This document shows positions 1 through 64,000 of a stretch of 64,000 bases of DNA, one piece after another. A program made the position numbers and the translations under genes. The stretch is taken from the IMG/VR virus record IMGVR_UViG_3300042691_055965, positions 1 through 64,000 of that record; one strand, 5' to 3'. The notes beneath the pieces are model-generated. The model was not told the origin of the DNA and did not search any database. It worked only from the letters and a program-made list of their open reading frames with translations. Positions within the stretch are counted from its first letter, which is position 1; each line of letters opens with the position of its first letter.

Positions 1-453
1 ATGAAAAAAAATTTGAGAAAAGAATTACAAGAAATGAAGTTCTTGTTTGGATATGAAAGAGGTAGAGTTATTTCTGAGCAAAAAAACTTTCCAAAAGAAA
101 ACGATATGGAAATGATGGTTTCAGATGTAGAATTTGCTGAACCTGATACTGAAACAGAAAAGGAAGTTAAACCTGATGTTGATAGGGAAACAAGACCTTC
201 ACGACCTACAAGAAGAGAAAGAACATTCGATCCAAGTAGATTCGATCCGGCTACACGTCCTGAACCACACCCACAAGGTAGAGAAGAAGATGAGGTAGAG
301 TTTGAATTGGAACTTGATGACAAATACTTTGATGGTGCTGATGAAAAAATGTTTGATGCAGAAATTGATGAACCATATACTATGGACGTTGGTGATACTG
401 ATGTTGATTCTATTGAAGCTTTAGTAAAAAAATATTTAAATTCAAAAGGATGA
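1..453 (+). CDS. Acidic hypothetical protein with class-B leader (possibly head-associated)
   Basis: 150 aa ORF; N-terminus MKKNLRKELQEMKFLFGYERGRVISEQ resembles leaders at 15142-16800 and 19872; start is at the window edge. Confidence 0.7.
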   Translation: MKKNLRKELQEMKFLFGYERGRVISEQKNFPKENDMEMMVSDVEFAEPDTETEKEVKPDVDRETRPSRPTRRERTFDPSRFDPATRPEPHPQGREEDEVEFELELDDKYFDGADEKMFDAEIDEPYTMDVGDTDVDSIEALVKKYLNSKG

Positions 454-1436
454 AAAAAATAAACTTGTACGAAGCACCAATTGCTGACTATTTACCTGAT
501 GAATTCAAACAATACGCAAGACAATCTGCAAAAGAAAGTGAAGAATCAGGAACACCGGCAAACACTATGGAGTTTCAACGACTTATGATGGGGTTACCAT
601 CAATAGAAAGGGAACATAAAAGTGATTTGGTTGAATTGGCTGTAAATTCTTTTTATGAAATGTATCCCGATATTAAAAGTTGGGTTGATAAGGGAAGAAT
701 TGTAGTAGATGCAAATTTAGGTGGAGGTACTGGTGGACGTGTGTTACCTCAAACACCCGCAATGTCGGATATAGAAAAAGCAAAAGAAAAAGATCCTGAC
801 TTTGAAGAGCGTGTAAAAATGAGACATTACCAAAATGCGTTCACACAAGGTAAGGCTTGGGTTAATGGGTTTAATTATATTTTTAAAATTGATAATGAAC
901 TTGAAAATATCGACCCGAAGTTATATGATATGTATCGTTCATTTAGTAAGGGTGCTTCAAAATTCTATTGGGAAAATACAGAAATGCTTGAAAGAATGGC
1001 ACAACAAGCAACAGGTAGAGTTGCTTACTGTGATGTCACATTTTTACCTGATGGTAAAGTGAAAATTGAAGCAAGAGCCCCTGTCTTTCCTTTATTGTTA
1101 CACGAATTGGTAAAAGGTGGTGAATATTATCGTTCATTATTTTCTTTACCTAAAGATAGAGATGTAAGTAAAGCGATTACAAGTACAACCGATGTTCATA
1201 AACATGAAATTAAAAACATGAACTACGGTAGGGCTTTAGTTAATACAATTAGAGAAATTTTAAATAGAAGGGTTAAAGGGTATAGTCCTGATATGGAACC
1301 ACATTTGATGTCAGAATTGGAAGAAACTCTAACACCAAAAGAATTTAATGAAATTATGGATGGGATAGTAAGAAAAGATGAAGATAAAATCTTACGTTTC
1401 ATTATTAAATGTGAAAATATAGTAAAAGAATTATGA
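450..1436 (+). CDS. Phage hypothetical protein
   Basis: 328 aa ORF, ATGA-coupled to both neighbours; LLHELVKG motif, no confident family. Confidence 0.75.
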   Translation: MKKINLYEAPIADYLPDEFKQYARQSAKESEESGTPANTMEFQRLMMGLPSIEREHKSDLVELAVNSFYEMYPDIKSWVDKGRIVVDANLGGGTGGRVLPQTPAMSDIEKAKEKDPDFEERVKMRHYQNAFTQGKAWVNGFNYIFKIDNELENIDPKLYDMYRSFSKGASKFYWENTEMLERMAQQATGRVAYCDVTFLPDGKVKIEARAPVFPLLLHELVKGGEYYRSLFSLPKDRDVSKAITSTTDVHKHEIKNMNYGRALVNTIREILNRRVKGYSPDMEPHLMSELEETLTPKEFNEIMDGIVRKDEDKILRFIIKCENIVKEL

Positions 1437-1717
1437 GAACAAGAATAACTGAATCAGAAATTAATAGAATTGTTAAAAAAATTGTTTTAGAAGACAATCA
1501 ATTCGTTACAGGACCGGCAGCATCAGACAGAACTGAATTAGTTGATGACGTAATTAATAGAATTAATGAATTTGGTGACGAATACATTGCAGCATTAAAT
1601 GAATTAAATGCAGAATATCCTGTAAAACGATACAAACGTATGGAAAGACCTCGTAGAAGTGATTTCGAATTACCAAAAGGGGTTAGAGTACAAAGTTCTT
1701 ATTTTTCAGAAGATTAA
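1433..1717 (+). CDS. Small hypothetical protein with class-A leader
   Basis: 94 aa; starts MRTRITESEINRIVKKIVLE. Confidence 0.7.
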   Translation: MRTRITESEINRIVKKIVLEDNQFVTGPAASDRTELVDDVINRINEFGDEYIAALNELNAEYPVKRYKRMERPRRSDFELPKGVRVQSSYFSED

Positions 1718-1731
1718 AATAATCTTTTATT

Positions 1732-2373
1732 ATGGATGATAATAAGGTATTAAAAATATTTTCAAAGTTCATTGGACAAAAATATGTTAACATTGAAGGT
1801 ATTTTTTTTGAACCTGTTGAAATACTACCTACAGGTAGGGACATAGTGTTCAAAATGTACAATCCAAACGACATTTCGTATTTTGATTTAGCTTTAATAG
1901 ATGAATTGGAATCAATTTTATATGATTTCAAACAATATACCGAAATTTATTTAAAACCAATAATATCCAATTCAAAAAAAATATATTTTAATAAAGAATT
2001 GAAAGAAAAAATTGAAGAATTTTTTTCGTCTGTAAATAAATTAGATGTTTCTGACAAATATTTGAAACAAAAAATTGTAATTTACGGTAAAAGTGTGGGG
2101 TTCTATACTGAAACAGAAGAAGATAGACTTATTTTTTGGAATAAATTTATACCAAGTCGAGGATTCATTGAAAAATTACAAGACAATACAATTTTGACTG
2201 ACAATTTAGTTGAAACTATAGAAAATTATTATGATTTTTTAGAGCAAGACAGTTCTTATTGGGAATCCGAAAACATTTATATAAAAATGGATGTAATTTT
2301 GAACGATTATCCATTAGTTTCGCCTTCATGGATGGCAACTTATTATCACACAGCCTTTTTAAACTACACCTAA
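1732..2373 (+). CDS. Hypothetical protein
   Basis: 213 aa ORF; converges on and overlaps the uvrC end by 15 bp. Confidence 0.65.
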   Translation: MDDNKVLKIFSKFIGQKYVNIEGIFFEPVEILPTGRDIVFKMYNPNDISYFDLALIDELESILYDFKQYTEIYLKPIISNSKKIYFNKELKEKIEEFFSSVNKLDVSDKYLKQKIVIYGKSVGFYTETEEDRLIFWNKFIPSRGFIEKLQDNTILTDNLVETIENYYDFLEQDSSYWESENIYIKMDVILNDYPLVSPSWMATYYHTAFLNYT

Positions 2374-3639
2374 CATAGATTTACTACGTTTTTTACGATG
2401 AAAAGTGATAACAAACCTGTGAACTTCGTCTTGAATTGTTGCAAGTAGATTAAAAAACTTGGAATTTTCAAATTTTGTCATATTTCCATCAGAAAACAGG
2501 ATTTTTTCCGATTTATGTGATGAATTTTTACATATAGATATCAAATCTACCCTATTATTTAGTGAAAGTTCATCAAAAACCTTCTTTGCTACACTTAATT
2601 GTCCTTTTCCACCGTCAATTATTACTAAATCAGGGAGTTTTTTCTTTTCGGATAGTAATCTTGTAAACCTTCTACGTAAAACCTCATCAAAAGAAGCGTA
2701 ATCATCAGCACTTTCTACTGTTTTTATGTTAAATTTGCGGTATTCTGACGTGTTTTTCTTACCATTTGTATATCTAACTAAGGCAGATACCTTGTTATCA
2801 CCTCCAGTGTGTGAATTATCATACATTTCTATGTCAATCGGGGTGTTTTTTAAACCATATTTAGTTTTAAACTCGTCAGCAATCACCAAATAACTACCAA
2901 TTCTTGTAGATTCTACACATTTTTCATACTTATCTAAGGCATCTAACCTAAATTTAACACTATTTGCATGTTCAAACTCTAAATTCTTACTAAAACTATT
3001 CATTTGTCGTGTTAATTTACCTTTAACTTGACTAAAATTGAACAAAATAACCTGTTTTAAGTCTGAAATAATAGATTTATAGGTAAATTTATTGATATTT
3101 GACACACAAGGAGCGTCACAACGACCCATATGGTACTCTAAACAAGTAGAAAACTTGTTTTTTTCTATATTTTCAGGCGTGATATCGTATGAACAGGAGC
3201 GTAAATTAAAGATATCGTGTAATAATTCGTATAATTGATAACAAATATTACTACTTGACACACAAATTAGTGGTTCTGACACTAAATTAGTGTCATTTTT
3301 AACTTCTAAACGGGGAAAAACCTCATCAGTAAGGGTTAAATACCATTTTTTGGACTTATCATCCTTTAATTTGATGTTAAATTTAGGTTTGTATGACTTT
3401 ATTAAGTCATTTTCAAGTATAAATGCTGAATTTTCGTCCAAAGTAGTCAAAAAATCCACATCAACTATGGATTCTACCAATAATTTAGTCTTTTTAGGGT
3501 GATTTTTAGTAGAAAAGTAAGATTTTACCCTATTTGGAAGGTGTTTTGCCTTACCAACATAGATAATTTGTCCTTTTTTATCTTTAAAAAGGTAACAACC
3601 ACTTGATTTTGGTATATTTTTGAGTTTTTCTTCTAACAT
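2359..3639 (-). CDS. uvrC: UvrC-like excinuclease, shortened (no C-terminal HhH)
   Basis: N-terminal GIY-YIG (GCYLFKD..IIYVGKAKHLPNRVKSY), CLEYHMGRCDAPC, UVR-like helix (LEFEHA), RNase H-like domain (YDNSH, PDLVIIDGGKGQ, QDEVHRF); ends at FHRKKRSKS. Confidence 0.9.
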   Translation of the reverse strand: MLEEKLKNIPKSSGCYLFKDKKGQIIYVGKAKHLPNRVKSYFSTKNHPKKTKLLVESIVDVDFLTTLDENSAFILENDLIKSYKPKFNIKLKDDKSKKWYLTLTDEVFPRLEVKNDTNLVSEPLICVSSSNICYQLYELLHDIFNLRSCSYDITPENIEKNKFSTCLEYHMGRCDAPCVSNINKFTYKSIISDLKQVILFNFSQVKGKLTRQMNSFSKNLEFEHANSVKFRLDALDKYEKCVESTRIGSYLVIADEFKTKYGLKNTPIDIEMYDNSHTGGDNKVSALVRYTNGKKNTSEYRKFNIKTVESADDYASFDEVLRRRFTRLLSEKKKLPDLVIIDGGKGQLSVAKKVFDELSLNNRVDLISICKNSSHKSEKILFSDGNMTKFENSKFFNLLATIQDEVHRFVITFHRKKRSKSMLGVV

Positions 3640-3696
3640 TTAAGCTAAAATAACGTTTTTTTGGGTAAAATACAACAAAATTAGGTATTTATTTGT

Positions 3697-4245
3697 ATGA
3701 AAATCATTATAACAGAGTCTCAATACCGTTTTTTAGTCGAAAATAGTCAAGAAATAGACAATATATTAGACAAAATGAACGAATTTGGGTATGAAAACCT
3801 TGAAAATGACGAAAAAATGATGTTAAAAGACTATTCTGAATGGTTAAATCAAGGAAAAAAGGGTGATTTTACCCCTAAAAAACACCAAAAAATGGGTGAT
3901 TTTGACGAAAAAATGGGTAAAAAATGGAAAAAACAACTAATGGATGGTAGTGATTTTACCTTTACATTTGACTATTTTGATGTTTTAGATAATGAATATC
4001 TATTCTATGGGTTAGTAAATTGGGATGGTGAAGACTGGTATGGGTTAATTGCTACAGATAATAAGGGTAATTTAACTGAAATTGATTTTATTTCTGAACA
4101 AACAACCTTTAGTACCTATAATTTAGACGACAATGATAGGAATATAAATCAGCAAAAAGAAAAAAGACTACAGGAATCACTAGGGAAACTAATTCATCAA
4201 GTAAAATTCTTTTTCGAAGAAGAAGTTATTCCTGAATTAATGTGA
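3697..4245 (+). CDS. Hypothetical protein, class-A-like leader
   Basis: 182 aa; MKIIITESQYRFLVE; TATTTAT at 3686-3692. Confidence 0.75.
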   Translation: MKIIITESQYRFLVENSQEIDNILDKMNEFGYENLENDEKMMLKDYSEWLNQGKKGDFTPKKHQKMGDFDEKMGKKWKKQLMDGSDFTFTFDYFDVLDNEYLFYGLVNWDGEDWYGLIATDNKGNLTEIDFISEQTTFSTYNLDDNDRNINQQKEKRLQESLGKLIHQVKFFFEEEVIPELM

Positions 4246-4282
4246 TTTTTAAAAAATAAAGATATTTATAAATAAAATTATT

Positions 4283-4687
4283 ATGAAAAAGAAAGTAATT
4301 AGACTTACAGAAAGTGAATTGACAAATTTAATTCAAATTATAGTTGAGGAAGTTCAAATAGAAGAAGGTATTTTTGGACCGAGTGGTATGGAATTAGAAC
4401 AAAGAAAGATTGATTTAATTCGTGCTATTGATGATTTACTTGAAGAATACAACTTAACTGATGATGACTTATATAATAGTGTTGATTCAGTGGTAAAACA
4501 AGCGGCTGAAGACGGTTACGATGGTGAAGTTAAATTGATGCAAGGAAGAAGTGGAAACGTTGTATTAAAATTCATTGCAAATCCTACAAAATTCCAAAAA
4601 AGTAAATTCTACCAAAATGTGGTAAAACCGATGGTTGGTGGAATGAGACAAGGACACGGTTTCGGTTCAGGTAGAGGAGATCTTTAA
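4283..4687 (+). CDS. Hypothetical protein, class-A leader
   Basis: 134 aa; MKKKVIRLTESELTNLIQIIVEE; TATTTAT at 4263-4269. Confidence 0.75.
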   Translation: MKKKVIRLTESELTNLIQIIVEEVQIEEGIFGPSGMELEQRKIDLIRAIDDLLEEYNLTDDDLYNSVDSVVKQAAEDGYDGEVKLMQGRSGNVVLKFIANPTKFQKSKFYQNVVKPMVGGMRQGHGFGSGRGDL

Positions 4688-4691
4688 ATTG

Positions 4692-4717
4692 AAAAAGGGA
4701 CTATGTCCCTTTTTTTT
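4692..4717. terminator. Bidirectional intrinsic terminator
   Basis: AAAAAGGGAC-TAT-GTCCCTTTTTTTT between convergent genes. Confidence 0.8.
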
Positions 4718-5009
4718 ATAAATCATTTATTTTTTCATGAATTATTAAAAGTGCTTTATATGTGGTATAATGAAACTTTTTATAATTGTGTGATCGAATA
4801 GTTTGTTGAATAAAAACCAAAATCAGAATACCTAATACAACAATAGGAATTAAACCCAAGAAAGGATTTATCATATATGCAAATAAAATAAAACCGAAGA
4901 ACATAAGGTTTACAAGTGAAAAGGTAAATTTTTCTTTCCATTTGTTAACAACATCAAGAGCGTCCTGTAATTGTTTTTCTTGTTTTTCTTTTGTCTTTAT
5001 TGTTTTCAT
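4716..5009 (-). CDS. Small two-TM membrane protein
   Basis: Likely start MKTIKTKE at 5009, just downstream of a -7 box; two hydrophobic segments. Confidence 0.7.
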   Translation of the reverse strand: MKTIKTKEKQEKQLQDALDVVNKWKEKFTFSLVNLMFFGFILFAYMINPFLGLIPIVVLGILILVFIQQTIRSHNYKKFHYTTYKALLIIHEKINDL

Positions 5010-5022
5010 ATTTTGTTTTTTA

Positions 5023-5030
5023 CAAATATA
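5023..5030 (-). promoter_or_regulatory. Bacteroidota sigma70-type -7 element TATATTTG
   Basis: Matches TAnnTTTG, 14 nt upstream of the ATG at 5009. Confidence 0.65.
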
Positions 5031-5039
5031 CAAAAAAAA

Positions 5040-5648
5040 TTAAATAACATCTTGATTTTTTAAAAAATTAAATAACTCTTTTGCTAATTTTTTCCCGAAA
5101 CTAATATCTGATGGATAATGTGCTTTTGCCATTTGTCTTGAATAAACAATATCTTTTGCAATTTTTTCAAAATCACTTTTAAACTCAGGATACATATAAC
5201 TTAATATGTGACATAAAAGATATGATTGTGTAGAGTGTCCCGATGGGTATGCAAAACCTGTCATTGATTTTAACAAGATATCGTTCATGTCATTATCCAA
5301 TCTGAATGGACGTGGACGTTTGTAGAACATTTTTAATTCACGAACAACTTTTGATACGTCATAATGAATTTTTTCTAATTTTTCTTTTGGGTATTTTATA
5401 TTCTTTTCTTTTAAAAGTTCCACAAAATTTCCATAAATATCATCTTTTTCTTGAACAAATCTTTTGTTTAAATCTATAGTTTTTAAAAATTTAAGTTCGT
5501 TTTTTGTTTTTTGACTATTATCTGCTGGTGGGGGAAATGACTTGAATTTATTTAAATCAAACTTTTTGAACACACCCAAGTCATGTTCTTGATTATTTTC
5601 CAATAACATAAGTTTTTGGATTCTGTTTATTTTTTCATTCAATATCAT
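5040..5648 (-). CDS. PAP2-family (acid phosphatase/haloperoxidase-like) phosphatase with class-B leader
   Basis: Motifs KxxxxRPRP, AYPSGHS, SRxxAKAHYPSD; N-terminus MILNEKINRIQKLMLLE. Confidence 0.85.
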   Translation of the reverse strand: MILNEKINRIQKLMLLENNQEHDLGVFKKFDLNKFKSFPPPADNSQKTKNELKFLKTIDLNKRFVQEKDDIYGNFVELLKEKNIKYPKEKLEKIHYDVSKVVRELKMFYKRPRPFRLDNDMNDILLKSMTGFAYPSGHSTQSYLLCHILSYMYPEFKSDFEKIAKDIVYSRQMAKAHYPSDISFGKKLAKELFNFLKNQDVI

Positions 5649-5660
5649 ATTTATAAATAT
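5647..5660. promoter_or_regulatory. Palindromic double TATTTAT motif (putative bidirectional late promoter)
   Basis: ATATTTATAAATAT between divergent genes starting at 5648(-) and 5675(+); the minus-strand copy ends 4 nt before its ATG. Confidence 0.5.
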
Positions 5661-5674
5661 AAAACCAATTCATT

Positions 5675-6109
5675 ATGATAACAAAAAAAGAATTACTTTC
5701 AAATGGAGTGAAAGGTGAAAAAATGATTTCAGAACAAAAAACTAAAAAAGAATTTTCCGAAATGGTGTCTTTGATATTACATTCAAGAACACAAACCCAT
5801 ACACTACATTTACAAACAGGTTCATACGCTGAACACAAAGCATTGAATGATTACTATGATTCTATTGGTGATATCTTTGATGGATTGGTTGAATCATACC
5901 AAGGTAAATATGGAATTATTGAAAGTTATAAATCTTATGACATCGCACCATATAAAAATACGGAAACTTCTATAAAATATTTACAAGACTTGTGCAAAAA
6001 AGTAGAAAATTTGAGGGATTGTTGTGAAGATTCATATATACAAAATCAAATTGATACGGTTTGTGAATTAATTAATTCAACACTTTATAAATTAAGATTT
6101 TTAAAATAA
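5675..6109 (+). CDS. DUF5856-like ferritin/Dps-like four-helix protein
   Basis: H..HLQT.SYAEHKALNDYYD..D.LVESYQGKYG pattern typical of this phage family. Confidence 0.7.
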   Translation: MITKKELLSNGVKGEKMISEQKTKKEFSEMVSLILHSRTQTHTLHLQTGSYAEHKALNDYYDSIGDIFDGLVESYQGKYGIIESYKSYDIAPYKNTETSIKYLQDLCKKVENLRDCCEDSYIQNQIDTVCELINSTLYKLRFLK

Positions 6110-6664
6110 TTATTTTATAAAATCAACATGGACGTGATCAGTATGTGCTGATTTTCCTCCTGAAGTGTCATAATCATGCCATCCTTTTGGACTATTCCAT
6201 ATTTTATAATTATAAATCACATTTTTAACTTTAAGCTCACTCGCGTTGTCAACCAAGTAGTCAGCAAGTTTTTGCATAGTCGGATCTAAATCACCTCCTT
6301 TTGCGACATAATCCAATGCATTTCCATATGAATGTTCGGACTTTATTTTTGATCCAGCAACGTATCTATCTGCATAACCCCAAATGTTACTCCACTTTCC
6401 TTTAAATTGTGGTTGTGATAGTACATTATTTAAACAATCAACTGCCGGATCAGTCAAAGATTCTAAAGGTGGAAGTGGTTCGTCTTCCATACTTCCACCC
6501 ACTTTTATTTTTACTGGTTGATTACCTGAACGATAATCTATTGCATAATCATTTTTGAAAGGATCTGAAAGTTCTTTTCCGGTTTTTGGATCAACCGCAA
6601 ATTCAAACCCTTCAACAAGTTGTTCGTTGATAATGTCTCCTAATATCTTGACAAATTTCTTCAT
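6110..6664 (-). CDS. Putative LAS/M15-like metallopeptidase (ARB-07466-like C-terminal domain); possible cell-wall hydrolase
   Basis: SEHSYGNALDY ... HTDHVHVDF zinc-ligand pattern. Confidence 0.65.
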   Translation of the reverse strand: MKKFVKILGDIINEQLVEGFEFAVDPKTGKELSDPFKNDYAIDYRSGNQPVKIKVGGSMEDEPLPPLESLTDPAVDCLNNVLSQPQFKGKWSNIWGYADRYVAGSKIKSEHSYGNALDYVAKGGDLDPTMQKLADYLVDNASELKVKNVIYNYKIWNSPKGWHDYDTSGGKSAHTDHVHVDFIK

Positions 6665-6774
6665 TTGTATTAATATAAATATTTGATTTCCAGTAAATGA
6701 TAAAATTTAATTCAGGTTTGGTAAAAAACAACCTATTTCAAAATCTAACGTTATAAAATAAACTATTTATTATT

Positions 6775-8985
6775 ATGAAGCTTTTAAACATAATTTTCTT
6801 TTTTTTAACCTTTGTTGGTTATTCACAGTTCTGTCCAAATTTAGGACCCGATCAATATCTTGCGTGTGGTGTTGGTTCGACTACACTAACTGCGGACTTT
6901 AGTCAATGTGCACCTGGCAGTAACCCAAATCAAACAACAAACTATGGTGTAACAAACATACCATACGTGGCACAAACAAATACAGGGACATCACTTATAA
7001 TGGCTGATGATTCACAACAAGGACCTTTTAATATAGGATTTACTTTTTGTTTTTTTGGACAAACCTATACACAATTTTATGTTGGTTCTAATGGGTGGGT
7101 TTCATTTTCACCAGCTCAACCAACAACATTCACATCAACAACAATCCCATCAGGATTAGGAACAGTCCCAAAGAACTGTATCATGGGTCCTTGGCAAGAT
7201 TGGCATCCTGGAGTTGGGGGACAGATTAGATACCAAGTTCAAGGAACCGCACCATGTAGAAAATTGGTTGTTAGTTGGATAAACGTACCAATGTTTTCTT
7301 GTACTAACTTGACAGGGACATTTCATATTGTAATTTATGAATCAACAAACATTATTGAAAATCATATTCAAAATAAACCTAATTGCTTAGCTTGGGCAGG
7401 AGGAACTGCCGTACAAGGATTACATAACAACAATGGAACATTCGCAGTAACTGTACCAGGTAGAAACTCAACCCAGTGGACTGCTAATAATGATGCAAGA
7501 AGATACACACCAAGTGGGCCTACAGTTATCCCAACACCAACATGGTATCAAGTAGGTAACCCAACACCTATTGGTGTTGGAACATCTATTACGGTAACAC
7601 CACCACAAGCTGGTGCAAATTATACTTGTCAGTTAGTTTATCCTGCTTGTAACGTAGGATGGAACACTTGTAATAATATACCAGGACAAACACCTGACAC
7701 TGTATTTGTACAACCAGGTCCACCAAACCTACAACCATTAAATGTTACTTTTACAAACCCAACTTGTTTTCAAAGTTGTGATGGAACAATCGATGTTACC
7801 CCATCTAACGGAGTTGCTCCTTTTACCTATGTGTGGAGTAATGGACAAGGTACACCAAACCTTATTGATTTATGTGAAGGAATATATGATGTAACAGTAA
7901 CTGACAATCAAGGATGTGATGTAACGGCATCTGTAACACTTACTGATCCTCCACAAGTTGTTATTAATCCGATTCAATCAATCGATACGATTTGTGATTA
8001 TTCATCAAGTGAATTATATTTTGTAAACGACAACGGAAATGGTTACACATATACTTGGACAACACTTGGAAGTATTATAAACGGTCAAGGTAATGATTCA
8101 ATTTACATAAATTGGGACGATAACCCAAGTGGATTTGTTCCCCAAGGTGTGAGTGTAATTGGAATAAATTCGGATGGATGTGAAAGTTTACCTCAAGATT
8201 TTGATTTATACATTTTGGATATAAATCCAACTATACAACAAATCGGACCTTTTTGTGATTATGATGATTGTGCTGATTTGATAGTAAATCCAATTGGTGG
8301 TAATCTATCAGGTTTAGGTGTCAATAATAATCAATTTTGCCCTGATGTGTCTTTGGTTGGTAATAATTCAATTACATATGAATATACTCAAACAAATTGT
8401 ACGTTTGATACTACAATAACTGTGGTTGTAAACCCACAACCAATTTTAGATGACATTAATCCTGATGATGAAATGGTGGAATTTTGTGAAGGTGATATTG
8501 TTAATAGAATATATAGTGTAGAATCCAATTTAAATGGTGGTACTTACTATTGGATTTTAAATGGTGATACAACAGAATCTTACAGTTTAGGACAAAGTTG
8601 GGTTACTAATGGTTACTATACAATACAAGTTTATCAGGTGGTAAATGGATGTGTTTCAGAAACCCAATCAACAACAGTTAATTTGACGACTTGTCCTGAA
8701 GAATTAATTTTTATACCGAATACTTTTACACCTGATGGTGACGAATATAACCAAACATGGTTACCAATATTTACCGAAGGGTTCGATCCGTATGATTATC
8801 AATTAACTATTTTAAATAGATGGGGTGAAGTTGTTTTCGAAAGCAATAACCATACAATTGGATGGTTGGGTGATTACAACGGAAAGGCTTGTACTGAAGG
8901 TGTTTATACTTGGAAAATTGAATTTGGAAATTTAATAAACGATGCTAGAAAAGTACTAGTTGGGCATTTAACACTTATACGATGA
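6775..8985 (+). CDS. Secreted adhesin-like protein with T9SS type-B (gliding motility-associated, CHU_C) C-terminal domain
   Basis: Signal peptide; nidogen-like segment (DDSQQGPFNIGFTFCFFG..YVGSNG); SprB-like repeat (CDGTIDV..GVAPFTYVWSNG); CTD FIPNTFTPDGDEYN..LTILNRWGEVVF..GVYTW..GHLTLIR. Confidence 0.9.
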   Translation: MKLLNIIFFFLTFVGYSQFCPNLGPDQYLACGVGSTTLTADFSQCAPGSNPNQTTNYGVTNIPYVAQTNTGTSLIMADDSQQGPFNIGFTFCFFGQTYTQFYVGSNGWVSFSPAQPTTFTSTTIPSGLGTVPKNCIMGPWQDWHPGVGGQIRYQVQGTAPCRKLVVSWINVPMFSCTNLTGTFHIVIYESTNIIENHIQNKPNCLAWAGGTAVQGLHNNNGTFAVTVPGRNSTQWTANNDARRYTPSGPTVIPTPTWYQVGNPTPIGVGTSITVTPPQAGANYTCQLVYPACNVGWNTCNNIPGQTPDTVFVQPGPPNLQPLNVTFTNPTCFQSCDGTIDVTPSNGVAPFTYVWSNGQGTPNLIDLCEGIYDVTVTDNQGCDVTASVTLTDPPQVVINPIQSIDTICDYSSSELYFVNDNGNGYTYTWTTLGSIINGQGNDSIYINWDDNPSGFVPQGVSVIGINSDGCESLPQDFDLYILDINPTIQQIGPFCDYDDCADLIVNPIGGNLSGLGVNNNQFCPDVSLVGNNSITYEYTQTNCTFDTTITVVVNPQPILDDINPDDEMVEFCEGDIVNRIYSVESNLNGGTYYWILNGDTTESYSLGQSWVTNGYYTIQVYQVVNGCVSETQSTTVNLTTCPEELIFIPNTFTPDGDEYNQTWLPIFTEGFDPYDYQLTILNRWGEVVFESNNHTIGWLGDYNGKACTEGVYTWKIEFGNLINDARKVLVGHLTLIR

Positions 8986-9071
8986 ATATAGATATGTATG
9001 CTTTAGTTGTTACTCCAATTATGATTTTAGTTTCTTTTGTTCTTGTAAGTTTATATAGGAACAGAAAGTAA
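8982..9071 (+). CDS. Unannotated 29-aa single-TM peptide
   Basis: Hand-translated MNIDMYALVVTPIMILVSFVLVSLYRNRK*; ATGA overlap with the T9SS gene stop. Confidence 0.5.
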   Translation: MNIDMYALVVTPIMILVSFVLVSLYRNRK

Positions 9072-9104
9072 ATAGTTTTAGAAAGATTTGTGATATTTAT
9101 ATGT

Positions 9105-10865
9105 ATGACAAATCTTTCAAAAATTTCGTTGGTAATATCAGCCTTTCTGATGTTATTGTTCCTGTGTTCACAATCATTACTTGTTTTTCATTTTATTGAA
9201 TATGTAGATATGATAGGGTATTTTGGTTACGCCATAATACTAGCATTTATCCCATTTTTTTCTGTGTTTGCATATGAATATGTTAAAAGAAACAAAATAG
9301 GTAAGGTAAAAGGTGAATATATAAAAAAACTTAATGAAACAATAATTTCACAATCCCATAATCCATTATTTTATGATGGTGATATTTCTGAAGGAGCAAA
9401 AATTCTAACAAAAGAAGTGTCCACTAATATGGATGTTGATAGATGTTCTGTGTGGCTATACAATGAGGATAGAAGTTCAATTGTATGTCAACAACTATAT
9501 GTTAAATCAGAAAATAGTTGGTATCAGAATATTGAACTACATAAAAAAGATTATTTGGATTACTTCCTTGCTCTTTTGTTAAATCCCGTGATTGTTGCAA
9601 ATGATGCTGAAACTCACCAAGCAACTTCTTGTTTTACTGAATCGTATTTGAAACCTTTGGGTATTAAATCAATGTTGGATGTTCCAATTGTTTATAAGGG
9701 TGACACTATCGGGGTTATTTGTATTGAAAGTTTAGAACCAAAAATGTGGGACAAATGTGAAATTGATTTTGCTCAGATGTTAGCATCACTTTATTCCTTT
9801 TCATACTCCGTAAAAGAAATCAATCGTATAAACAAAACAATAGATGATATTGAGCATTTCATTGATTATTCGGTATTAGTAAGTAAGGCAGACGCAAATG
9901 GTAAAATAACATATGTTAATAAAAGGTTTGAGGATGTATCAGGATGGAAACTAAAACAAGCAATGGGTAAAGACCACAGTATTGTAAATTCAGGTTTTCA
10001 CCCAAAGGAGTTTTGGAAGGATATGTATAAGACAACCGTAAAAGATAGAAAGATATGGAATAAGGTTGTGACAAACAAAAATAGAAATGGTGAAATATAT
10101 TGGGTTGATTCTTATATCATCGCTGAGTTTGATTCTGAAACAGACAAACTAAAAGGATTTATGTCTATTAGATACGATGTAACTGACTTGATGAAAAAAT
10201 CAGAAGAGATTGAAAAAAAGAATACCTATTTGGAACACGCAGCAAAGATATTACGTCACGATATGCACTCAGGTATCAACACCTATATCCCAAGAGGAAT
10301 TAGTTCACTAGAAAGAAGATTAAATGATGATGTAATCAAGGAATTAAAAATTGAATCCCCACTTAAAATGATTAAGGAAGGATTAAAACATTCACAAAAA
10401 GTTTATAAGGGTGTTTATGAATTTACCAATTTGGTTAAAAAAGATTCAAGAATGGGTAAAACTGAATGTAACCTCAAAACTATCTTGGATGAATACCTAC
10501 AATCAACGGCATATAAAAGTCAGGTGATTATTGAGGAATTACCAGTCACTGATGTAAACGAATCTTTATTTTGCACAGCAATTGACAACCTAATCAGAAA
10601 TGGTTTGAAATATAACGATAGTGATACCAAGTTTGTTAAAATATTTATGGAAGAAGACACACTAATTCTACAGGACAATGGTAGAGGGATGACACAAAAA
10701 GATTTTGAATACTTATCCCAACCTTACACAAGAAAACAAAACCAAAAGGAAGGTGGAACGGGACTTGGATTAAACATATGTATCGCAATCTTAAATGAAC
10801 ACGGGTTCAAAATTACCTGTGAGAAAAACGATATTGGAACTAAAATGAAGATTAAACTTAAATGA
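9105..10865 (+). CDS. Sensor histidine kinase 1 (2 TM-GAF-PAS-HisKA-HATPase)
   Basis: GAF (DRCSVWL..SMLDVPI..GVICIE), PAS (ITYVNKRF..SGW..GKDH..IYWVDSYI), H-box ILRHDMHSG, N box DNLIRNGLKYN, G1 DNGRG, G2 GTGLGL; likely ATG at 9105 after TATTTAT. Confidence 0.92.
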   Translation: MTNLSKISLVISAFLMLLFLCSQSLLVFHFIEYVDMIGYFGYAIILAFIPFFSVFAYEYVKRNKIGKVKGEYIKKLNETIISQSHNPLFYDGDISEGAKILTKEVSTNMDVDRCSVWLYNEDRSSIVCQQLYVKSENSWYQNIELHKKDYLDYFLALLLNPVIVANDAETHQATSCFTESYLKPLGIKSMLDVPIVYKGDTIGVICIESLEPKMWDKCEIDFAQMLASLYSFSYSVKEINRINKTIDDIEHFIDYSVLVSKADANGKITYVNKRFEDVSGWKLKQAMGKDHSIVNSGFHPKEFWKDMYKTTVKDRKIWNKVVTNKNRNGEIYWVDSYIIAEFDSETDKLKGFMSIRYDVTDLMKKSEEIEKKNTYLEHAAKILRHDMHSGINTYIPRGISSLERRLNDDVIKELKIESPLKMIKEGLKHSQKVYKGVYEFTNLVKKDSRMGKTECNLKTILDEYLQSTAYKSQVIIEELPVTDVNESLFCTAIDNLIRNGLKYNDSDTKFVKIFMEEDTLILQDNGRGMTQKDFEYLSQPYTRKQNQKEGGTGLGLNICIAILNEHGFKITCEKNDIGTKMKIKLK

Positions 10866-12277
10866 AAAAACTATTATTATTCTTAACAACTTTTATTTTT
10901 GTTGTGAATTCTTATTCACAATTAGAGGCGACTTGGGATCAAGGTGTTCCACTTTGTCCTGAAGACAAATACATTTCAGGTTTGATTGATAAGTTGGGGA
11001 ATAAAAATCTAACAGAACTTGATAGTTTAACTGATAACACAAACCTAAAACTTTTCAGAGAAATTGGTTTTGCGTTTTATGACAAAGGTATGTATGATGC
11101 TGCCGATTGGTATCTAAAAAGAGCAAAAAGATACAAAGAAAAAATTATTGTTGAAAAAACAAAAGACAAAGAAGAAACAAAACCAGAAATATCACAAGAA
11201 GATGCCAAACAAATGAAAAAAGATTTGGAGTTTTTAGGAGGTTTACCAAAATCATATGATAATTTATCAAAAGACGATATGTTGGAGTTGGCAAAAATGA
11301 TTAATAATAAAATTAATCAATTAACTAAAGAAAGGGATTCGATACTTAAAAGTGAAAAACCAAATGAAGAATTACTATCATCAAAAAATAACACAATCAA
11401 ATCATTAGAAAAAGAAAAAGAAGTAATTGATTTAACAATTGAAAGTGATGAATTAAAAGGCGAAACTAAAATATTAAACATAGAAAAGGCGACTTTGAAA
11501 AAGTATTTAACAGGATTAATAATTGGTGCATCAGTACTTATTTTATTCATCCTTGTACTTCTTCAAAGAAAAACAATTAGAGTTAAAGATACAGAAATAG
11601 ATAAACAACTAACCGATATCAATAAGAAAAACAAATACTTAGAATATTCAGCAAGAATCATAAGACACGATATGCACTCTGGTATCAATACTTACATTCC
11701 AAGAGGTATATCATCATTAGAAAAAAGAATCACCCAGGAAGATATTGAAAATCTTAAAATTGCTGCACCCATCAAAATGATTAAAGATGGTTTGAGTCAC
11801 ACACAAAAAGTTTACAAAAGAGTTTATGAATTCACAAACCTTGTAAAACAACAAGTGGTATTAGATAAAAAAGAAACGGACACAACAAAACTATTAACAG
11901 ATTACTTCCAATCCACTTCATATAAGAATCAAGTAGAGATTAGCGAATTAGTAATACTTGATATTAACGACACATTATTTTGTAACGCAATAGACAACTT
12001 AGTTAAAAACGGATTACAATATAACGATAGTGAAGACAAATTAGTTAAGATTTATATGGATAAAAATGACTTAATTGTGGAAGATAACGGTAGAGGGTTT
12101 ACACAAAAGGAATTAGAAACGATAACAGGGAAGTATTTAACTAAAAAGGGGGATTCTGAAATTGGTTTGGGATTAAGTATTAGTAAAACCATTTTAGAAG
12201 AACACGGATTTACAATGACTTGTGAAAAAATTAACAATGGAACTAAAATAAAAATTAAGACAAAAAAAGATGATTGA
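10862..12277 (+). CDS. Sensor histidine kinase 2 (signal peptide, TPR-like/coiled-coil periplasmic region, 1 TM)
   Basis: Kinase core paralogous to HK1: IIRHDMHSGINTYIPRG, DNLVKNGLQYN, DNGRG, GLGL. Confidence 0.9.
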   Translation: MKKLLLFLTTFIFVVNSYSQLEATWDQGVPLCPEDKYISGLIDKLGNKNLTELDSLTDNTNLKLFREIGFAFYDKGMYDAADWYLKRAKRYKEKIIVEKTKDKEETKPEISQEDAKQMKKDLEFLGGLPKSYDNLSKDDMLELAKMINNKINQLTKERDSILKSEKPNEELLSSKNNTIKSLEKEKEVIDLTIESDELKGETKILNIEKATLKKYLTGLIIGASVLILFILVLLQRKTIRVKDTEIDKQLTDINKKNKYLEYSARIIRHDMHSGINTYIPRGISSLEKRITQEDIENLKIAAPIKMIKDGLSHTQKVYKRVYEFTNLVKQQVVLDKKETDTTKLLTDYFQSTSYKNQVEISELVILDINDTLFCNAIDNLVKNGLQYNDSEDKLVKIYMDKNDLIVEDNGRGFTQKELETITGKYLTKKGDSEIGLGLSISKTILEEHGFTMTCEKINNGTKIKIKTKKDD

Positions 12278-12707
12278 TTCTATTTTATTGGTTGATGACG
12301 AAGATTTATTTCATTTAGTATTTGAGGACGCTTGTTCTCTACTTGATATAAGTTTATCTCTACAATCTATTAGTAGTGCAGACGAAGCAGCAAAGATGTT
12401 TAAACAATGGTTTGACGATAAGAATACCAAAGATAAACCTGAATGTGTATTTGTTGATTTAAATATAATTGGTAGTTCTTTTGATGGAATTGAGCTTGTA
12501 AGAAGAATTAACTTTGAATATGGTAATCATGTTGTTATTGGAATTATTTCTTCATCAAACGAACCAGATGAACAAGCAAAGGCACTTCAATCAGGTGCAC
12601 AATTTTGGATTATCAAATCAGATGAAATCGAACCAAGATTGGAAGAATTTAAAAAAGATTATGAGGGGTATAAAACAAGAACCGCTCCTTTTAAAATTTA
12701 CAGATGA
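12270..12707 (+). CDS. Stand-alone receiver-domain response regulator
   Basis: LLVDDED acidic pocket, VFVDLN phospho-acceptor Asp, IISSS, IIKS; no output domain. Confidence 0.92.
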   Translation: MIDSILLVDDEDLFHLVFEDACSLLDISLSLQSISSADEAAKMFKQWFDDKNTKDKPECVFVDLNIIGSSFDGIELVRRINFEYGNHVVIGIISSSNEPDEQAKALQSGAQFWIIKSDEIEPRLEEFKKDYEGYKTRTAPFKIYR

Positions 12708-13381
12708 TTAAAATAGATAAAAATACAAAGAAAACTTTATTAGAACTATACAAAAATAAAGGTATAGGACTTGAAGGTAATATCACAAAACTCATCGATG
12801 GTGAAGACGATGAAGACTTCAAAAAGTATTTAAAAGAATGTGAAACAAAAGATTCTGAAAAAAGACGAAAACGTCTTGAAATGACAAAAAAGATTCAAAA
12901 ACAAAATGAAGATTTAAAGTCATTGAACACTCAGAATCAACAAATACTTGAGGAACTTCAAACAACACTCAAAGAAGTTGAAGATTCCAAAATGACATTT
13001 GAGGTTCAAAACAGAGAACTTAACGAATGGAAACAAGATAACCTACGACTTACCGAAGAACTTAAAAACGAAATGGTAAAGTCAGAACAGGCAAGAATAG
13101 AAGCAGAAAAGGCAAAAGAAAGTGCAATTAACGATTTGGACATTATCCAAAAAAGAAATCAAACAGAACTTATATCAACAATTGTGAAAGTTGCTCTTTG
13201 GGTAATAATTGGTGTTGGTGTTGTTACAACTGGCGTCTATGTGTTTACTTTATTTATGGAAAAAGATACACAAGTTATAAGCGCTGCTTGGTCTAATATA
13301 TTTGGGATTTTGTTAACAAATGCTTTTTCAATAGTTGGAACAATAATGGGTATCAAATATGCCACAGAAAATAAACAATAA
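12704..13381 (+). CDS. Coiled-coil protein with two C-terminal TM helices (possible holin/antiholin or relay effector)
   Basis: Long K/E/Q heptad region, then VALWVIIGVGVVTTGVYVFTLF and IFGILLTNAFSIVGTIMGI. Confidence 0.8.
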   Translation: MIKIDKNTKKTLLELYKNKGIGLEGNITKLIDGEDDEDFKKYLKECETKDSEKRRKRLEMTKKIQKQNEDLKSLNTQNQQILEELQTTLKEVEDSKMTFEVQNRELNEWKQDNLRLTEELKNEMVKSEQARIEAEKAKESAINDLDIIQKRNQTELISTIVKVALWVIIGVGVVTTGVYVFTLFMEKDTQVISAAWSNIFGILLTNAFSIVGTIMGIKYATENKQ

Positions 13382-13394
13382 ATAAATAATTAAA

Positions 13395-14216
13395 ATGTTA
13401 CTAAAAGTAGGTTCAAAAGGGGACGATGTAAAAAAACTACAAACCAAACTCGGTTTAACTGCCGATGGTTCATTCGGTCCAAACACAGAAAAGAAAGTTA
13501 AAGAATGGCAACAAGCAAATGGATTAACTGCCGATGGTATTGTTGGTTCAGGTACTTGGACAAAAATGTTTGGTGGTGAAGTGATAAAAGAAGATGTGGT
13601 AATTGCACCTGTTCAGGGATTAAACATCGAAAAACTAAAAGGGACAATTCCTGATGGTGTTATTGCACAAATTGCAGAAACCGCAAAGAAATTTAATATT
13701 ACAAACAATTTAAGACTTGCACACTTTTTAGCTCAATGTGCACACGAATCAGGTAGTTTTAAAGCGGTATCAGAAAATCTAAATTATTCCGTTGATGGGT
13801 TAAAAAAAGTATTTGGAAAGTACTTTCCTGGAAATCTTGCAGAATCTTACGCTAAACAACCTGAAAAGATTGCTTCCCGTGTTTACGGTGGAAGAATGGG
13901 TAATGGTGATGAATCAACAAAAGAAGGATTTAAATTCAGAGGAAGGGGATATATTCAATTGACAGGTAAATCAAACTACGTTAAATTTACACAATTCATC
14001 GGTGAAGATTGTGTGGCAAATCCTGATTTAGTTGCTACAAAATATCCGTTAGCATCCGCGGCGTTTTTCTTTAATAACAATAGTTTGTGGAGTATCTGTG
14101 ATAAAGGAGCTGACGATGCAACAGTAACCGCAGTCACCAAAAGAGTTAATGGAGGAACACATGGTTTGGCTGACAGAATTTCTAAATTCAAAACATATTA
14201 TAATTTATTGAAATAA
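13395..14216 (+). CDS. Modular endolysin: PG-binding domain + GH19 glycoside hydrolase
   Basis: GSKGDDVKKLQ..DGSFGPNT..DGIVG PG-binding motif; HFLAQCAHES, FRGRGYIQLTGKSNY, TKRVNGG. Confidence 0.92.
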   Translation: MLLKVGSKGDDVKKLQTKLGLTADGSFGPNTEKKVKEWQQANGLTADGIVGSGTWTKMFGGEVIKEDVVIAPVQGLNIEKLKGTIPDGVIAQIAETAKKFNITNNLRLAHFLAQCAHESGSFKAVSENLNYSVDGLKKVFGKYFPGNLAESYAKQPEKIASRVYGGRMGNGDESTKEGFKFRGRGYIQLTGKSNYVKFTQFIGEDCVANPDLVATKYPLASAAFFFNNNSLWSICDKGADDATVTAVTKRVNGGTHGLADRISKFKTYYNLLK

Positions 14217-14218
14217 AA

Positions 14219-14395
14219 TTAACATACTTCAAACAATAAACCCAACTTTAAGAATTCATCTATTGTTGGGTTTTTTGTTACCTTAATGAAATATTCATTT
14301 TTTTCACTTCTAAAAAATGCAATCCCTGAAAACATTTTTCTTAAGTTTTCATATATTTCTTTATCTTTTACTTTGTATGTTTTTAATCCCACCAT
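14219..14395 (-). CDS. Unannotated 58-aa hypothetical protein
   Basis: Hand-translated MVGLKTYKVKDKEIYENLRKMFSGIAFF...LGLLFEVC*; overlaps the end of the upstream gene and fills the gap to the endolysin. Confidence 0.55.
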   Translation of the reverse strand: MVGLKTYKVKDKEIYENLRKMFSGIAFFRSEKNEYFIKVTKNPTIDEFLKLGLLFEVC

Positions 14396-14961
14396 CTTTC
14401 TATTCTTTCTTTCAAAATTTTAAACAATAAGTCTTTTGCCTTTTGTTGGTTATGTCTTGCAATATACATACAATATTCTCTTTTTGTCCCTTGGGGATGT
14501 TCCTTATAAACCTGTCTTAAAGAGGACTTATATTTTGAAAGATATTCACCGTATCTTTCGGATTTAACATTTATTTCTAATCTTTTGTGTTTTGGAAACC
14601 CCTCAACATCTTTCATAAGATACTCACTATCCTCATAATCATGGAACTCAATTGAATAGTAATCGTTTCTTACTCTGTCAATTAAGTTAAGAACAATAGT
14701 CATATCACGGTTGTCAATATCTATTCTTGTGTGTCTGTTGGATTTAACAAGATATTCCCTTTGAAACTCTATCTTTTTTTGTATTATATTAAAAATAAAG
14801 TCACTGTCCCAATCTCTTTGTTTCCAAATTGTAGGAAACCATTTGATTATATTGGATACACCTGTACAAAAGTTACGAATAGAAGAGGGAAATTTATACC
14901 ATAGGAATTTTCTTTCCCATGCGGAATCTTTAGGTATTGGTAGTTTTTTGTAATTTTTCAT
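14383..14961 (-). CDS. Phage hypothetical protein
   Basis: Likely start MKNYKKLP; WKQRDWD and ERWWD motifs. Confidence 0.7.
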   Translation of the reverse strand: MKNYKKLPIPKDSAWERKFLWYKFPSSIRNFCTGVSNIIKWFPTIWKQRDWDSDFIFNIIQKKIEFQREYLVKSNRHTRIDIDNRDMTIVLNLIDRVRNDYYSIEFHDYEDSEYLMKDVEGFPKHKRLEINVKSERYGEYLSKYKSSLRQVYKEHPQGTKREYCMYIARHNQQKAKDLLFKILKERIERWWD

Positions 14962-15142
14962 CTTCTTTGTCTTTCCACTCCAAATATACGGCAAAAATCA
15001 TTAAGAAGTTAATCATTACACACAAAAAAATTTCTAAAAGATAATGCCAATCAATTTGGGTTACACCAACATGAGTTCCTAACCACATAAAAGAACCATA
15101 TTTATTCATTATTTGAACTATAAGGTATTTGAAAAATTTCAT
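14930..15142 (-). CDS. Small membrane protein
   Basis: 70 aa with a hydrophobic helix; TAATG-coupled to the upstream gene. Confidence 0.55.
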   Translation of the reverse strand: MKFFKYLIVQIMNKYGSFMWLGTHVGVTQIDWHYLLEIFLCVMINFLMIFAVYLEWKDKEDEKLQKTTNT

Positions 15143-16800
15143 TACCTATAAGATCTTCCGTACGTTTTTCTGTTTTGTTTATATGCTGGTATCGTGCCTG
15201 TCCTTCTGGCATAATCTCTATCGTTTGATTTATTTCTACGTCTTTGTTTACTTGCACTCATCCAATCAGATGCACCTGAATGATCAACATATTGTGCTTT
15301 CATCCTTCCAGTAGTGTAAGAATACGAACTAAAACCAAAACCTCCCCCTTGTTTTCCAATGTATTCAAGAGAAATGACATTATTAGCAATTTTACCTGTT
15401 AGTTCACTTTCTGCCGAAATTTTAATATTACCAAGAATTGTTACCCTAACATAAAAAGTAAAATTAGCATACTGACCAGGATTCGGTAAAGTTTTGGTAG
15501 GATCATTATCAAGTTTACCTCCAGTATCAGTTACTTTATAATACATATCAACATTATCATATATGTTTTCAGATACTATTATATCTGTATTTTGTTTGAA
15601 TTTTGAAACTATACTTTGTACTAAAAGATCACCTCTTTTCTTTGCAAGTGCTGCATTTTTTAAATTATTACCTGTCTTTTCTATATTTTCAATTTTTTTA
15701 ACAAATTCATCATCATTTGTGTGTGTCACGTCCAAAACATCAGTCCCCGTCCAAGTATTACTTGCTGAAGATTCTGAATATACTTTATATATTTCTATTC
15801 TATATGATACGTCACATTCACCACTACGATTACATTCAATCATTTCTTTCAGTGTTTTACTATCTGAATCACCTTTTGGTTTTTCATAATCAATTTTTGT
15901 AGAATATAAAGTGTTATATATTGTTTCCATAGCACTTTCTAAAAACGGTTTTGGGTCTGATGCCCCCGGATCATAATTTGTTTCTATTTTTGGTATTTCT
16001 ATCATTTTGGATGCTTTAGTTTCTTTTACATTTGCATCTCTTAATTTTGCGGGTTTTACTTCTTCTTCTTCAGTAGTGATTATGAAAGATAATGGTTTTT
16101 TTGTTACAGGAACATAATTAAATGTGCCATCCTCATTATTTCCTGCATAAACTGATTGAGAATTAGATAATACCACATCTTCTTCACATTCATAATCAAA
16201 CTTATTTGTTAATGCTGTTTGTAGTGCTGTTTTCAATCCGGTTAATTCTTCAGGTTCGACTTCAGCAATCAAAGACAAATCTACAGACTTGTATTCTTCT
16301 GGAAGTACTTCATTGTTCATTACAAATTTCCATCTTTGTGCTTTCTTGAAGAATTTTTTTAATTTTCTAATTTCTTTTTTTTGTGATTTGTCAGTTTGTT
16401 TAGAAATGTATACTCTTGGGTCATCCAATATAGTATTAAGTGCGTTATAAAATGCCTCACCTAATTTTATTCTTTGTTCACCTGTCAATTTATTATACTC
16501 CGCAAAAGAAGAAAGTTCGGCATTCATTTTTTGGGTGACATTCGCAGGTTTTGTTAGTTCTTCATCGACTTCTTTGTCGTATGTAAATTCCCCGCCAATG
16601 TTAAGTGAACCACGGGTTATATCTCTTAATTGATTTCTACCTCCACCTAAATTCAAATTAAAACTTTTAGTTTTTGGTTCATTAATTTCTAAAATTAAAT
16701 TTTCAGAACTCAAATCAGATTGCTCATTCAAAGTTTTACCTACTTTGTAAGAATTTAAAAAATTAATTTTATTAATTTCTTCTAACAATTTTTTGTCCAT
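15142..16800 (-). CDS. Large hypothetical protein with class-B leader
   Basis: 552 aa; MDKKLLEEINKINFLNSYKVGKTLNEQ; minus-strand TATTTAT at 16814-16820. Confidence 0.8.
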   Translation of the reverse strand: MDKKLLEEINKINFLNSYKVGKTLNEQSDLSSENLILEINEPKTKSFNLNLGGGRNQLRDITRGSLNIGGEFTYDKEVDEELTKPANVTQKMNAELSSFAEYNKLTGEQRIKLGEAFYNALNTILDDPRVYISKQTDKSQKKEIRKLKKFFKKAQRWKFVMNNEVLPEEYKSVDLSLIAEVEPEELTGLKTALQTALTNKFDYECEEDVVLSNSQSVYAGNNEDGTFNYVPVTKKPLSFIITTEEEEVKPAKLRDANVKETKASKMIEIPKIETNYDPGASDPKPFLESAMETIYNTLYSTKIDYEKPKGDSDSKTLKEMIECNRSGECDVSYRIEIYKVYSESSASNTWTGTDVLDVTHTNDDEFVKKIENIEKTGNNLKNAALAKKRGDLLVQSIVSKFKQNTDIIVSENIYDNVDMYYKVTDTGGKLDNDPTKTLPNPGQYANFTFYVRVTILGNIKISAESELTGKIANNVISLEYIGKQGGGFGFSSYSYTTGRMKAQYVDHSGASDWMSASKQRRRNKSNDRDYARRTGTIPAYKQNRKTYGRSYR

Positions 16801-16871
16801 AAATATTTTATTTATAAATATAACTATAATTAAAAAAAAAAGTGTTATATTTACTGCTCAAATCTTTCAAC

Positions 16872-17507
16872 ATGAAAACAATAATCACAATTTTAGTTTT
16901 ATTTTTGACTGTGAGTTCATATGGACAAACTCACAATTTTGATGAGGATAGTATTCAATATTACTTTCTTAAGCACTTGGATACCATGAGGAATGAATTA
17001 CATAATGGTATTCCAAAAACAATTGTGAACGATAACGCAAGTAATGCTTGTCTTCACCACAATAAATTTCTTGCTGACATTCAACAAAATGATGGTTCAA
17101 TTATTATGACTCACGATGAATTCAAAATCAAAGACGGTGTTAAATACAAAGGTAACGATACTATAATTGGGTATTATATGGATAGAAATAATTATTACAA
17201 CACAAATAAAGATTTTGCGTCGTCGGCTGAAGTTGCTGCTTGTGTTGTTTTATGGACAACCGACGACAATCAAGGAAATATTACTAATTTTATTCATCAA
17301 TATATGACAAATGAGTGGATAGGAAAAAGATTACTATATTCACTTAAACAATCAGATAGCCATAATAGAGTTATTTCAAGTTTTGGATATAATGTAGTGG
17401 CTATTGACGTGTCAATTATCAATGGGATTGTTTATTTAACTATGGTTACTGGTTCAAAAATAGAATATGTAAACGGTAAAGAGATACATATTTCAAATCT
17501 CAAATAA
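16872..17507 (+). CDS. Secreted protein, possibly CAP/SCP-like
   Basis: Signal peptide MKTIITILVLFLTVSSYG; helix/His pattern and S.SH..VI segment reminiscent of CAP domains. Confidence 0.5.
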   Translation: MKTIITILVLFLTVSSYGQTHNFDEDSIQYYFLKHLDTMRNELHNGIPKTIVNDNASNACLHHNKFLADIQQNDGSIIMTHDEFKIKDGVKYKGNDTIIGYYMDRNNYYNTNKDFASSAEVAACVVLWTTDDNQGNITNFIHQYMTNEWIGKRLLYSLKQSDSHNRVISSFGYNVVAIDVSIINGIVYLTMVTGSKIEYVNGKEIHISNLK

Positions 17508-17543
17508 TATTTATGTTTTAGGTGTAACCTATATTTATTGAAT

Positions 17544-18206
17544 ATGAAAAATTTCAAACAGTTAAATCCCGAATTAAAACCTGGCGATCGTATCATGTTA
17601 TTACATTTGGATGGAGAAGACATACCATCGGGAACAAAAGGAAAAGTTTTGAAAATAATGGATGTACCCAAATTCACAAAAGACGATCTTGGGTTCATGT
17701 ATGATATGGAATGGTACGACGACGAAGGAAAAGTTATATCAAAGTTAAGTTTGGCTCCGGAAGTCGATGGGTGGGTTTACGATAAAATGTTTTATATGGA
17801 AAATCCAACTGACATTAATGAATCCAAAATGGACAATATGGATGATGTCATGAAGGCATTCAAGATAATATCCGCTTTACCAAAGTCAGAAATGAAAATA
17901 ATCCAAACATATTTGGAATTAATTAGAAAACTTGGTATTGTAAATATGTTTCAATCACCAGGTTTATTAGGGGCGTCCAAAGACTATTTGAAAGATTTTA
18001 TAAAAATGAAATCTTATGAACGTGATTTTGATGAAGATATTATAGATGAAATACTTGATATGTCCGACACTGTAAGAAATATTTTAATATCCAAAAGTGT
18101 ACAAAACATTGAAGAAAGAGGACAAGAAATAACAATTAATAATGTGCAACGTGAAATGAAACTATTGGCTCAAGCATGTGTTAAATACTTTATGAAAATA
18201 TTTTAA
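17544..18206 (+). CDS. Hypothetical protein
   Basis: Likely ATG 17544 after TATTTAT 17532-17538; PGDRI..GTKGKV SH3-like start; GIVNMF motif. Confidence 0.7.
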   Translation: MKNFKQLNPELKPGDRIMLLHLDGEDIPSGTKGKVLKIMDVPKFTKDDLGFMYDMEWYDDEGKVISKLSLAPEVDGWVYDKMFYMENPTDINESKMDNMDDVMKAFKIISALPKSEMKIIQTYLELIRKLGIVNMFQSPGLLGASKDYLKDFIKMKSYERDFDEDIIDEILDMSDTVRNILISKSVQNIEERGQEITINNVQREMKLLAQACVKYFMKIF

Positions 18207-18243
18207 TATTTATATCAAGATAAACTTTTTAGAAAATTATAAA

Positions 18244-18723
18244 ATGAGAGGATTTGCAGGATTAACAAAAAAAGAAACTGACGATATATTAAAACAACAC
18301 AGTAAAACATATGACGGGTATGCTGTTGGAAATGTGGGAACTAATATGTACCCGATAAGTGTTTACGACGATGCAAGAGATAGTAAAGGAATAACAGTAA
18401 CTAACAATAATGTTGTAAAGACATACACCAATCATAGAATCAATGAAATAACCGCAAAACCTTTGAATTACGACGAAATAATGCCGGCATATGATTTTGA
18501 TTCACCAGGACCTCAACAAAGTATGGTTCAACCAAACCCAGGAAAAAAACCATATGATTTTACTTCGAAAGGACCTGTAGATGTTTTTGAAGATGAATTT
18601 ATTAGTTTAGATGATGCTGAAGAATTTGTTAACAAGTTAGAACTTGAAGATGAAGATGACAATATAAATGAAAGTATCGAAAAAACACTTGACTTATTCA
18701 AAAGATTTAAAAATTTTAACTAA
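18244..18723 (+). CDS. Hypothetical protein
   Basis: 159 aa; C-terminus INESIEKTLDLFKRF. Confidence 0.7.
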   Translation: MRGFAGLTKKETDDILKQHSKTYDGYAVGNVGTNMYPISVYDDARDSKGITVTNNNVVKTYTNHRINEITAKPLNYDEIMPAYDFDSPGPQQSMVQPNPGKKPYDFTSKGPVDVFEDEFISLDDAEEFVNKLELEDEDDNINESIEKTLDLFKRFKNFN

Positions 18724-19028
18724 TGGAAGTTGTTGAAATTGTTACACATTATATCGACAAAACACAAAATTTGATAAATGTGGAATTTAGGTTGTTAGGT
18801 GACGAAGAAGACGAAATCAGAGAAGATTTGATTGAGTATTCTTTCTTTGAAGAATTTGGTTTTGACAATCATAAAAATTTTGACATATTCGAGTCACTTC
18901 TTGAAGAAGAAGATGAATGGGAAGAAGATGACTATGATTATATTAATAATGAAGACAATTTAATTTCGTTTCTTAATGAATACTATATTGTTTACCCAAA
19001 AAAATTACCAAAGGTAAATTATAAGTAA
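18723..19028 (+). CDS. Acidic hypothetical protein
   Basis: 101 aa; TAATG coupling. Confidence 0.7.
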   Translation: MEVVEIVTHYIDKTQNLINVEFRLLGDEEDEIREDLIEYSFFEEFGFDNHKNFDIFESLLEEEDEWEEDDYDYINNEDNLISFLNEYYIVYPKKLPKVNYK

Positions 19029-19080
19029 AAACACCAAAAATTAGTTTTAAGGTTTCATATAATTTATTATATTTATTAAT

Positions 19081-19455
19081 ATGATAAAGAAACCCATTCC
19101 ATATCATTTTTTTTTATGTGAAATAGTTCTTAGAAAAAAGAATTGCCTTGGTATGGTTACTTCTGAAATTGCTATTGTCATTTCTTTAGATTCCAAAATA
19201 ATAATATTGAAATCAATCTTAAATAAAGATTTAAAAAAGTTTCCTTTAAAAAAATCCGATGTTTTAGATTTCGAATTACTTAAAGAGTGGATTATCGATA
19301 ACCATTATAGTATGTCATTTTACACAAAATCAAAAAAGTTGAAACTTGAAGTTGCTTGTCACTTAGACGATTTAACAAGTCGGAAAAAGTTTAAAAAATC
19401 CTTTTTCAGTAAAATAAACATTTTTAATAGGGTTAAACTATTTATTAAAAAATGA
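19081..19455 (+). CDS. Hypothetical protein
   Basis: 124 aa; TATTTAT at 19070-19076. Confidence 0.55.
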   Translation: MIKKPIPYHFFLCEIVLRKKNCLGMVTSEIAIVISLDSKIIILKSILNKDLKKFPLKKSDVLDFELLKEWIIDNHYSMSFYTKSKKLKLEVACHLDDLTSRKKFKKSFFSKINIFNRVKLFIKK

Positions 19456-19862
19456 ATTTAATTATTGAAGATATAAGAAGAATCCGACAATTGATGGTTT
19501 TAGAGGATAAATTTACGACTGACGTTGATTTAATTGATAAGGGAGATAGTCAAGAACCAATTCAAAAAGGTCCATCGTCAGACGATGGTGATAATGATGC
19601 ACCTGATGGTATGGATGAATCTGAAATTACCGAAGATGAGGCAGGTGGTGAAGGTGCAACTTCAAGTGCAGCATATCCCACTTTAAATAAATGGGCAAGT
19701 GGTAGGGCTGATGGTCCTAGTAATTCAGGTTCACTAACAAAATGGGCTGAAGTTGTTGGTTCTAAATTAGTAAAAGGACCCGGTAACAAACCAAATAAGT
19801 CAGGTGAACGAGTTTGGGTATCGGGTAGAAAATTTGGACCTACCGGAAATAATTATAAATAA
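19452..19862 (+). CDS. Hypothetical protein with class-B leader and repeated KWA/W-SG motifs
   Basis: MNLIIEDIRRIRQLMVLE. Confidence 0.7.
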   Translation: MNLIIEDIRRIRQLMVLEDKFTTDVDLIDKGDSQEPIQKGPSSDDGDNDAPDGMDESEITEDEAGGEGATSSAAYPTLNKWASGRADGPSNSGSLTKWAEVVGSKLVKGPGNKPNKSGERVWVSGRKFGPTGNNYK

Positions 19863-19871
19863 TTAATCGTA

Positions 19872-22133
19872 ATGAAAAAAATAATTGAAGAAGAAATACT
19901 AAGACAGTTACAACTTATTAATTTTGATAAAGGTAAAACTATTAGTGAACAATATATGGCTGGTGGTGGACGTGAAATTGCGGCAGCAACATATGAAACG
20001 TCAAAATACATACAAGATGAGAATAAAAAAGAAGATGAAAGTTATCAATACCTTTATGATAAATGGGCACCATATGTTTGTGGAACAGGTGGTGGTGGAA
20101 TAAGTCCTGATAATTCCTTTGGTGCGGTAGCAGGGTATTGTGATTGGGTAAAAAATGGTTTAACACCTTTTGATATTTGTAATTCTCCAATAGTTGATGT
20201 AAAATATAATCATCCAACAAAAGATTTTTACCCATTGAATTATGCTCAAGAAGTTAATAAAAGAAGAAAAGAAGGAAAAAAATACGTCCAAACAGGTGGA
20301 GGTATTGTCGTAAAAAAAGAAAAAGGATATCTTTATAATACATATTGGTGCGAATGTAAAAAAGATGTGGAATTTTATGCACCTACTGAATATAATTCTA
20401 ACTTACCTACGGGTTCATTTTTCAAATTGGACGGTCCTTTGAATTTGAAGTATGTGACAAATGTCCCAACAGTAACAAGTGTTAATGATTGGTTTGACTT
20501 GAAAAAATGTACAGCAACAAATAAAGCTGAGGAGGTTGTTGATAAATATTTTCATACAGTTGCTCCATTCATATCATTAGTGTTGAATTTTTTCGGTCCC
20601 ATTGGTATGGCTTTAGGTGCAGTTATTGAATTTGCGGATGGTGTAAAATATCAAGAAGAAGGTAATACATATGCTGCGGGTTTGTCATATACTTTTGCCG
20701 CATTAGGTCCTTTAGATTTTGGTTTGAGCCCTTTTATTAAATCAAGTGGGAATTCTTTGATAAAAAAAACCTTGATAAAATCCTCAAAATATAGTGTAAA
20801 TGAAATTAAACTTTTGCAATTTCTAAAAAATACAAACCAAACTATGCGATTGGTAAGATTGGGAACTGCTTTTAAATTTGTAAGAGTTGCTATGACATAT
20901 ATAATGAAGTCAAAAATATTCGGATTATTTCTTCTAAAACTTATTAATCTTGGTGTTGCAACAACAGCTATTTTATCGAAATTAGGTTTAATCATTGGTG
21001 GGGGGTTTATTGGTTGGGATTACATTGCATACAAATATGAAATCCAAAATACCATGCCACTTGTTGAATTAAAAAAATCAAATTGGAAAATTTTGAAACT
21101 TCTTGGTGATTTAGGTCCTCATTTACAACCGTTTACTACAGGTGTCATGTCAACAAATCCTGAAGTTGAAAAAATATTTGAAGAATTTGACAAAGAAATT
21201 TCTATGAAAAACAGAATAATAAACGTTATACAAGATAATATCGAAAGTGGTGAAGAGTTTAGTGAAAAATTATCAAAAGTGTACAGCGTTGACTTAGTAT
21301 TCATTCAAATGGCGTTAGAAAGTTTAGGGTTTGCAAAAAATATATCATCTAGTTTTACAGTATATAAAAGTTCTACTTTGTGGGGTTTTAAAAATGCCGT
21401 CAACATTCAAAAAATTCAAATGTTTGCACGTAATACTTTAACAGGAATAGGGGTACTTTCGATGAAATCATTAGAAGCTGTAGAATCAAACTTGACAGAA
21501 AAAGATGGAACGTTAGTACAAGAATGGAACCCTTATAACGGTCGTCCTATTACTTATGTTTATTTGAAAAGGGATATTGGTAAAAAACATTTTTTAATAA
21601 TAACCGACAAATTTGGTAAGAAAAAATCAATAAATTTAAATAGTTCTTTTGAAGAAATGTCATTTGGAATGAAGACTGCGGATGTTGACACAAGTTTCCA
21701 CTGGGGATTTTTTGACAATTTTACAAAGGCATCAGTTATGGAATTTCAGAAAAAAAATGGTATATCACCGTCAGATGGTATTGCAGGAACAAAAACATTA
21801 ATAAAGTTACAAAATATATTAAAATCAAAAAGTGATGAAGTTAAAAATTATGCAAACATAAATTACACTGACGAAGAAATTGATGAACTTAGAGAAGAAC
21901 TCTTAGATAGTCTTGAAGATGTTAAAAAACGTACAGATAAAAAAATGTTAATTTCTGAAAAAGATATGCAAAATGCATACATAAAACAAAAAAATGGATT
22001 AATTAATGAAGCTGAAATATTTTTAAATAAAAATTATGAAGGTCTTAATGTTTCAGACACTACTGTTTATGAAGTAGAATTATTTTTAGAAAAGGCTAAA
22101 AATGGTAGTTTAACAGAAAACGATTTAAAATAA
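19872..22133 (+). CDS. Large putative virion/ejection protein with hydrophobic helices and PG-binding-like domain
   Basis: Class-B leader; FISLVLNFFGPIGMALGAVI segment; TKASVMEFQKKNGI..DGIAGTKT PG-binding motif. Confidence 0.7.
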   Translation: MKKIIEEEILRQLQLINFDKGKTISEQYMAGGGREIAAATYETSKYIQDENKKEDESYQYLYDKWAPYVCGTGGGGISPDNSFGAVAGYCDWVKNGLTPFDICNSPIVDVKYNHPTKDFYPLNYAQEVNKRRKEGKKYVQTGGGIVVKKEKGYLYNTYWCECKKDVEFYAPTEYNSNLPTGSFFKLDGPLNLKYVTNVPTVTSVNDWFDLKKCTATNKAEEVVDKYFHTVAPFISLVLNFFGPIGMALGAVIEFADGVKYQEEGNTYAAGLSYTFAALGPLDFGLSPFIKSSGNSLIKKTLIKSSKYSVNEIKLLQFLKNTNQTMRLVRLGTAFKFVRVAMTYIMKSKIFGLFLLKLINLGVATTAILSKLGLIIGGGFIGWDYIAYKYEIQNTMPLVELKKSNWKILKLLGDLGPHLQPFTTGVMSTNPEVEKIFEEFDKEISMKNRIINVIQDNIESGEEFSEKLSKVYSVDLVFIQMALESLGFAKNISSSFTVYKSSTLWGFKNAVNIQKIQMFARNTLTGIGVLSMKSLEAVESNLTEKDGTLVQEWNPYNGRPITYVYLKRDIGKKHFLIITDKFGKKKSINLNSSFEEMSFGMKTADVDTSFHWGFFDNFTKASVMEFQKKNGISPSDGIAGTKTLIKLQNILKSKSDEVKNYANINYTDEEIDELREELLDSLEDVKKRTDKKMLISEKDMQNAYIKQKNGLINEAEIFLNKNYEGLNVSDTTVYEVELFLEKAKNGSLTENDLK

Positions 22134-22138
22134 AAATT

Positions 22139-25135
22139 ATGGAAAAGGAAATTTTACAAGAAATAACAAGGTATCAAACATTGATGGGTATTGAACCAAA
22201 AAAACCTTTGATGAACGAAGGTGCGGAATTAATGGCAATAATACGAGCATCGTCTAGTGCGGCAGCTAAAAACCTTGACGACTTGGTAAAAATAGTAAGA
22301 AAGTCGGCGGTGGAAGGTGTTGAACTTCTTGATAGTGAAATTGATGATTTAGTTGAATATGCGAAAAGTACAGGAAAATATACTGAAGATGAAATTGAAA
22401 TCTTAAGAACTTTTTTTAAAAAACCAAAAGTTAAGACTAAAATTTCTTCAGGTAATGGTTTTAGAACATTAGATGATCTTGTAGATGATATAACAGAATC
22501 AGAAGCAAAAGTTTTAACTACTTTGTATAAATTAACCGATGATGAAATTTCTTCAATAGTTAGTGTACGAAGTGATAGTTTTTTCAAAAATAAACCAAAA
22601 ACTCAATGGGAAACTGATCTTGAAACTTCAATCGTTGATTCAATGGAAAAAGGAAAAAATGAAGGGAAGATTATGGAAACTGCAGAAGTACCTTATAATG
22701 AAATAGATAAGTTAATAGATAAAAAATATCCGGTTACTGATAATATGTCTCCTGTTGAACGAGCGGTTAATGAAGGGACTAGAAAAAATCTAAAACAAAG
22801 ATTTAGGGAATCAGTTCCAATTAAAGAAAAAATAAAAGAACTTGAACTAAATGGAAATATAAAAGAATCTTCAGTAAAAGTAGAACCTATTTCAGACGTT
22901 GCATCTTCTTCTAGTAAAACCGTTAAAAGACAGGTTCCAGATCCTCAAGGGATAGGTGCACCTAGAACTGAAGAATTAGATGAACTTCTTTCAGAATTTT
23001 ACTATGACATACTTGATAAAGTTAAGACTAAAGGTGAAGAAAGTTTGACACCTATTGAAAAAGAAATAGTTGAATCTGTTGAAAATTGGAAATCTGGTAA
23101 ATCCATCGATGCTGAAAAACTAACAACCAAGTACAGAAATCAACCATCTAAATTTATTTACGACTACGTTGATGAATTGAAAAATTCTACAGACGAATTA
23201 ACACCTAACGAACAAAAGTTAGTAGATGCATTAGAAGATTTTGAAAAAAATGGAACTGAATATAAATGGTATACATTAGCTGACGAAGCAATGGAACCTT
23301 TTGTTCTTACAGTTGATAATTTAGGTACAACGTTCAAACGAATTTCCAGTGAATGGAATTTGATGTATTTACTTAAAAAAGTGTTAGTTCCGTTTGATTA
23401 TTTCTACACAGTCATCTTTCGACCGACATTAAGATGGGCAAATGCAAGTTTTGATATATTCTTACAAAATTGGTCTATGCGTATCAAAAACGGAACTTTA
23501 AAATTAGATTTTGATGTTGCTGCGCGCGAATTCACAGAAACAATGGGTAAATCTTTTGATAATTATATTAAAAGCGGGGGTAATTTAGGTTTACGAGATA
23601 TTAGAAAAATGCAAGAAAGATTAATGTATTTGAAAACATATTCACCGTTGGCTGAAGGTTCTCAGATTGAAAAAATGTTACTTGAAGAAACTTGGGAGAT
23701 TTTTAAAACTAACGCAAGAACTAAAGTACCACCAGAAAATATTAAGGATTGGGACACTTTTATTAGATTGTTTGAATCAGAAGGGGAAGGATCGTTATCT
23801 ATATCAACCCGTGAAATTTTGGGAGACGCTCCTCCTTTGAAGACTGACCCTGATCAAACAACTGTGAAAACAACTTTCAGAGAAAAAATAAAAAAGGCGT
23901 GGGCTGATGGTGTTCAAAGTAATGGTAAAACCGTTTTGAATTCACTTTTCCAAAAATTTATAGATGGATTAGGTAATCTTGTGTCTTTAGTTTTTACTGG
24001 AACGGTACTTCGACCTAAAACAATTCAAAGACAATTTTTAAAATATGGTATGACGCAAAAGAATGCTATATGTACTGCAATGTCTATATATGCGGTGCAA
24101 AAAGTTTTATTACCTATTTTAGGTGCCGTTGTCTATGGTGCTCTTTTAGGTCTCGAAAGATCTGAAGGTATTAAAAACAAATATGTTGAAAAATATGGTA
24201 CTGGTTGGGGGTATTATTGGCATTTCTATTTTGTTGATCCGGTAATTGAATGGACTTTAGGAAATGGTCCTGTTGATGAAGTTGCGTCTGTCGCAACAGA
24301 TTTGTTACCTAAAAAATGGAAAGATTCTAAAGAAATGATAAACAAAGTTGCAAAGTTGGAAATCGAAACATCATGGGGTGATTTTTTAAATTGGGCTATT
24401 GAAGGTTGGGGTGATGATATAGTCACTGAAATTATTGAACTATCATTCGTGGCAGCGACTGAAGGAGGTGATACTGTTGAAGAAATTGCAGAAATGGTTG
24501 AAATTAATAGTGTAAATCAAACAACTATCGATGAATATGAAAACTTACAGAATGAACTTAAAAATGCCGAGGAAAGACTAAAAAATGCTAAAAATGAACA
24601 AAGTAAAAATAAAGCGAAATATGATATCGCAATTGCTAACGAAAAAATTAATGGAGTACAAATTGGTGCGTTTTTAAATGAAGCAAAATATGCAATAAAC
24701 GATATTTTTGGTAAAGGTACTGACGCTGCGGAAAATATGATATCTAGACTAGAATTTGTTCCATATTTACCAAACGATTACTTAGAAAGAGTTAAGAAAA
24801 ATTTAAAAGATAATAATTATAATGTAACTTTGAAAAATTTGGCAAATTTATCAAGTGATATAAAAAATAATACTGAACTATACACTAAAAAAATTCAAGA
24901 AGAAATAACAAAAAATAGAAAAGGGTCAGTACTTATAAAAGGGGATAAGGATAAGTACTTATTAGTGGTTAATTCACCAAATTTTGAACTTGATTTAACT
25001 CCTGATGAGTTTTCGACTATATTTGATGGTGAATCTGTTGCTTGGGTGTCCCCAAGTATGAAGAACATAAAACCAAACACAGAAAGAACCTATGGAACTT
25101 TAAAAGACTTCTATAAAAATATGAAAAATTTATAA
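22139..25135 (+). CDS. 998-aa helical protein with TM-like segments (putative ejection/virion protein)
   Basis: Leader MEKEILQEITRYQTLMGI; hydrophobic segments at about aa 610-665. Confidence 0.75.
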   Translation: MEKEILQEITRYQTLMGIEPKKPLMNEGAELMAIIRASSSAAAKNLDDLVKIVRKSAVEGVELLDSEIDDLVEYAKSTGKYTEDEIEILRTFFKKPKVKTKISSGNGFRTLDDLVDDITESEAKVLTTLYKLTDDEISSIVSVRSDSFFKNKPKTQWETDLETSIVDSMEKGKNEGKIMETAEVPYNEIDKLIDKKYPVTDNMSPVERAVNEGTRKNLKQRFRESVPIKEKIKELELNGNIKESSVKVEPISDVASSSSKTVKRQVPDPQGIGAPRTEELDELLSEFYYDILDKVKTKGEESLTPIEKEIVESVENWKSGKSIDAEKLTTKYRNQPSKFIYDYVDELKNSTDELTPNEQKLVDALEDFEKNGTEYKWYTLADEAMEPFVLTVDNLGTTFKRISSEWNLMYLLKKVLVPFDYFYTVIFRPTLRWANASFDIFLQNWSMRIKNGTLKLDFDVAAREFTETMGKSFDNYIKSGGNLGLRDIRKMQERLMYLKTYSPLAEGSQIEKMLLEETWEIFKTNARTKVPPENIKDWDTFIRLFESEGEGSLSISTREILGDAPPLKTDPDQTTVKTTFREKIKKAWADGVQSNGKTVLNSLFQKFIDGLGNLVSLVFTGTVLRPKTIQRQFLKYGMTQKNAICTAMSIYAVQKVLLPILGAVVYGALLGLERSEGIKNKYVEKYGTGWGYYWHFYFVDPVIEWTLGNGPVDEVASVATDLLPKKWKDSKEMINKVAKLEIETSWGDFLNWAIEGWGDDIVTEIIELSFVAATEGGDTVEEIAEMVEINSVNQTTIDEYENLQNELKNAEERLKNAKNEQSKNKAKYDIAIANEKINGVQIGAFLNEAKYAINDIFGKGTDAAENMISRLEFVPYLPNDYLERVKKNLKDNNYNVTLKNLANLSSDIKNNTELYTKKIQEEITKNRKGSVLIKGDKDKYLLVVNSPNFELDLTPDEFSTIFDGESVAWVSPSMKNIKPNTERTYGTLKDFYKNMKNL

Positions 25136-25138
25136 AAT

Positions 25139-25996
25139 ATGGGAACAAGATTTGATGAAGATAATTACAAACATTGGAAGGATACTTTTAAATTCCAATC
25201 TTATGATGAAGAAAAAGCAGAATATAAAACTGTGAAAATTAATATGGAAGATGTAATGGATAGAATTGATCATTACAGAAAAAAATATGATGAAGACGAT
25301 GCATTTGTTCGTGCGGTTATTGACACACACGATAAAGTAGTAAGAATCATGTTTACTAAAGATTTAGCACATTTGACTGAATCGGTTCATTTAAATGGAT
25401 TTGCGGCACTTTTGAAAGTTTTGAGAGAATCAAAAGGTGAAATGGAGATTTGGTCGGTTGCAAGACCTACCGATGGTAACTGGTTTTTGGTAAAAGGTTC
25501 CTTCACCAAAAGAGAACTTGCAAATATGGATTTACACAAAAAAGAACCAAGAGACAAAAAAGAAACAAAAAAAGAAAATCCTTATCAGGAGTTAAAAAAA
25601 AAAGAAGAAAAATCGGTAGAAAGACTGAAGAATAACGAAAAAGATGGTTTTGATAGTTTACCAATTAAGGTGAAAGAGAAATTAAAAGAAAAGTTATCAA
25701 AAGGTTGGACAACTGAAGAACCATTATCTTTCTTTAAAGATTTTTATACTGAAAGTGAAATAAATTCTGTTTTCAATGACAAGATAAAAATTTATAAATT
25801 GAAGGCTACAGAAGAATTTTTTAACAAATTAAAAGAATATTCTGCACACATTCCTATAAGTAGAGGTTTTTGTAAATCGATTGTCAAATCTAAAAACGAC
25901 GCTGATATCACATCTGACGTAGAAAAATATGTAAATCACTTTGTTAAAAAGTGTAACGAAAAATACGAAGGAAAATTTGGTTTACATTCTTTCTGA
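25139..25996 (+). CDS. Hypothetical protein
   Basis: 285 aa ORF within the operon. Confidence 0.75.
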   Translation: MGTRFDEDNYKHWKDTFKFQSYDEEKAEYKTVKINMEDVMDRIDHYRKKYDEDDAFVRAVIDTHDKVVRIMFTKDLAHLTESVHLNGFAALLKVLRESKGEMEIWSVARPTDGNWFLVKGSFTKRELANMDLHKKEPRDKKETKKENPYQELKKKEEKSVERLKNNEKDGFDSLPIKVKEKLKEKLSKGWTTEEPLSFFKDFYTESEINSVFNDKIKIYKLKATEEFFNKLKEYSAHIPISRGFCKSIVKSKNDADITSDVEKYVNHFVKKCNEKYEGKFGLHSF

Positions 25997-26017
25997 TAAA
26001 GACAATATTTATTATTA

Positions 26018-28435
26018 ATGAAAAGAATTTTCACTATATCTGAACAAGAAAAAAGTGCAATATTGGAAAAATATTACCTTTTGAAAGAAGTAGATACCCG
26101 TAATTGCTCTGAAGGTGATTGTGTTGATGGTGAAGGTACACTTGTAATCAATAGTAAGTTCGGTAATGTTGAAGTAGAAAAAACTTTCATTGGTACTTTT
26201 AAAAAAAGTATTCTAACTAACGGGGAAATCACAATCAATACCGGTGTTAATACAACATATCAGAGTGGAAATTTCAAGAATGGGGAACTTTTAACTGGAG
26301 AAGGTTTGTACATACAAGAAGTACCAAGTGAAAACTTTAGACAAGTCACAAAAGGTACGTTTGTTGATGGGTATTTAACTAAAGGTACGACTGAAGTCAC
26401 TATATCTTCAATGAGTTTTACTATTAAAAGTGACAATGTTGTTAAAAACACTTATAAGGATGCTGAAATTAAATTTAATGACGGATCAATATATTATGGA
26501 GACATTACGGACAACACATCAAATTTTGAATTCAAATCGAAAACAAAGGGTTTAGAAACTGATGATTTAGTTCAATTTCATATAAAAACAGAAGGAAGTC
26601 AATCAGATGTTGAACGGACAACTAGTACACCCACAGTAACTCCAAGTGTGTCTACAAATTCTACAAATACTGATACTAAAATAACAGATGAATTAAGGGC
26701 TAAATGGACAGGTTGTGAATATACGGCTGACGACTTGTTCCGATTCAACAAACCCGAAGATGATTATGTCACAGAAATACCAGAACTAGGTTATTTCAAA
26801 TTTGAAGGTGAAGTTGATGGTAAAAACATAAAAGTAAACGCTTGTTTTGACAACTTCAAATTAATTAAAACACAAGAAGGAAATGAGACAGGTGATAGGG
26901 GTGAATTTAATGGTGTATACTATAGTGAGGATGATGGATTACCTTTAAAATTTGAAGGAGATGAATCCAAAGCTAATAAGTTCAAAAGAGGAAGATTACT
27001 AAATTCACCTGACTACGATTTTCATGTCGAAAAGTTTGAATACATAGGAACATTTGACAATGGTATCATTCATAGTCCAAAAATTAGTGAAGGTTCTTCT
27101 GTTGAAAATATATTCGCAAAATCTGAAATACTTTTCGAAGATAATTCATATTATAATGGAAATTTTGAAAATGGTAAAATAAAAGGTTACGGCATTTTTA
27201 CAATCCCAAGTAAAGGAAAATTTGAAGGCGAATTTGAACAAGTAAAAAATGATAACGGCAATACCACATATAAAGTTACATTATCGAATGGTGCGGTTAT
27301 TGAAGATTTGATGGATTATGCCTCGAAAGTAAAATTTAGTACTGATAAAACCACTGATACATATTTGGGTGTTTTAAAAGGGGCTAAAGTAAATGGAACC
27401 GTTTTTTATCAATCAGTATATACTTTGAAAACTGATGATGGAAAAAAGACAGAAAACACTTATAAGGGTGGCTTGATGGGTGCCACCGTTGTTTTAAAAT
27501 CCAAATCATCTGAAATTGAAACGGAAGGTGAAATAATAAAAGGTAAAACATTTGAAACCACCACAGATGAAAATGGTAAATTTACATTTGATGGTGTTCC
27601 ATACGGAACTTATGATATAAAAATTAGATTTGGTGATAAATTGTCACCGTATTTTAAATACGATGCTGAAAATTTAAAAATCGATTCGAATAAAACGTAT
27701 GAGATTACAACAGTTAAAACAAAAAAACTTGAAAAAAGGGAACAAGATTATTTAGATCAAGAAAGTTTCAGTGCTGAAGATTTAGAAGACTTTACAGAAG
27801 AAAATTACAAAAATCTTATTTTAAAATCATTATTGAAATCCCATAAGGATGATTCTACTTATGTTGAGGATATTTTGGATGGTACTTTTAAACAAAAATA
27901 TGGAAAAAGAACCGCTTTAAAATTTTGTACCACTCAATTCAATAATTATGCCGATGAATTGAAACAAGTGTATTTGAAAAAAGTAAGTGATGCGTCTATA
28001 AAATCCGCAGAAGAAATAGAACCATCTAAAAAAGTTTTACAATATTGTTGGAATAATTACAAAGAGGAATTATCAAAAAAAATTAAAAAGGATGACTTGA
28101 GTTTAATCCAACAACCTGGTGGAAAACTATTAGTATATCAAGTTGATTTGAAAGAAAATTACAATAGACAATATATTTATACTAAAGAAAATGATATGAA
28201 AGAAACTATAAAAAATATCATTAAAGAACATGCAAGAATTAAGAAGATTCAATCATCTACTGAATCTAAAATTATTGAAAACCGTTTGAATTTCATTTTT
28301 GAAGACAGCACGGGTTATACAACAAGAAACAAAATCAGAAAAAATTTATTGAGTGAAAAAAACCAACTCCTTTATATGGGGTATACACCAAAACTTGTAA
28401 ATGAAATTTTTAATAGGTTTATGGTAAAAATATAG
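26018..28435 (+). CDS. MORN-like repeat protein with carboxypeptidase-regulatory-like beta domain
   Basis: CSEGDCVDGEG, YYNGNFENGKIKGYG, TTTDENGKFTFDGVPYGTYDI; leader MKRIFTISEQEKSAILE. Confidence 0.7.
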   Translation: MKRIFTISEQEKSAILEKYYLLKEVDTRNCSEGDCVDGEGTLVINSKFGNVEVEKTFIGTFKKSILTNGEITINTGVNTTYQSGNFKNGELLTGEGLYIQEVPSENFRQVTKGTFVDGYLTKGTTEVTISSMSFTIKSDNVVKNTYKDAEIKFNDGSIYYGDITDNTSNFEFKSKTKGLETDDLVQFHIKTEGSQSDVERTTSTPTVTPSVSTNSTNTDTKITDELRAKWTGCEYTADDLFRFNKPEDDYVTEIPELGYFKFEGEVDGKNIKVNACFDNFKLIKTQEGNETGDRGEFNGVYYSEDDGLPLKFEGDESKANKFKRGRLLNSPDYDFHVEKFEYIGTFDNGIIHSPKISEGSSVENIFAKSEILFEDNSYYNGNFENGKIKGYGIFTIPSKGKFEGEFEQVKNDNGNTTYKVTLSNGAVIEDLMDYASKVKFSTDKTTDTYLGVLKGAKVNGTVFYQSVYTLKTDDGKKTENTYKGGLMGATVVLKSKSSEIETEGEIIKGKTFETTTDENGKFTFDGVPYGTYDIKIRFGDKLSPYFKYDAENLKIDSNKTYEITTVKTKKLEKREQDYLDQESFSAEDLEDFTEENYKNLILKSLLKSHKDDSTYVEDILDGTFKQKYGKRTALKFCTTQFNNYADELKQVYLKKVSDASIKSAEEIEPSKKVLQYCWNNYKEELSKKIKKDDLSLIQQPGGKLLVYQVDLKENYNRQYIYTKENDMKETIKNIIKEHARIKKIQSSTESKIIENRLNFIFEDSTGYTTRNKIRKNLLSEKNQLLYMGYTPKLVNEIFNRFMVKI

Positions 28436-28478
28436 AACAGTAACAATTATGAATAGAAAAACAAAACAAAATCCGTAA

Positions 28479-28600
28479 TGTCGTTAGCGGGGGAACAAGT
28501 AACGACAATTCGAAACAAGAAGTAGTTTTCGAGTTTCATAAACTGTTAAAAGAAGGAGGTGTTCATTAATCTAAGAAAGGTGTCCTGACGGACACCTTTT
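28479..28600 (+). ncRNA. Candidate structured intergenic RNA with extended SD-like element
   Basis: 8-bp stem 28479-28486/28500-28507; 6-bp stem 28510-28515/28527-28532; AAGGAGGTGTTC at 28553-28564; terminal hairpin plus U-run. Confidence 0.35.
28576..28600 (+). terminator. Intrinsic terminator (GGTGTCC/GGACACC family)
   Basis: AAAGGTGTCC-TGAC-GGACACCTTTT. Confidence 0.75.
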
Positions 28601-28623
28601 CTTGTTATCATGTATTTATCTGT

Positions 28624-29406
28624 ATGGAGTTTTTTATAAGAAAAAATAGTACACTACCACTCTTGGAAATTAATTTAATTAAAGACGGAAGAACGGATTT
28701 CAGGTACGATAAAACATCTTTGACAGCATCTACGATATATTTCAATATGAAAAATATATCTGATAATGTTTATAAAATAGCAAAAGGTGTTTGCACATAC
28801 TCCATTGATACTGATACTGTATATTATCAGTTCACCAAAAAAAATACAAATCTTGTTGGAAGATTTGAAACTGAATTTGATATTTATACAAGTCAAGGAC
28901 TTATAAAATTCCCTTTAAGGGACAAACTTTTTGTGAATGTTTTGGATTCAATAAGTAATTCTGATTTTTGTTGCGGACCTAATAAGAATATTGCACCAAT
29001 TCAAACACCAATACCAACAAGTCCACCACCAACACCGACTCCAACTCCTACACCATCACCAACGATTGGTCCGAGCAAGAGTGGTATTTACTATGGTAAA
29101 GTTACTAGTCCAACATTTACATTATCAAATTTACCATCAGTTACTTTTGTTGAAACAAATACCGCAGTTAACACTTATGTTGAATTTGCTGCAGTACCTG
29201 GTTATGGTTACACATTGATACCTGTTGGGTTTACCCAACCTAGTAAATTTGTTAATAGTACTAATGGATGTGATGGATTAAACGTTCCAACCAATAATAT
29301 TGGAACAATAGTTATTAATGACATAAACGGATTCCCTGTGACATACAATATTTATAGAACCTATTATAGTATTGTTGGTTCTTTTTATAGTTGGATGTGT
29401 AGTTAA
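28624..29406 (+). CDS. BppU-like N-terminal domain protein with Pro/Thr linker (baseplate/fibre adaptor)
   Basis: FFIRKNSTLPLLEINL..VYYQFTKKNT..GRFETEF; PTSPPPTPTPTPTPSP linker. Confidence 0.55.
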   Translation: MEFFIRKNSTLPLLEINLIKDGRTDFRYDKTSLTASTIYFNMKNISDNVYKIAKGVCTYSIDTDTVYYQFTKKNTNLVGRFETEFDIYTSQGLIKFPLRDKLFVNVLDSISNSDFCCGPNKNIAPIQTPIPTSPPPTPTPTPTPSPTIGPSKSGIYYGKVTSPTFTLSNLPSVTFVETNTAVNTYVEFAAVPGYGYTLIPVGFTQPSKFVNSTNGCDGLNVPTNNIGTIVINDINGFPVTYNIYRTYYSIVGSFYSWMCS

Positions 29407-29415
29407 AAATAAAGA

Positions 29416-31221
29416 ATGGGTACATTTAGTTTTTCAGGTGGTGTTGAAGTTACTGGATTTATATCTCCAACAGATCCGTTGGATACATATCCCGTAATCG
29501 ATCCGTTATATGGTGTAGATGGTTTAAGAAACGTTAACCTGTTAAGTGATTTAAATAATATTCCTGAACTTCGAAGAAGAGCAGGGATGGTTGTTGGTGT
29601 AAGTGGAGGGACTACGTACTATAAATTAAATAATAGTCCATGGAATTATACAATATCTGATTGGAGTATTTTTAGTAGTGGGGGTGGTGGTTTATCAGGT
29701 GATTATTTACCTTTAAGTGGTGGAACAGTAACAGGAGCAACTGTATTTAATTCAGGTTTGACTGCAAACACAATATTTGCAACAACATATTTGAATTTAC
29801 CAATAGATTTAACAATCACAGGTATTTCATATTCAAACAATACTTTAACCATTTCAAATAATAGCGGAAACACGTTATCAACACAAATTAATTCATTTAC
29901 TGGTTTAACAATCAACGGTATTCTTTCAGCGACGACAATTAGTGGTGGTACTTTATTTGGTGATGGTAGTAATTTGACGGGTATCATTACTTCGGGTGAA
30001 TTTTTACCTTTAAGTGGTGGTACAGTGACTGGTGATACTACATTTACTTTAGGTTTGAGTGCTGATACGTTCAGTGGAACAAGTATTATTGTTGATAGTT
30101 TAAATTCGACAAATAACACATTATTGAACAGTTCTACAAATGTTACTTTAGATTGGGAAAATGGGTTACTTACAAATAGTACCGGTATTGATTCTTTGGA
30201 TTGGGAAAATTTGTTATTATATGATATAAATTCTTTAGTTTCTATTGATTGGAATAGTCGAATACTTTTTGATTCTAACGGGAATGTTATTTTAGATTGG
30301 GAAAATCATGTTCTTTCAGGTATGACTAACATTTATGGTGATACTTTAAGTGCCACAACATATTTGAATTTACCTTTAGATGTTAAAATAACAGGTTTTA
30401 CGTACAATAATGCAAATACATTTACAATATCCGATAACTCAGGTTCAACGTATTCTGCAACATTCAATACTGTTACGGGATTAACTGCAACAACTATATC
30501 TGCAACCACATATCAAAACTTACCTGTAACTGCAGATACATTTACAACTGGATTTTCTTATAGCAATAACACATTTACAATAAATAGAAATCAATCACAA
30601 CCAAATCTTACGGCAACAATAAATACGATGACGGGGTTAACCGTCAATGGTAATTTTGTTGTAACAGGTACAAGTAGGGTAAATAGTATTACGGGTACAA
30701 GTGCGTTATTTTCGGGAACGGCACAAAATGTTTTAACCGTTATTGGTTCAGGTTCTACTCAACCTATTGTATCAGTACAAGGTTCATTTGGTGAATTATT
30801 TACAATTTATGACACTTTAACGGGTTCACTTTTTTCTGTTAACGATATATCAGGATTACCAATACTCGAAGTATTTTCTGATAATACAATTTTGATGGGT
30901 AGTTATGTTACCCCATCACTTAATACTACAACAAGTGTATTAGCAACAACAGGAACAACTAACGTCTATTCTATCCCTACAAGTGCGTATACAGGTGCAT
31001 TTTTCGATTATACCGTAAGTGACGGAAGTAATTTAAGAGCGGGTAACATAATTTCTACATGGAGTGGAAGTTCTGTAAATTATGCGGAAACATCAACAAC
31101 CGATTTTGGTAATACTTCGGGACTTACTTTTAATATGGTGGTAAGTGGTGGAAACGCAATATTACGTACATCGGGAGTTACAGGAAATTGGACAGTTAAA
31201 ACAATAGTAAGAAGTATTTGA
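29416..31221 (+). CDS. Tail-fibre/adhesin-like structural protein
   Basis: 601 aa, T/G/S-rich; GDYLPLSGGTVTG, SATTYxNLP and LDWEN repeats. Confidence 0.75.
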   Translation: MGTFSFSGGVEVTGFISPTDPLDTYPVIDPLYGVDGLRNVNLLSDLNNIPELRRRAGMVVGVSGGTTYYKLNNSPWNYTISDWSIFSSGGGGLSGDYLPLSGGTVTGATVFNSGLTANTIFATTYLNLPIDLTITGISYSNNTLTISNNSGNTLSTQINSFTGLTINGILSATTISGGTLFGDGSNLTGIITSGEFLPLSGGTVTGDTTFTLGLSADTFSGTSIIVDSLNSTNNTLLNSSTNVTLDWENGLLTNSTGIDSLDWENLLLYDINSLVSIDWNSRILFDSNGNVILDWENHVLSGMTNIYGDTLSATTYLNLPLDVKITGFTYNNANTFTISDNSGSTYSATFNTVTGLTATTISATTYQNLPVTADTFTTGFSYSNNTFTINRNQSQPNLTATINTMTGLTVNGNFVVTGTSRVNSITGTSALFSGTAQNVLTVIGSGSTQPIVSVQGSFGELFTIYDTLTGSLFSVNDISGLPILEVFSDNTILMGSYVTPSLNTTTSVLATTGTTNVYSIPTSAYTGAFFDYTVSDGSNLRAGNIISTWSGSSVNYAETSTTDFGNTSGLTFNMVVSGGNAILRTSGVTGNWTVKTIVRSI

Positions 31222-31222
31222 T

Positions 31223-31933
31223 ATGAGTTTTCATTATTCACCAAAAATTATAACCGATGGGTTAGTTCTTTATATGGATGCTGCAAATCCTAAATCATAT
31301 TCAAGTGGTAGTACAACTTGGAATGATTTGAGTCGTAGTTCAAATAATGGGACACTAACCAACGGTGTTAGTTTTGATACTTTAAATTACGGATCATTAA
31401 GTTTTGATGGGGTTGATGATAGGGTATCGAAAGTTGGTGCAATAAATACGGGACAAAATTTTACAGTCAACGCATGGATATACCCCACATTATTGGGTAC
31501 TACTAGAAGAGCAATTGTAGGGAACGGTTATCCTTATAGTACTAGACAAGGTTGGTTATTTTGTACTGCTGGTGCTAGTGTTAATAATACTTTTTTTATG
31601 TCTATCGGGGGTGATTTAGCGTATAGAGTCGCTGCCGCAAATACATTATCACCTAATATTTGGCAATATGTTACTGCTGTTGTTACTGATGGGGGGTTGA
31701 CTATTAGTTTATATAAAAATGGACAGACAACCAATACTTCATTTGTTTTATTATCTACCGGTACTATAACTTACAATAACACACAATTCAATATTGGTTT
31801 CAGAAATACTATATTAGACCCTGATCCTTACACGGGTAAAATTTCAATTGTAACAATATATAATAGAGCTTTAACTCAACAAGAAATTATACAAAACTAC
31901 AATGCAAATAAAACAAGATTTGGATTAACATAA
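31223..31933 (+). CDS. LamG/concanavalin A-like domain protein 1
   Basis: DGLVLYMDAANPKSY..FDGVDD..W.YVT..IYNRALT.QEI.QNYN. Confidence 0.85.
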   Translation: MSFHYSPKIITDGLVLYMDAANPKSYSSGSTTWNDLSRSSNNGTLTNGVSFDTLNYGSLSFDGVDDRVSKVGAINTGQNFTVNAWIYPTLLGTTRRAIVGNGYPYSTRQGWLFCTAGASVNNTFFMSIGGDLAYRVAAANTLSPNIWQYVTAVVTDGGLTISLYKNGQTTNTSFVLLSTGTITYNNTQFNIGFRNTILDPDPYTGKISIVTIYNRALTQQEIIQNYNANKTRFGLT

Positions 31934-31934
31934 T

Positions 31935-32633
31935 ATGTCGGGTAACGTAGCACCAAATACAGTCAAAGATGGGTTAGTTCTATATTTAGATGCTGCAAAT
32001 ATTAAATCCTACACATCAGGGTCAACTATTTGGTATGATTTAAGTAAAAGAAATAACAATTCAACCTTGGTTAATAACCCAACATTTGATTCAAGTAATA
32101 AGGGTAGTATTGTTTTCGACGGTATTGATGATGTAGGGACATTTCCTGTTTTACCCGATTTTTATTTTTTGGGAAGATCACCTTACACCTTGAGTATTTT
32201 TGCAAATATTGTATCGGCGAGTAGTACATTCCATGGATTACTTAATCGTGAATATGGTGCACCAAGAAATGGGTATAATATGTGGTTTTATAGGGACAGT
32301 CCAAATTTATTAGCCGTTGCCACAGAAAGATTTGGTGGAACAGGACAAAAAGTCGCCTTTGTTTTACTTGATAATGATAGTTGTATTAATAAATGGAATC
32401 ACTATTGTGCAACTTATGATGGAAATAATTTAAATTTTTATTTTAACGGACAGTTATCCAATGGAGTATTTGCTGACGGAAATATTACAAACACAAGTGG
32501 TACGTTACAAATAGCAAGAAGACAAACAACAAATGGTAATGTAAAAGTTTCAAATACACAAATTTATAACAGGGCATTATCTGCTTCAGAAGTTTTACAA
32601 AACTATAATGCATTAAAAGGTAGATATATATAA
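31935..32633 (+). CDS. LamG/concanavalin A-like domain protein 2
   Basis: DGLVLYLDAAN..FDGIDD..WNHYCATYDG..IYNRALSASEV. Confidence 0.85.
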   Translation: MSGNVAPNTVKDGLVLYLDAANIKSYTSGSTIWYDLSKRNNNSTLVNNPTFDSSNKGSIVFDGIDDVGTFPVLPDFYFLGRSPYTLSIFANIVSASSTFHGLLNREYGAPRNGYNMWFYRDSPNLLAVATERFGGTGQKVAFVLLDNDSCINKWNHYCATYDGNNLNFYFNGQLSNGVFADGNITNTSGTLQIARRQTTNGNVKVSNTQIYNRALSASEVLQNYNALKGRYI

Positions 32634-32635
32634 AA

Positions 32636-33361
32636 ATGCAAACTTTAAAACAAGGTCCAGGTATTATTACTGATTCATTAATTTATTATTTGGATGCGTC
32701 TAATCCAAATTCATACGTTAGTGGTTCAACATCTTGGAATAACATAAGCAACCAAACCAAAGGTAGTGGTACGTTGTTAAGTGGTGTCACTTTTTCGCAA
32801 TCAAACAAAGGTTGTCTTGCTTTGGACGGTGTTGATGATTATATTATATTACCTCAAATAACAACAAATCAAACTTTTGGTAATTATTCATTAAGTATTT
32901 GGTTTAGTCCGGCAACGACAATTACTTCGGTAATTAGTCCTAATTATATGTTGATGGAAGCCCAAAATTATGTTTTGAACGGTGTTGACAATTACATCTA
33001 TATTTTAAGTAGTACTTCAGGTAGAATCGGGTTTCAAACTTTTAATCCATTGGCGGTAACATATTCCACCACCAATTATTGGGAAGCTAACAAATGGTAT
33101 AATGTAACAGGAACATACGATATCACAACAAGTCGACTTTCATTATACGTTAATGGGATAAGAGAATCATTCACAACTATTGCGAATTGTTACTTTAATA
33201 CTAACACATTTTATGGTTTAGGTGCGTATACTGCAAACCCACCCAGAACGTGGTTTTTTTCAGGAAGATTTGCTTCACATGCCGTTTATACAAAAACACT
33301 TTCAGATGATGAGGTTTTACAAAACTATATCACATTCAAACAAAAATTTGAATTGTCATAG
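32636..33361 (+). CDS. LamG/concanavalin A-like domain protein 3
   Basis: YYLDASNP..LDGVDD..WYNVTGTYD..VYTKTLSDDEV. Confidence 0.85.
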   Translation: MQTLKQGPGIITDSLIYYLDASNPNSYVSGSTSWNNISNQTKGSGTLLSGVTFSQSNKGCLALDGVDDYIILPQITTNQTFGNYSLSIWFSPATTITSVISPNYMLMEAQNYVLNGVDNYIYILSSTSGRIGFQTFNPLAVTYSTTNYWEANKWYNVTGTYDITTSRLSLYVNGIRESFTTIANCYFNTNTFYGLGAYTANPPRTWFFSGRFASHAVYTKTLSDDEVLQNYITFKQKFELS

Positions 33362-33406
33362 ATATTTATAACAGAACATAATCTTGGATAGGGAAAAGAT
33401 TAAATT

Positions 33407-34810
33407 ATGCCGAACGAATTTGTAATAAAAAACGGGTTTATATCCCAAAATAATTCTAATGTTAGTGGATTGTTGACAACAACAACATTTAGACTAACTT
33501 CAGGCGCAACAAATGGTTATGTTCTAACTTCCGACGGTAGTGGTAATGCCACTTGGAGTCCTTTAAGTGCGACAACAGGTTACTTTGATGTATTTGTCAC
33601 AGGTGGTACGTATTCTAGTGGTACTGCGACATTTACAAATAATACTGGAGGAACATTCACGGTTACTGGGTTTTCAGTGGGTGGTGGGGGTGGTGATACT
33701 ATCACTGGTGGAACTATTGATTACTCTACCGGTACTTTATCGCTGAATTCCACAGGTAGTACTGTTTTAATCACAGGATTCACCGATACTTTTGTTACAG
33801 GGGGGACTTATTCTAATGGTACTGCAACATTTACAAATAACACGGGAGGAACATTTAATGTTAATGGTTTTTATACGGGACAAACAAGTTATGTAAATTC
33901 TGTCACTACAGGAAGTGGGTTATCAGGAGACTCAACAACAGGTAATATTACATTAGTAAACACGGCACCTGATCAAGTAGTTACATTAAACGAAGGTAAC
34001 AATATTGGTGTCCAAGGCACCTATCCTAATTTTACAATTGATGTAACAGGTTTAACAGATAACAATAGATTTGTTACAGGATTTACTTATGATGATGCGA
34101 ACACGTTTACAATATCTGACAATTCGGGGTCAACATATTCTGCAACATTTAATTATGTTACAGGTTTAACTGCAAATACGATTTCAGCAACAACGTACCA
34201 AAATCTACCAACTGACGTATTTGTTAGTGGTGGTACTTATTCTGCAGGTACTGCAACATTTACAAATACAACAGGAAGTACCTTCATGGTGACAGGATTT
34301 TCTGATTTTCAATACTTTATTTCAGGTTCATCACCAAGTGGTATTACATTAAATATCGGTGACAGGTGGTATAACTTAAATAATGGTGCTGAATACGTTT
34401 GGAATGACGACGGTAATACCACACAATGGGTACAACCTGCAGGAATACCTGGACCTCAAGGTATTCAAGGTATTCAAGGACCACAAGGTATACAAGGACC
34501 ACAAGGTGACCCAGGGTTTAGTGGTTTATTTGTTACTACGGGTATTACAGCATCCACACAAACATTAACAACAGGTTTTACATATTATGGAATCATTCAT
34601 ACAGGTAACGTAGATTTGACACTTCCATCACCAGTAGGAAACGATGGATTTAATTTGAACATCAAAGATGAAAGTGGTAATTCGGGTATTTATAGAATAA
34701 GAATAACAACACCTTCAGGAAGTATTGATGGAAATAGTTATGTTGATATGAATATAAATTATATGTCACTTCATTTTGTGGCAAGAAACAACAATTGGTG
34801 GTTGATATGA
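33407..34810 (+). CDS. Fibre protein with short collagen-like segment
   Basis: GGTYS.GTATFTNNTGGTF repeats; G-X-Y repeat at 34442-34516. Confidence 0.75.
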   Translation: MPNEFVIKNGFISQNNSNVSGLLTTTTFRLTSGATNGYVLTSDGSGNATWSPLSATTGYFDVFVTGGTYSSGTATFTNNTGGTFTVTGFSVGGGGGDTITGGTIDYSTGTLSLNSTGSTVLITGFTDTFVTGGTYSNGTATFTNNTGGTFNVNGFYTGQTSYVNSVTTGSGLSGDSTTGNITLVNTAPDQVVTLNEGNNIGVQGTYPNFTIDVTGLTDNNRFVTGFTYDDANTFTISDNSGSTYSATFNYVTGLTANTISATTYQNLPTDVFVSGGTYSAGTATFTNTTGSTFMVTGFSDFQYFISGSSPSGITLNIGDRWYNLNNGAEYVWNDDGNTTQWVQPAGIPGPQGIQGIQGPQGIQGPQGDPGFSGLFVTTGITASTQTLTTGFTYYGIIHTGNVDLTLPSPVGNDGFNLNIKDESGNSGIYRIRITTPSGSIDGNSYVDMNINYMSLHFVARNNNWWLI

Positions 34811-36027
34811 GTTTTATTTTTAATAATAAAGTTGCCTATAGTGATGGTCCGGCGATTGACGCATTTGGTAGATTAAGAACTGCAGCAGTTCAAAATTTGT
34901 TGGACATCAAACACGTCTATGATAAAAATCCACTACAGATTAATGAAGTTACTGCGGGAACTGCCACATCAATTTTCAATCCACAATTTGCAAGAGTAAG
35001 AATGTCAACTTTTGCAAATAATGATTTTGTCATAAGACAAACAAAAACACACCCAATTTACCAACCAGGTAAAAGTCAATTATATGAGGCAAGTATGTCA
35101 AATTTCCAATTGGAAACAAATGTAATCAAAAGAATAGGTGGATTTGATTCGGTACAAATATCACCATACAACTCAGGATTTGATGGATTCTTCTTGGAAA
35201 GTAATGGAGTGACAAATGAAATAAGTTTTCAGATACATAGGTCGGGAACAACAGTGTTTTCAGCATCTACAACAACTTGGGATAATAGTGGATTTAATGT
35301 AGGAGATATTGATTGGAGTAATACAAACCTAATTACAGTTGATTATCAATGGTTAGGTGTTGGTAGAATGAGATTTGGATTAAACTTATCAGGACAAACA
35401 ATTTATTTTACTGAACATAATTGCGCAAATAACGAACCTGATGTTTATATGTCTTCACCAAACCAACCAATGAGGTATGAAATAAGACAACTTGGTGCTG
35501 GTTCAGGGTATTTAGATATGTTGTGTAGTCAAACATCTACGGAAGGTGCGTTGAATGGGTTATACTCTACAGTAGGGATACAACACCCAACAACGACAAC
35601 ATTACAAAATGATGGCACAAAATATCCATACATTGGTTATAGATTAAAACAATCATATCACGCAGTAACATCACAATATAGTAGTTTGAGTGTGTTAAAC
35701 ACATCAAATGATAACTATTTAATTACCATTGAATTCAATCCTACAATATCAACAACACCTACTTGGGAATCTATTCCGAACTCACCGTTTGAATATGCGT
35801 TATTTACAGGAACAACAACTGCAACAATAACATCACCAGGACACGTAATGACATCACTTATAGGTGCATCTGGTAGTGCTGCTTTGACAACAACAAAAGT
35901 TGATGACAATCAGATTAGGGTTGGTGTAAATGTAGATGGAAGTTTAGATGAAATGTGGGTATGTATAACTCCATTAGGTGCAAATGCTGCTTTTTTGGGG
36001 ACTGCTGAAATATTATATTATTTATAA
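34807..36027 (+). CDS. Putative structural protein (DAFGRLR family)
   Basis: Likely ATG 34807 (ATGA overlap); beta-rich, lies within the fibre cluster. Confidence 0.65.
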   Translation: MSFIFNNKVAYSDGPAIDAFGRLRTAAVQNLLDIKHVYDKNPLQINEVTAGTATSIFNPQFARVRMSTFANNDFVIRQTKTHPIYQPGKSQLYEASMSNFQLETNVIKRIGGFDSVQISPYNSGFDGFFLESNGVTNEISFQIHRSGTTVFSASTTTWDNSGFNVGDIDWSNTNLITVDYQWLGVGRMRFGLNLSGQTIYFTEHNCANNEPDVYMSSPNQPMRYEIRQLGAGSGYLDMLCSQTSTEGALNGLYSTVGIQHPTTTTLQNDGTKYPYIGYRLKQSYHAVTSQYSSLSVLNTSNDNYLITIEFNPTISTTPTWESIPNSPFEYALFTGTTTATITSPGHVMTSLIGASGSAALTTTKVDDNQIRVGVNVDGSLDEMWVCITPLGANAAFLGTAEILYYL

Positions 36028-36030
36028 GAT

Positions 36031-39000
36031 ATGCCAATAAATTTTCCAATACCATCATTTGTAGGTGAACTTTACACCTTTGGACAAACCACTTGGGAGT
36101 GGTCGGGTGAATACTGGGGTGTTTACTCAGCACAAACAGGTTATGTTTATTCAGTAACAACAAGTACCGGATTATCAGGTGATACTACACAAGGTAATAT
36201 TACATTATTGAATACCGCTCCCGACCAAATAGTTACCATATCAGGTGGAACGGGAATATTGACAGGTGGAACTTACCCAAATTTTACGATAACAAATACC
36301 GCGCCCGACCAACTTGTTACACTTTCAAATGGACAATATATTACAATATCAGGAACTTATCCTAATTTTACAATAGCAACTACAGGTATAACAGATAACG
36401 ATAAATTTACAACAGGTTTTACCTACAACAACAATACTTTTACTCTTATTGATAATTCAGGTAATACCTTATCTGCAACAATCAATGATGTCACAGGTTT
36501 AACAATTAATGGTGATTTAACTGTGACGGGTAGTTCTTTTCTTAATACAATCACCGCAAATACAATAACAAACGTTGATTATATTGATTTTGATATAACA
36601 CAAACAGGAACAACCTCATCACCTGGTAGATTATTTTGGGATGTTAATAATAGAACTTTGAGTGTTGGTATGTTGAGTGGTGTAACTCAACAAATAGGTG
36701 AAGAACAATATTACTTAGTTGAAAATCAAACAACAGGAACATTATTAGATGGATATGTTGTAAGAGCAGTGGGAACAACAGGTTCAAGTGGTAAGATTCT
36801 AATTGATTATACAATTGCAAATGGAACTATACCCGCATTTACTACTTTAGGAGTTCTAACTCAAACATTATTAAGTGGGGAAACAGGTTATGTAACATCA
36901 TTTGGTTTAGTTAGAAATATAGATACGACAGGTGCTCCATATGGTGAAACTTGGAGTCAGGGTGACATTCTTTATGTTTCACCAACAATACTTGGTGGAT
37001 TTACAAATGTGAAACCAATTGTTCCAAACCAAGATATTATTATCGCTATTGTAATGGAATTGGGTGTTAACGGTTCAATATTTGTTCGTCCCGATGTTTA
37101 TCGTCCATTCAAAGACCCACAACTTCTTACGGTTGCAAAACAAAATGCGGACTTTACATCAATCAAAGATGCGGTTGATAGTATTGTAGGTTCATCAATA
37201 TCAAATAGATATGTAATAACGGTTGGGCCTGGTATCTTTGTAGAAGATGAAATTGATTTAACTACTACTCCTTATGTAAGTATTGTAGGAAGTAACATAC
37301 AAACAACACTCGTTGTTCCTAGTGGTTCAACACAACACGTATTCAAAATAGGAATAAATAACGAAATTTCATTTTTAAGTATAAGTGGGGCATCAACAGG
37401 ATATGCGGGAATATATTGTTATGATGTTGGTGATTTTGCACAGGCTCACAAAATATCAATGTATGATTGTGATACAAACGTTTGGGTAGAATCGGACACA
37501 CAAGATACGAAGTTTTATGGTGAGTATATGGACTTCAATGGAACATATACATACGGAACAAGAGTAGTAGGAAACAATGGGTTTTTAGCATTAGCCAATA
37601 TGGAAAACTACTTCAACTTTCCAACGGGGAGTAATATAACATATTGTAATCATGCGACAGGTAGTGGTGCGACAATAAACGCATTTGTTTGTGATAACGT
37701 TAGTAATGGTGTATCAGGAACTACTGCGTTTTTAATACAAGATGGTTCACAACTTAATACATCCACAGTCACTTGCGATGGTAATACCTATGGTGTAAGA
37801 AACCCTAATATTGGTTCACCTGTCAGATTTGATATTGATAACGCAAGTTTTGTTGATGGTGAATGGGATTTATATGTTGAAAGTATTGGGACATTTGGAA
37901 CATTGGGAGGTAGTTCAAACCATCAAAAGATATTCACAGCATCTGAAAACGTATATTGGGCATTTTTGGATATTGACGATGGTGAATTTGATATTACAAG
38001 AAAAGCATCCGTTACATTCACGGATGGTTCACATACAGATTTTACTACTTTAATTTTTGAAGGTGGTACTATGGGTCTTATATCTGGTGGTAGTATCACA
38101 ACTATAAGTGGGTTTACGGTTCAAGCAGATGCTGGTTTTGGTTATTTAGAAAAATCTGATGATAGTGGTATTGTTAGAAGAATTGATTGGGTAAACAATC
38201 AAATAACATTATCTGCAAATACTGACAATTATATATACATTAATGAAAATAGTAACCTTGTAAGTTCGGGAACCAAACCCATTACTTCATATAACATTCT
38301 TTTAGGTAGAGTTATTACAGATTCAACAGGTGTCGAGTTTATTGACTTGTCACCTATGAAAGCTCAACACACATCAAATAGTTTCGATAGTTTATTTACG
38401 GAAGCGTTAGGTCCAATTTATTCAGAGGGGTCTATTGTTACAGAAGGGGTGACTCCATTTACGATAGATGTTACGCAAGGAGATTATCATTTCTCAACAA
38501 ATGAATTTTTACCATCAGGAGGAACTAACATTAATTTTATACAATATTATAGAAATGGCACTGGTTCAACTTGGGTGACTTCAGCAACCACGTTAGTTAA
38601 TAACACCCAATATGATAATAATGGAACGTTAACAGGTTTAACTGCTGGTTATTTTACAAAACATACTCTTTATACTGTAGGACAAGGTTCGTATGAAAAT
38701 TACTTTTTAGTAATTGGACAAAACGAGTATACAACATTGGTTGAGGCGGAAGACGCATTATTACCAACACCGCCAACTTATTTTAGTGATGGTGTGGTAC
38801 AAATAGCAAACATTTATATCGAACAAGGTTCTTCAGGTATAACACAAGTAGAAGATGTTCGTCCAACAATTGGTTTTAGAGCGGGTGGTGTAAACGCATC
38901 GTCAGTTCACGGAAATCTTCTTGGTTTGGCGGCAGATGACCACATACAATATCTTTTGGTTAGTGGTGCTCGTGCTATGAGTGGTAACCTTGATATGGGT

Positions 39001-41463
39001 ACAAACGACATCACAAATGTCGGAACGGTTGATGGTGTAACAGTATCTGCTCACGCAACAAGACATCAATTTGGTGGGTTAGACCCTGTTGGTTCTGTAA
39101 CACCATCAGCAAACGCAATACCATATGCCGATGTTAATGGGACACTCAATGATTGGGTGTCAACAGCATCAACAACCACTTTTGGTAAAGTAAAAACATC
39201 AAGTTCAAGCACTACTGTAGTTAGTGATAACGATTCAAGATTTTTGAATTCATTTACGGGTGGTTCATATTCTAATGGTACAATATCGTTCACGAATAAT
39301 TCAGGCGGAACCTACAATGTCACAGGTTTTTTCACAGGGGGAACTGATGTATTTGTTACAGGAGGAACGTATTCAAATGGAAGTGCAACATTTACAAATA
39401 ATACTGGTGGTACATTTAATGTAACAGGGTTTTATACAGGACAAACAAGTTATGTTAATTCATTGACAACGGGAACAGGTTTATCTGCGAATACAACAAC
39501 AGGTAATATTACAATTGTTAATACTAGTCCTGATCAAACAGTAGTTCTGAATAATGGAACAGGCATTTCAACAAGTGGAACTTATCCTAACTTTACTATC
39601 ACAAATACCGCACCCGATCAAACGGTAACAATATCAGGTGGAACAGGAATATTAACGGGGGGGACTTATCCTAATTTTACAATTACTAATACTGCGCCCG
39701 ATCAAACCGTTGTATTAAATAATGGTACAGGAATAAGTGTTACAGGCACATATCCAAGTTTTACAATATCATCAACAGGAAGTACTGGTGAAACATTTAC
39801 AGGTGGTACAGTTACAGGGAACACCGTGTTTACTCAAGGATTAACTGCAACAACTATATCTGCAACTACATATCAAAATCTTCCTACAGATATTAGAGTT
39901 ACTGGAGGGACATACAATAATTCAACAGGAACTGCGACATTTACAAATAATACGGGAGGTACATTTAATGTGTCAGGATTTATTACTGGAGGGACAAGTG
40001 GTGTTAGTGGTGATTACTTACCATTAAGTGGTGGAACGGTAACAGGGAACACCGTATTTACACAAGGACTGACAGGTAATACTATTAGTGGAACAAGTAT
40101 ATTTGTAGATACTATAGATTCGTTCAATAGAATACTTAGAGAATCAAATGGTGAAACAAGAGTTGTGTGGGGTGATGGTCAACTATATAACTCATCAATA
40201 CTAAAATTAGATTGGAACAATGGATATTTAAATGATTCTTCCGGAGTTTTATCTGTTGATTGGGAAAACATGCAACTTTTTGACACAGTCACACCTATTA
40301 TTTCTGTTGATTGGAGAACTAGAAATTTAATTGATGCTGGTGGTAATATAAAATTAGATTGGCAAACAGGTGTTCTTTCGGGAATGACGAATGTACAATC
40401 AACCACCATAAGTGCAACTACATATCAAAATTTACCTACGGATATTAGAGTAACAGGAGGAACATACGACAATTTAACAGGATCGGCAACATTTACAAAT
40501 AATACAGGTGGTACATTTAATGTTACAGGATTTAGTACAGGTGGTGGAGGAACTTTTACAGGTGGTACGGTAACAGGATCAACTGATTTTACAAATGGGT
40601 TAACCGCAAATACAATAAGTGCAACCACATACCTTAACATTCCATATATTACAGGAAATACTATTAGTGTTCAAGCAAGAAGAACAACACTTTATACTTT
40701 AACAAACACATTCACAAATATAACATTCAATGTTACAGATATTGAAAATGATTCTTCAGTTATTTCCCATGACAATGTAAATACCGGTAGAATTTATATG
40801 TATGAAAGTGGTTTGTATGAAATACATTATCATGGTGATGTTGGGCACGGTACTACCGCAAACGACTTTGAAACAAGATTGTATTTGAATGATTTATCAG
40901 TGATTAATGGTGGTAGTTTAAGTGGAAAAAGTTCAAGTACAGATAGGATTACTTTCGCATCAAATACTGTCTTTTCAGCGTCATCAGGTGATTACATAAC
41001 ATTACAAGCAAGATTTCCCGCCTTAACTAGTGGTTCTATAGGGAATCTTGTATTATCTGTTAAACAACTTAAAGGGTTAAAAGGTGACATAGGTGCAATA
41101 GGTCCACAAGGACCTCAAGGTACCGGATTATTTACGGGAGGAACAATATCAAGTCCTACCGAATTTACAAATGGGTTAACCGCAAATACAATAAGTGCAA
41201 CAACATATCAGAATTTACCTATACTTTCAATGAAATCTGATACTGTAGCTGCTGGAAGTTTTACAGGTAACCCAAAAAAATATACCGTAACGTTCACAAC
41301 CGCCTATCCGAATACAAATTACACCATAAGTATTACAGGTTCAGATAACAGAACATTTACATACGAATCAAAAGCAACTACAGGATTTGTTATAAACACA
41401 AATGCGAACACCGTTTTAACAGGAAATGTTGATTGGCAAACAATTGCAATTGGTGAATCTTAA
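36031..41463 (+). CDS. 1810-aa mosaic tail fibre/tailspike with putative pectin-lyase-like beta-helix
   Basis: VAKQNADFTSIKDAVDSI..YVITVGPGIFVE motif typical of beta-helix starts; many repeats shared with neighbouring fibres. Confidence 0.75.
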   Translation: MPINFPIPSFVGELYTFGQTTWEWSGEYWGVYSAQTGYVYSVTTSTGLSGDTTQGNITLLNTAPDQIVTISGGTGILTGGTYPNFTITNTAPDQLVTLSNGQYITISGTYPNFTIATTGITDNDKFTTGFTYNNNTFTLIDNSGNTLSATINDVTGLTINGDLTVTGSSFLNTITANTITNVDYIDFDITQTGTTSSPGRLFWDVNNRTLSVGMLSGVTQQIGEEQYYLVENQTTGTLLDGYVVRAVGTTGSSGKILIDYTIANGTIPAFTTLGVLTQTLLSGETGYVTSFGLVRNIDTTGAPYGETWSQGDILYVSPTILGGFTNVKPIVPNQDIIIAIVMELGVNGSIFVRPDVYRPFKDPQLLTVAKQNADFTSIKDAVDSIVGSSISNRYVITVGPGIFVEDEIDLTTTPYVSIVGSNIQTTLVVPSGSTQHVFKIGINNEISFLSISGASTGYAGIYCYDVGDFAQAHKISMYDCDTNVWVESDTQDTKFYGEYMDFNGTYTYGTRVVGNNGFLALANMENYFNFPTGSNITYCNHATGSGATINAFVCDNVSNGVSGTTAFLIQDGSQLNTSTVTCDGNTYGVRNPNIGSPVRFDIDNASFVDGEWDLYVESIGTFGTLGGSSNHQKIFTASENVYWAFLDIDDGEFDITRKASVTFTDGSHTDFTTLIFEGGTMGLISGGSITTISGFTVQADAGFGYLEKSDDSGIVRRIDWVNNQITLSANTDNYIYINENSNLVSSGTKPITSYNILLGRVITDSTGVEFIDLSPMKAQHTSNSFDSLFTEALGPIYSEGSIVTEGVTPFTIDVTQGDYHFSTNEFLPSGGTNINFIQYYRNGTGSTWVTSATTLVNNTQYDNNGTLTGLTAGYFTKHTLYTVGQGSYENYFLVIGQNEYTTLVEAEDALLPTPPTYFSDGVVQIANIYIEQGSSGITQVEDVRPTIGFRAGGVNASSVHGNLLGLAADDHIQYLLVSGARAMSGNLDMGTNDITNVGTVDGVTVSAHATRHQFGGLDPVGSVTPSANAIPYADVNGTLNDWVSTASTTTFGKVKTSSSSTTVVSDNDSRFLNSFTGGSYSNGTISFTNNSGGTYNVTGFFTGGTDVFVTGGTYSNGSATFTNNTGGTFNVTGFYTGQTSYVNSLTTGTGLSANTTTGNITIVNTSPDQTVVLNNGTGISTSGTYPNFTITNTAPDQTVTISGGTGILTGGTYPNFTITNTAPDQTVVLNNGTGISVTGTYPSFTISSTGSTGETFTGGTVTGNTVFTQGLTATTISATTYQNLPTDIRVTGGTYNNSTGTATFTNNTGGTFNVSGFITGGTSGVSGDYLPLSGGTVTGNTVFTQGLTGNTISGTSIFVDTIDSFNRILRESNGETRVVWGDGQLYNSSILKLDWNNGYLNDSSGVLSVDWENMQLFDTVTPIISVDWRTRNLIDAGGNIKLDWQTGVLSGMTNVQSTTISATTYQNLPTDIRVTGGTYDNLTGSATFTNNTGGTFNVTGFSTGGGGTFTGGTVTGSTDFTNGLTANTISATTYLNIPYITGNTISVQARRTTLYTLTNTFTNITFNVTDIENDSSVISHDNVNTGRIYMYESGLYEIHYHGDVGHGTTANDFETRLYLNDLSVINGGSLSGKSSSTDRITFASNTVFSASSGDYITLQARFPALTSGSIGNLVLSVKQLKGLKGDIGAIGPQGPQGTGLFTGGTISSPTEFTNGLTANTISATTYQNLPILSMKSDTVAAGSFTGNPKKYTVTFTTAYPNTNYTISITGSDNRTFTYESKATTGFVINTNANTVLTGNVDWQTIAIGES

Positions 41464-41465
41464 TT

Positions 41466-42176
41466 ATGGGGCATTTTATTTCAGATAGTATTATTTCAGA
41501 AGGGGGGTTAACAGCAACCACCGCAAATATAACAACAATTAGTGCAACCACAATTTCAGGTACAACCTTTTATGGTGATGGTTCTAATTTAACAAATGTA
41601 CCCATTAATGTTACATTAACATCAAGTCAAGATGCAATTGTTTTTAATAGTGGAAACACTTTTAGTGGTCACACAAGTTTGGAATATAGTGGAGGTAGTT
41701 TGTTAATAACAGGAACAACGAGAACAAATGGACAATTTTTTTACGGAAATAGTTCAGCGGGATTAAGGTTACAATGGTTTGGAACACAAACCGCAGGAAC
41801 TGCACCTGGTATTATATGGACAAATATGCCTGCGTTACCTACAACTTGGTTACATCAAACATCAGGAACATTAACAGGAGATGCAACATATATTGTAGAT
41901 TTAACTGAATACACACAGTTCAGGTTCACATTTCAAAGACAAGTCGCAGGGGCTGCGGCAAGTAACTTAGTAATACAATACTCATTAGATAATTCAACTT
42001 GGGAAGTCACTCCATTAGTAACTTTGGCTGTGGGTACTGGTACAGGAGCAAGGGATTCGGGGTGGACAACAATTCCTGTTGGTGCAAGAACTTTTATTTA
42101 TATCAGATTGGCTGGTGCGGGAGGTAATGGTACTGCCGACCCTCGTTTTTCACCACCAACAATTATATTCAGATAA
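41466..42176 (+). CDS. Fibre-associated protein, paralog A
   Basis: FISDSIISEGGLTA..; PGIIWTNMPA; PRFSPP C-terminus. Confidence 0.7.
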   Translation: MGHFISDSIISEGGLTATTANITTISATTISGTTFYGDGSNLTNVPINVTLTSSQDAIVFNSGNTFSGHTSLEYSGGSLLITGTTRTNGQFFYGNSSAGLRLQWFGTQTAGTAPGIIWTNMPALPTTWLHQTSGTLTGDATYIVDLTEYTQFRFTFQRQVAGAAASNLVIQYSLDNSTWEVTPLVTLAVGTGTGARDSGWTTIPVGARTFIYIRLAGAGGNGTADPRFSPPTIIFR

Positions 42177-42188
42177 TATTTATATAAT

Positions 42189-42902
42189 ATGGCAGAATTT
42201 ATTTCAGATAGTATCATTTCAGAGGGAGGATTAACAGCATCTACGTCAAGTATCACAACGTTAAGTGCAACAACTATTTCAGGATCAACTCTTTTTGGTG
42301 ATGGTTCGAATATTATAAACGTTAATGGTACAGCAACACCAGGAGGGGTTAATGGTTCGATACAATTTAATAATGGAGGACTTTTATCGGGTAGTACATC
42401 ATTATTATTTACGGGAAGTGAATTACAATTTACAGGTACGACAAGACTTAATGGGCAACTTTTTAGGACAAATAGTCCAAGTGTAAAGTTAGCCCACCAA
42501 TGGGGTGGTAGTATTGCCGCTGGTACAACTCCTGGAATTATTTGGACAAATATGCCTGCAGGTATTACAACTTGGTTACATACGACTACAGCAACACTAA
42601 CTCAAGATGCAACATATGTTACAGATTTGACTGAATACACACAATGTAGATTATTTACCTCAATGCAAGTTGCAGGTGCTGCGGCAAACACATTAATTGC
42701 TGTTCAATACGCAACAACTATAGGTGGTGTATATTCCACATTAGTGTCATTAACCATTGCAAATACAACAGGTGCGAAAGATACTGATTGGCAAACAATA
42801 CCTGTTGGTGCCAATGGGTTAGTATTTATTCGTCTTATTGGGCAAAATGGTGTATCAGGGACAAACCCAAGATTTTCACCTCCAATACTATTAATTAGAT
42901 AA
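42189..42902 (+). CDS. Fibre-associated protein, paralog B
   Basis: Colinear with 41466..42176 and shares the same motifs. Confidence 0.7.
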   Translation: MAEFISDSIISEGGLTASTSSITTLSATTISGSTLFGDGSNIINVNGTATPGGVNGSIQFNNGGLLSGSTSLLFTGSELQFTGTTRLNGQLFRTNSPSVKLAHQWGGSIAAGTTPGIIWTNMPAGITTWLHTTTATLTQDATYVTDLTEYTQCRLFTSMQVAGAAANTLIAVQYATTIGGVYSTLVSLTIANTTGAKDTDWQTIPVGANGLVFIRLIGQNGVSGTNPRFSPPILLIR

Positions 42903-42927
42903 TTTAGTTTGAAGTATTTATCTTAAT

Positions 42928-44064
42928 ATGGCAAATAAAAAAATATCAGAATTACCATACATACCAGAATCACAAATTTCAGGGAATACTTTAGTACCTT
43001 TGGTTACTTATTATTCTGCCACGACAGGTGATACTGTTCATACGTATGTTTCAGATTTACAAGATTATTTATTAAGTGGGCAAACAATCACTGGCGGAAC
43101 TTATTCTGCAGGTACTGCCACTTTTACAAATAGTAGTGGTGGTACATTTGATGTTACTGGTTTTACAAGTGGTACTAATTTTGCAAATACTGATTTAACC
43201 TTTACAGGAAATAGAACACATAACACAAATAACAATTATTTGTGGTTACAAACAAATGGAACAACAAGTGGTTCTTCAATCTATATGGATTCCACAAATT
43301 GGATAGACGTAGGATTTAGTAATTCGATTTCTGTTGGTAATTTTACAAGATGGGAACCATCAATAGTAACTCACTACTACCAAACAATCGATAGATTAAA
43401 TTTAAAAAGCACGGAAACCGTTATCAATGAAACGGGTATCGATGTTGATTTTAGAGTTGAAAGTGACACAAATCCAAATATGTTATTTGTAGATGCAAGT
43501 ACAAACAGAGTGGGAATAGGTAAAAGTAACCCAACTGTGGAATTAGATATAAGTGGAGATACTACAAATTCAGGATTATTAAAATCAACTTCAATTTCAG
43601 CAACAACAGTTTCTGCAACCACAATAGTTTTAAGTGGTAGTGATATAACCTCATCTTGGACATCATATGTACCAACATGGTCATCAAATGGTATAACACA
43701 ACCAACCATAGGTGACGGTTCGATTACGGGAGCATACAAAGTTATTGGTAAAACGTGTTTTTATAGAGGTAAGTTACTTTTTGGAACAACAACATCAGGA
43801 GGGTCGGGAGCATGGGAAATTTCTTTACCTTTTACCGCCGCATCAGCAGACGGAGTTCAATTACCTGTTTCAATTTTGGATCAGGGTATTGATTGGTATC
43901 AAGGGTTAATGAATGGTTCTTACGGAGGTTTTACAACTAAAAGTTCAATACTCGCCCCATCAACATTATCCATAGGTAAAAGCTCAGGTTTGGATGCAAC
44001 TTTACCATTCACTTGGGGTAATAATGATTATTTTGTTTGGAATGGTTCTTACGAAATTGCGTAA
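42928..44064 (+). CDS. Tail fibre protein with receptor-binding-type tip
   Basis: MANKKISELP start; DFRVESD..LFVDASTNRVGIG; C-terminal WTSYVPTW..GAYKVIGKTCF..ISLPF. Confidence 0.7.
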   Translation: MANKKISELPYIPESQISGNTLVPLVTYYSATTGDTVHTYVSDLQDYLLSGQTITGGTYSAGTATFTNSSGGTFDVTGFTSGTNFANTDLTFTGNRTHNTNNNYLWLQTNGTTSGSSIYMDSTNWIDVGFSNSISVGNFTRWEPSIVTHYYQTIDRLNLKSTETVINETGIDVDFRVESDTNPNMLFVDASTNRVGIGKSNPTVELDISGDTTNSGLLKSTSISATTVSATTIVLSGSDITSSWTSYVPTWSSNGITQPTIGDGSITGAYKVIGKTCFYRGKLLFGTTTSGGSGAWEISLPFTAASADGVQLPVSILDQGIDWYQGLMNGSYGGFTTKSSILAPSTLSIGKSSGLDATLPFTWGNNDYFVWNGSYEIA

Positions 44065-44528
44065 ATCCTTTCTTTACTGCCAACAATTTGTTTGTACCAT
44101 TTACCCTTTTCATCTAACCACACATACGGATTTTCGGGATTTTCTATCCACCCATGTTTAGAATAATAATCCAAATCTTTTCGTAATAAATTTGCTCTAT
44201 GGGATGAATGAAATTCTTCATTTTCTAACCAATCGGGTAAAACAAATTCACCTTCAATTCTTTCATATTCCATAGTGTTTTTGAAACCACGCTCAACCCA
44301 CACATCGATGCAATCGTTATAGTATTGTTTTAGTGCATTTACATAAGGACGCCACATTACAGAACAAGGATGATTTAACCATCCCTTGTATGGTTTTCCA
44401 TCTTTTCGAAGTCTTCCTGTGATAGCGGATATAATTTGATATGCTTCGACACGTTGTTTACCCAAACGTTTGTTGTCTAAAGATTCTAAAGATTTTCTGA
44501 AATCGGAATATGGAAGGAATGTTTGCAT
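44049..44528 (-). CDS. MSMEG_6728-like / pyrimidine dimer DNA glycosylase (endonuclease V-like) family protein
   Basis: MQTFLP..LDNKRLGKQRVEAYQI, W.NHP..MW, SHRANLLRKD. Confidence 0.8.
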   Translation of the reverse strand: MQTFLPYSDFRKSLESLDNKRLGKQRVEAYQIISAITGRLRKDGKPYKGWLNHPCSVMWRPYVNALKQYYNDCIDVWVERGFKNTMEYERIEGEFVLPDWLENEEFHSSHRANLLRKDLDYYSKHGWIENPENPYVWLDEKGKWYKQIVGSKERIYAIS

Positions 44529-44532
44529 GATA

Positions 44533-44540
44533 CAAAGATA
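44533..44540 (-). promoter_or_regulatory. Bacteroidota -7 element TATCTTTG
   Basis: TAnnTTTG ending 4 nt before the ATG at 44528. Confidence 0.6.
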
Positions 44541-44566
44541 ATAAAATTTTTCTATAATTTTTAATA

Positions 44567-45232
44567 TTATTTTTTATTTTTCTTACTCATATATTTACCT
44601 AATTTCCATCCATTACTTAAATAAAAATTAATTTCATTAGGGTTTACCATTTTATTGTCCGTACCTTTAGTCATACACTTTTTACCATATACTGAATTTT
44701 TTTCCCCAACACCCGTACCTTTTTTCATTTCACTTAATTTTTTCTTTGTTTCATCGGTGTGTTTTTTTCCTTTCCAATCATAAAAATATTTTTTATCTCT
44801 TCTACCATCAAGATATTGTTGTTTATTCGCTTTACTTAATTTTTCTGAAAATTGTTTTCTATATTCGTCATCTTTCATTTTTTCTAAAAAGACTTCATTA
44901 CCCCGTTTACAGGTTTTTACCATATGGTTTTTATCAATGAATCCACCGCCCCCACCTAATTGTAGGTTCATACAAAGTTTTTCAGAAATCAACTGTTGAT
45001 TGACAATTTCTTTTTCTCTTTTTTTTAGAATTTCTCTGTTTTCACAAAACTCAATAATTTCTTTGATGTGATTTTCTTTTCCATGATAGTTTAATGAACG
45101 CCATAATCTTTTACCACTACCAAGATAACCATCGTTCAGTGTGTTGGTACTGTGCATACCAATATAATATTTGTTATTCAACAAACAAGTTGTTTTATAA
45201 ATGTAGTGATATTTTTTTTGTAGTCTCGCCAT
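44567..45232 (-). mobile_element. Free-standing GIY-YIG (Seg-like) homing endonuclease with NUMOD3-type tail
   Basis: YIYKTTC..KYYIGMH..YLGSG; GKKHTDETKKKLSE..GEKNSVYGK; minus-strand TATTTAT at 45248-45254. Confidence 0.8.
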
Positions 45233-45280
45233 ATCTATATTTTATATATAAATATGGCGATAAGTACAAAACTTCCGGCG

Positions 45281-45697
45281 TGGAGGTGCGGAGAGTCGAA
45301 CTCCGGTCCATAACATCCTGTCAGATAAGGACTACACGTTTAGGTTAAGGTTTTTCATACCTTCCAAAATATTTGGTTCCTATTTTGACATTGTTACCAA
45401 CAACTGTGTCGAGTTCACTTTTGTTACGGTAGCACTCTGAACGAGACCGTTTGTTTCTTTTCGGGTAGAAACCACACCTTTGTAAAGACTTCTGTTGCTA
45501 GGTTATATGTCCACCGACCCCCCGTTTCCGTGCTTAACTTAAGCTACAGTAACTTCTTCAGTTGAAATTAAACCAACCACTGAAAGGTTTTCTAAAACGT
45601 CGCCATTTGCAACTTGAATCAGTTTTTAAGGAGATTAATTCAGTCCCCACGTGCCCTTATTCTTCAGCCAATGCCTGTCAAATCCAAAACCACCCCC
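45281..45697 (-). ncRNA. ssrA: tmRNA (417 nt), tag ANGDVLENLSVVGLISTEEVTVA*
   Basis: 5' GGGGGTG..TTGGATTTGAC pairs with 3' CACCTCC-A including the G3:U70 Ala determinant; T-arm CCGGAGTTCGACTCTCCG; tag ORF 45610..45539. Confidence 0.92.
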
Positions 45698-45722
45698 ATA
45701 TTTTCAAAGAACTTTCTTAATA

Positions 45723-45730
45723 CAAATATA
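45723..45730 (-). promoter_or_regulatory. Bacteroidota -7 element upstream of the tmRNA
   Basis: TATATTTG about 25 nt upstream of the mature 5' end. Confidence 0.6.
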
Positions 45731-45773
45731 TGTATAATATTAAATATATCCAAATTTAAGTATATTTATTTAT

Positions 45774-46952
45774 ATGAAAAAAAGAAGAAAATTATTTGAA
45801 GACGAATCAGAAGAACTATCTGACTTCAAAAAAATTCTTGCAATAAATAAAAAAAGGATTTCTTATAGGGATGTTGACTTTTATAACTCAGAAGGTAAAG
45901 ATTTTTCAGATATTATTGAAATAACCCAAGACGGATTATTATTCACTTTCGATGGTGGACTTGTTGAATACTTACAGTTTTTCTTTCCTGACGAATTTGA
46001 AGAAGGTTCTGATAGTTACTATGATGCTCAAATGTATGATTATATGTATGCCGGAAATTATGATTGGTATTCTGAATTTTCTGACAGATATTATGATGAT
46101 TGGGGTGAAGGATACATATTGGATGCCTTGAATGACAATCAAGTAGATAAATTGAAAGAAATTGTATCCATAGTTTCACCCACAATGGTTAATTATTTTT
46201 ATACTTCAGATCAGGGAAGAAAAAAAATAGGTAGAGATAGTAATGAAGTACAAAAAATTATTGATTTATTGACTACATTAGGTTTTGAAAGTTCTTTTCT
46301 AGATGCATACATTGAAGGAAGTGTTTCTGCGGTTAGAAACAGTGCTGCTGAATATATAAAAGACATATATTGTAATTGTTTAAAAGAAGCTATTGGGCTT
46401 GAAAACTACAGCCAAAGATACTGTTTTTGGAAATACGAATTATCTTGGGGTGATATAGTTTTGTTATATGCTAGATTTGGTTCACCAGAAGATAATCTTT
46501 ATGATTTACTTTTTGAAGCAATAAAAAAATCAAGCATAAAACATGCACCTGAACATTATGAAATTCAACATTATGTTTGGGACAATCAAAGATTTAGTGA
46601 AACTTTCAATCCAGAAATGGATAACATTTTAGATAATAAGTATGATGAAATTTTGGATGACGAAGAGTATTCAAAAGATTATATTGACGTATTAAATAAA
46701 GTTTCATTAATTGGTGGTACTGATAGTTGGATTAAATCGAAAAATGGTAAGTATCAAATTCGTATATTAAAGATAGACCCAAAAACTTTAAAAATAGATT
46801 ATTCTGTTTCTGACAAAAGTAACAATTGGAGTTCTAAAAAAGGAAGAACAACTATTGATGAGTTAATTAATTTGTTAAACTATGAAAGTTTGTTCCATCC
46901 TTCAGAATTTCGGGAACAGTTATTAAGGAAGTTTAGAAATTCTATCCTTTAA
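45774..46952 (+). CDS. Acidic hypothetical protein
   Basis: 392 aa; overlapping TATTTAT copies at 45763-45773. Confidence 0.75.
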   Translation: MKKRRKLFEDESEELSDFKKILAINKKRISYRDVDFYNSEGKDFSDIIEITQDGLLFTFDGGLVEYLQFFFPDEFEEGSDSYYDAQMYDYMYAGNYDWYSEFSDRYYDDWGEGYILDALNDNQVDKLKEIVSIVSPTMVNYFYTSDQGRKKIGRDSNEVQKIIDLLTTLGFESSFLDAYIEGSVSAVRNSAAEYIKDIYCNCLKEAIGLENYSQRYCFWKYELSWGDIVLLYARFGSPEDNLYDLLFEAIKKSSIKHAPEHYEIQHYVWDNQRFSETFNPEMDNILDNKYDEILDDEEYSKDYIDVLNKVSLIGGTDSWIKSKNGKYQIRILKIDPKTLKIDYSVSDKSNNWSSKKGRTTIDELINLLNYESLFHPSEFREQLLRKFRNSIL

Positions 46953-47975
46953 CATTTCATAAAGAGATATACAATCTTCATTTGAAATGAAAATTGATGT
47001 ATCCACATCCATTAAAATAATACCATCTTCATATTCAGACACATCAATTTCTTCGAACTGATGGTGGGTATTTTCATTTAATTCAATTAAAGAATTCATC
47101 ACGGTTTGATTGGTATATACTATTGGTTTATATTCATATTCATATTTTTTCAAACCAAGAACATCAACCATATTTAACCCTGCGGTTAATGCTTTTTGAA
47201 CATCTTCTAATGAAATAAATTCTTGTGATGAATGCATGTTATAATATCCACAGGACATATTGATGCAAGATACATTAATTTTCTTTTTTAATTGTGAAAT
47301 GTCCGTATAAGGGTGTGATTGAACAAGCATTTCATTTCCAAATGATTTTTCAATTGTTGAAATAACTTTTTCATAAAATTCACTATTTCTATCAAATAAT
47401 CGAACTCCCGAGCATATCTCGGTAATTAAATGATTTCCTGGTGCATCATATTGTGTGATATAACCAACATCTTGTAAAAAATCTTCATCACATTTTTGTG
47501 AACCGTGGCAACCTGTTTCTTCTGAAACAAAAAGTCCAACTTTTACTTTGTCCAATCTTTTTAAAAGTTCCAAACAAATAAAAATTCCACATTTGTCGTC
47601 ACCACCAATACCTGTTGGGTTTCCATGTACATCATATGCTTTCAAACAATCAACCTTTTCACTTGTAAAAACTTTTCCAAACGTTGCGGGTCTTGTAAGT
47701 TTTTCTTTTTTTACAATTATTTTATCAATTTTGTGGTGAACGGTGTCTGTGTGAGCAACAAACATTGGGTAGAACTCTCCGTCAGAAAGTTCACCCTTTG
47801 TTGCATATATATTCATCATATTGTCCCGATAATATTTGACACCGGGAATCGTATCAAGTTCATTACAAAGATATTCAACCATATCTTCTTCTTGATACGT
47901 TTTTGATGGAACTGAAAGAAGTTCTTTAAATTTTTCTAAATTGTACACAGATATATATTTTTTATAAAAATACAA
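46923..47975 (-). CDS. M28/M20-family metallo-aminopeptidase-like protein
   Basis: VAHTDTVH, IGGDDKCG, SEETGCHGS, YTD, GYYNMHS; true start may be GTG at 47948. Confidence 0.85.
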   Translation of the reverse strand: MYFYKKYISVYNLEKFKELLSVPSKTYQEEDMVEYLCNELDTIPGVKYYRDNMMNIYATKGELSDGEFYPMFVAHTDTVHHKIDKIIVKKEKLTRPATFGKVFTSEKVDCLKAYDVHGNPTGIGGDDKCGIFICLELLKRLDKVKVGLFVSEETGCHGSQKCDEDFLQDVGYITQYDAPGNHLITEICSGVRLFDRNSEFYEKVISTIEKSFGNEMLVQSHPYTDISQLKKKINVSCINMSCGYYNMHSSQEFISLEDVQKALTAGLNMVDVLGLKKYEYEYKPIVYTNQTVMNSLIELNENTHHQFEEIDVSEYEDGIILMDVDTSIFISNEDCISLYEMLKDRISKLP

Positions 47976-47996
47976 AAAATTTTATTAATAACAAAA

Positions 47997-50045
47997 TTAT
48001 TGTGTTTTTATTTTTCTTTTTGTTGGTTTTTTTATTTTAATATCTGTTTTATCTTCTTTTTGATTGTATGATAAAATAAACTTGGAATTTTTTTCTGGGT
48101 TATCAGAAAGGATTTTATCTGTTATATAATCGTCAACCCATTTCTGAACCGTTCTTTTTAAAATCCTTGCTCCAAACCTTGTATCAGTTCCAATTGAAAT
48201 AATATGTTTTTTCAAGGTATCGTCAACCTCAACATCAAATTCAATTTTTCTAACTCTTTCATATACTTTTTCCAATTCCAAATCAATAATTTCCATCAAG
48301 TTATCTTCATCCAAATCTTTGAAATAAACAATATCATCAAATCTATTTATAAATTCTGGAACAAATCTTTTGAAAAGTTCTTTTTCCAACACTGATTTTA
48401 TTTCTTCTTCTTTTTGTTCAATTTTTGTTGCCGTCGAAAATCCTACACCTGTTCCAAATTGTTGAACGGCTCTTGTTCCAACATTTGATGTCATCAATAT
48501 AATACAATTTTTGAAATTGATTTTTCTTCCATGTCCATCGGTTAAAAATCCTTCATCGAGCATTTGCAAAAACACATTGAAGATTTCAGGGTGGGCTTTT
48601 TCAATTTCATCAAGTAAAATAACAGAATATGGTTTGTTTTTAATTTTATTCAAAAAAGGAGAACCATCATCATATCCAACATAACCTGGCGATGTTCCTG
48701 TTAATTTTGATGTTGATATTTTATCTGAAAATTCGCTCATGTCAAGTCTGATAAGAGCATCTTCTGAATTGAACATATGTTTTGCAAGTTGTTTTGCAAG
48801 TTCCGTTTTTCCAACACCGGAATTACCAATTAAAAGTCCACTGAATATCGGTCTTTTTGGATCGTTCAAACCAACTTTATTTCTTTGGATAGCTCTTGCA
48901 ATTTTTGCAATTGCATCATCTTGTCCAATAACCTTTTTATTAAGTGTGTCCTTTAATGTTTTAAGTTGTTCTGATTCATCAGTTGTGATTTTATTGATTG
49001 GAATTTTTGTCATAAGTGACACAACATCATAAACAATATCTTCTGTTACTTCTCTTTTGAAAAGGTTTCTATTTTTTTCAAATTCATCTTTTTCCTTTTC
49101 AAGCTCAAGAAGTATTTTTCTTTCTTTATCTCTTAAATTTGCTGCTTCTTCGTACTTTTGACTATTAATAACTCGAATTTTTTCCTTTTTAATGTCTTCT
49201 GCCTTTTTTTTCAAATCTTCGATAATTTCAGGTAATTTGATTTCAACTTGCGACCTGGCACCAACCTCATCGATTATATCAAACGCCTTGTCAGGAAATT
49301 CTCTATCTGTGATGTAACGATCAGCCAATTCAACACAAAGTTTTAATATGTCATCACTGTACTTTACCTTATGATAATCTTCATACCTTTCTTTTGTATT
49401 ATACAAGATTTCAAGTGTTTCTTCTTTTGTTGACGGATCTACCATTACCTTTTGAAACCTCCTTTCAAGTGCTCCGTCCTTTTCAATGTTTTTTCTATAT
49501 TCTTCAAGTGTTGTTGCTCCAATACATTGTAATTCACCACGGGACAGGGCTGGTTTGAAAATATTTGATGCATCCATTGTACCTGATGCGTTTCCTGCAC
49601 CAATCATTGTATGAATTTCATCGATGAAAATAATAATGTCAGGATTTGCATAAAGTTCTTCCATTATAACTTTCATTCTTTCTTCAAATTGTCCTCTGTA
49701 TTTTGTTCCTGCAACAACAGATGTCATGTCTAATGAAACAATTCTTTTATTTGCCAAATTTTGGGGACAATCACCTTCGAATATTTTCTTTGCAAGTCCT
49801 TCAATAATTGCTGTTTTTCCACAACCAGGTTCACCAAGAACGATTGGGTTGTTCTTTTTTCTTCTTGATAAAATCTGTGCAATTCTATTGATTTCGTTTT
49901 CTCTCCCAACAATCGGGTCTAGTTTTCCTTCTTCTGCTAGTAATATTAAATCTCTTGAAAAATTATCCAAAACGGGGGTTTTTGACGAACCTGTTGATTG
50001 TGATTTGTTTTTGGATTTTTCGTTGCTATCTGCTGAATCAATCAT
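47997..50045 (-). CDS. clpC: ClpC-like double AAA+ ATPase lacking the N-terminal Clp repeat domain
   Basis: Walker A GEPGCGKT and GNSGVGKT; Walker B IFIDEIH and ILLDEIEKAHP; UVR motif YEEAANLRD; GVGF ClpP-docking loop. Confidence 0.9.
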   Translation of the reverse strand: MIDSADSNEKSKNKSQSTGSSKTPVLDNFSRDLILLAEEGKLDPIVGRENEINRIAQILSRRKKNNPIVLGEPGCGKTAIIEGLAKKIFEGDCPQNLANKRIVSLDMTSVVAGTKYRGQFEERMKVIMEELYANPDIIIFIDEIHTMIGAGNASGTMDASNIFKPALSRGELQCIGATTLEEYRKNIEKDGALERRFQKVMVDPSTKEETLEILYNTKERYEDYHKVKYSDDILKLCVELADRYITDREFPDKAFDIIDEVGARSQVEIKLPEIIEDLKKKAEDIKKEKIRVINSQKYEEAANLRDKERKILLELEKEKDEFEKNRNLFKREVTEDIVYDVVSLMTKIPINKITTDESEQLKTLKDTLNKKVIGQDDAIAKIARAIQRNKVGLNDPKRPIFSGLLIGNSGVGKTELAKQLAKHMFNSEDALIRLDMSEFSDKISTSKLTGTSPGYVGYDDGSPFLNKIKNKPYSVILLDEIEKAHPEIFNVFLQMLDEGFLTDGHGRKINFKNCIILMTSNVGTRAVQQFGTGVGFSTATKIEQKEEEIKSVLEKELFKRFVPEFINRFDDIVYFKDLDEDNLMEIIDLELEKVYERVRKIEFDVEVDDTLKKHIISIGTDTRFGARILKRTVQKWVDDYITDKILSDNPEKNSKFILSYNQKEDKTDIKIKKPTKRKIKTQ

Positions 50046-50163
50046 ATTTTTTGTTTTTTTAAAATGTAATTAATTTTTATTCTTTTATCAATTCTTATTT
50101 TTTTGAATATCGGAAATGTTTTTTTCTTTATTGTGCATATTTATTTGGTATAAATAAAAATTT

Positions 50164-50706
50164 ATGAAAAGAATTATAAGACTTACAGAATCAGATTTAG
50201 CTCGTATTGTTAGACGAGTAATTAATGAAGATACTGAAACTACTACTATGACACCAGAAACCGTAACAGATATTACTATGAAAGATGATGTTAAACTTCA
50301 AGAGTATGCTAGTGATGCTCGTGAAGGTATTACCGCACCAAATTCACTAACTATTACGGGTAAGGCTGGTTTAAAAAATGGTGTTGGTACTGTTAATTTT
50401 AACATTACTGGTTCAGGACTCCAAGGAATTAGTAAACGACAGTGTAAAAGAACGAGTGAAGGGTTCAGTATGATAGAAAGTGCTTCTGTAACATTTTCAC
50501 AAAAAAGTGACATAAAATATTATGCCTTCAGTAGATTTTTTACTTACGATGAAACTACTAAATCTTATGTAAGTGATAGAGGTGCCAGTTTAAGAAGCAA
50601 TATTACCGACGGTGGGACAACATTTAAAAATGATAAAAAATTAGCCGAACTGACTTTAAAATACTGTAAAGCGGTGTGTGGTGATGATAAAAATAATTGT
50701 AAATAA
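50164..50706 (+). CDS. Hypothetical protein with class-A leader
   Basis: MKRIIRLTESDLARIVRRVINEDTETTTMTP. Confidence 0.75.
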   Translation: MKRIIRLTESDLARIVRRVINEDTETTTMTPETVTDITMKDDVKLQEYASDAREGITAPNSLTITGKAGLKNGVGTVNFNITGSGLQGISKRQCKRTSEGFSMIESASVTFSQKSDIKYYAFSRFFTYDETTKSYVSDRGASLRSNITDGGTTFKNDKKLAELTLKYCKAVCGDDKNNCK

Positions 50707-50712
50707 AAAGTT

Positions 50713-51213
50713 ATGAAAAGAATAATTAGATTAACAGAATCAGATTTGGCTCGTATTGTTAGACGAGTAATTAGTGAAGGAACTGAAACCACTACTATGA
50801 CTCCGGTAAGTTACACTGAATTAGATTACAATGGGAACATATATAGAGCTATGACTTCTGCAGGTTCACAATTGAAATTCAATGTTGCCCCACGTTATAA
50901 AAAAGTTACTGACAATAAAGGAAACACAACAGAAGATACCAACGTAATAGAATTAACAGTATCTGTTGAGGGTGTTTCAGAAACTTCAGGTAGATTAACA
51001 CTTGATTGTAATAGTAAAACCGCAAAAGGTACATGGAGTTCGGGAATTGTATCTAAAGATGAGAACTTTTGTATAAATGCTGGAAATAGAGGAACTAAAT
51101 GTGGAGCAGAAGCGTCTAGTACGCTTCGATCGTCATTCATACCAGCTGCAAAAGCATGGAAAAATCAAGGTATGGTAGCTGAAATGTTAACTAAATATTG
51201 TAAAAAACCATAA
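50713..51213 (+). CDS. Hypothetical protein with near-identical class-A leader
   Basis: MKRIIRLTESDLARIVRRVISEGTETTTMTP; body diverges from the upstream gene. Confidence 0.75.
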   Translation: MKRIIRLTESDLARIVRRVISEGTETTTMTPVSYTELDYNGNIYRAMTSAGSQLKFNVAPRYKKVTDNKGNTTEDTNVIELTVSVEGVSETSGRLTLDCNSKTAKGTWSSGIVSKDENFCINAGNRGTKCGAEASSTLRSSFIPAAKAWKNQGMVAEMLTKYCKKP

Positions 51214-51227
51214 AACTAAATAAAATG

Positions 51228-51257
51228 AAAAAGGACACCAACGGTGTCCTTTTTTTT
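51228..51257. terminator. Bidirectional intrinsic terminator
   Basis: AAAAAGGACACC-AAC-GGTGTCCTTTTTTTT. Confidence 0.85.
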
Positions 51258-51699
51258 AATTATAAACAATTGTACCGTTGGTGGTATTTGTTACAGTACT
51301 GATAAAGTACATTAAATAGTAAGGTTTAGTTTTATCATTCTTGTTTGTGTTCAAGTGAACAGTACTAACAACTGTTTTTCCTGTTGAAGTTTCTTTGTCA
51401 TTCATTGTAAGAACTACCGTACTCCCTTTTTTGGTGAAAGTAAGTATATCTACACTTTCGGCAAGTGTTCCAAAGTGGTATCTTTTTGCAGTTTTATTAT
51501 CCAAGTCAAAAATATATTTGTTTTTACCTACTAAATTTTTATTGACTGCAACATAATTTGTTGAATCAATTACATTGTCATAACCCCTTAACATACCCGT
51601 ATTAAAAAGCGTAAACTCATCAAATTCAATTTCAATTACTTGTGAAAAAGAAATCATGCTGACTACTGACATTACTAAAGACAAAATCAAATTTTTCAT
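51256..51699 (-). CDS. Secreted beta-rich hypothetical protein
   Basis: Signal peptide MKNLILSLVMSVVSMISFSQ. Confidence 0.7.
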   Translation of the reverse strand: MKNLILSLVMSVVSMISFSQVIEIEFDEFTLFNTGMLRGYDNVIDSTNYVAVNKNLVGKNKYIFDLDNKTAKRYHFGTLAESVDILTFTKKGSTVVLTMNDKETSTGKTVVSTVHLNTNKNDKTKPYYLMYFISTVTNTTNGTIVYN

Positions 51700-51732
51700 A
51701 ACTGTTTTTTTTAAGGGTTTATTTATATACTA

Positions 51733-51740
51733 CAAATATA
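51733..51740 (-). promoter_or_regulatory. Bacteroidota -7 element TATATTTG
   Basis: TAnnTTTG upstream of the ATG at 51699. Confidence 0.55.
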
Positions 51741-51814
51741 TATGATTTATTTTGAATGGCAAAATTTTGCATCAAGTATTTTCGAAAAAAATTAAAATTA
51801 AATATACATAAGAC

Positions 51815-52063
51815 ATGGCAGTAAAAAAAACAACCATTGAAGGAGGTAAAATAATTTGTGAAATTGATTCTTCTAATTTAAAAACCACAGAATATGACAC
51901 AGATACAAAAACACTAGTTGTCGAATTCAACAACGGTTCAAAATATGAATATGAAGAATTTCCTCATGATGTTTATGCGAGGTTTAGATTATCTGAATCA
52001 CAAGGAAAATTTTTTAATTCAGAAATATCCAAAAAATACAAATACAAAAAATTAGAACTTTAA
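51815..52063 (+). CDS. KTSC domain protein
   Basis: DSSNL..EYD..TLVVEF.NGS.YEY..P..Y..F..S.S.GKFFN. Confidence 0.85.
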   Translation: MAVKKTTIEGGKIICEIDSSNLKTTEYDTDTKTLVVEFNNGSKYEYEEFPHDVYARFRLSESQGKFFNSEISKKYKYKKLEL

Positions 52064-52085
52064 TTCTAATGAACTATTTATATTT

Positions 52086-52853
52086 ATGGCAAGTACAAAA
52101 AAAATTATAAATAGTTTTTATCTACAAGACGAACTCAATCCTGAAGTTTGGTACAATCCAAAAAAAGATAAAACAGGAAATGTTGAAGATTTGATGCTTA
52201 AACCTGAAATAAGGGAAAGGTTATTAAAAATTGCTGAATTATTTATTGATTACATTGATATTGATATTTTTGTTCACGACATAATATTGGTTGGTTCATT
52301 AGTTGGATACAATTGGAGTGAATTTTCGGATTTTGATTTACACATACTTTATGACTTTAATGATGCTGGTGATAAAAAAGAACTTTATGAAGATTTATTT
52401 AGATTAAAGAAGACGGTTTTTAATGCTGCTCACGACATTTATATAAAAGGTTATGAAGTTGAAGTTTATGTTCAGGATTTGAATGAAAAAAATGAAAGTT
52501 TGGGGGTATACTCAATAATGAATAATGAATGGGTACAAATTCCAAAGAAAGAAGAATTTACTTTAGATAAAAACAAAGTAAAACAAAAAGCAGAACAATG
52601 GATGGATATCATCGATGGTGTTTTAGAAAACGCTGAAGATGAAGAATTGGAAGATGCTGTCAAGTTAGTAAAAAAATATAGAGAAAAATTACGTAAATAT
52701 AGAACTTGTGGATTAAAGAAAGAAGGCGAATTTTCTTATGAAAACCTTGTATTCAAATTTTTAAGAAGAAACGGTTATATTGAAAAACTTGAAAACTTTA
52801 AAAACAAGATTGTTGACAAAAGATTGTCATTAGAACAAGAAAATTTCGAATAA
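52086..52853 (+). CDS. Pol-beta-superfamily nucleotidyltransferase
   Basis: LVGSLVGYNWSEFSDFDLH (GS..DxD) and third acid in VEVYVQD. Confidence 0.8.
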   Translation: MASTKKIINSFYLQDELNPEVWYNPKKDKTGNVEDLMLKPEIRERLLKIAELFIDYIDIDIFVHDIILVGSLVGYNWSEFSDFDLHILYDFNDAGDKKELYEDLFRLKKTVFNAAHDIYIKGYEVEVYVQDLNEKNESLGVYSIMNNEWVQIPKKEEFTLDKNKVKQKAEQWMDIIDGVLENAEDEELEDAVKLVKKYREKLRKYRTCGLKKEGEFSYENLVFKFLRRNGYIEKLENFKNKIVDKRLSLEQENFE

Positions 52854-52928
52854 AAAGTAAATTACCAAACAACAATATATTTATATAAAAAGTTTTTTAA
52901 AATAATTAAACATTAAAAACATTTAACA

Positions 52929-54260
52929 ATGGCGGATTTAAAACCACTAGGTAGTGAAAAATTACAAGGTATGAATAAAATTCAACGTATCCTTGAAATT
53001 GCTCGATATAATGAAACACCTAAACAGGAAGTAAATGAACTTTCTACAACTAACTATACTATCAGACTTGCTGACGGAAACACCTATGGTATTGTGAAAG
53101 AAAGATTAGGATATATAATCAAAAAGGGACTTAACGAAAGTACTTTGGACTATTCTGAACACATGAAACATAGAAAATACTATAGATCATATTCTGAAGC
53201 TATGAAAAAGTTAAATCTTATGGCGGGTGAATTGAACCGTGTTCATGAAAATGATGAAGAAATTCCTTTAATCGGAGAACAAAAATTTGTTCTTAAGACT
53301 AAAAAAAAAAGTAAACCCGTAACTGAACCTACCCCTGAACCGGCAGCACCACCTGCACCCGCCGCTCCTGCACCCGCTCCGCCAGCAGATGCAATGTCAG
53401 CACCCGCAGATATGGATACAGGTGAACCTCCTATGGGTGACCAAAACATGGATACAGGCGAACCACCTATGGGGTCTGAAGATATGGATATGGGTGCACC
53501 ACCTATGGGATCTGAAGACACGGGATCAGAACAACCACCAATGGGTGATGAAGATATGGGTTCTGAAGAACCACCAATTGGTGACGAGGATATGGGAGCA
53601 CCTCAAATGGGTGGTGAAGAAAGTGGTGAACCATCAGCATTAAAATCTATACAAAGACTTACAGGTAAACTCGGACAAAAAATCAGAGCTTACGATAAAG
53701 AAAAAGGTATGGATTCGCAAGATATTAAGTATGTTGTTAATTCTATTTTATCAGCAATTGATTTAGAAAATCTAGATGAAGACGATAAAGATGATATTTT
53801 ATCAAAATTTGAAGAAGAAGATGAATATGGTGTTGAAGGACCAGGTGAACTTGATTTAGGTGGTGAAGATGAATTTGATATGGGTGGTGAGCCTGATATG
53901 GGTTCAGAGGAACCAACATTAGCAGAACCAAAAGAAATGTATGGTAATGTAATGGATTCAATTTATACAGAATCAAGAGTAGAAAAAGTCCTATCAAAAT
54001 ATTTTGACATCAAACCAACCGAAAAAACACTTCTTGAAGAAAAAAGAAAGAAACAATTTTTAAATGAAAAATTAAATAAGTTGGAAACCAAAAAAGAAAT
54101 TGTAAGATTAAGTGAAACAAGACAACAAAAAGTTGCAGCAGAAAGACTTATTGAAGATTTTTCAGAAGCAAAATTTATTGGAATTACGAACAAGAAAAAT
54201 TTAATCTTTTCAATTGATGGGACACAAGTTAAAATTTCACCAAACGGAACACTTATATGA
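52929..54260 (+). CDS. Putative head-morphogenesis protein with Pro/Met/acidic low-complexity linker
   Basis: 443 aa; sits in the late block upstream of terminase. Confidence 0.75.
   Translation: MADLKPLGSEKLQGMNKIQRILEIARYNETPKQEVNELSTTNYTIRLADGNTYGIVKERLGYIIKKGLNESTLDYSEHMKHRKYYRSYSEAMKKLNLMAGELNRVHENDEEIPLIGEQKFVLKTKKKSKPVTEPTPEPAAPPAPAAPAPAPPADAMSAPADMDTGEPPMGDQNMDTGEPPMGSEDMDMGAPPMGSEDTGSEQPPMGDEDMGSEEPPIGDEDMGAPQMGGEESGEPSALKSIQRLTGKLGQKIRAYDKEKGMDSQDIKYVVNSILSAIDLENLDEDDKDDILSKFEEEDEYGVEGPGELDLGGEDEFDMGGEPDMGSEEPTLAEPKEMYGNVMDSIYTESRVEKVLSKYFDIKPTEKTLLEEKRKKQFLNEKLNKLETKKEIVRLSETRQQKVAAERLIEDFSEAKFIGITNKKNLIFSIDGTQVKISPNGTLI
53412..53625 (+). repeat. Degenerate ~12-aa coding repeat (MDTGEPPMG[DS]ED-like), about 6 copies
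   Basis: Seen directly in the translation. Confidence 0.75.
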
Positions 54261-54676
54261 AGTTGATTTATATTAATGAATTAGGTCCGAACTATAAAGG
54301 TGATAATATATATGAATTCATCTTTTCTGACTTGGACGATGTGTGGGGTGAAGATTGGGATTCGGAACCAGCATCAGGAAAACCACAACCACCTGAAATT
54401 CAGTTTATTAAAAGAGTTGGAACTTTGAAAAATTCGTTGATTGAATTAAATCTTATACAAAATTCCGATTTCTTTGGTGTGTATGATTCAGTTGATGGTG
54501 TAATTGCTCTTGGATGGGAAAGGTCTGATAGTGACGAAATATTAATAAAAAAGAAAAAAAGATTGGTTTTCAATTTTGGTGAAACAGAAAAGGAAATCGA
54601 AAACAAATTATATGAACGAGATATCGTATTAAAATGGGAAAAAACTTTAGTGCAAGATGAAACATATGAATCCTAA
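54257..54676 (+). CDS. Hypothetical protein
   Basis: 139 aa; overlaps both neighbours. Confidence 0.75.
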   Translation: MKLIYINELGPNYKGDNIYEFIFSDLDDVWGEDWDSEPASGKPQPPEIQFIKRVGTLKNSLIELNLIQNSDFFGVYDSVDGVIALGWERSDSDEILIKKKKRLVFNFGETEKEIENKLYERDIVLKWEKTLVQDETYES

Positions 54677-55187
54677 ATTGGCTAAACTTCTTTATGAAGG
54701 ATTTTCAATTAGTACCTTGGAAAAATTGGATGGGAAACAATTAAATGCTTTGTATAAAAAAATTGTTGAACAATCAACAGGTGTTCTGAATATATCTAAA
54801 TCAGATACTGCGGCGATTGCCAATGCTAAATCAAAAAAAACACCATTTGTTACATACGAAGAAGAAATGGAAGAAGGTGAAATGACAGAAAAGGCGGTTT
54901 CTAAACAACAACAAAAAATAATGGGTTTAGCTTTATCAGTCAAAAGAGGGGATACACCTAAATCTAAAGTTTCAAAAAAAGTTAAAGACATGGCAAAAAA
55001 AATGTCTGAAAAAGATTTAGAAGATTTCGCATCAACAAAACATAAAGGACTTCCAAAAACTAAAGAAACAGAATCAAAAGAAGAAGTTAAAAAGTTGGAA
55101 GAAAGTATTCTTAACATTTTGGAAAAACATTTACCACCACATACAACAAAGGGTGAATTAATCAATATGATTAAAAGAAAAATCTAA
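54657..55187 (+). CDS. Protein containing a DUF3008-like domain
   Basis: AVSKQQQKIMGLALSVKRG..MSEKDLEDFASTKHKGLP. Confidence 0.7.
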   Translation: MKHMNPKLAKLLYEGFSISTLEKLDGKQLNALYKKIVEQSTGVLNISKSDTAAIANAKSKKTPFVTYEEEMEEGEMTEKAVSKQQQKIMGLALSVKRGDTPKSKVSKKVKDMAKKMSEKDLEDFASTKHKGLPKTKETESKEEVKKLEESILNILEKHLPPHTTKGELINMIKRKI

Positions 55188-55191
55188 ATGA

Positions 55192-56967
55192 ATGGCGTTA
55201 TCAAAAGAACAAGCACTATTAGAATATGCAAAATGTGTAAAGGACACACCCTACGCACTTAAAACATATTTGCAAACTTACGATAACACACAATCAAAAT
55301 ATGTTCCGTTAGAACTGTTTAATGATCAAGTAACACTTGTAAAAGATTACGATGAATGTGAAGAAAACATCGCACTTAAATATCGACAAGCAGGTGTATC
55401 AACAGTAACATCTGCATGGGCTTCCAAAAGACTTGTTTTTGCAAGAAAGGAAAAACCTGAAAAAATTCTTATAATCGCTAACAAATTGGACACGGCAGTC
55501 GAAATGGCAAACAAAGTTCGTGCGTTTGTTGATCAGTGGCCGAAATGGATGGGTGTAACATTTTCAAATGAAAAAAATTCACAAAGACACTTTAAATTAA
55601 CTAATGGGTGTGAAGTGAAGGCGGTTGCAACATCAAAAGATGCACTTCGTGGTTATACACCAACGATACTAATATTTGACGAAGCGGCGTACATTGATGC
55701 CGATGAAGATTTTTGGTCTGCGTGTATGGCGTCTTTATCAACAGGGGGTAAAGTTATTGTAATTTCAACACCAAACGGATTCGACCCAATTTACTACTCT
55801 ATATACAGTCAAGCAATCAAAGGAATGAATGACTTTAGAATAACAGAAATGTATTGGTATCGTGATCCACGATATTCAAAAGATTTAAAACTTATAAAAT
55901 GTGATGACATTGTTCACTATATGCTGAATAGAAGTGATTATAATGATAATGAAATCACATTAGACTATAGTCAAATAAAAGTTAGTGACAGAAATTTTCC
56001 TGAAATAAAAGAAAAAATTGAAAATGGTTATAAGGCATATAGTTCTTGGTTCGAGGCTATGGCTAAAAAACTTAAATTCGATAAGAGAAAAATTTCACAG
56101 GAATTAGAATGTAACTTTTTAGGTTCAGGGGATAATGTAATCCCACCTGAAACTATGAAAAAAATAAAAGAAAACCATATCAAAGAACCTGAAAATAAAT
56201 TTATGGGTGGTGCTCTTTGGCAATGGAAAGAACCAATTGCAGGACACCGATATATTATGGGTGTTGATGTATCAAGAGGTGATAGTGAAGATTTTAGTAC
56301 AATATCAGTGATTGATTTTGACAATAGGGAACAAGTATTAGAATACATGGGAAAAATTCCACCTGATGTACTTGCAGAAATCGCATATAAATGGGGAACT
56401 ATGTATAACGCCTTTATTGTTACCGATATAACGGGGGGTATGGGTGTTTCTACATCAAGAAAACTACAAGAACTAGGATATAGAAATTTATATGTTGATG
56501 GAGTAAATCCAGCAGATAAATGGAAGTGGAACCCTAAGGCACAAGATAAAATACCGGGAATTAATTTTAATGCAAAAAGAGTTTTAATTATACAAGCGTT
56601 TGAAGAAGCGTTAAGATATGACTTTTCTTTAAAATCACAAAGATTATTTAATGAACTAAATACGTTTGTATATGTGAATGGTAGACCTGATCACCAAAAA
56701 GGACAACATGATGACTTAATTATGTCTTTTGCAATGGCGATATATGTTGCTGAAACTTCTTTTGCACAATTGGAAAAAGCAACAGAACAAACTAAGGCAA
56801 TGATTGAATCTTGGCAAGTTGAATCAAAGGTTCATGCCGATCCAACAAGAAGTTTTAATCCAGGTATACCTGTTGATGTTTATGGTATGAACAATTTCCC
56901 AAAAAGTGGACCGACTAAAAGTGACTATGAAAACTATTTATGGTTATTCGGTAAAGGAAGGGTTTAG
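55192..56967 (+). CDS. terL: Terminase large subunit (T4 gp17-like)
   Basis: KYRQAGVST Walker A, ILIFDEAA Walker B, VISTPNG, nuclease GVDVSRG and HDDLIM. Confidence 0.95.
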   Translation: MALSKEQALLEYAKCVKDTPYALKTYLQTYDNTQSKYVPLELFNDQVTLVKDYDECEENIALKYRQAGVSTVTSAWASKRLVFARKEKPEKILIIANKLDTAVEMANKVRAFVDQWPKWMGVTFSNEKNSQRHFKLTNGCEVKAVATSKDALRGYTPTILIFDEAAYIDADEDFWSACMASLSTGGKVIVISTPNGFDPIYYSIYSQAIKGMNDFRITEMYWYRDPRYSKDLKLIKCDDIVHYMLNRSDYNDNEITLDYSQIKVSDRNFPEIKEKIENGYKAYSSWFEAMAKKLKFDKRKISQELECNFLGSGDNVIPPETMKKIKENHIKEPENKFMGGALWQWKEPIAGHRYIMGVDVSRGDSEDFSTISVIDFDNREQVLEYMGKIPPDVLAEIAYKWGTMYNAFIVTDITGGMGVSTSRKLQELGYRNLYVDGVNPADKWKWNPKAQDKIPGINFNAKRVLIIQAFEEALRYDFSLKSQRLFNELNTFVYVNGRPDHQKGQHDDLIMSFAMAIYVAETSFAQLEKATEQTKAMIESWQVESKVHADPTRSFNPGIPVDVYGMNNFPKSGPTKSDYENYLWLFGKGRV

Positions 56968-57007
56968 TTTATAGGTAAACCTATTTAATTTTTTAAAAAA
57001 GAAAATA

Positions 57008-58807
57008 ATGGCACAAGACAAATATACAATATGGCAAAGGTTGAGTAAGACATTCGGTCCAAGTGCTACACTCGATCAACAATCACCCGTATTCAAGTTC
57101 GATAAAAAAGAACTATTAAAAACAACAGATAAACAAGAATATGAAGTTGAAAAACTTCAAGCACAACAAACTGTTTATTTGGGTAAACAATGGCAAAAGG
57201 TTGAATCTAACCTTTACCAACAAGCAGTATATTATGAACCAACAAGAATGGCTTCATATTATGACTATGAATCAATGGAATATACACCTGAAATATCGGC
57301 AGCTCTTGATGTTTATGCTGAAGAATCTACAACACCCGATAAAGATGGTGATATATTAAAAGTTTATTCTGAATCAAAAAGAATTAAATCTGTTTTGACT
57401 GATTTATTTGTCACCAGAATGGATATTAATACAAATCTCCCAATGTGGACAAGAAACACTTGTAAATTTGGTGACAACTTTATTTATTTGAAATTGGATC
57501 CAGAAAAAGGTGTTGTAGGATGTCAACAATTACCGAATATCCAAATTGAAAGATTGGAAAAAGGGATGCGTTTTCAACCTGACAAGTATTCACAAGAAAT
57601 GGAAAACGATGCATTGAAGTTTGTATGGAAAGAAAAAAACATGGAATTCAATCTTTGGGAAGTAGGACATTTCAGAATATTAGGTGATGACAGAAAACTT
57701 CCTTACGGAACATCTATGTTAGAAAAAGCAAGAAGAATTTGGAAACAATTATTACTTTCTGAAGATGCTATGTTAATATACAGGGTGTCAAGAGCACCTG
57801 AAAGAAGAGTGTTTAAGGTATTTGTTGGAAACATGGATGATAAAGATGTTGACCCATATGTACAAAGAGTTGCAAACAAATTCAAACGAGATCAGATTGC
57901 TGATCCCAAAACAGGTAACGTTGATATGAGGTACAATCAGTTGGCAGTCGATCAAGACTTCTTTATTCCTGTTAGAGATCCGGCACAAACAAACCCAATA
58001 GAGACATTACCTGGTGGTACAAACTTGGCGGAAATCGCAGATATTGAATATATCCAAAAGAAATTGGTTACCGCACTTCGTGTACCAAAGGCTTATTTAG
58101 GTTTTGAAGAAGCGGTGGGTGATGGTAAAAACTTATCATTACTTGATATTAGATTTGCAAGAACAATCAATAGAATCCAAAAATCAATGTTGGCGGAATT
58201 GAATAAAATTGCGATTATACATTTATTTTTGTTAGGGTTTGAAGATGAATTAACAAATTTCAGTCTTGGACTTCACAACCCATCCAAACAAGCAGATTTA
58301 CTTGGTGTGGAAGTATGGAAAGAAAAAATTACGTTATACAAAGACGCTGTTGCACCGATTCAAGATTCAGTTGCTCCTGTTTCAGCGTCATGGGCTAAGA
58401 AACACATACTTGGATTTAGTGATGAAGAAATTAGACTTGACTTACAACAACAGAGGGTTGAAAGAGCGGTTGCTGCTGAACTTGGTAAAACTGCAGAAGT
58501 TATTACTAAAACAGGATTATTTGATAATATCGATAATTTATATGGTAAAAAGGATTCTGAACCTGCAGGGGCACCTGCTGAAGGTGGAGGAATGCCTCCT
58601 GAACCAGGAGGTGGGGCACCTCCACCACCGAGTGAACCACCAGCAGGTGGTGAAGCCGCAGTAACACCTGAAAGATTTGTTAAAGATGGGTTAGATTTGA
58701 TACTAGAAGAAACGTTATTTTATGGAAATGATACACTAGATTTGTCCAAAGGAAAAAATTCTCTTGTAGAAATAAATGAAAAACTTAACGATTTAATCAA
58801 CAAGTAA
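57008..58807 (+). CDS. Portal protein (T4 gp20-like)
   Basis: YGTSMLEKARRIWKQL.L.EDAMLIYRVSRAPERRVF, ETLPGG.NL.EIADIEY..KKL..AL.VP. Confidence 0.95.
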   Translation: MAQDKYTIWQRLSKTFGPSATLDQQSPVFKFDKKELLKTTDKQEYEVEKLQAQQTVYLGKQWQKVESNLYQQAVYYEPTRMASYYDYESMEYTPEISAALDVYAEESTTPDKDGDILKVYSESKRIKSVLTDLFVTRMDINTNLPMWTRNTCKFGDNFIYLKLDPEKGVVGCQQLPNIQIERLEKGMRFQPDKYSQEMENDALKFVWKEKNMEFNLWEVGHFRILGDDRKLPYGTSMLEKARRIWKQLLLSEDAMLIYRVSRAPERRVFKVFVGNMDDKDVDPYVQRVANKFKRDQIADPKTGNVDMRYNQLAVDQDFFIPVRDPAQTNPIETLPGGTNLAEIADIEYIQKKLVTALRVPKAYLGFEEAVGDGKNLSLLDIRFARTINRIQKSMLAELNKIAIIHLFLLGFEDELTNFSLGLHNPSKQADLLGVEVWKEKITLYKDAVAPIQDSVAPVSASWAKKHILGFSDEEIRLDLQQQRVERAVAAELGKTAEVITKTGLFDNIDNLYGKKDSEPAGAPAEGGGMPPEPGGGAPPPPSEPPAGGEAAVTPERFVKDGLDLILEETLFYGNDTLDLSKGKNSLVEINEKLNDLINK

Positions 58808-58827
58808 ATATTTATTGTAAAAACAAT

Positions 58828-59556
58828 ATGAATACTTTTGGAAATATTAAATCAAAAATAGAAAAAGCATCAATTGAATTGTATGGGAAACCTCAATTCA
58901 AAATGTTTATGAATCAATTTAAATCTGTGGTTTTAGAAAACAAAGATTTATCTGAATTGTATTTCATTTATGATGATTTGTCCACAAATAAAAACTTACC
59001 GAACGACATTGCTGATGATTATATCAATGAATCAATAGAATATGCTCAAATATTGATTGAAAACAATGACGAAGAACTTGGTATGGTAAACTATTGGATT
59101 AGTAATATCGTAAAAAAAGATTCAAACAACTATAATGATATTGATACTATCATTTACAACAATAGTATCAAAAATTTAGAAACAGTTTTAGAATCTAAAA
59201 AAAATATCAAAAAAATTATTACTGAAAGTAAAAAAGAAAAAGAAATCGAAAAAATAAATGTTCCAATTAGTTCAATGGTTAAAATTGCAAATTCAACTTT
59301 AACTAATCGTTTTTCTAATTTAAGTGAACAAGAAAGAAAAGAATTAAATTCAATCGTAAAATTATCGACAAAAGAAATAAAAAAAGAAATGGACAACTTG
59401 AAAGAACAAGCAATTTCAAAATTAAAAATGAGTTTGAATGAGTCCAAAGATACTGAACTTACAAAGGCAGTTAATGATACAATACAAAAAATAAAAGAGT
59501 CGAAATACGATTATTATAATTTATATAAACTAAGAAATTTAAATGCGGGATTATGA
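58828..59556 (+). CDS. Head-cluster helical hypothetical protein
   Basis: 242 aa between portal and protease; TATTTAT at 58809-58815. Confidence 0.75.
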   Translation: MNTFGNIKSKIEKASIELYGKPQFKMFMNQFKSVVLENKDLSELYFIYDDLSTNKNLPNDIADDYINESIEYAQILIENNDEELGMVNYWISNIVKKDSNNYNDIDTIIYNNSIKNLETVLESKKNIKKIITESKKEKEIEKINVPISSMVKIANSTLTNRFSNLSEQERKELNSIVKLSTKEIKKEMDNLKEQAISKLKMSLNESKDTELTKAVNDTIQKIKESKYDYYNLYKLRNLNAGL

Positions 59557-59795
59557 AAAATTTTATAGTAAAACTATTGAGTGATGAATCAGGTAGTATT
59601 TCATCAAAAAGATTATCAGGATTGATTTGTGTATTATTTTTAAATGTTACACTTCTTGCTAATTCATTTTCACATGGTGAAATTGCACCATCAGATATGC
59701 TAGTTGAAACTGTTGGGTTACTAGCGTTTGGTACATTAGGTTTAACTTCTACTGAAAGAATTTTTGGGAAAAGGGATTCAAAAAAGAGCGAATAA
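59553..59795 (+). CDS. Small two-TM protein, holin-like
   Basis: SISSKRL followed by two hydrophobic helices and a charged tail. Confidence 0.55.
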   Translation: MKNFIVKLLSDESGSISSKRLSGLICVLFLNVTLLANSFSHGEIAPSDMLVETVGLLAFGTLGLTSTERIFGKRDSKKSE

Positions 59796-59978
59796 TTAGT
59801 TCTTGTTTTTTTGAATATGAATAGCCTTATTTTTCTGTGAGCGTTTTTTCACTGAAGGTTTTACATATTCTTGCCTATTTTTCAAAATTTCATTTTGCTT
59901 TGTTCTATAAACTTTAAATTTATAGGTTTTCAAAGCGCTTTCAATAGAATTCGCATTCTTTACTTCTACTATAATCAT
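59796..59978 (-). CDS. rpsU: Ribosomal protein bS21
   Basis: SIESALKTYK..EILKNRQEYVKPSVKKR matches the S21 pattern; minus-strand TATTTAT at 59998-60004. Confidence 0.85.
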   Translation of the reverse strand: MIIVEVKNANSIESALKTYKFKVYRTKQNEILKNRQEYVKPSVKKRSQKNKAIHIQKNKN

Positions 59979-60085
59979 ATTTTTTGTCGTTATTGATATA
60001 AATATAAGGGATTTTTTTAAATTTTGACATATCCTTAATAATTTTTTATATTTAACTAAAACAATAAACGATTAAGTTATGAAAA

Positions 60086-60535
60086 ATGAAAAAAGGAAAA
60101 ACGTCAAAATTAAACATTTTTGATGATGCAAAGTGTTATTACGGCACAGTCGATTCCAAAGAGTTCAAATCTTTATACATTGTTATACAGACTTGGATTG
60201 AACCAAATGACGATTACACAAATTGGACAAAAATTACAGGACAAATTAAAAGACAAATATTACACAACCTGTTAGAAGTAGTCGAAACAAACACCTTCGA
60301 AAGAAAACAAATAGTAGATTTAGATTTAAGAACAAGTGGAATACAAAAGAACAAAAAAAGTTTTCTAAATTTAGAAATCACCCTTTTTATCCATAACAAA
60401 GATTATGATTTCAAATCCCTTATTTTAAGAAACAAAATTAAAAAAATTGCACAATCGGTATACTTTGACGAACTGAAAAATTCTAAATACTTTACCTTAA
60501 GCAAGACAAAAATCAAAGAATTCAGTATGATATAA
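60086..60535 (+). CDS. Hypothetical protein
   Basis: 149 aa ORF. Confidence 0.7.
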   Translation: MKKGKTSKLNIFDDAKCYYGTVDSKEFKSLYIVIQTWIEPNDDYTNWTKITGQIKRQILHNLLEVVETNTFERKQIVDLDLRTSGIQKNKKSFLNLEITLFIHNKDYDFKSLILRNKIKKIAQSVYFDELKNSKYFTLSKTKIKEFSMI

Positions 60536-60556
60536 TATTTATACTTAAAAAGTATT

Positions 60557-61264
60557 ATGAAAATATTAGGACCTAGTGATATTGGTAAAGGGATTTTAAT
60601 TGAACACGACGCAGGATTAATCAGTTTAAATGATGTAAGAAATAATAAAACAATAAATGAATCCTACGGACAATTAGATTATTCTAAACCATTTGTATTT
60701 TATGCGACACTACAAAAATACGGTGTACCAAACAGAAACGGAAGGGTATACCCTGAAAAAATATTGAAAAGAGAAGCCGAAAAGTACAAAGAAATGATTA
60801 ATAAAGGGATGTCAATTTCGGAATTAAATCACCCTGAATCATCTTTAATTGATTTGGACAGAGTTTCACATTTAATAACAGATGTATGGTGGGAAGGTAA
60901 CGTACTTATGGGTAAAATTAAATTACTTACAACACCAGGATTCCATGAAAGAGGTATTGTATCGTCTAAAGGCGATATTGCAGCAAACATGATGAGACAA
61001 GGGGTTACTATGGGTGTGTCTTCGCGTGGGGTTGGTTCATTGGTTAAGAAAGGTGAACAAAATGAAGTGCAAGAAGATTTTGAACTAATATGTTTCGACT
61101 TGGTATCTTCACCTTCTACACCTGGAGCATATCTATACTTAAATAAAGAAGATAGACCTAAATATGAAGAAAAACTTACAGAGCATGAAAATGTAAATTC
61201 TTTTGGCGGTTTAGAAAAATCAGTTGACTTAATGAAAAGATTATCCGATTATTTGGGTAAATAA
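60557..61264 (+). CDS. Prohead core protease (T4 gp21-like)
   Basis: NRNGRVYP, ELNHP, VSH, GVSSRGVGS, FDLVSSPSTPGA. Confidence 0.95.
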   Translation: MKILGPSDIGKGILIEHDAGLISLNDVRNNKTINESYGQLDYSKPFVFYATLQKYGVPNRNGRVYPEKILKREAEKYKEMINKGMSISELNHPESSLIDLDRVSHLITDVWWEGNVLMGKIKLLTTPGFHERGIVSSKGDIAANMMRQGVTMGVSSRGVGSLVKKGEQNEVQEDFELICFDLVSSPSTPGAYLYLNKEDRPKYEEKLTEHENVNSFGGLEKSVDLMKRLSDYLGK

Positions 61265-61270
61265 AAATTT

Positions 61271-61486
61271 ATGGAACAAGGAGAAAAATATTTTGTAGCA
61301 AAAATTACTTCTGATTTATTGGATACTGAATCAGGTAAAGTAAAAAAGATGAAAGAAGAAAAATTGGTTTTGGGTTATTCACCGACTGACGTTGAAGCAA
61401 AAGTTACCAAAGTTTATGAAAACTATACAATGGATTGGAGAATAACTTCAATTACAGAAAGTAAAATTGATGAGGTAATTGAATAA
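61271..61486 (+). CDS. DUF4494-like small protein
   Basis: YF.AKI..GKVKK.KE..LV...S.TDVEAKV..W.I.SI.ESKI pattern. Confidence 0.55.
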   Translation: MEQGEKYFVAKITSDLLDTESGKVKKMKEEKLVLGYSPTDVEAKVTKVYENYTMDWRITSITESKIDEVIE

Positions 61487-61509
61487 TCAATTAAATTTTT
61501 AAGGTTTAG

Positions 61510-61530
61510 AAGGACACATTACGTGTCCTT
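61510..61530. terminator. Hairpin terminator, left copy of a 21-bp inverted pair
   Basis: AAGGACAC-ATTAC-GTGTCCTT plus T-run. Confidence 0.8.
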
Positions 61531-61582
61531 TTTTTTTTTAACTTATATTTATTATTAAAATAAAAAAATTAAAAATAAAATT

Positions 61583-61879
61583 ATGAAAAAAATTAACCGT
61601 CTGACTGAAAGAGATTTAACACGAATTGTTAAACGTGTAATCAAAGAAGAAGAAGATGATAATAAAAAGGAAAGTAAAGGAATGTCTATAACAATAAAGG
61701 ATGTGTTTGATGAAGTTGTTAACGCACTTAAGGAGTTAGGGGATTACGATGACTCGATGAAAGGAAAAGCAATGAAATTGGCTAAAAAAATTATGTCTAA
61801 TTTCAAAGATGATTTGGCTTATATTTCTGATAACCACGAGGACGAATTATACGATATTCTTGGTGAAGAAAATTATTGA
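61583..61879 (+). CDS. Small protein with class-A leader
   Basis: MKKINRLTERDLTRIVKRVIKEE; TATTTAT at 61546-61552. Confidence 0.75.
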   Translation: MKKINRLTERDLTRIVKRVIKEEEDDNKKESKGMSITIKDVFDEVVNALKELGDYDDSMKGKAMKLAKKIMSNFKDDLAYISDNHEDELYDILGEENY

Positions 61880-61902
61880 TAAACTATTCTTTTAAGGATT
61901 GA

Positions 61903-61923
61903 AAGGACACGTAATGTGTCCTT
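61903..61923. terminator. Hairpin terminator, right copy (exact reverse complement of 61510-61530)
   Basis: AAGGACAC-GTAAT-GTGTCCTT plus T-run. Confidence 0.8.
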
Positions 61924-61990
61924 TTTTTGTTTTATTGAACTTTTTTTTGTCTGACATTATCCAAAAATAAACTTTTTTTAACTTGCTACA

Positions 61991-61997
61991 TATTTAT
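61991..61997 (+). promoter_or_regulatory. TATTTAT putative phage late promoter (representative of >20 copies)
   Basis: Recurs 4-45 nt upstream of start codons of structural/late genes on both strands. Confidence 0.6.
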
Positions 61998-62032
61998 TTG
62001 GTAAATAAACGCATAATGTATTGCATTTAAAA

Positions 62033-63580
62033 ATGGGAATAAATGAAAATAAATCGGTAGTTGAAGAGGCTTTATTACAAATAAAGAACCTTGAAGACGC
62101 TATCAATGAAAACGCAAAAGGAATACTTGCTTCAACTATGAAGGAAGAAATCAGTGAATTAGTAAAAGAATCATTAGGTGGTTACAAAAAAAATCTACGG
62201 GAACAAGACGCTCCTGAAGAACCAGAAGGTGAAGAAGAAGTTGATGTTGACTTAGAAGACGAAACGGAAGTTGAACCTGAAGGTGAGGAAATTGACTTTT
62301 CTGCGGTAGAAAAATTTAATGAACCGCAAGGTGATGAAGAAGTAGGCGATTTTTCCGACCTAGAAGAACCTATGATGGGTGATAATGAAACGGGTAATGA
62401 AATGCCACCACTTGATATGACATCAGCTTCCCCTGAAGAAATTTTGAAAGTATTCAAAGCGATGGGTGATGAAGATGGAATCATTGTTAAAAAAGACGAT
62501 GATTATATCCATTTGTCAGATAATCAAAAGGATGTTGAATATCTTATAAGTGTTGGTGATGAACCCGAAGAAACAGAAGAAACTCAAATGGCAGAAAATG
62601 TGATATATGAGTTAGAAGTTGAAGAATCAGAAAACATGGACTTTAATTTGTTTATGGACGAAGAAGAAGAATTTGAAGGTATGTACATGGACGAAGAAGA
62701 AGAATTTGAAGGTATGTACATGGACGAAGAAGAAGAATTTGAAGGTATGTACATGGACGAAGAAGAAGAACAAGAAGAAACAGTTTATGAAATCGATGAA
62801 GAAGATTTGGAATCCGTAATGGAGGCATTCAAAGCTGTTGGACTTGGTTTTGGAAAACCGATGAAAACTTTTTCTAAAATGGAAGTAAACGACAAAGGAT
62901 TCAAGGATGATAAAAAACAAGGTGAAAATCTGAAAAGAAAAGGTCCGAAGTTTAAATATCCAAAAATCAAACATGGTGTTACTGAAATGGAAGATAAAGA
63001 AATGGATGAAGAATGGAATGAAGAAGAATACAACGAAGGAATGGATTACCATGAAGAAGAAGCAGAAACAAAAGAAGCTGCTAGAACATATGGTAAAGGT
63101 TCTAAACGTGGTAGAGGCTTAAGAAAAGGGGTCACTCCAAACAGAAACTTAGTTTACGGTGAAAACGGTGTTCATTCTGAATCAGTACAAAATGAAATCA
63201 ATGTTTTAAGAGAAAAAAATGAAGAGTACAAAAAGGCTCTTGACTTCTTTAGAAACAAATTGAATGAAGTTGCTGTATTTAATTCCAATTTGGCGTATTC
63301 AACAAGATTGTTCACTGAACATTCAACTACTAAACAAGAAAAGATTAACATTCTTAGAAGATTTGACGAAGTCGATACTTTGAAAGAATCAAAATCTTTG
63401 TACAAAACAATTAAAACAGAATTAGATGGAAAAGGTTCATCTAATACAATAAAAGAATCTATCGAAAGACGAGTTGTTAAAACACCATCTAATGGTTCAT
63501 CAACAAATCTAATCGAAAGTAAAACGTATGAAAATCCACAATTCTTAAGAATGAAGGATTTGATGACAAAAATAAAATAA
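62033..63580 (+). CDS. Prohead scaffold/core protein (T4 gp22-like)
   Basis: Highly acidic with coiled-coil C-half; located between protease and MCP; likely ATG at 62033. Confidence 0.8.
   Translation: MGINENKSVVEEALLQIKNLEDAINENAKGILASTMKEEISELVKESLGGYKKNLREQDAPEEPEGEEEVDVDLEDETEVEPEGEEIDFSAVEKFNEPQGDEEVGDFSDLEEPMMGDNETGNEMPPLDMTSASPEEILKVFKAMGDEDGIIVKKDDDYIHLSDNQKDVEYLISVGDEPEETEETQMAENVIYELEVEESENMDFNLFMDEEEEFEGMYMDEEEEFEGMYMDEEEEFEGMYMDEEEEQEETVYEIDEEDLESVMEAFKAVGLGFGKPMKTFSKMEVNDKGFKDDKKQGENLKRKGPKFKYPKIKHGVTEMEDKEMDEEWNEEEYNEGMDYHEEEAETKEAARTYGKGSKRGRGLRKGVTPNRNLVYGENGVHSESVQNEINVLREKNEEYKKALDFFRNKLNEVAVFNSNLAYSTRLFTEHSTTKQEKINILRRFDEVDTLKESKSLYKTIKTELDGKGSSNTIKESIERRVVKTPSNGSSTNLIESKTYENPQFLRMKDLMTKIK
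62654..62770 (+). repeat. Perfect 33-bp tandem repeat x3.5 (MDEEEEFEGMY)
   Basis: ATGGACGAAGAAGAAGAATTTGAAGGTATGTAC repeated in frame. Confidence 0.95.
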
Positions 63581-63613
63581 ACAAATAAATAAACTCAAAT
63601 TAAAAAAATAAAA

Positions 63614-64000
63614 ATGGGAGCATTATTAGAATCAGGTCTTGTTGGTAACATCGGTCTTAAGCACCTTAAAGTTATCAAAGAAGATACAATTAACAAATGG
63701 GATAAATTAGGATTCCTAGACGGTCTTAAAGGACACATCAAAGAGAACATGGCACAATTATATGAAAACCAAGCGTCTCACCTAATTAACGAAGCCGCGT
63801 CAACTGATAGTTCAGGTTCTTTCGAAACTGTAGTTTTCCCTATCGTTCGTCGTGTATTCTCTAAATTGTTGGCTAACGACATCGTTTCTGTACAAGCAAT
63901 GAACTTACCTATTGGTAAATTGTTCTACTTCGTACCTAAAATCCAAGGTTACACAACTGCAAATCCTACCACAAGTGCAATTCACAACCAACCAATTGGT
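63614..64000 (+). CDS. Major capsid protein (T4 gp23-like), 5' partial
   Basis: Hand-translated MGALLESG..KWDKLGFL..QLYENQ..LINEAAS..VFPIVRRVFSKLLANDIVSVQAMNLPIGKLFYF; runs off the window. Confidence 0.95.
   Translation, partial: MGALLESGLVGNIGLKHLKVIKEDTINKWDKLGFLDGLKGHIKENMAQLYENQASHLINEAASTDSSGSFETVVFPIVRRVFSKLLANDIVSVQAMNLPIGKLFYFVPKIQGYTTANPTTSAIHNQPIG

What the first reader, a model, noticed from the sequence alone, without database searches (positions are those of the whole stretch)
50164..51213. Class-A leader behaves as a portable ~90-bp cassette on different bodies
Seen: two adjacent genes share nearly identical first ~31 codons (MKRIIRLTESDLARIVRRVIxExTETTTMTP) and then diverge, apart from a Cys-containing L.KYC end. 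The same [LI]TE[SR][DE][LI]xx[IL][VI] leader occurs at 1433, 4283 and 61583, and more weakly at 3697 and 26018. Inference: a targeting module recombined onto variable cargo, giving a quick route to new virion-delivered effectors.
Basis: partly seen in the sequence, partly recalled or inferred. Interest (0 to 1): 0.65.

Follow-up and report, generated by a model that had tools for sequence, protein, structure and literature searches.

The report
Shared N-terminal tag on phage proteins
An uncultured huge freshwater phage, and its whole clade, puts the same 22-residue N-terminal tag on dozens of otherwise unrelated small proteins; the tag ends in the cutting motif of the phage's own T4-type head protease, so it is most likely a "pack me into the capsid" signal like the one on T4 internal proteins, though this has not been tested.

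Summary
Genes A (50164-50706) and B (50713-51213) share 29 of their first 31 residues and a KYC end. A leader profile finds 11 members in the 229-kb genome, all at the N-terminus of + strand ORFs. These include 1433, 3697, 4283 and 61583, but not 26018. The conserved unit is residues 1-22: a basic start, an L-T-E-S-D-L helix cap and an amphipathic helix ending V-I-x-E. Conservation stops right after that Glu.

The leader is widespread and modular. It occurs 214 times in 120 IMG/VR loci and 16-22 times per complete relative genome. The same DNA pattern has no match in 596 Gb of bacterial genomes. It sits on 102 BLAST-unrelated bodies, almost all ORFans. Synonymous codons vary freely, so selection acts on the peptide.

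The genome is a T4-like, bS21-encoding huge phage of Bacteroidota. It encodes a gp21-type (S77) prohead protease, and its capsid protein carries L-I-N-E at the expected maturation site.

Best explanation (about 0.5): a T4-CTS-like prohead-targeting propeptide that this protease removes. A and B themselves are tandem paralogues, not different bodies, and their leaders share more recent DNA ancestry than their bodies do. Virion association and cleavage are untested, because no cultured relative carries the leader.

The parts
50164..50706 (+). Gene A, 180 aa. Leader is codons 1-22 (50164-50229), ending V-I-N-E. A family linker (codons 23-31, 50230-50256) follows, then a beta-rich body and a C-terminal helix with KYC.
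   Evidence: 32.3 bits; AF2 pLDDT 75: helix 9-24, strands, two C-terminal helices. In one search, metagenome contigs diverge at 50162 and at 50229-50231.
50713..51213 (+). Gene B, 166 aa, tandem paralogue of A. Leader is codons 1-22 (50713-50778), ending V-I-S-E; linker is 50779-50805. Its body belongs to a metagenomic family of about 165 aa with an invariant Cys and a Y-C end.
   Evidence: AF2 pLDDT 78, pTM 0.69.
50137..50144 (+). ATATTTAT, a candidate promoter-like motif 27 nt upstream of gene A. The same motif precedes the protease, scaffold, bS21 and tail-like genes.
   Evidence: within 80 nt upstream of 7/11 leader genes against 35/214 other genes (Fisher p = 9e-4). Function is inferred only.
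1433..1717 (+). Leader-bearing ORF, 94 aa. Leader ends I-V-L-E; acidic ORFan body.
   Evidence: (24.0 bits).
3697..4245 (+). Leader-bearing ORF, 182 aa, with the variant leader 'MKIIITESQY...' and L-V-E at residue 14. Residues 15-48 match DUF6576.
   Evidence: (27.4 bits).
4283..4687 (+). Leader-bearing ORF, 134 aa. Leader ends I-V-E-E.
   Evidence: (23.8 bits).
61583..61879 (+). Leader-bearing ORF, 98 aa, acidic and helical. Leader ends V-I-K-E. It is an extra gene inserted in the head module between the protease operon and the scaffold gene, and is absent at this position in relatives.
   Evidence: (28.0 bits).
60557..61264 (+). Prohead maturation protease of the T4 gp21 family (Peptidase_S77); the proposed enzyme that removes the leader.
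   Evidence: PF03420, 84 bits, E 9.5e-25; phrog_207, E 2.8e-45.
62021..63580 (+). Acidic 519-aa protein (27% D+E, 19 [LIV]-x-E sites) in the position of the T4 gp22 scaffold, conserved next to the protease operon in relatives. Proposed docking partner of the leader (inferred).
   Evidence: It has no Pfam or PHROG match.
63614..64000 (+). 5' part of the gp23-type major capsid protein gene, which runs to 65425 of the genome. The propeptide is invariant in relatives up to L-I-N-E60 and variable right after; I-K-E44 lies where T4's cut extrapolates.
   Evidence: E 4e-25 to T4 gp23 structures.

Best explanation
The class-A leader is a 22-residue N-terminal targeting propeptide. It is analogous to the capsid targeting sequence (CTS) of T4 internal proteins but unrelated to it in sequence.

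Proposed mechanism:
- A short basic strand, a T-x-x-D/E helix cap and an amphipathic helix dock the newly made protein onto the prohead core. The likely partner is the acidic scaffold encoded at 62021-63580.
- After shell assembly, the gp21-type protease (60557-61264) cuts after the invariant Glu of V/I-I/L-x-E.
- The freed cargo stays in the head and is delivered with the DNA.

Because any ORF that acquires the tag becomes packaged, the clade has accumulated 16-22 tagged genes per genome. They carry more than 100 unrelated, fast-evolving bodies, often in tandem arrays.

Genes A and B are two tandem paralogues of one such cargo family. Their leaders, plus about 15 nt upstream and the 9-codon linker, have been kept alike or homogenised while the bodies diverged beyond recognition.

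Shown: the module, its boundaries, its distribution, peptide-level selection, the presence of the protease and the motif match. Inferred: docking, cleavage, packaging and ejection.
For: 1. The leader is always N-terminal. All 11 genome members, 214 of 222 motif matches in IMG/VR loci, and nearly all of the profile hits listed for five genomes start at or within a few positions of the profile's Met.
2. Its length (14-22 aa) is in the range of T4 propeptides, which are 10-20 aa (PMC5694885).
3. Conservation is near-absolute to position 16 of the motif and collapses right after it. In the 76 members not forced by my search pattern, that position is Glu in 60. Positions -3 and -2 are V/I/L and position -1 is free (K, N, S, R, E). 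This is the L/I-x-E logic of gp21 (PMC9026906).
4. Metagenome contigs that share only the leader break away at the ATG and right after codon 22.
5. A Peptidase_S77 gene lies in the same genome and in 8 of 9 near-complete leader-bearing relatives.
6. The surest substrate of that protease, the gp23-type capsid protein, has L-I-N-E60 followed by Ala, where conservation among relatives ends.
7. Cargo is diverse: 160 unique bodies form 102 clusters, with a median length of 129 aa, and about 97% are ORFans. A few are enzymes or binders (thioredoxin, LysM, PG_binding_1, a 748-aa SET-domain protein). This mirrors T4, where 'only a conserved CTS' unites diverse internal proteins (PMC3012670).
8. Synonymous codons are saturated between non-adjacent leaders, so the constraint is on the peptide.
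9. The leader is phage-only: the same pattern has 0 matches in 596 Gb of bacterial and archaeal genomes.
10. A promoter-like motif is shared with head and tail genes.
11. Paralogues with identical N-termini and 34% overall identity are reported for processed head proteins gp53/gp54 of SPN3US. A and B are also 34% identical.
Against: There is no direct evidence that any leader protein is in a virion or is cut.
- No RNA run holds the locus.
- The closest cultured phages (Flavobacterium phage immuto, Microcystis phage Mel-JY01) lack the leader (with a positive control), so no proteomics applies.
- [LIV]-x-E is a short motif and common by chance, at about 2 per 100 residues.
- All leader-bearing contigs seem to belong to one clade. 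Co-occurrence with S77 may therefore only reflect shared ancestry.
- One near-complete relative (G002) showed no S77 match.
- The two 'MKIIITESQY' variants lack Glu at motif position 16; they have L-V-E or I-K-E a few residues earlier.
- 16-22 tagged genes per genome is far more than T4's handful.
- The leader is not similar to the T4 CTS beyond its last residues (my own knowledge of the T4 sequence, not tested with a tool).
Confidence: 0.5

Rival explanations
1. The leader is a common docking helix for a partner outside the virion and is not removed by the head protease. Possible partners include the phage's own ClpA/B-like unfoldase (47997-50045, divergently adjacent to gene A), a host protein, or a co-assembly of all tagged proteins in the cell.
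For: The leader is a strand, helix cap and amphipathic helix with low-confidence packing on the body (pLDDT about 60), as expected of a module that binds something else. A Clp-type ATPase is encoded next to A and B, and ClpA is a core gene in a published aquatic huge-phage lineage. Nothing here shows cleavage.
Against: This does not explain why conservation ends exactly at a Glu preceded by V/I-I/L-x with a free x, nor why the capsid protein's predicted cut site has the same four residues. Other leader genes are not near the Clp gene. The shared upstream motif groups leader genes with structural genes.
Confidence: 0.2
2. There is no targeting function. All tagged proteins are one old, fast-evolving superfamily made by serial tandem duplication, and the N-terminus is simply its most constrained structural element.
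For: A and B are tandem paralogues whose middles have diverged beyond detection (11% identity), yet they remain colinear with cysteines in register. Arrays of up to ten tagged genes occur in relatives. ORFan phage proteins diverge fast.
Against: Bodies range from 79 to 748 aa. They include unrelated known folds (thioredoxin, LysM, PG_binding_1, SET) as well as beta-rich and all-helical ORFans, and these cannot all be homologous. The leader is separated from the body by a flexible linker and is not part of the body fold. The boundary is sharp and identical across families.
Confidence: 0.15
3. The conserved unit acts at the nucleic-acid level, for example as a translation-initiation region suited to bS21-modified ribosomes, a regulatory RNA or a recombination site. 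On this reading the peptide is incidental.
For: The phage encodes bS21, which is thought to bias translation initiation. The A-rich start region and about 15 nt upstream are conserved between A and B.
Against: Across 156 distinct leader DNAs, Leu, Arg, Ser, Thr, Val and Ile codons vary freely while the residues stay fixed. Non-adjacent leaders in the same genome are at synonymous saturation: 7/15 same codons against 0.48 expected.
Confidence: 0.03
4. The leader is an export signal (Sec, Tat, lipoprotein or T9SS).
For: Some cargo binds peptidoglycan (LysM, PG_binding_1). The genome also encodes T9SS-type CHU_C proteins.
Against: The leader has 8 charged residues in 22 and no hydrophobic core, as the sequence shows directly. 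T9SS signals are C-terminal. Genuine signal peptides in this genome look quite different, for example the ORF at 51256-51699.
Confidence: 0.02

Closest known systems
Capsid targeting sequence (CTS) of bacteriophage T4 internal proteins IPI, IPII and IPIII, and the propeptides of Alt and gp24
   Same: Both are short N-terminal propeptide-like tags and the only conserved part of otherwise diverse small proteins. Both end in hydrophobic-x-Glu, the motif of the gp21-family protease encoded by the same phage. Cargo genes are small, variable and clustered, with occasional large enzymes (T4 Alt; here a 748-aa SET-domain protein). Sources: PMC3012670, PMC9026906, PMC5694885.
   Different: There is no sequence similarity to the T4 CTS beyond the last residues (own knowledge of the T4 sequence). 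The tag is longer (22 aa against 10) and has a distinct helix-cap box. The repertoire is far larger (16-22 genes per genome, more than 100 cargo families). The host phylum is Bacteroidota. Packaging, cleavage and ejection are proven in T4 and untested here.
Processed head and ejection proteins of giant phages phiKZ, 201phi2-1 and SPN3US (e.g. SPN3US gp53/gp54)
   Same: In both, diverged paralogues (34% identity) keep identical N-termini. The protease is a distant gp21 homologue that cuts after Glu. Many head-internal proteins are involved.
   Different: Their motif is S/A-x-E and their propeptides are mostly longer than 100 residues. Here the -3 position is V/I/L as in T4, and the tag is 22 residues. 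This phage is T4-like, with gp20-type portal, gp23-type capsid and S77 protease, and is not phiKZ-like.
Published bS21-encoding huge phages of Bacteroidota (Chen et al. 2022, PMC9723584), and possibly the aquatic 'moraphages' (PMC12619734)
   Same: The window has the defining layout: bS21 on the reverse strand inside the TerL-portal-protease-MCP block. It also shares the freshwater origin and a size class up to about 300 kb in relatives.
   Different: Those papers do not mention any shared N-terminal leader, propeptide or internal-protein family. The leader family is a new feature of a known clade.

Membership tests
T4-type CTS / internal-protein system | A short N-terminal sequence (10-20 aa) shared by otherwise unrelated proteins | tested here: met
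   There are 11 members in the genome. In IMG/VR loci there are 214 N-terminal copies on 102 unrelated body clusters.
T4-type CTS / internal-protein system | The tag ends in the prohead protease motif L/I-x-E | tested here: met
   The tag ends V/I-I/L-x-E. Glu is present in 60/76 pattern-independent members, the x position is free, and conservation stops after Glu. This holds at sequence level only.
T4-type CTS / internal-protein system | A gp21-family (Peptidase_S77) prohead protease is encoded by the same phage | tested here: met
   Window 60557-61264 matches PF03420 at 84 bits. The family is present in 8/9 near-complete leader-bearing relatives.
T4-type CTS / internal-protein system | The tag is cleaved off during head maturation | not testable with these tools
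   This needs N-terminal mass spectrometry of particles or an in vitro protease assay. The complex-prediction job gave no verdict.
T4-type CTS / internal-protein system | The tagged proteins are in the prohead core or mature head and are ejected into the host | not testable with these tools
   No cultured phage carries the leader, and no RNA or proteome data are available.
T4-type CTS / internal-protein system | Sequence homology to the T4 CTS itself | not tested
   The T4 CTS sequence was not returned by any tool. From my own knowledge there is no similarity beyond hydrophobic-x-Glu. I therefore treat this as an analogue, not a homologue.
phiKZ/SPN3US-type head-protein propeptides | Cleavage motif S/A-x-E and propeptides mostly longer than 100 residues | tested here: not met
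   Position -3 is V/I/L, not S/A, and the tag is 14-22 residues (motif from PMC9026906 and PMC5694885).
Sec/Tat/lipoprotein signal peptides | An uncharged hydrophobic core after a basic N-region | tested here: not met
   Direct reading shows 8 charged residues of 22 and no run of 7 or more hydrophobic residues.
Simple tandem duplication (genes A and B) | Homology over the full length | tested here: inconclusive
   Homology is shown for residues 1-31 and the last ~47 columns (hhalign E 1e-4, prob 53%). The two proteins are colinear, with both invariant cysteines in register. The middle (~100 residues) is 11% identical, which is random level. The predicted folds have the same order of elements, but A was folded with B's family alignment.
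bS21-encoding huge phages of Bacteroidota | bS21 on the reverse strand within the TerL/portal/protease/MCP block | tested here: met
   PF01165 matches at 59820-59969 (-), between the portal-side ORF and the protease. The layout follows PMC9723584.

The most novel reading that the evidence does not exclude
A whole clade of uncultured huge freshwater phages of Bacteroidota uses a previously undescribed 22-residue capsid-targeting propeptide to load 16-22 different proteins per genome into the head. These come from more than 100 families, including peptidoglycan binders, a thioredoxin and a SET-domain enzyme. That would be by far the largest known repertoire of CTS-tagged ejected proteins. The tag spreads between genes by recombination or gene conversion. 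It would define a searchable catalogue of candidate injected host-takeover and anti-defence proteins for a phylum where none are known.
Probability: 0.4. Interest if true: 0.75.

Novelty: new variant of a known kind. Interest (0 to 1): 0.6.

Why it matters
If the tag is a capsid-targeting propeptide, one short sequence signature identifies the proteins these abundant but uncultured phages inject with their DNA. In T4, that class includes anti-restriction and host-modifying proteins. The signature would turn hundreds of ORFans into a defined functional class. It would also extend the T4 CTS principle to a distant branch with a different tag, and show how a small portable module lets phages recruit new cargo quickly. 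The claim is directly testable: look for peptides beginning right after Glu22 in viral-fraction proteomes from the lakes where these phages occur.

Tried and rejected
- Pfam and PHROGs scans of the six window members found no family.
- blastn and tblastn of the locus and of gene A against cultured phages found no match.
- I first took ORF 61583 for the scaffold because it follows the protease. I rejected this: relatives lack it at that place, and the conserved acidic 519-aa protein is the scaffold candidate.
- I tested the T4 late promoter TATAAATA seen upstream of gene A. It has only 25 + 61 copies genome-wide, and it was absent from most of the leader-gene and head-gene upstream regions I printed, so I dropped it in favour of ATATTTAT, which is itself only suggestive.
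- Complex prediction on the protease plus residues 1-45 of A gave no verdict (score 0.00). This is not evidence either way.
- Fold searches of B's model found nothing significant. The best Foldseek E was 0.09. The best VIA Z was 5.3 (H. influenzae protein E; the UDG inhibitor Ugi), below the tool's stated noise level of 7-8.
- A protein atlas search with the leader gave no usable feature hit, and structural rows for a 24-residue helix are meaningless.
- Leader profile search in Flavobacterium phage immuto and Microcystis phage Mel-JY01: none.
- Sequencing-run search: no RNA runs.
- Literature: no paper contains the string LTESDL.
- No other genetic code was used.

Full report
**1.

- ORFs 50164-50706 (gene A, 180 aa) and 50713-51213 (gene B, 166 aa) lie head to tail on the + strand.
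- Their first 31 residues are 29/31 identical, the rest aligns poorly, and both end in ...KYC.
- The strict leader motif occurs five times in the six-frame translation of the window, at 1433, 4283, 50164, 50713 and 61583. Each match is at residues 5-8 of a + strand ORF.
- Shuffles of the window give 0.035 matches.

**2. What the genome is**

- The window is the first 64 kb of a single 229,188-bp viral contig with 31% GC. CheckV puts it at 76% complete.
- It has a T4-type head module:
  - large terminase at 55192-56967,
  - gp20-type portal at 57008-58807,
  - Peptidase_S77 (gp21-type) prohead protease at 60557-61264,
  - an acidic scaffold-like protein at 62021-63580,
  - a gp23-type major capsid protein at 63614-65425.
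- A ribosomal protein bS21 gene sits on the reverse strand inside this module, at 59820-59969. This is the signature of the published bS21-encoding huge phages of Bacteroidota (PMC9723584).
- The closest cultured phages are distant: Microcystis phage Mel-JY01, the Flavobacterium 'immuto' phages and Rhodothermus RM378.
- The locus recurs in freshwater metagenomes from many studies.

**3. The family in this genome**

- A profile of the leader separates 11 ORFs (22.6-32.3 bits) from everything else (12.5 bits or less).
  - In the window: 1433, 3697, 4283, 50164, 50713 and 61583.
  - Beyond the window: 216449 (748 aa, with a SET domain and a weak DHH match), 220442, 224204, 225823 and 227134.
- All are on the + strand and all carry the leader at the very N-terminus.
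- 3697 and 216449 carry a variant ('MKIIITESQY...').
It seems to belong to a different N-terminal motif class, shared with 223734.
- A shorter form, containing only the second half of the leader, sits at the N-terminus of four larger ORFs (72588, 73622, 201077, 211804). This half-motif is 44-fold enriched in the first 25 residues of proteins: 11 of 14 occurrences, p = 2e-10.

**4. Anatomy and boundaries of the leader**

- The consensus is Met, a basic-hydrophobic stretch, L-T-E-S-D-L (a helix N-cap box), then an amphipathic helix R-I-V-R-R-V-I-x-E.
- In 214 N-terminal copies from IMG/VR, every position up to the Glu is 75-100% conserved except two free positions. One of these is the residue just before the Glu. 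The next residue onward is unconserved.
- In the 76 copies not constrained by my DNA search pattern, the Glu is present in 60 and the two residues before the free position are V/I/L.
- AF2 models of A and B show an isolated helix at residues 9-24, a low-confidence linker, and then the body.
- Independent support comes from laying metagenome contigs on the locus.
  - Many contigs match only the two leader segments.
  - They run on as unlike sequence with loose ends at 50162 (just before the ATG) and 50229-50231 (just after codon 22).
  - The bodies are matched only by the phage's own contigs.
- Selection is on the peptide. Across 156 distinct leader DNAs, synonymous codons vary freely. Between non-adjacent leaders in this genome, codon identity is at saturation: 7/15, against 0.48 expected.

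**5. Distribution**

Many lie on 270-305 kb contigs.
- The same pattern has 0 matches in 596 Gb of bacterial and archaeal genomes.
- The leader profile finds 13 hits in this incomplete genome and 16-22 in each of four complete relatives, with arrays of up to ten genes.
- It finds none in phage immuto or Mel-JY01.
- The leader is therefore a hallmark of one uncultured clade.

**6. Cargo**

- 160 unique bodies of 40 aa or more fall into 102 BLAST-unrelated clusters. The median protein is 129 aa, and cluster representatives range from 79 to 505 aa.
- Pfam recognises almost nothing:
  - one thioredoxin, one LysM and two DUFs among the 102 representatives;
  - one PG_binding_1 among ten large members from relatives;
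  - SET plus weak DHH in the 748-aa member here.
- Mature bodies in this genome are either acidic (pI 4.1-4.8) or basic (8.3-8.9).

**7. Genes A and B are paralogues, not two different bodies**

- B's body belongs to a coherent metagenomic family of about 165 aa. The family has a conserved linker after the leader, an invariant mid-protein Cys and a C-terminal helix ending Y-C.
- A's body matches that family's profile only over the last ~47 columns (hhalign E 1e-4).
- Even so, A aligns colinearly with both cysteines in register. It is also predicted to have the same order of strands and two terminal helices, with the caveat that A was folded using B's family alignment.
- I conclude they are tandem paralogues.
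- Their histories are nevertheless uneven along the gene.
  - In the leader, 16 of 20 identical degenerate residues use the same codon. The expectation is 0.48, giving p = 0.0035.
  - The middle of the body is at random level: 11% amino-acid and 38% nucleotide identity.
  - So either the leader region (about -15 to +93) has been homogenised or transplanted by recombination, or the bodies evolved under extreme diversifying selection.
- Some contigs in related populations join 49982 or 49984 directly to 51815 or 52075. This suggests the A-B block is a variable insert, with the usual caveat for metagenome joints.

**8. Most likely mechanism**

- In T4, the gp21 protease cuts after L/I-x-E. A 10-20-residue N-terminal CTS targets internal proteins to the scaffolding core and is then removed. 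The CTS is the only conserved part of an otherwise diverse set of internal proteins.
- The leader here reproduces that logic:
  - it is N-terminal and of similar length;
  - it ends in V/I-I/L-x-E with a free x;
  - the boundary right after the Glu is sharp;
  - a gp21-family protease is encoded in the same genome and in 8 of 9 near-complete relatives;
  - the cargo is diverse, small and clustered.
- The capsid protein is the surest substrate of such a protease. Its propeptide is invariant among relatives up to L-I-N-E60 followed by Ala, and variable immediately after. T4's own cut extrapolates to I-K-E44 by ungapped alignment.
- A motif, ATATTTAT, lies 12-52 nt upstream of 7/11 leader genes. 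It also precedes the protease, scaffold, bS21, sheath-like and tube-like genes. Only 35/214 other genes have it (p = 9e-4). This hints at co-expression with structural genes.
- Peptidoglycan-binding cargo without any export signal would make sense for proteins that leave the capsid during infection.
- All steps after 'the motif is there' are inference: docking to the scaffold, cleavage, packaging and ejection. I put this explanation at about 0.5.

**9. Rivals**

- A docking helix for a non-virion partner, such as the adjacent ClpA/B-like ATPase, is possible (0.2). It does not explain the protease-like end of the tag.
- One fast-diverging superfamily without any targeting role (0.15) conflicts with the unrelated known domains found behind the same tag.
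- A nucleic-acid-level element (0.03) is contradicted by synonymous variation.
- An export signal (0.02) is contradicted by the charged, non-hydrophobic sequence.

**10. Relation to known systems and novelty**

- This works like the T4 CTS / internal-protein system and resembles the identical N-termini of SPN3US gp53/gp54.
- It is not a sequence homologue of the T4 CTS (own knowledge). It also fails the S/A-x-E and long-propeptide features of phiKZ-type phages.
- No paper in the library contains the motif. The two papers on these aquatic huge-phage lineages do not mention any shared leader.
- I rate it a new variant of a known kind: a new tag, a new clade and an unusually large repertoire, with function still to be shown.

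**11. Dead ends**

These are listed under Tried and rejected. Notably, the protease-leader complex job returned no verdict, and B's fold has no significant match in the PDB.

Noticed in passing
window 59820-59969 (-): A ribosomal protein bS21 gene lies on the reverse strand inside the head module (PF01165, E 3.9e-10). This places the genome in the published clade of bS21-encoding huge phages of Bacteroidota.
   Followed up: yes
window 47997-50045 (-): A 682-aa ClpA/ClpB-like double-AAA+ ATPase (phrog_4871, E 3e-222) is divergently adjacent to gene A. Its D2-small region contains a leader-like 'L-[ST]-x-x-[DE]-L..I[VI]' stretch, which my loose regex also picked up in a relative (L044).
   Followed up: partly
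window 26018-28435 (+) and genome 223734-224201 (+): A second N-terminal motif class ('..[FI][TI]ISE[QE]EK..IL..') is shared by an 805-aa protein with a CarboxypepD_reg-like domain and a 155-aa ORFan. It is distinct from the class-A leader and not detected by its profile.
   Followed up: partly
genome 72588-73307 (+), 73622-74083 (-), 201077-202174 (+), 211804-212976 (+): Four larger ORFans start with a short leader ('M..NNIIKKV[LV]xE') that equals only the second half of the class-A leader and also ends in hydrophobic-x-Glu. The half-motif is 44-fold enriched at N-termini.
   Followed up: partly
genome 216449-218695 (+) (L002:6449-8692): A 748-aa protein with the variant leader carries a SET (protein methyltransferase) domain (E 8e-9) and a weak DHH match. 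It may be a large tagged enzyme in the manner of T4 Alt.
   Followed up: partly
window 62021-63580 (+): The scaffold-like protein contains three tandem copies of an 11-residue acidic unit ('MDEEEEFEGMY') around residues 213-245 and is 27% Asp+Glu.
   Followed up: no
window 6775-8985 (+), 9090-12277 (+); genome 65628-72545 (+): Host-like genes sit inside the phage contig. These are a SprB-repeat/CHU_C (T9SS signal) protein, two GAF/PAS/HATPase histidine-kinase-like ORFs, and a run of five ORFs with Sec-type signal peptides after the capsid gene. This may be why IMG/VR labels the record 'provirus'.
   Followed up: no
window 49982-52075: In two metagenomes, contigs join 49982 or 49984 directly to 51815 or 52075, skipping genes A and B and the minus-strand ORF 51256-51699. 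The block may be a variable insert in the population. Metagenome joints at 80% likeness are uncertain.
   Followed up: partly
G007 (IMG/VR relative), L124/L139 and L137: One 'complete' 269-kb relative has two S77 protease genes and two gp23-like capsid genes. The second pair is much more divergent (41% identity in the capsid N-terminus). It could be a second head-gene set or a chimeric assembly.
   Followed up: no
proteins P0012 and P0018 (metagenomic): P0012 (255 aa) carries two full leaders in one reading frame, the second at residue 139. It looks like two tandem genes fused. P0018 has a second, partial leader copy near residue 95. Internal copies are rare (8 of 222 motif matches).
   Followed up: no
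window 3697-4245 (+): Residues 15-48 of this variant-leader protein match Pfam DUF6576 above its cut-off (E 7e-8, 32.9 bits). This is the only curated-family hit among the window's six members.
   Followed up: no
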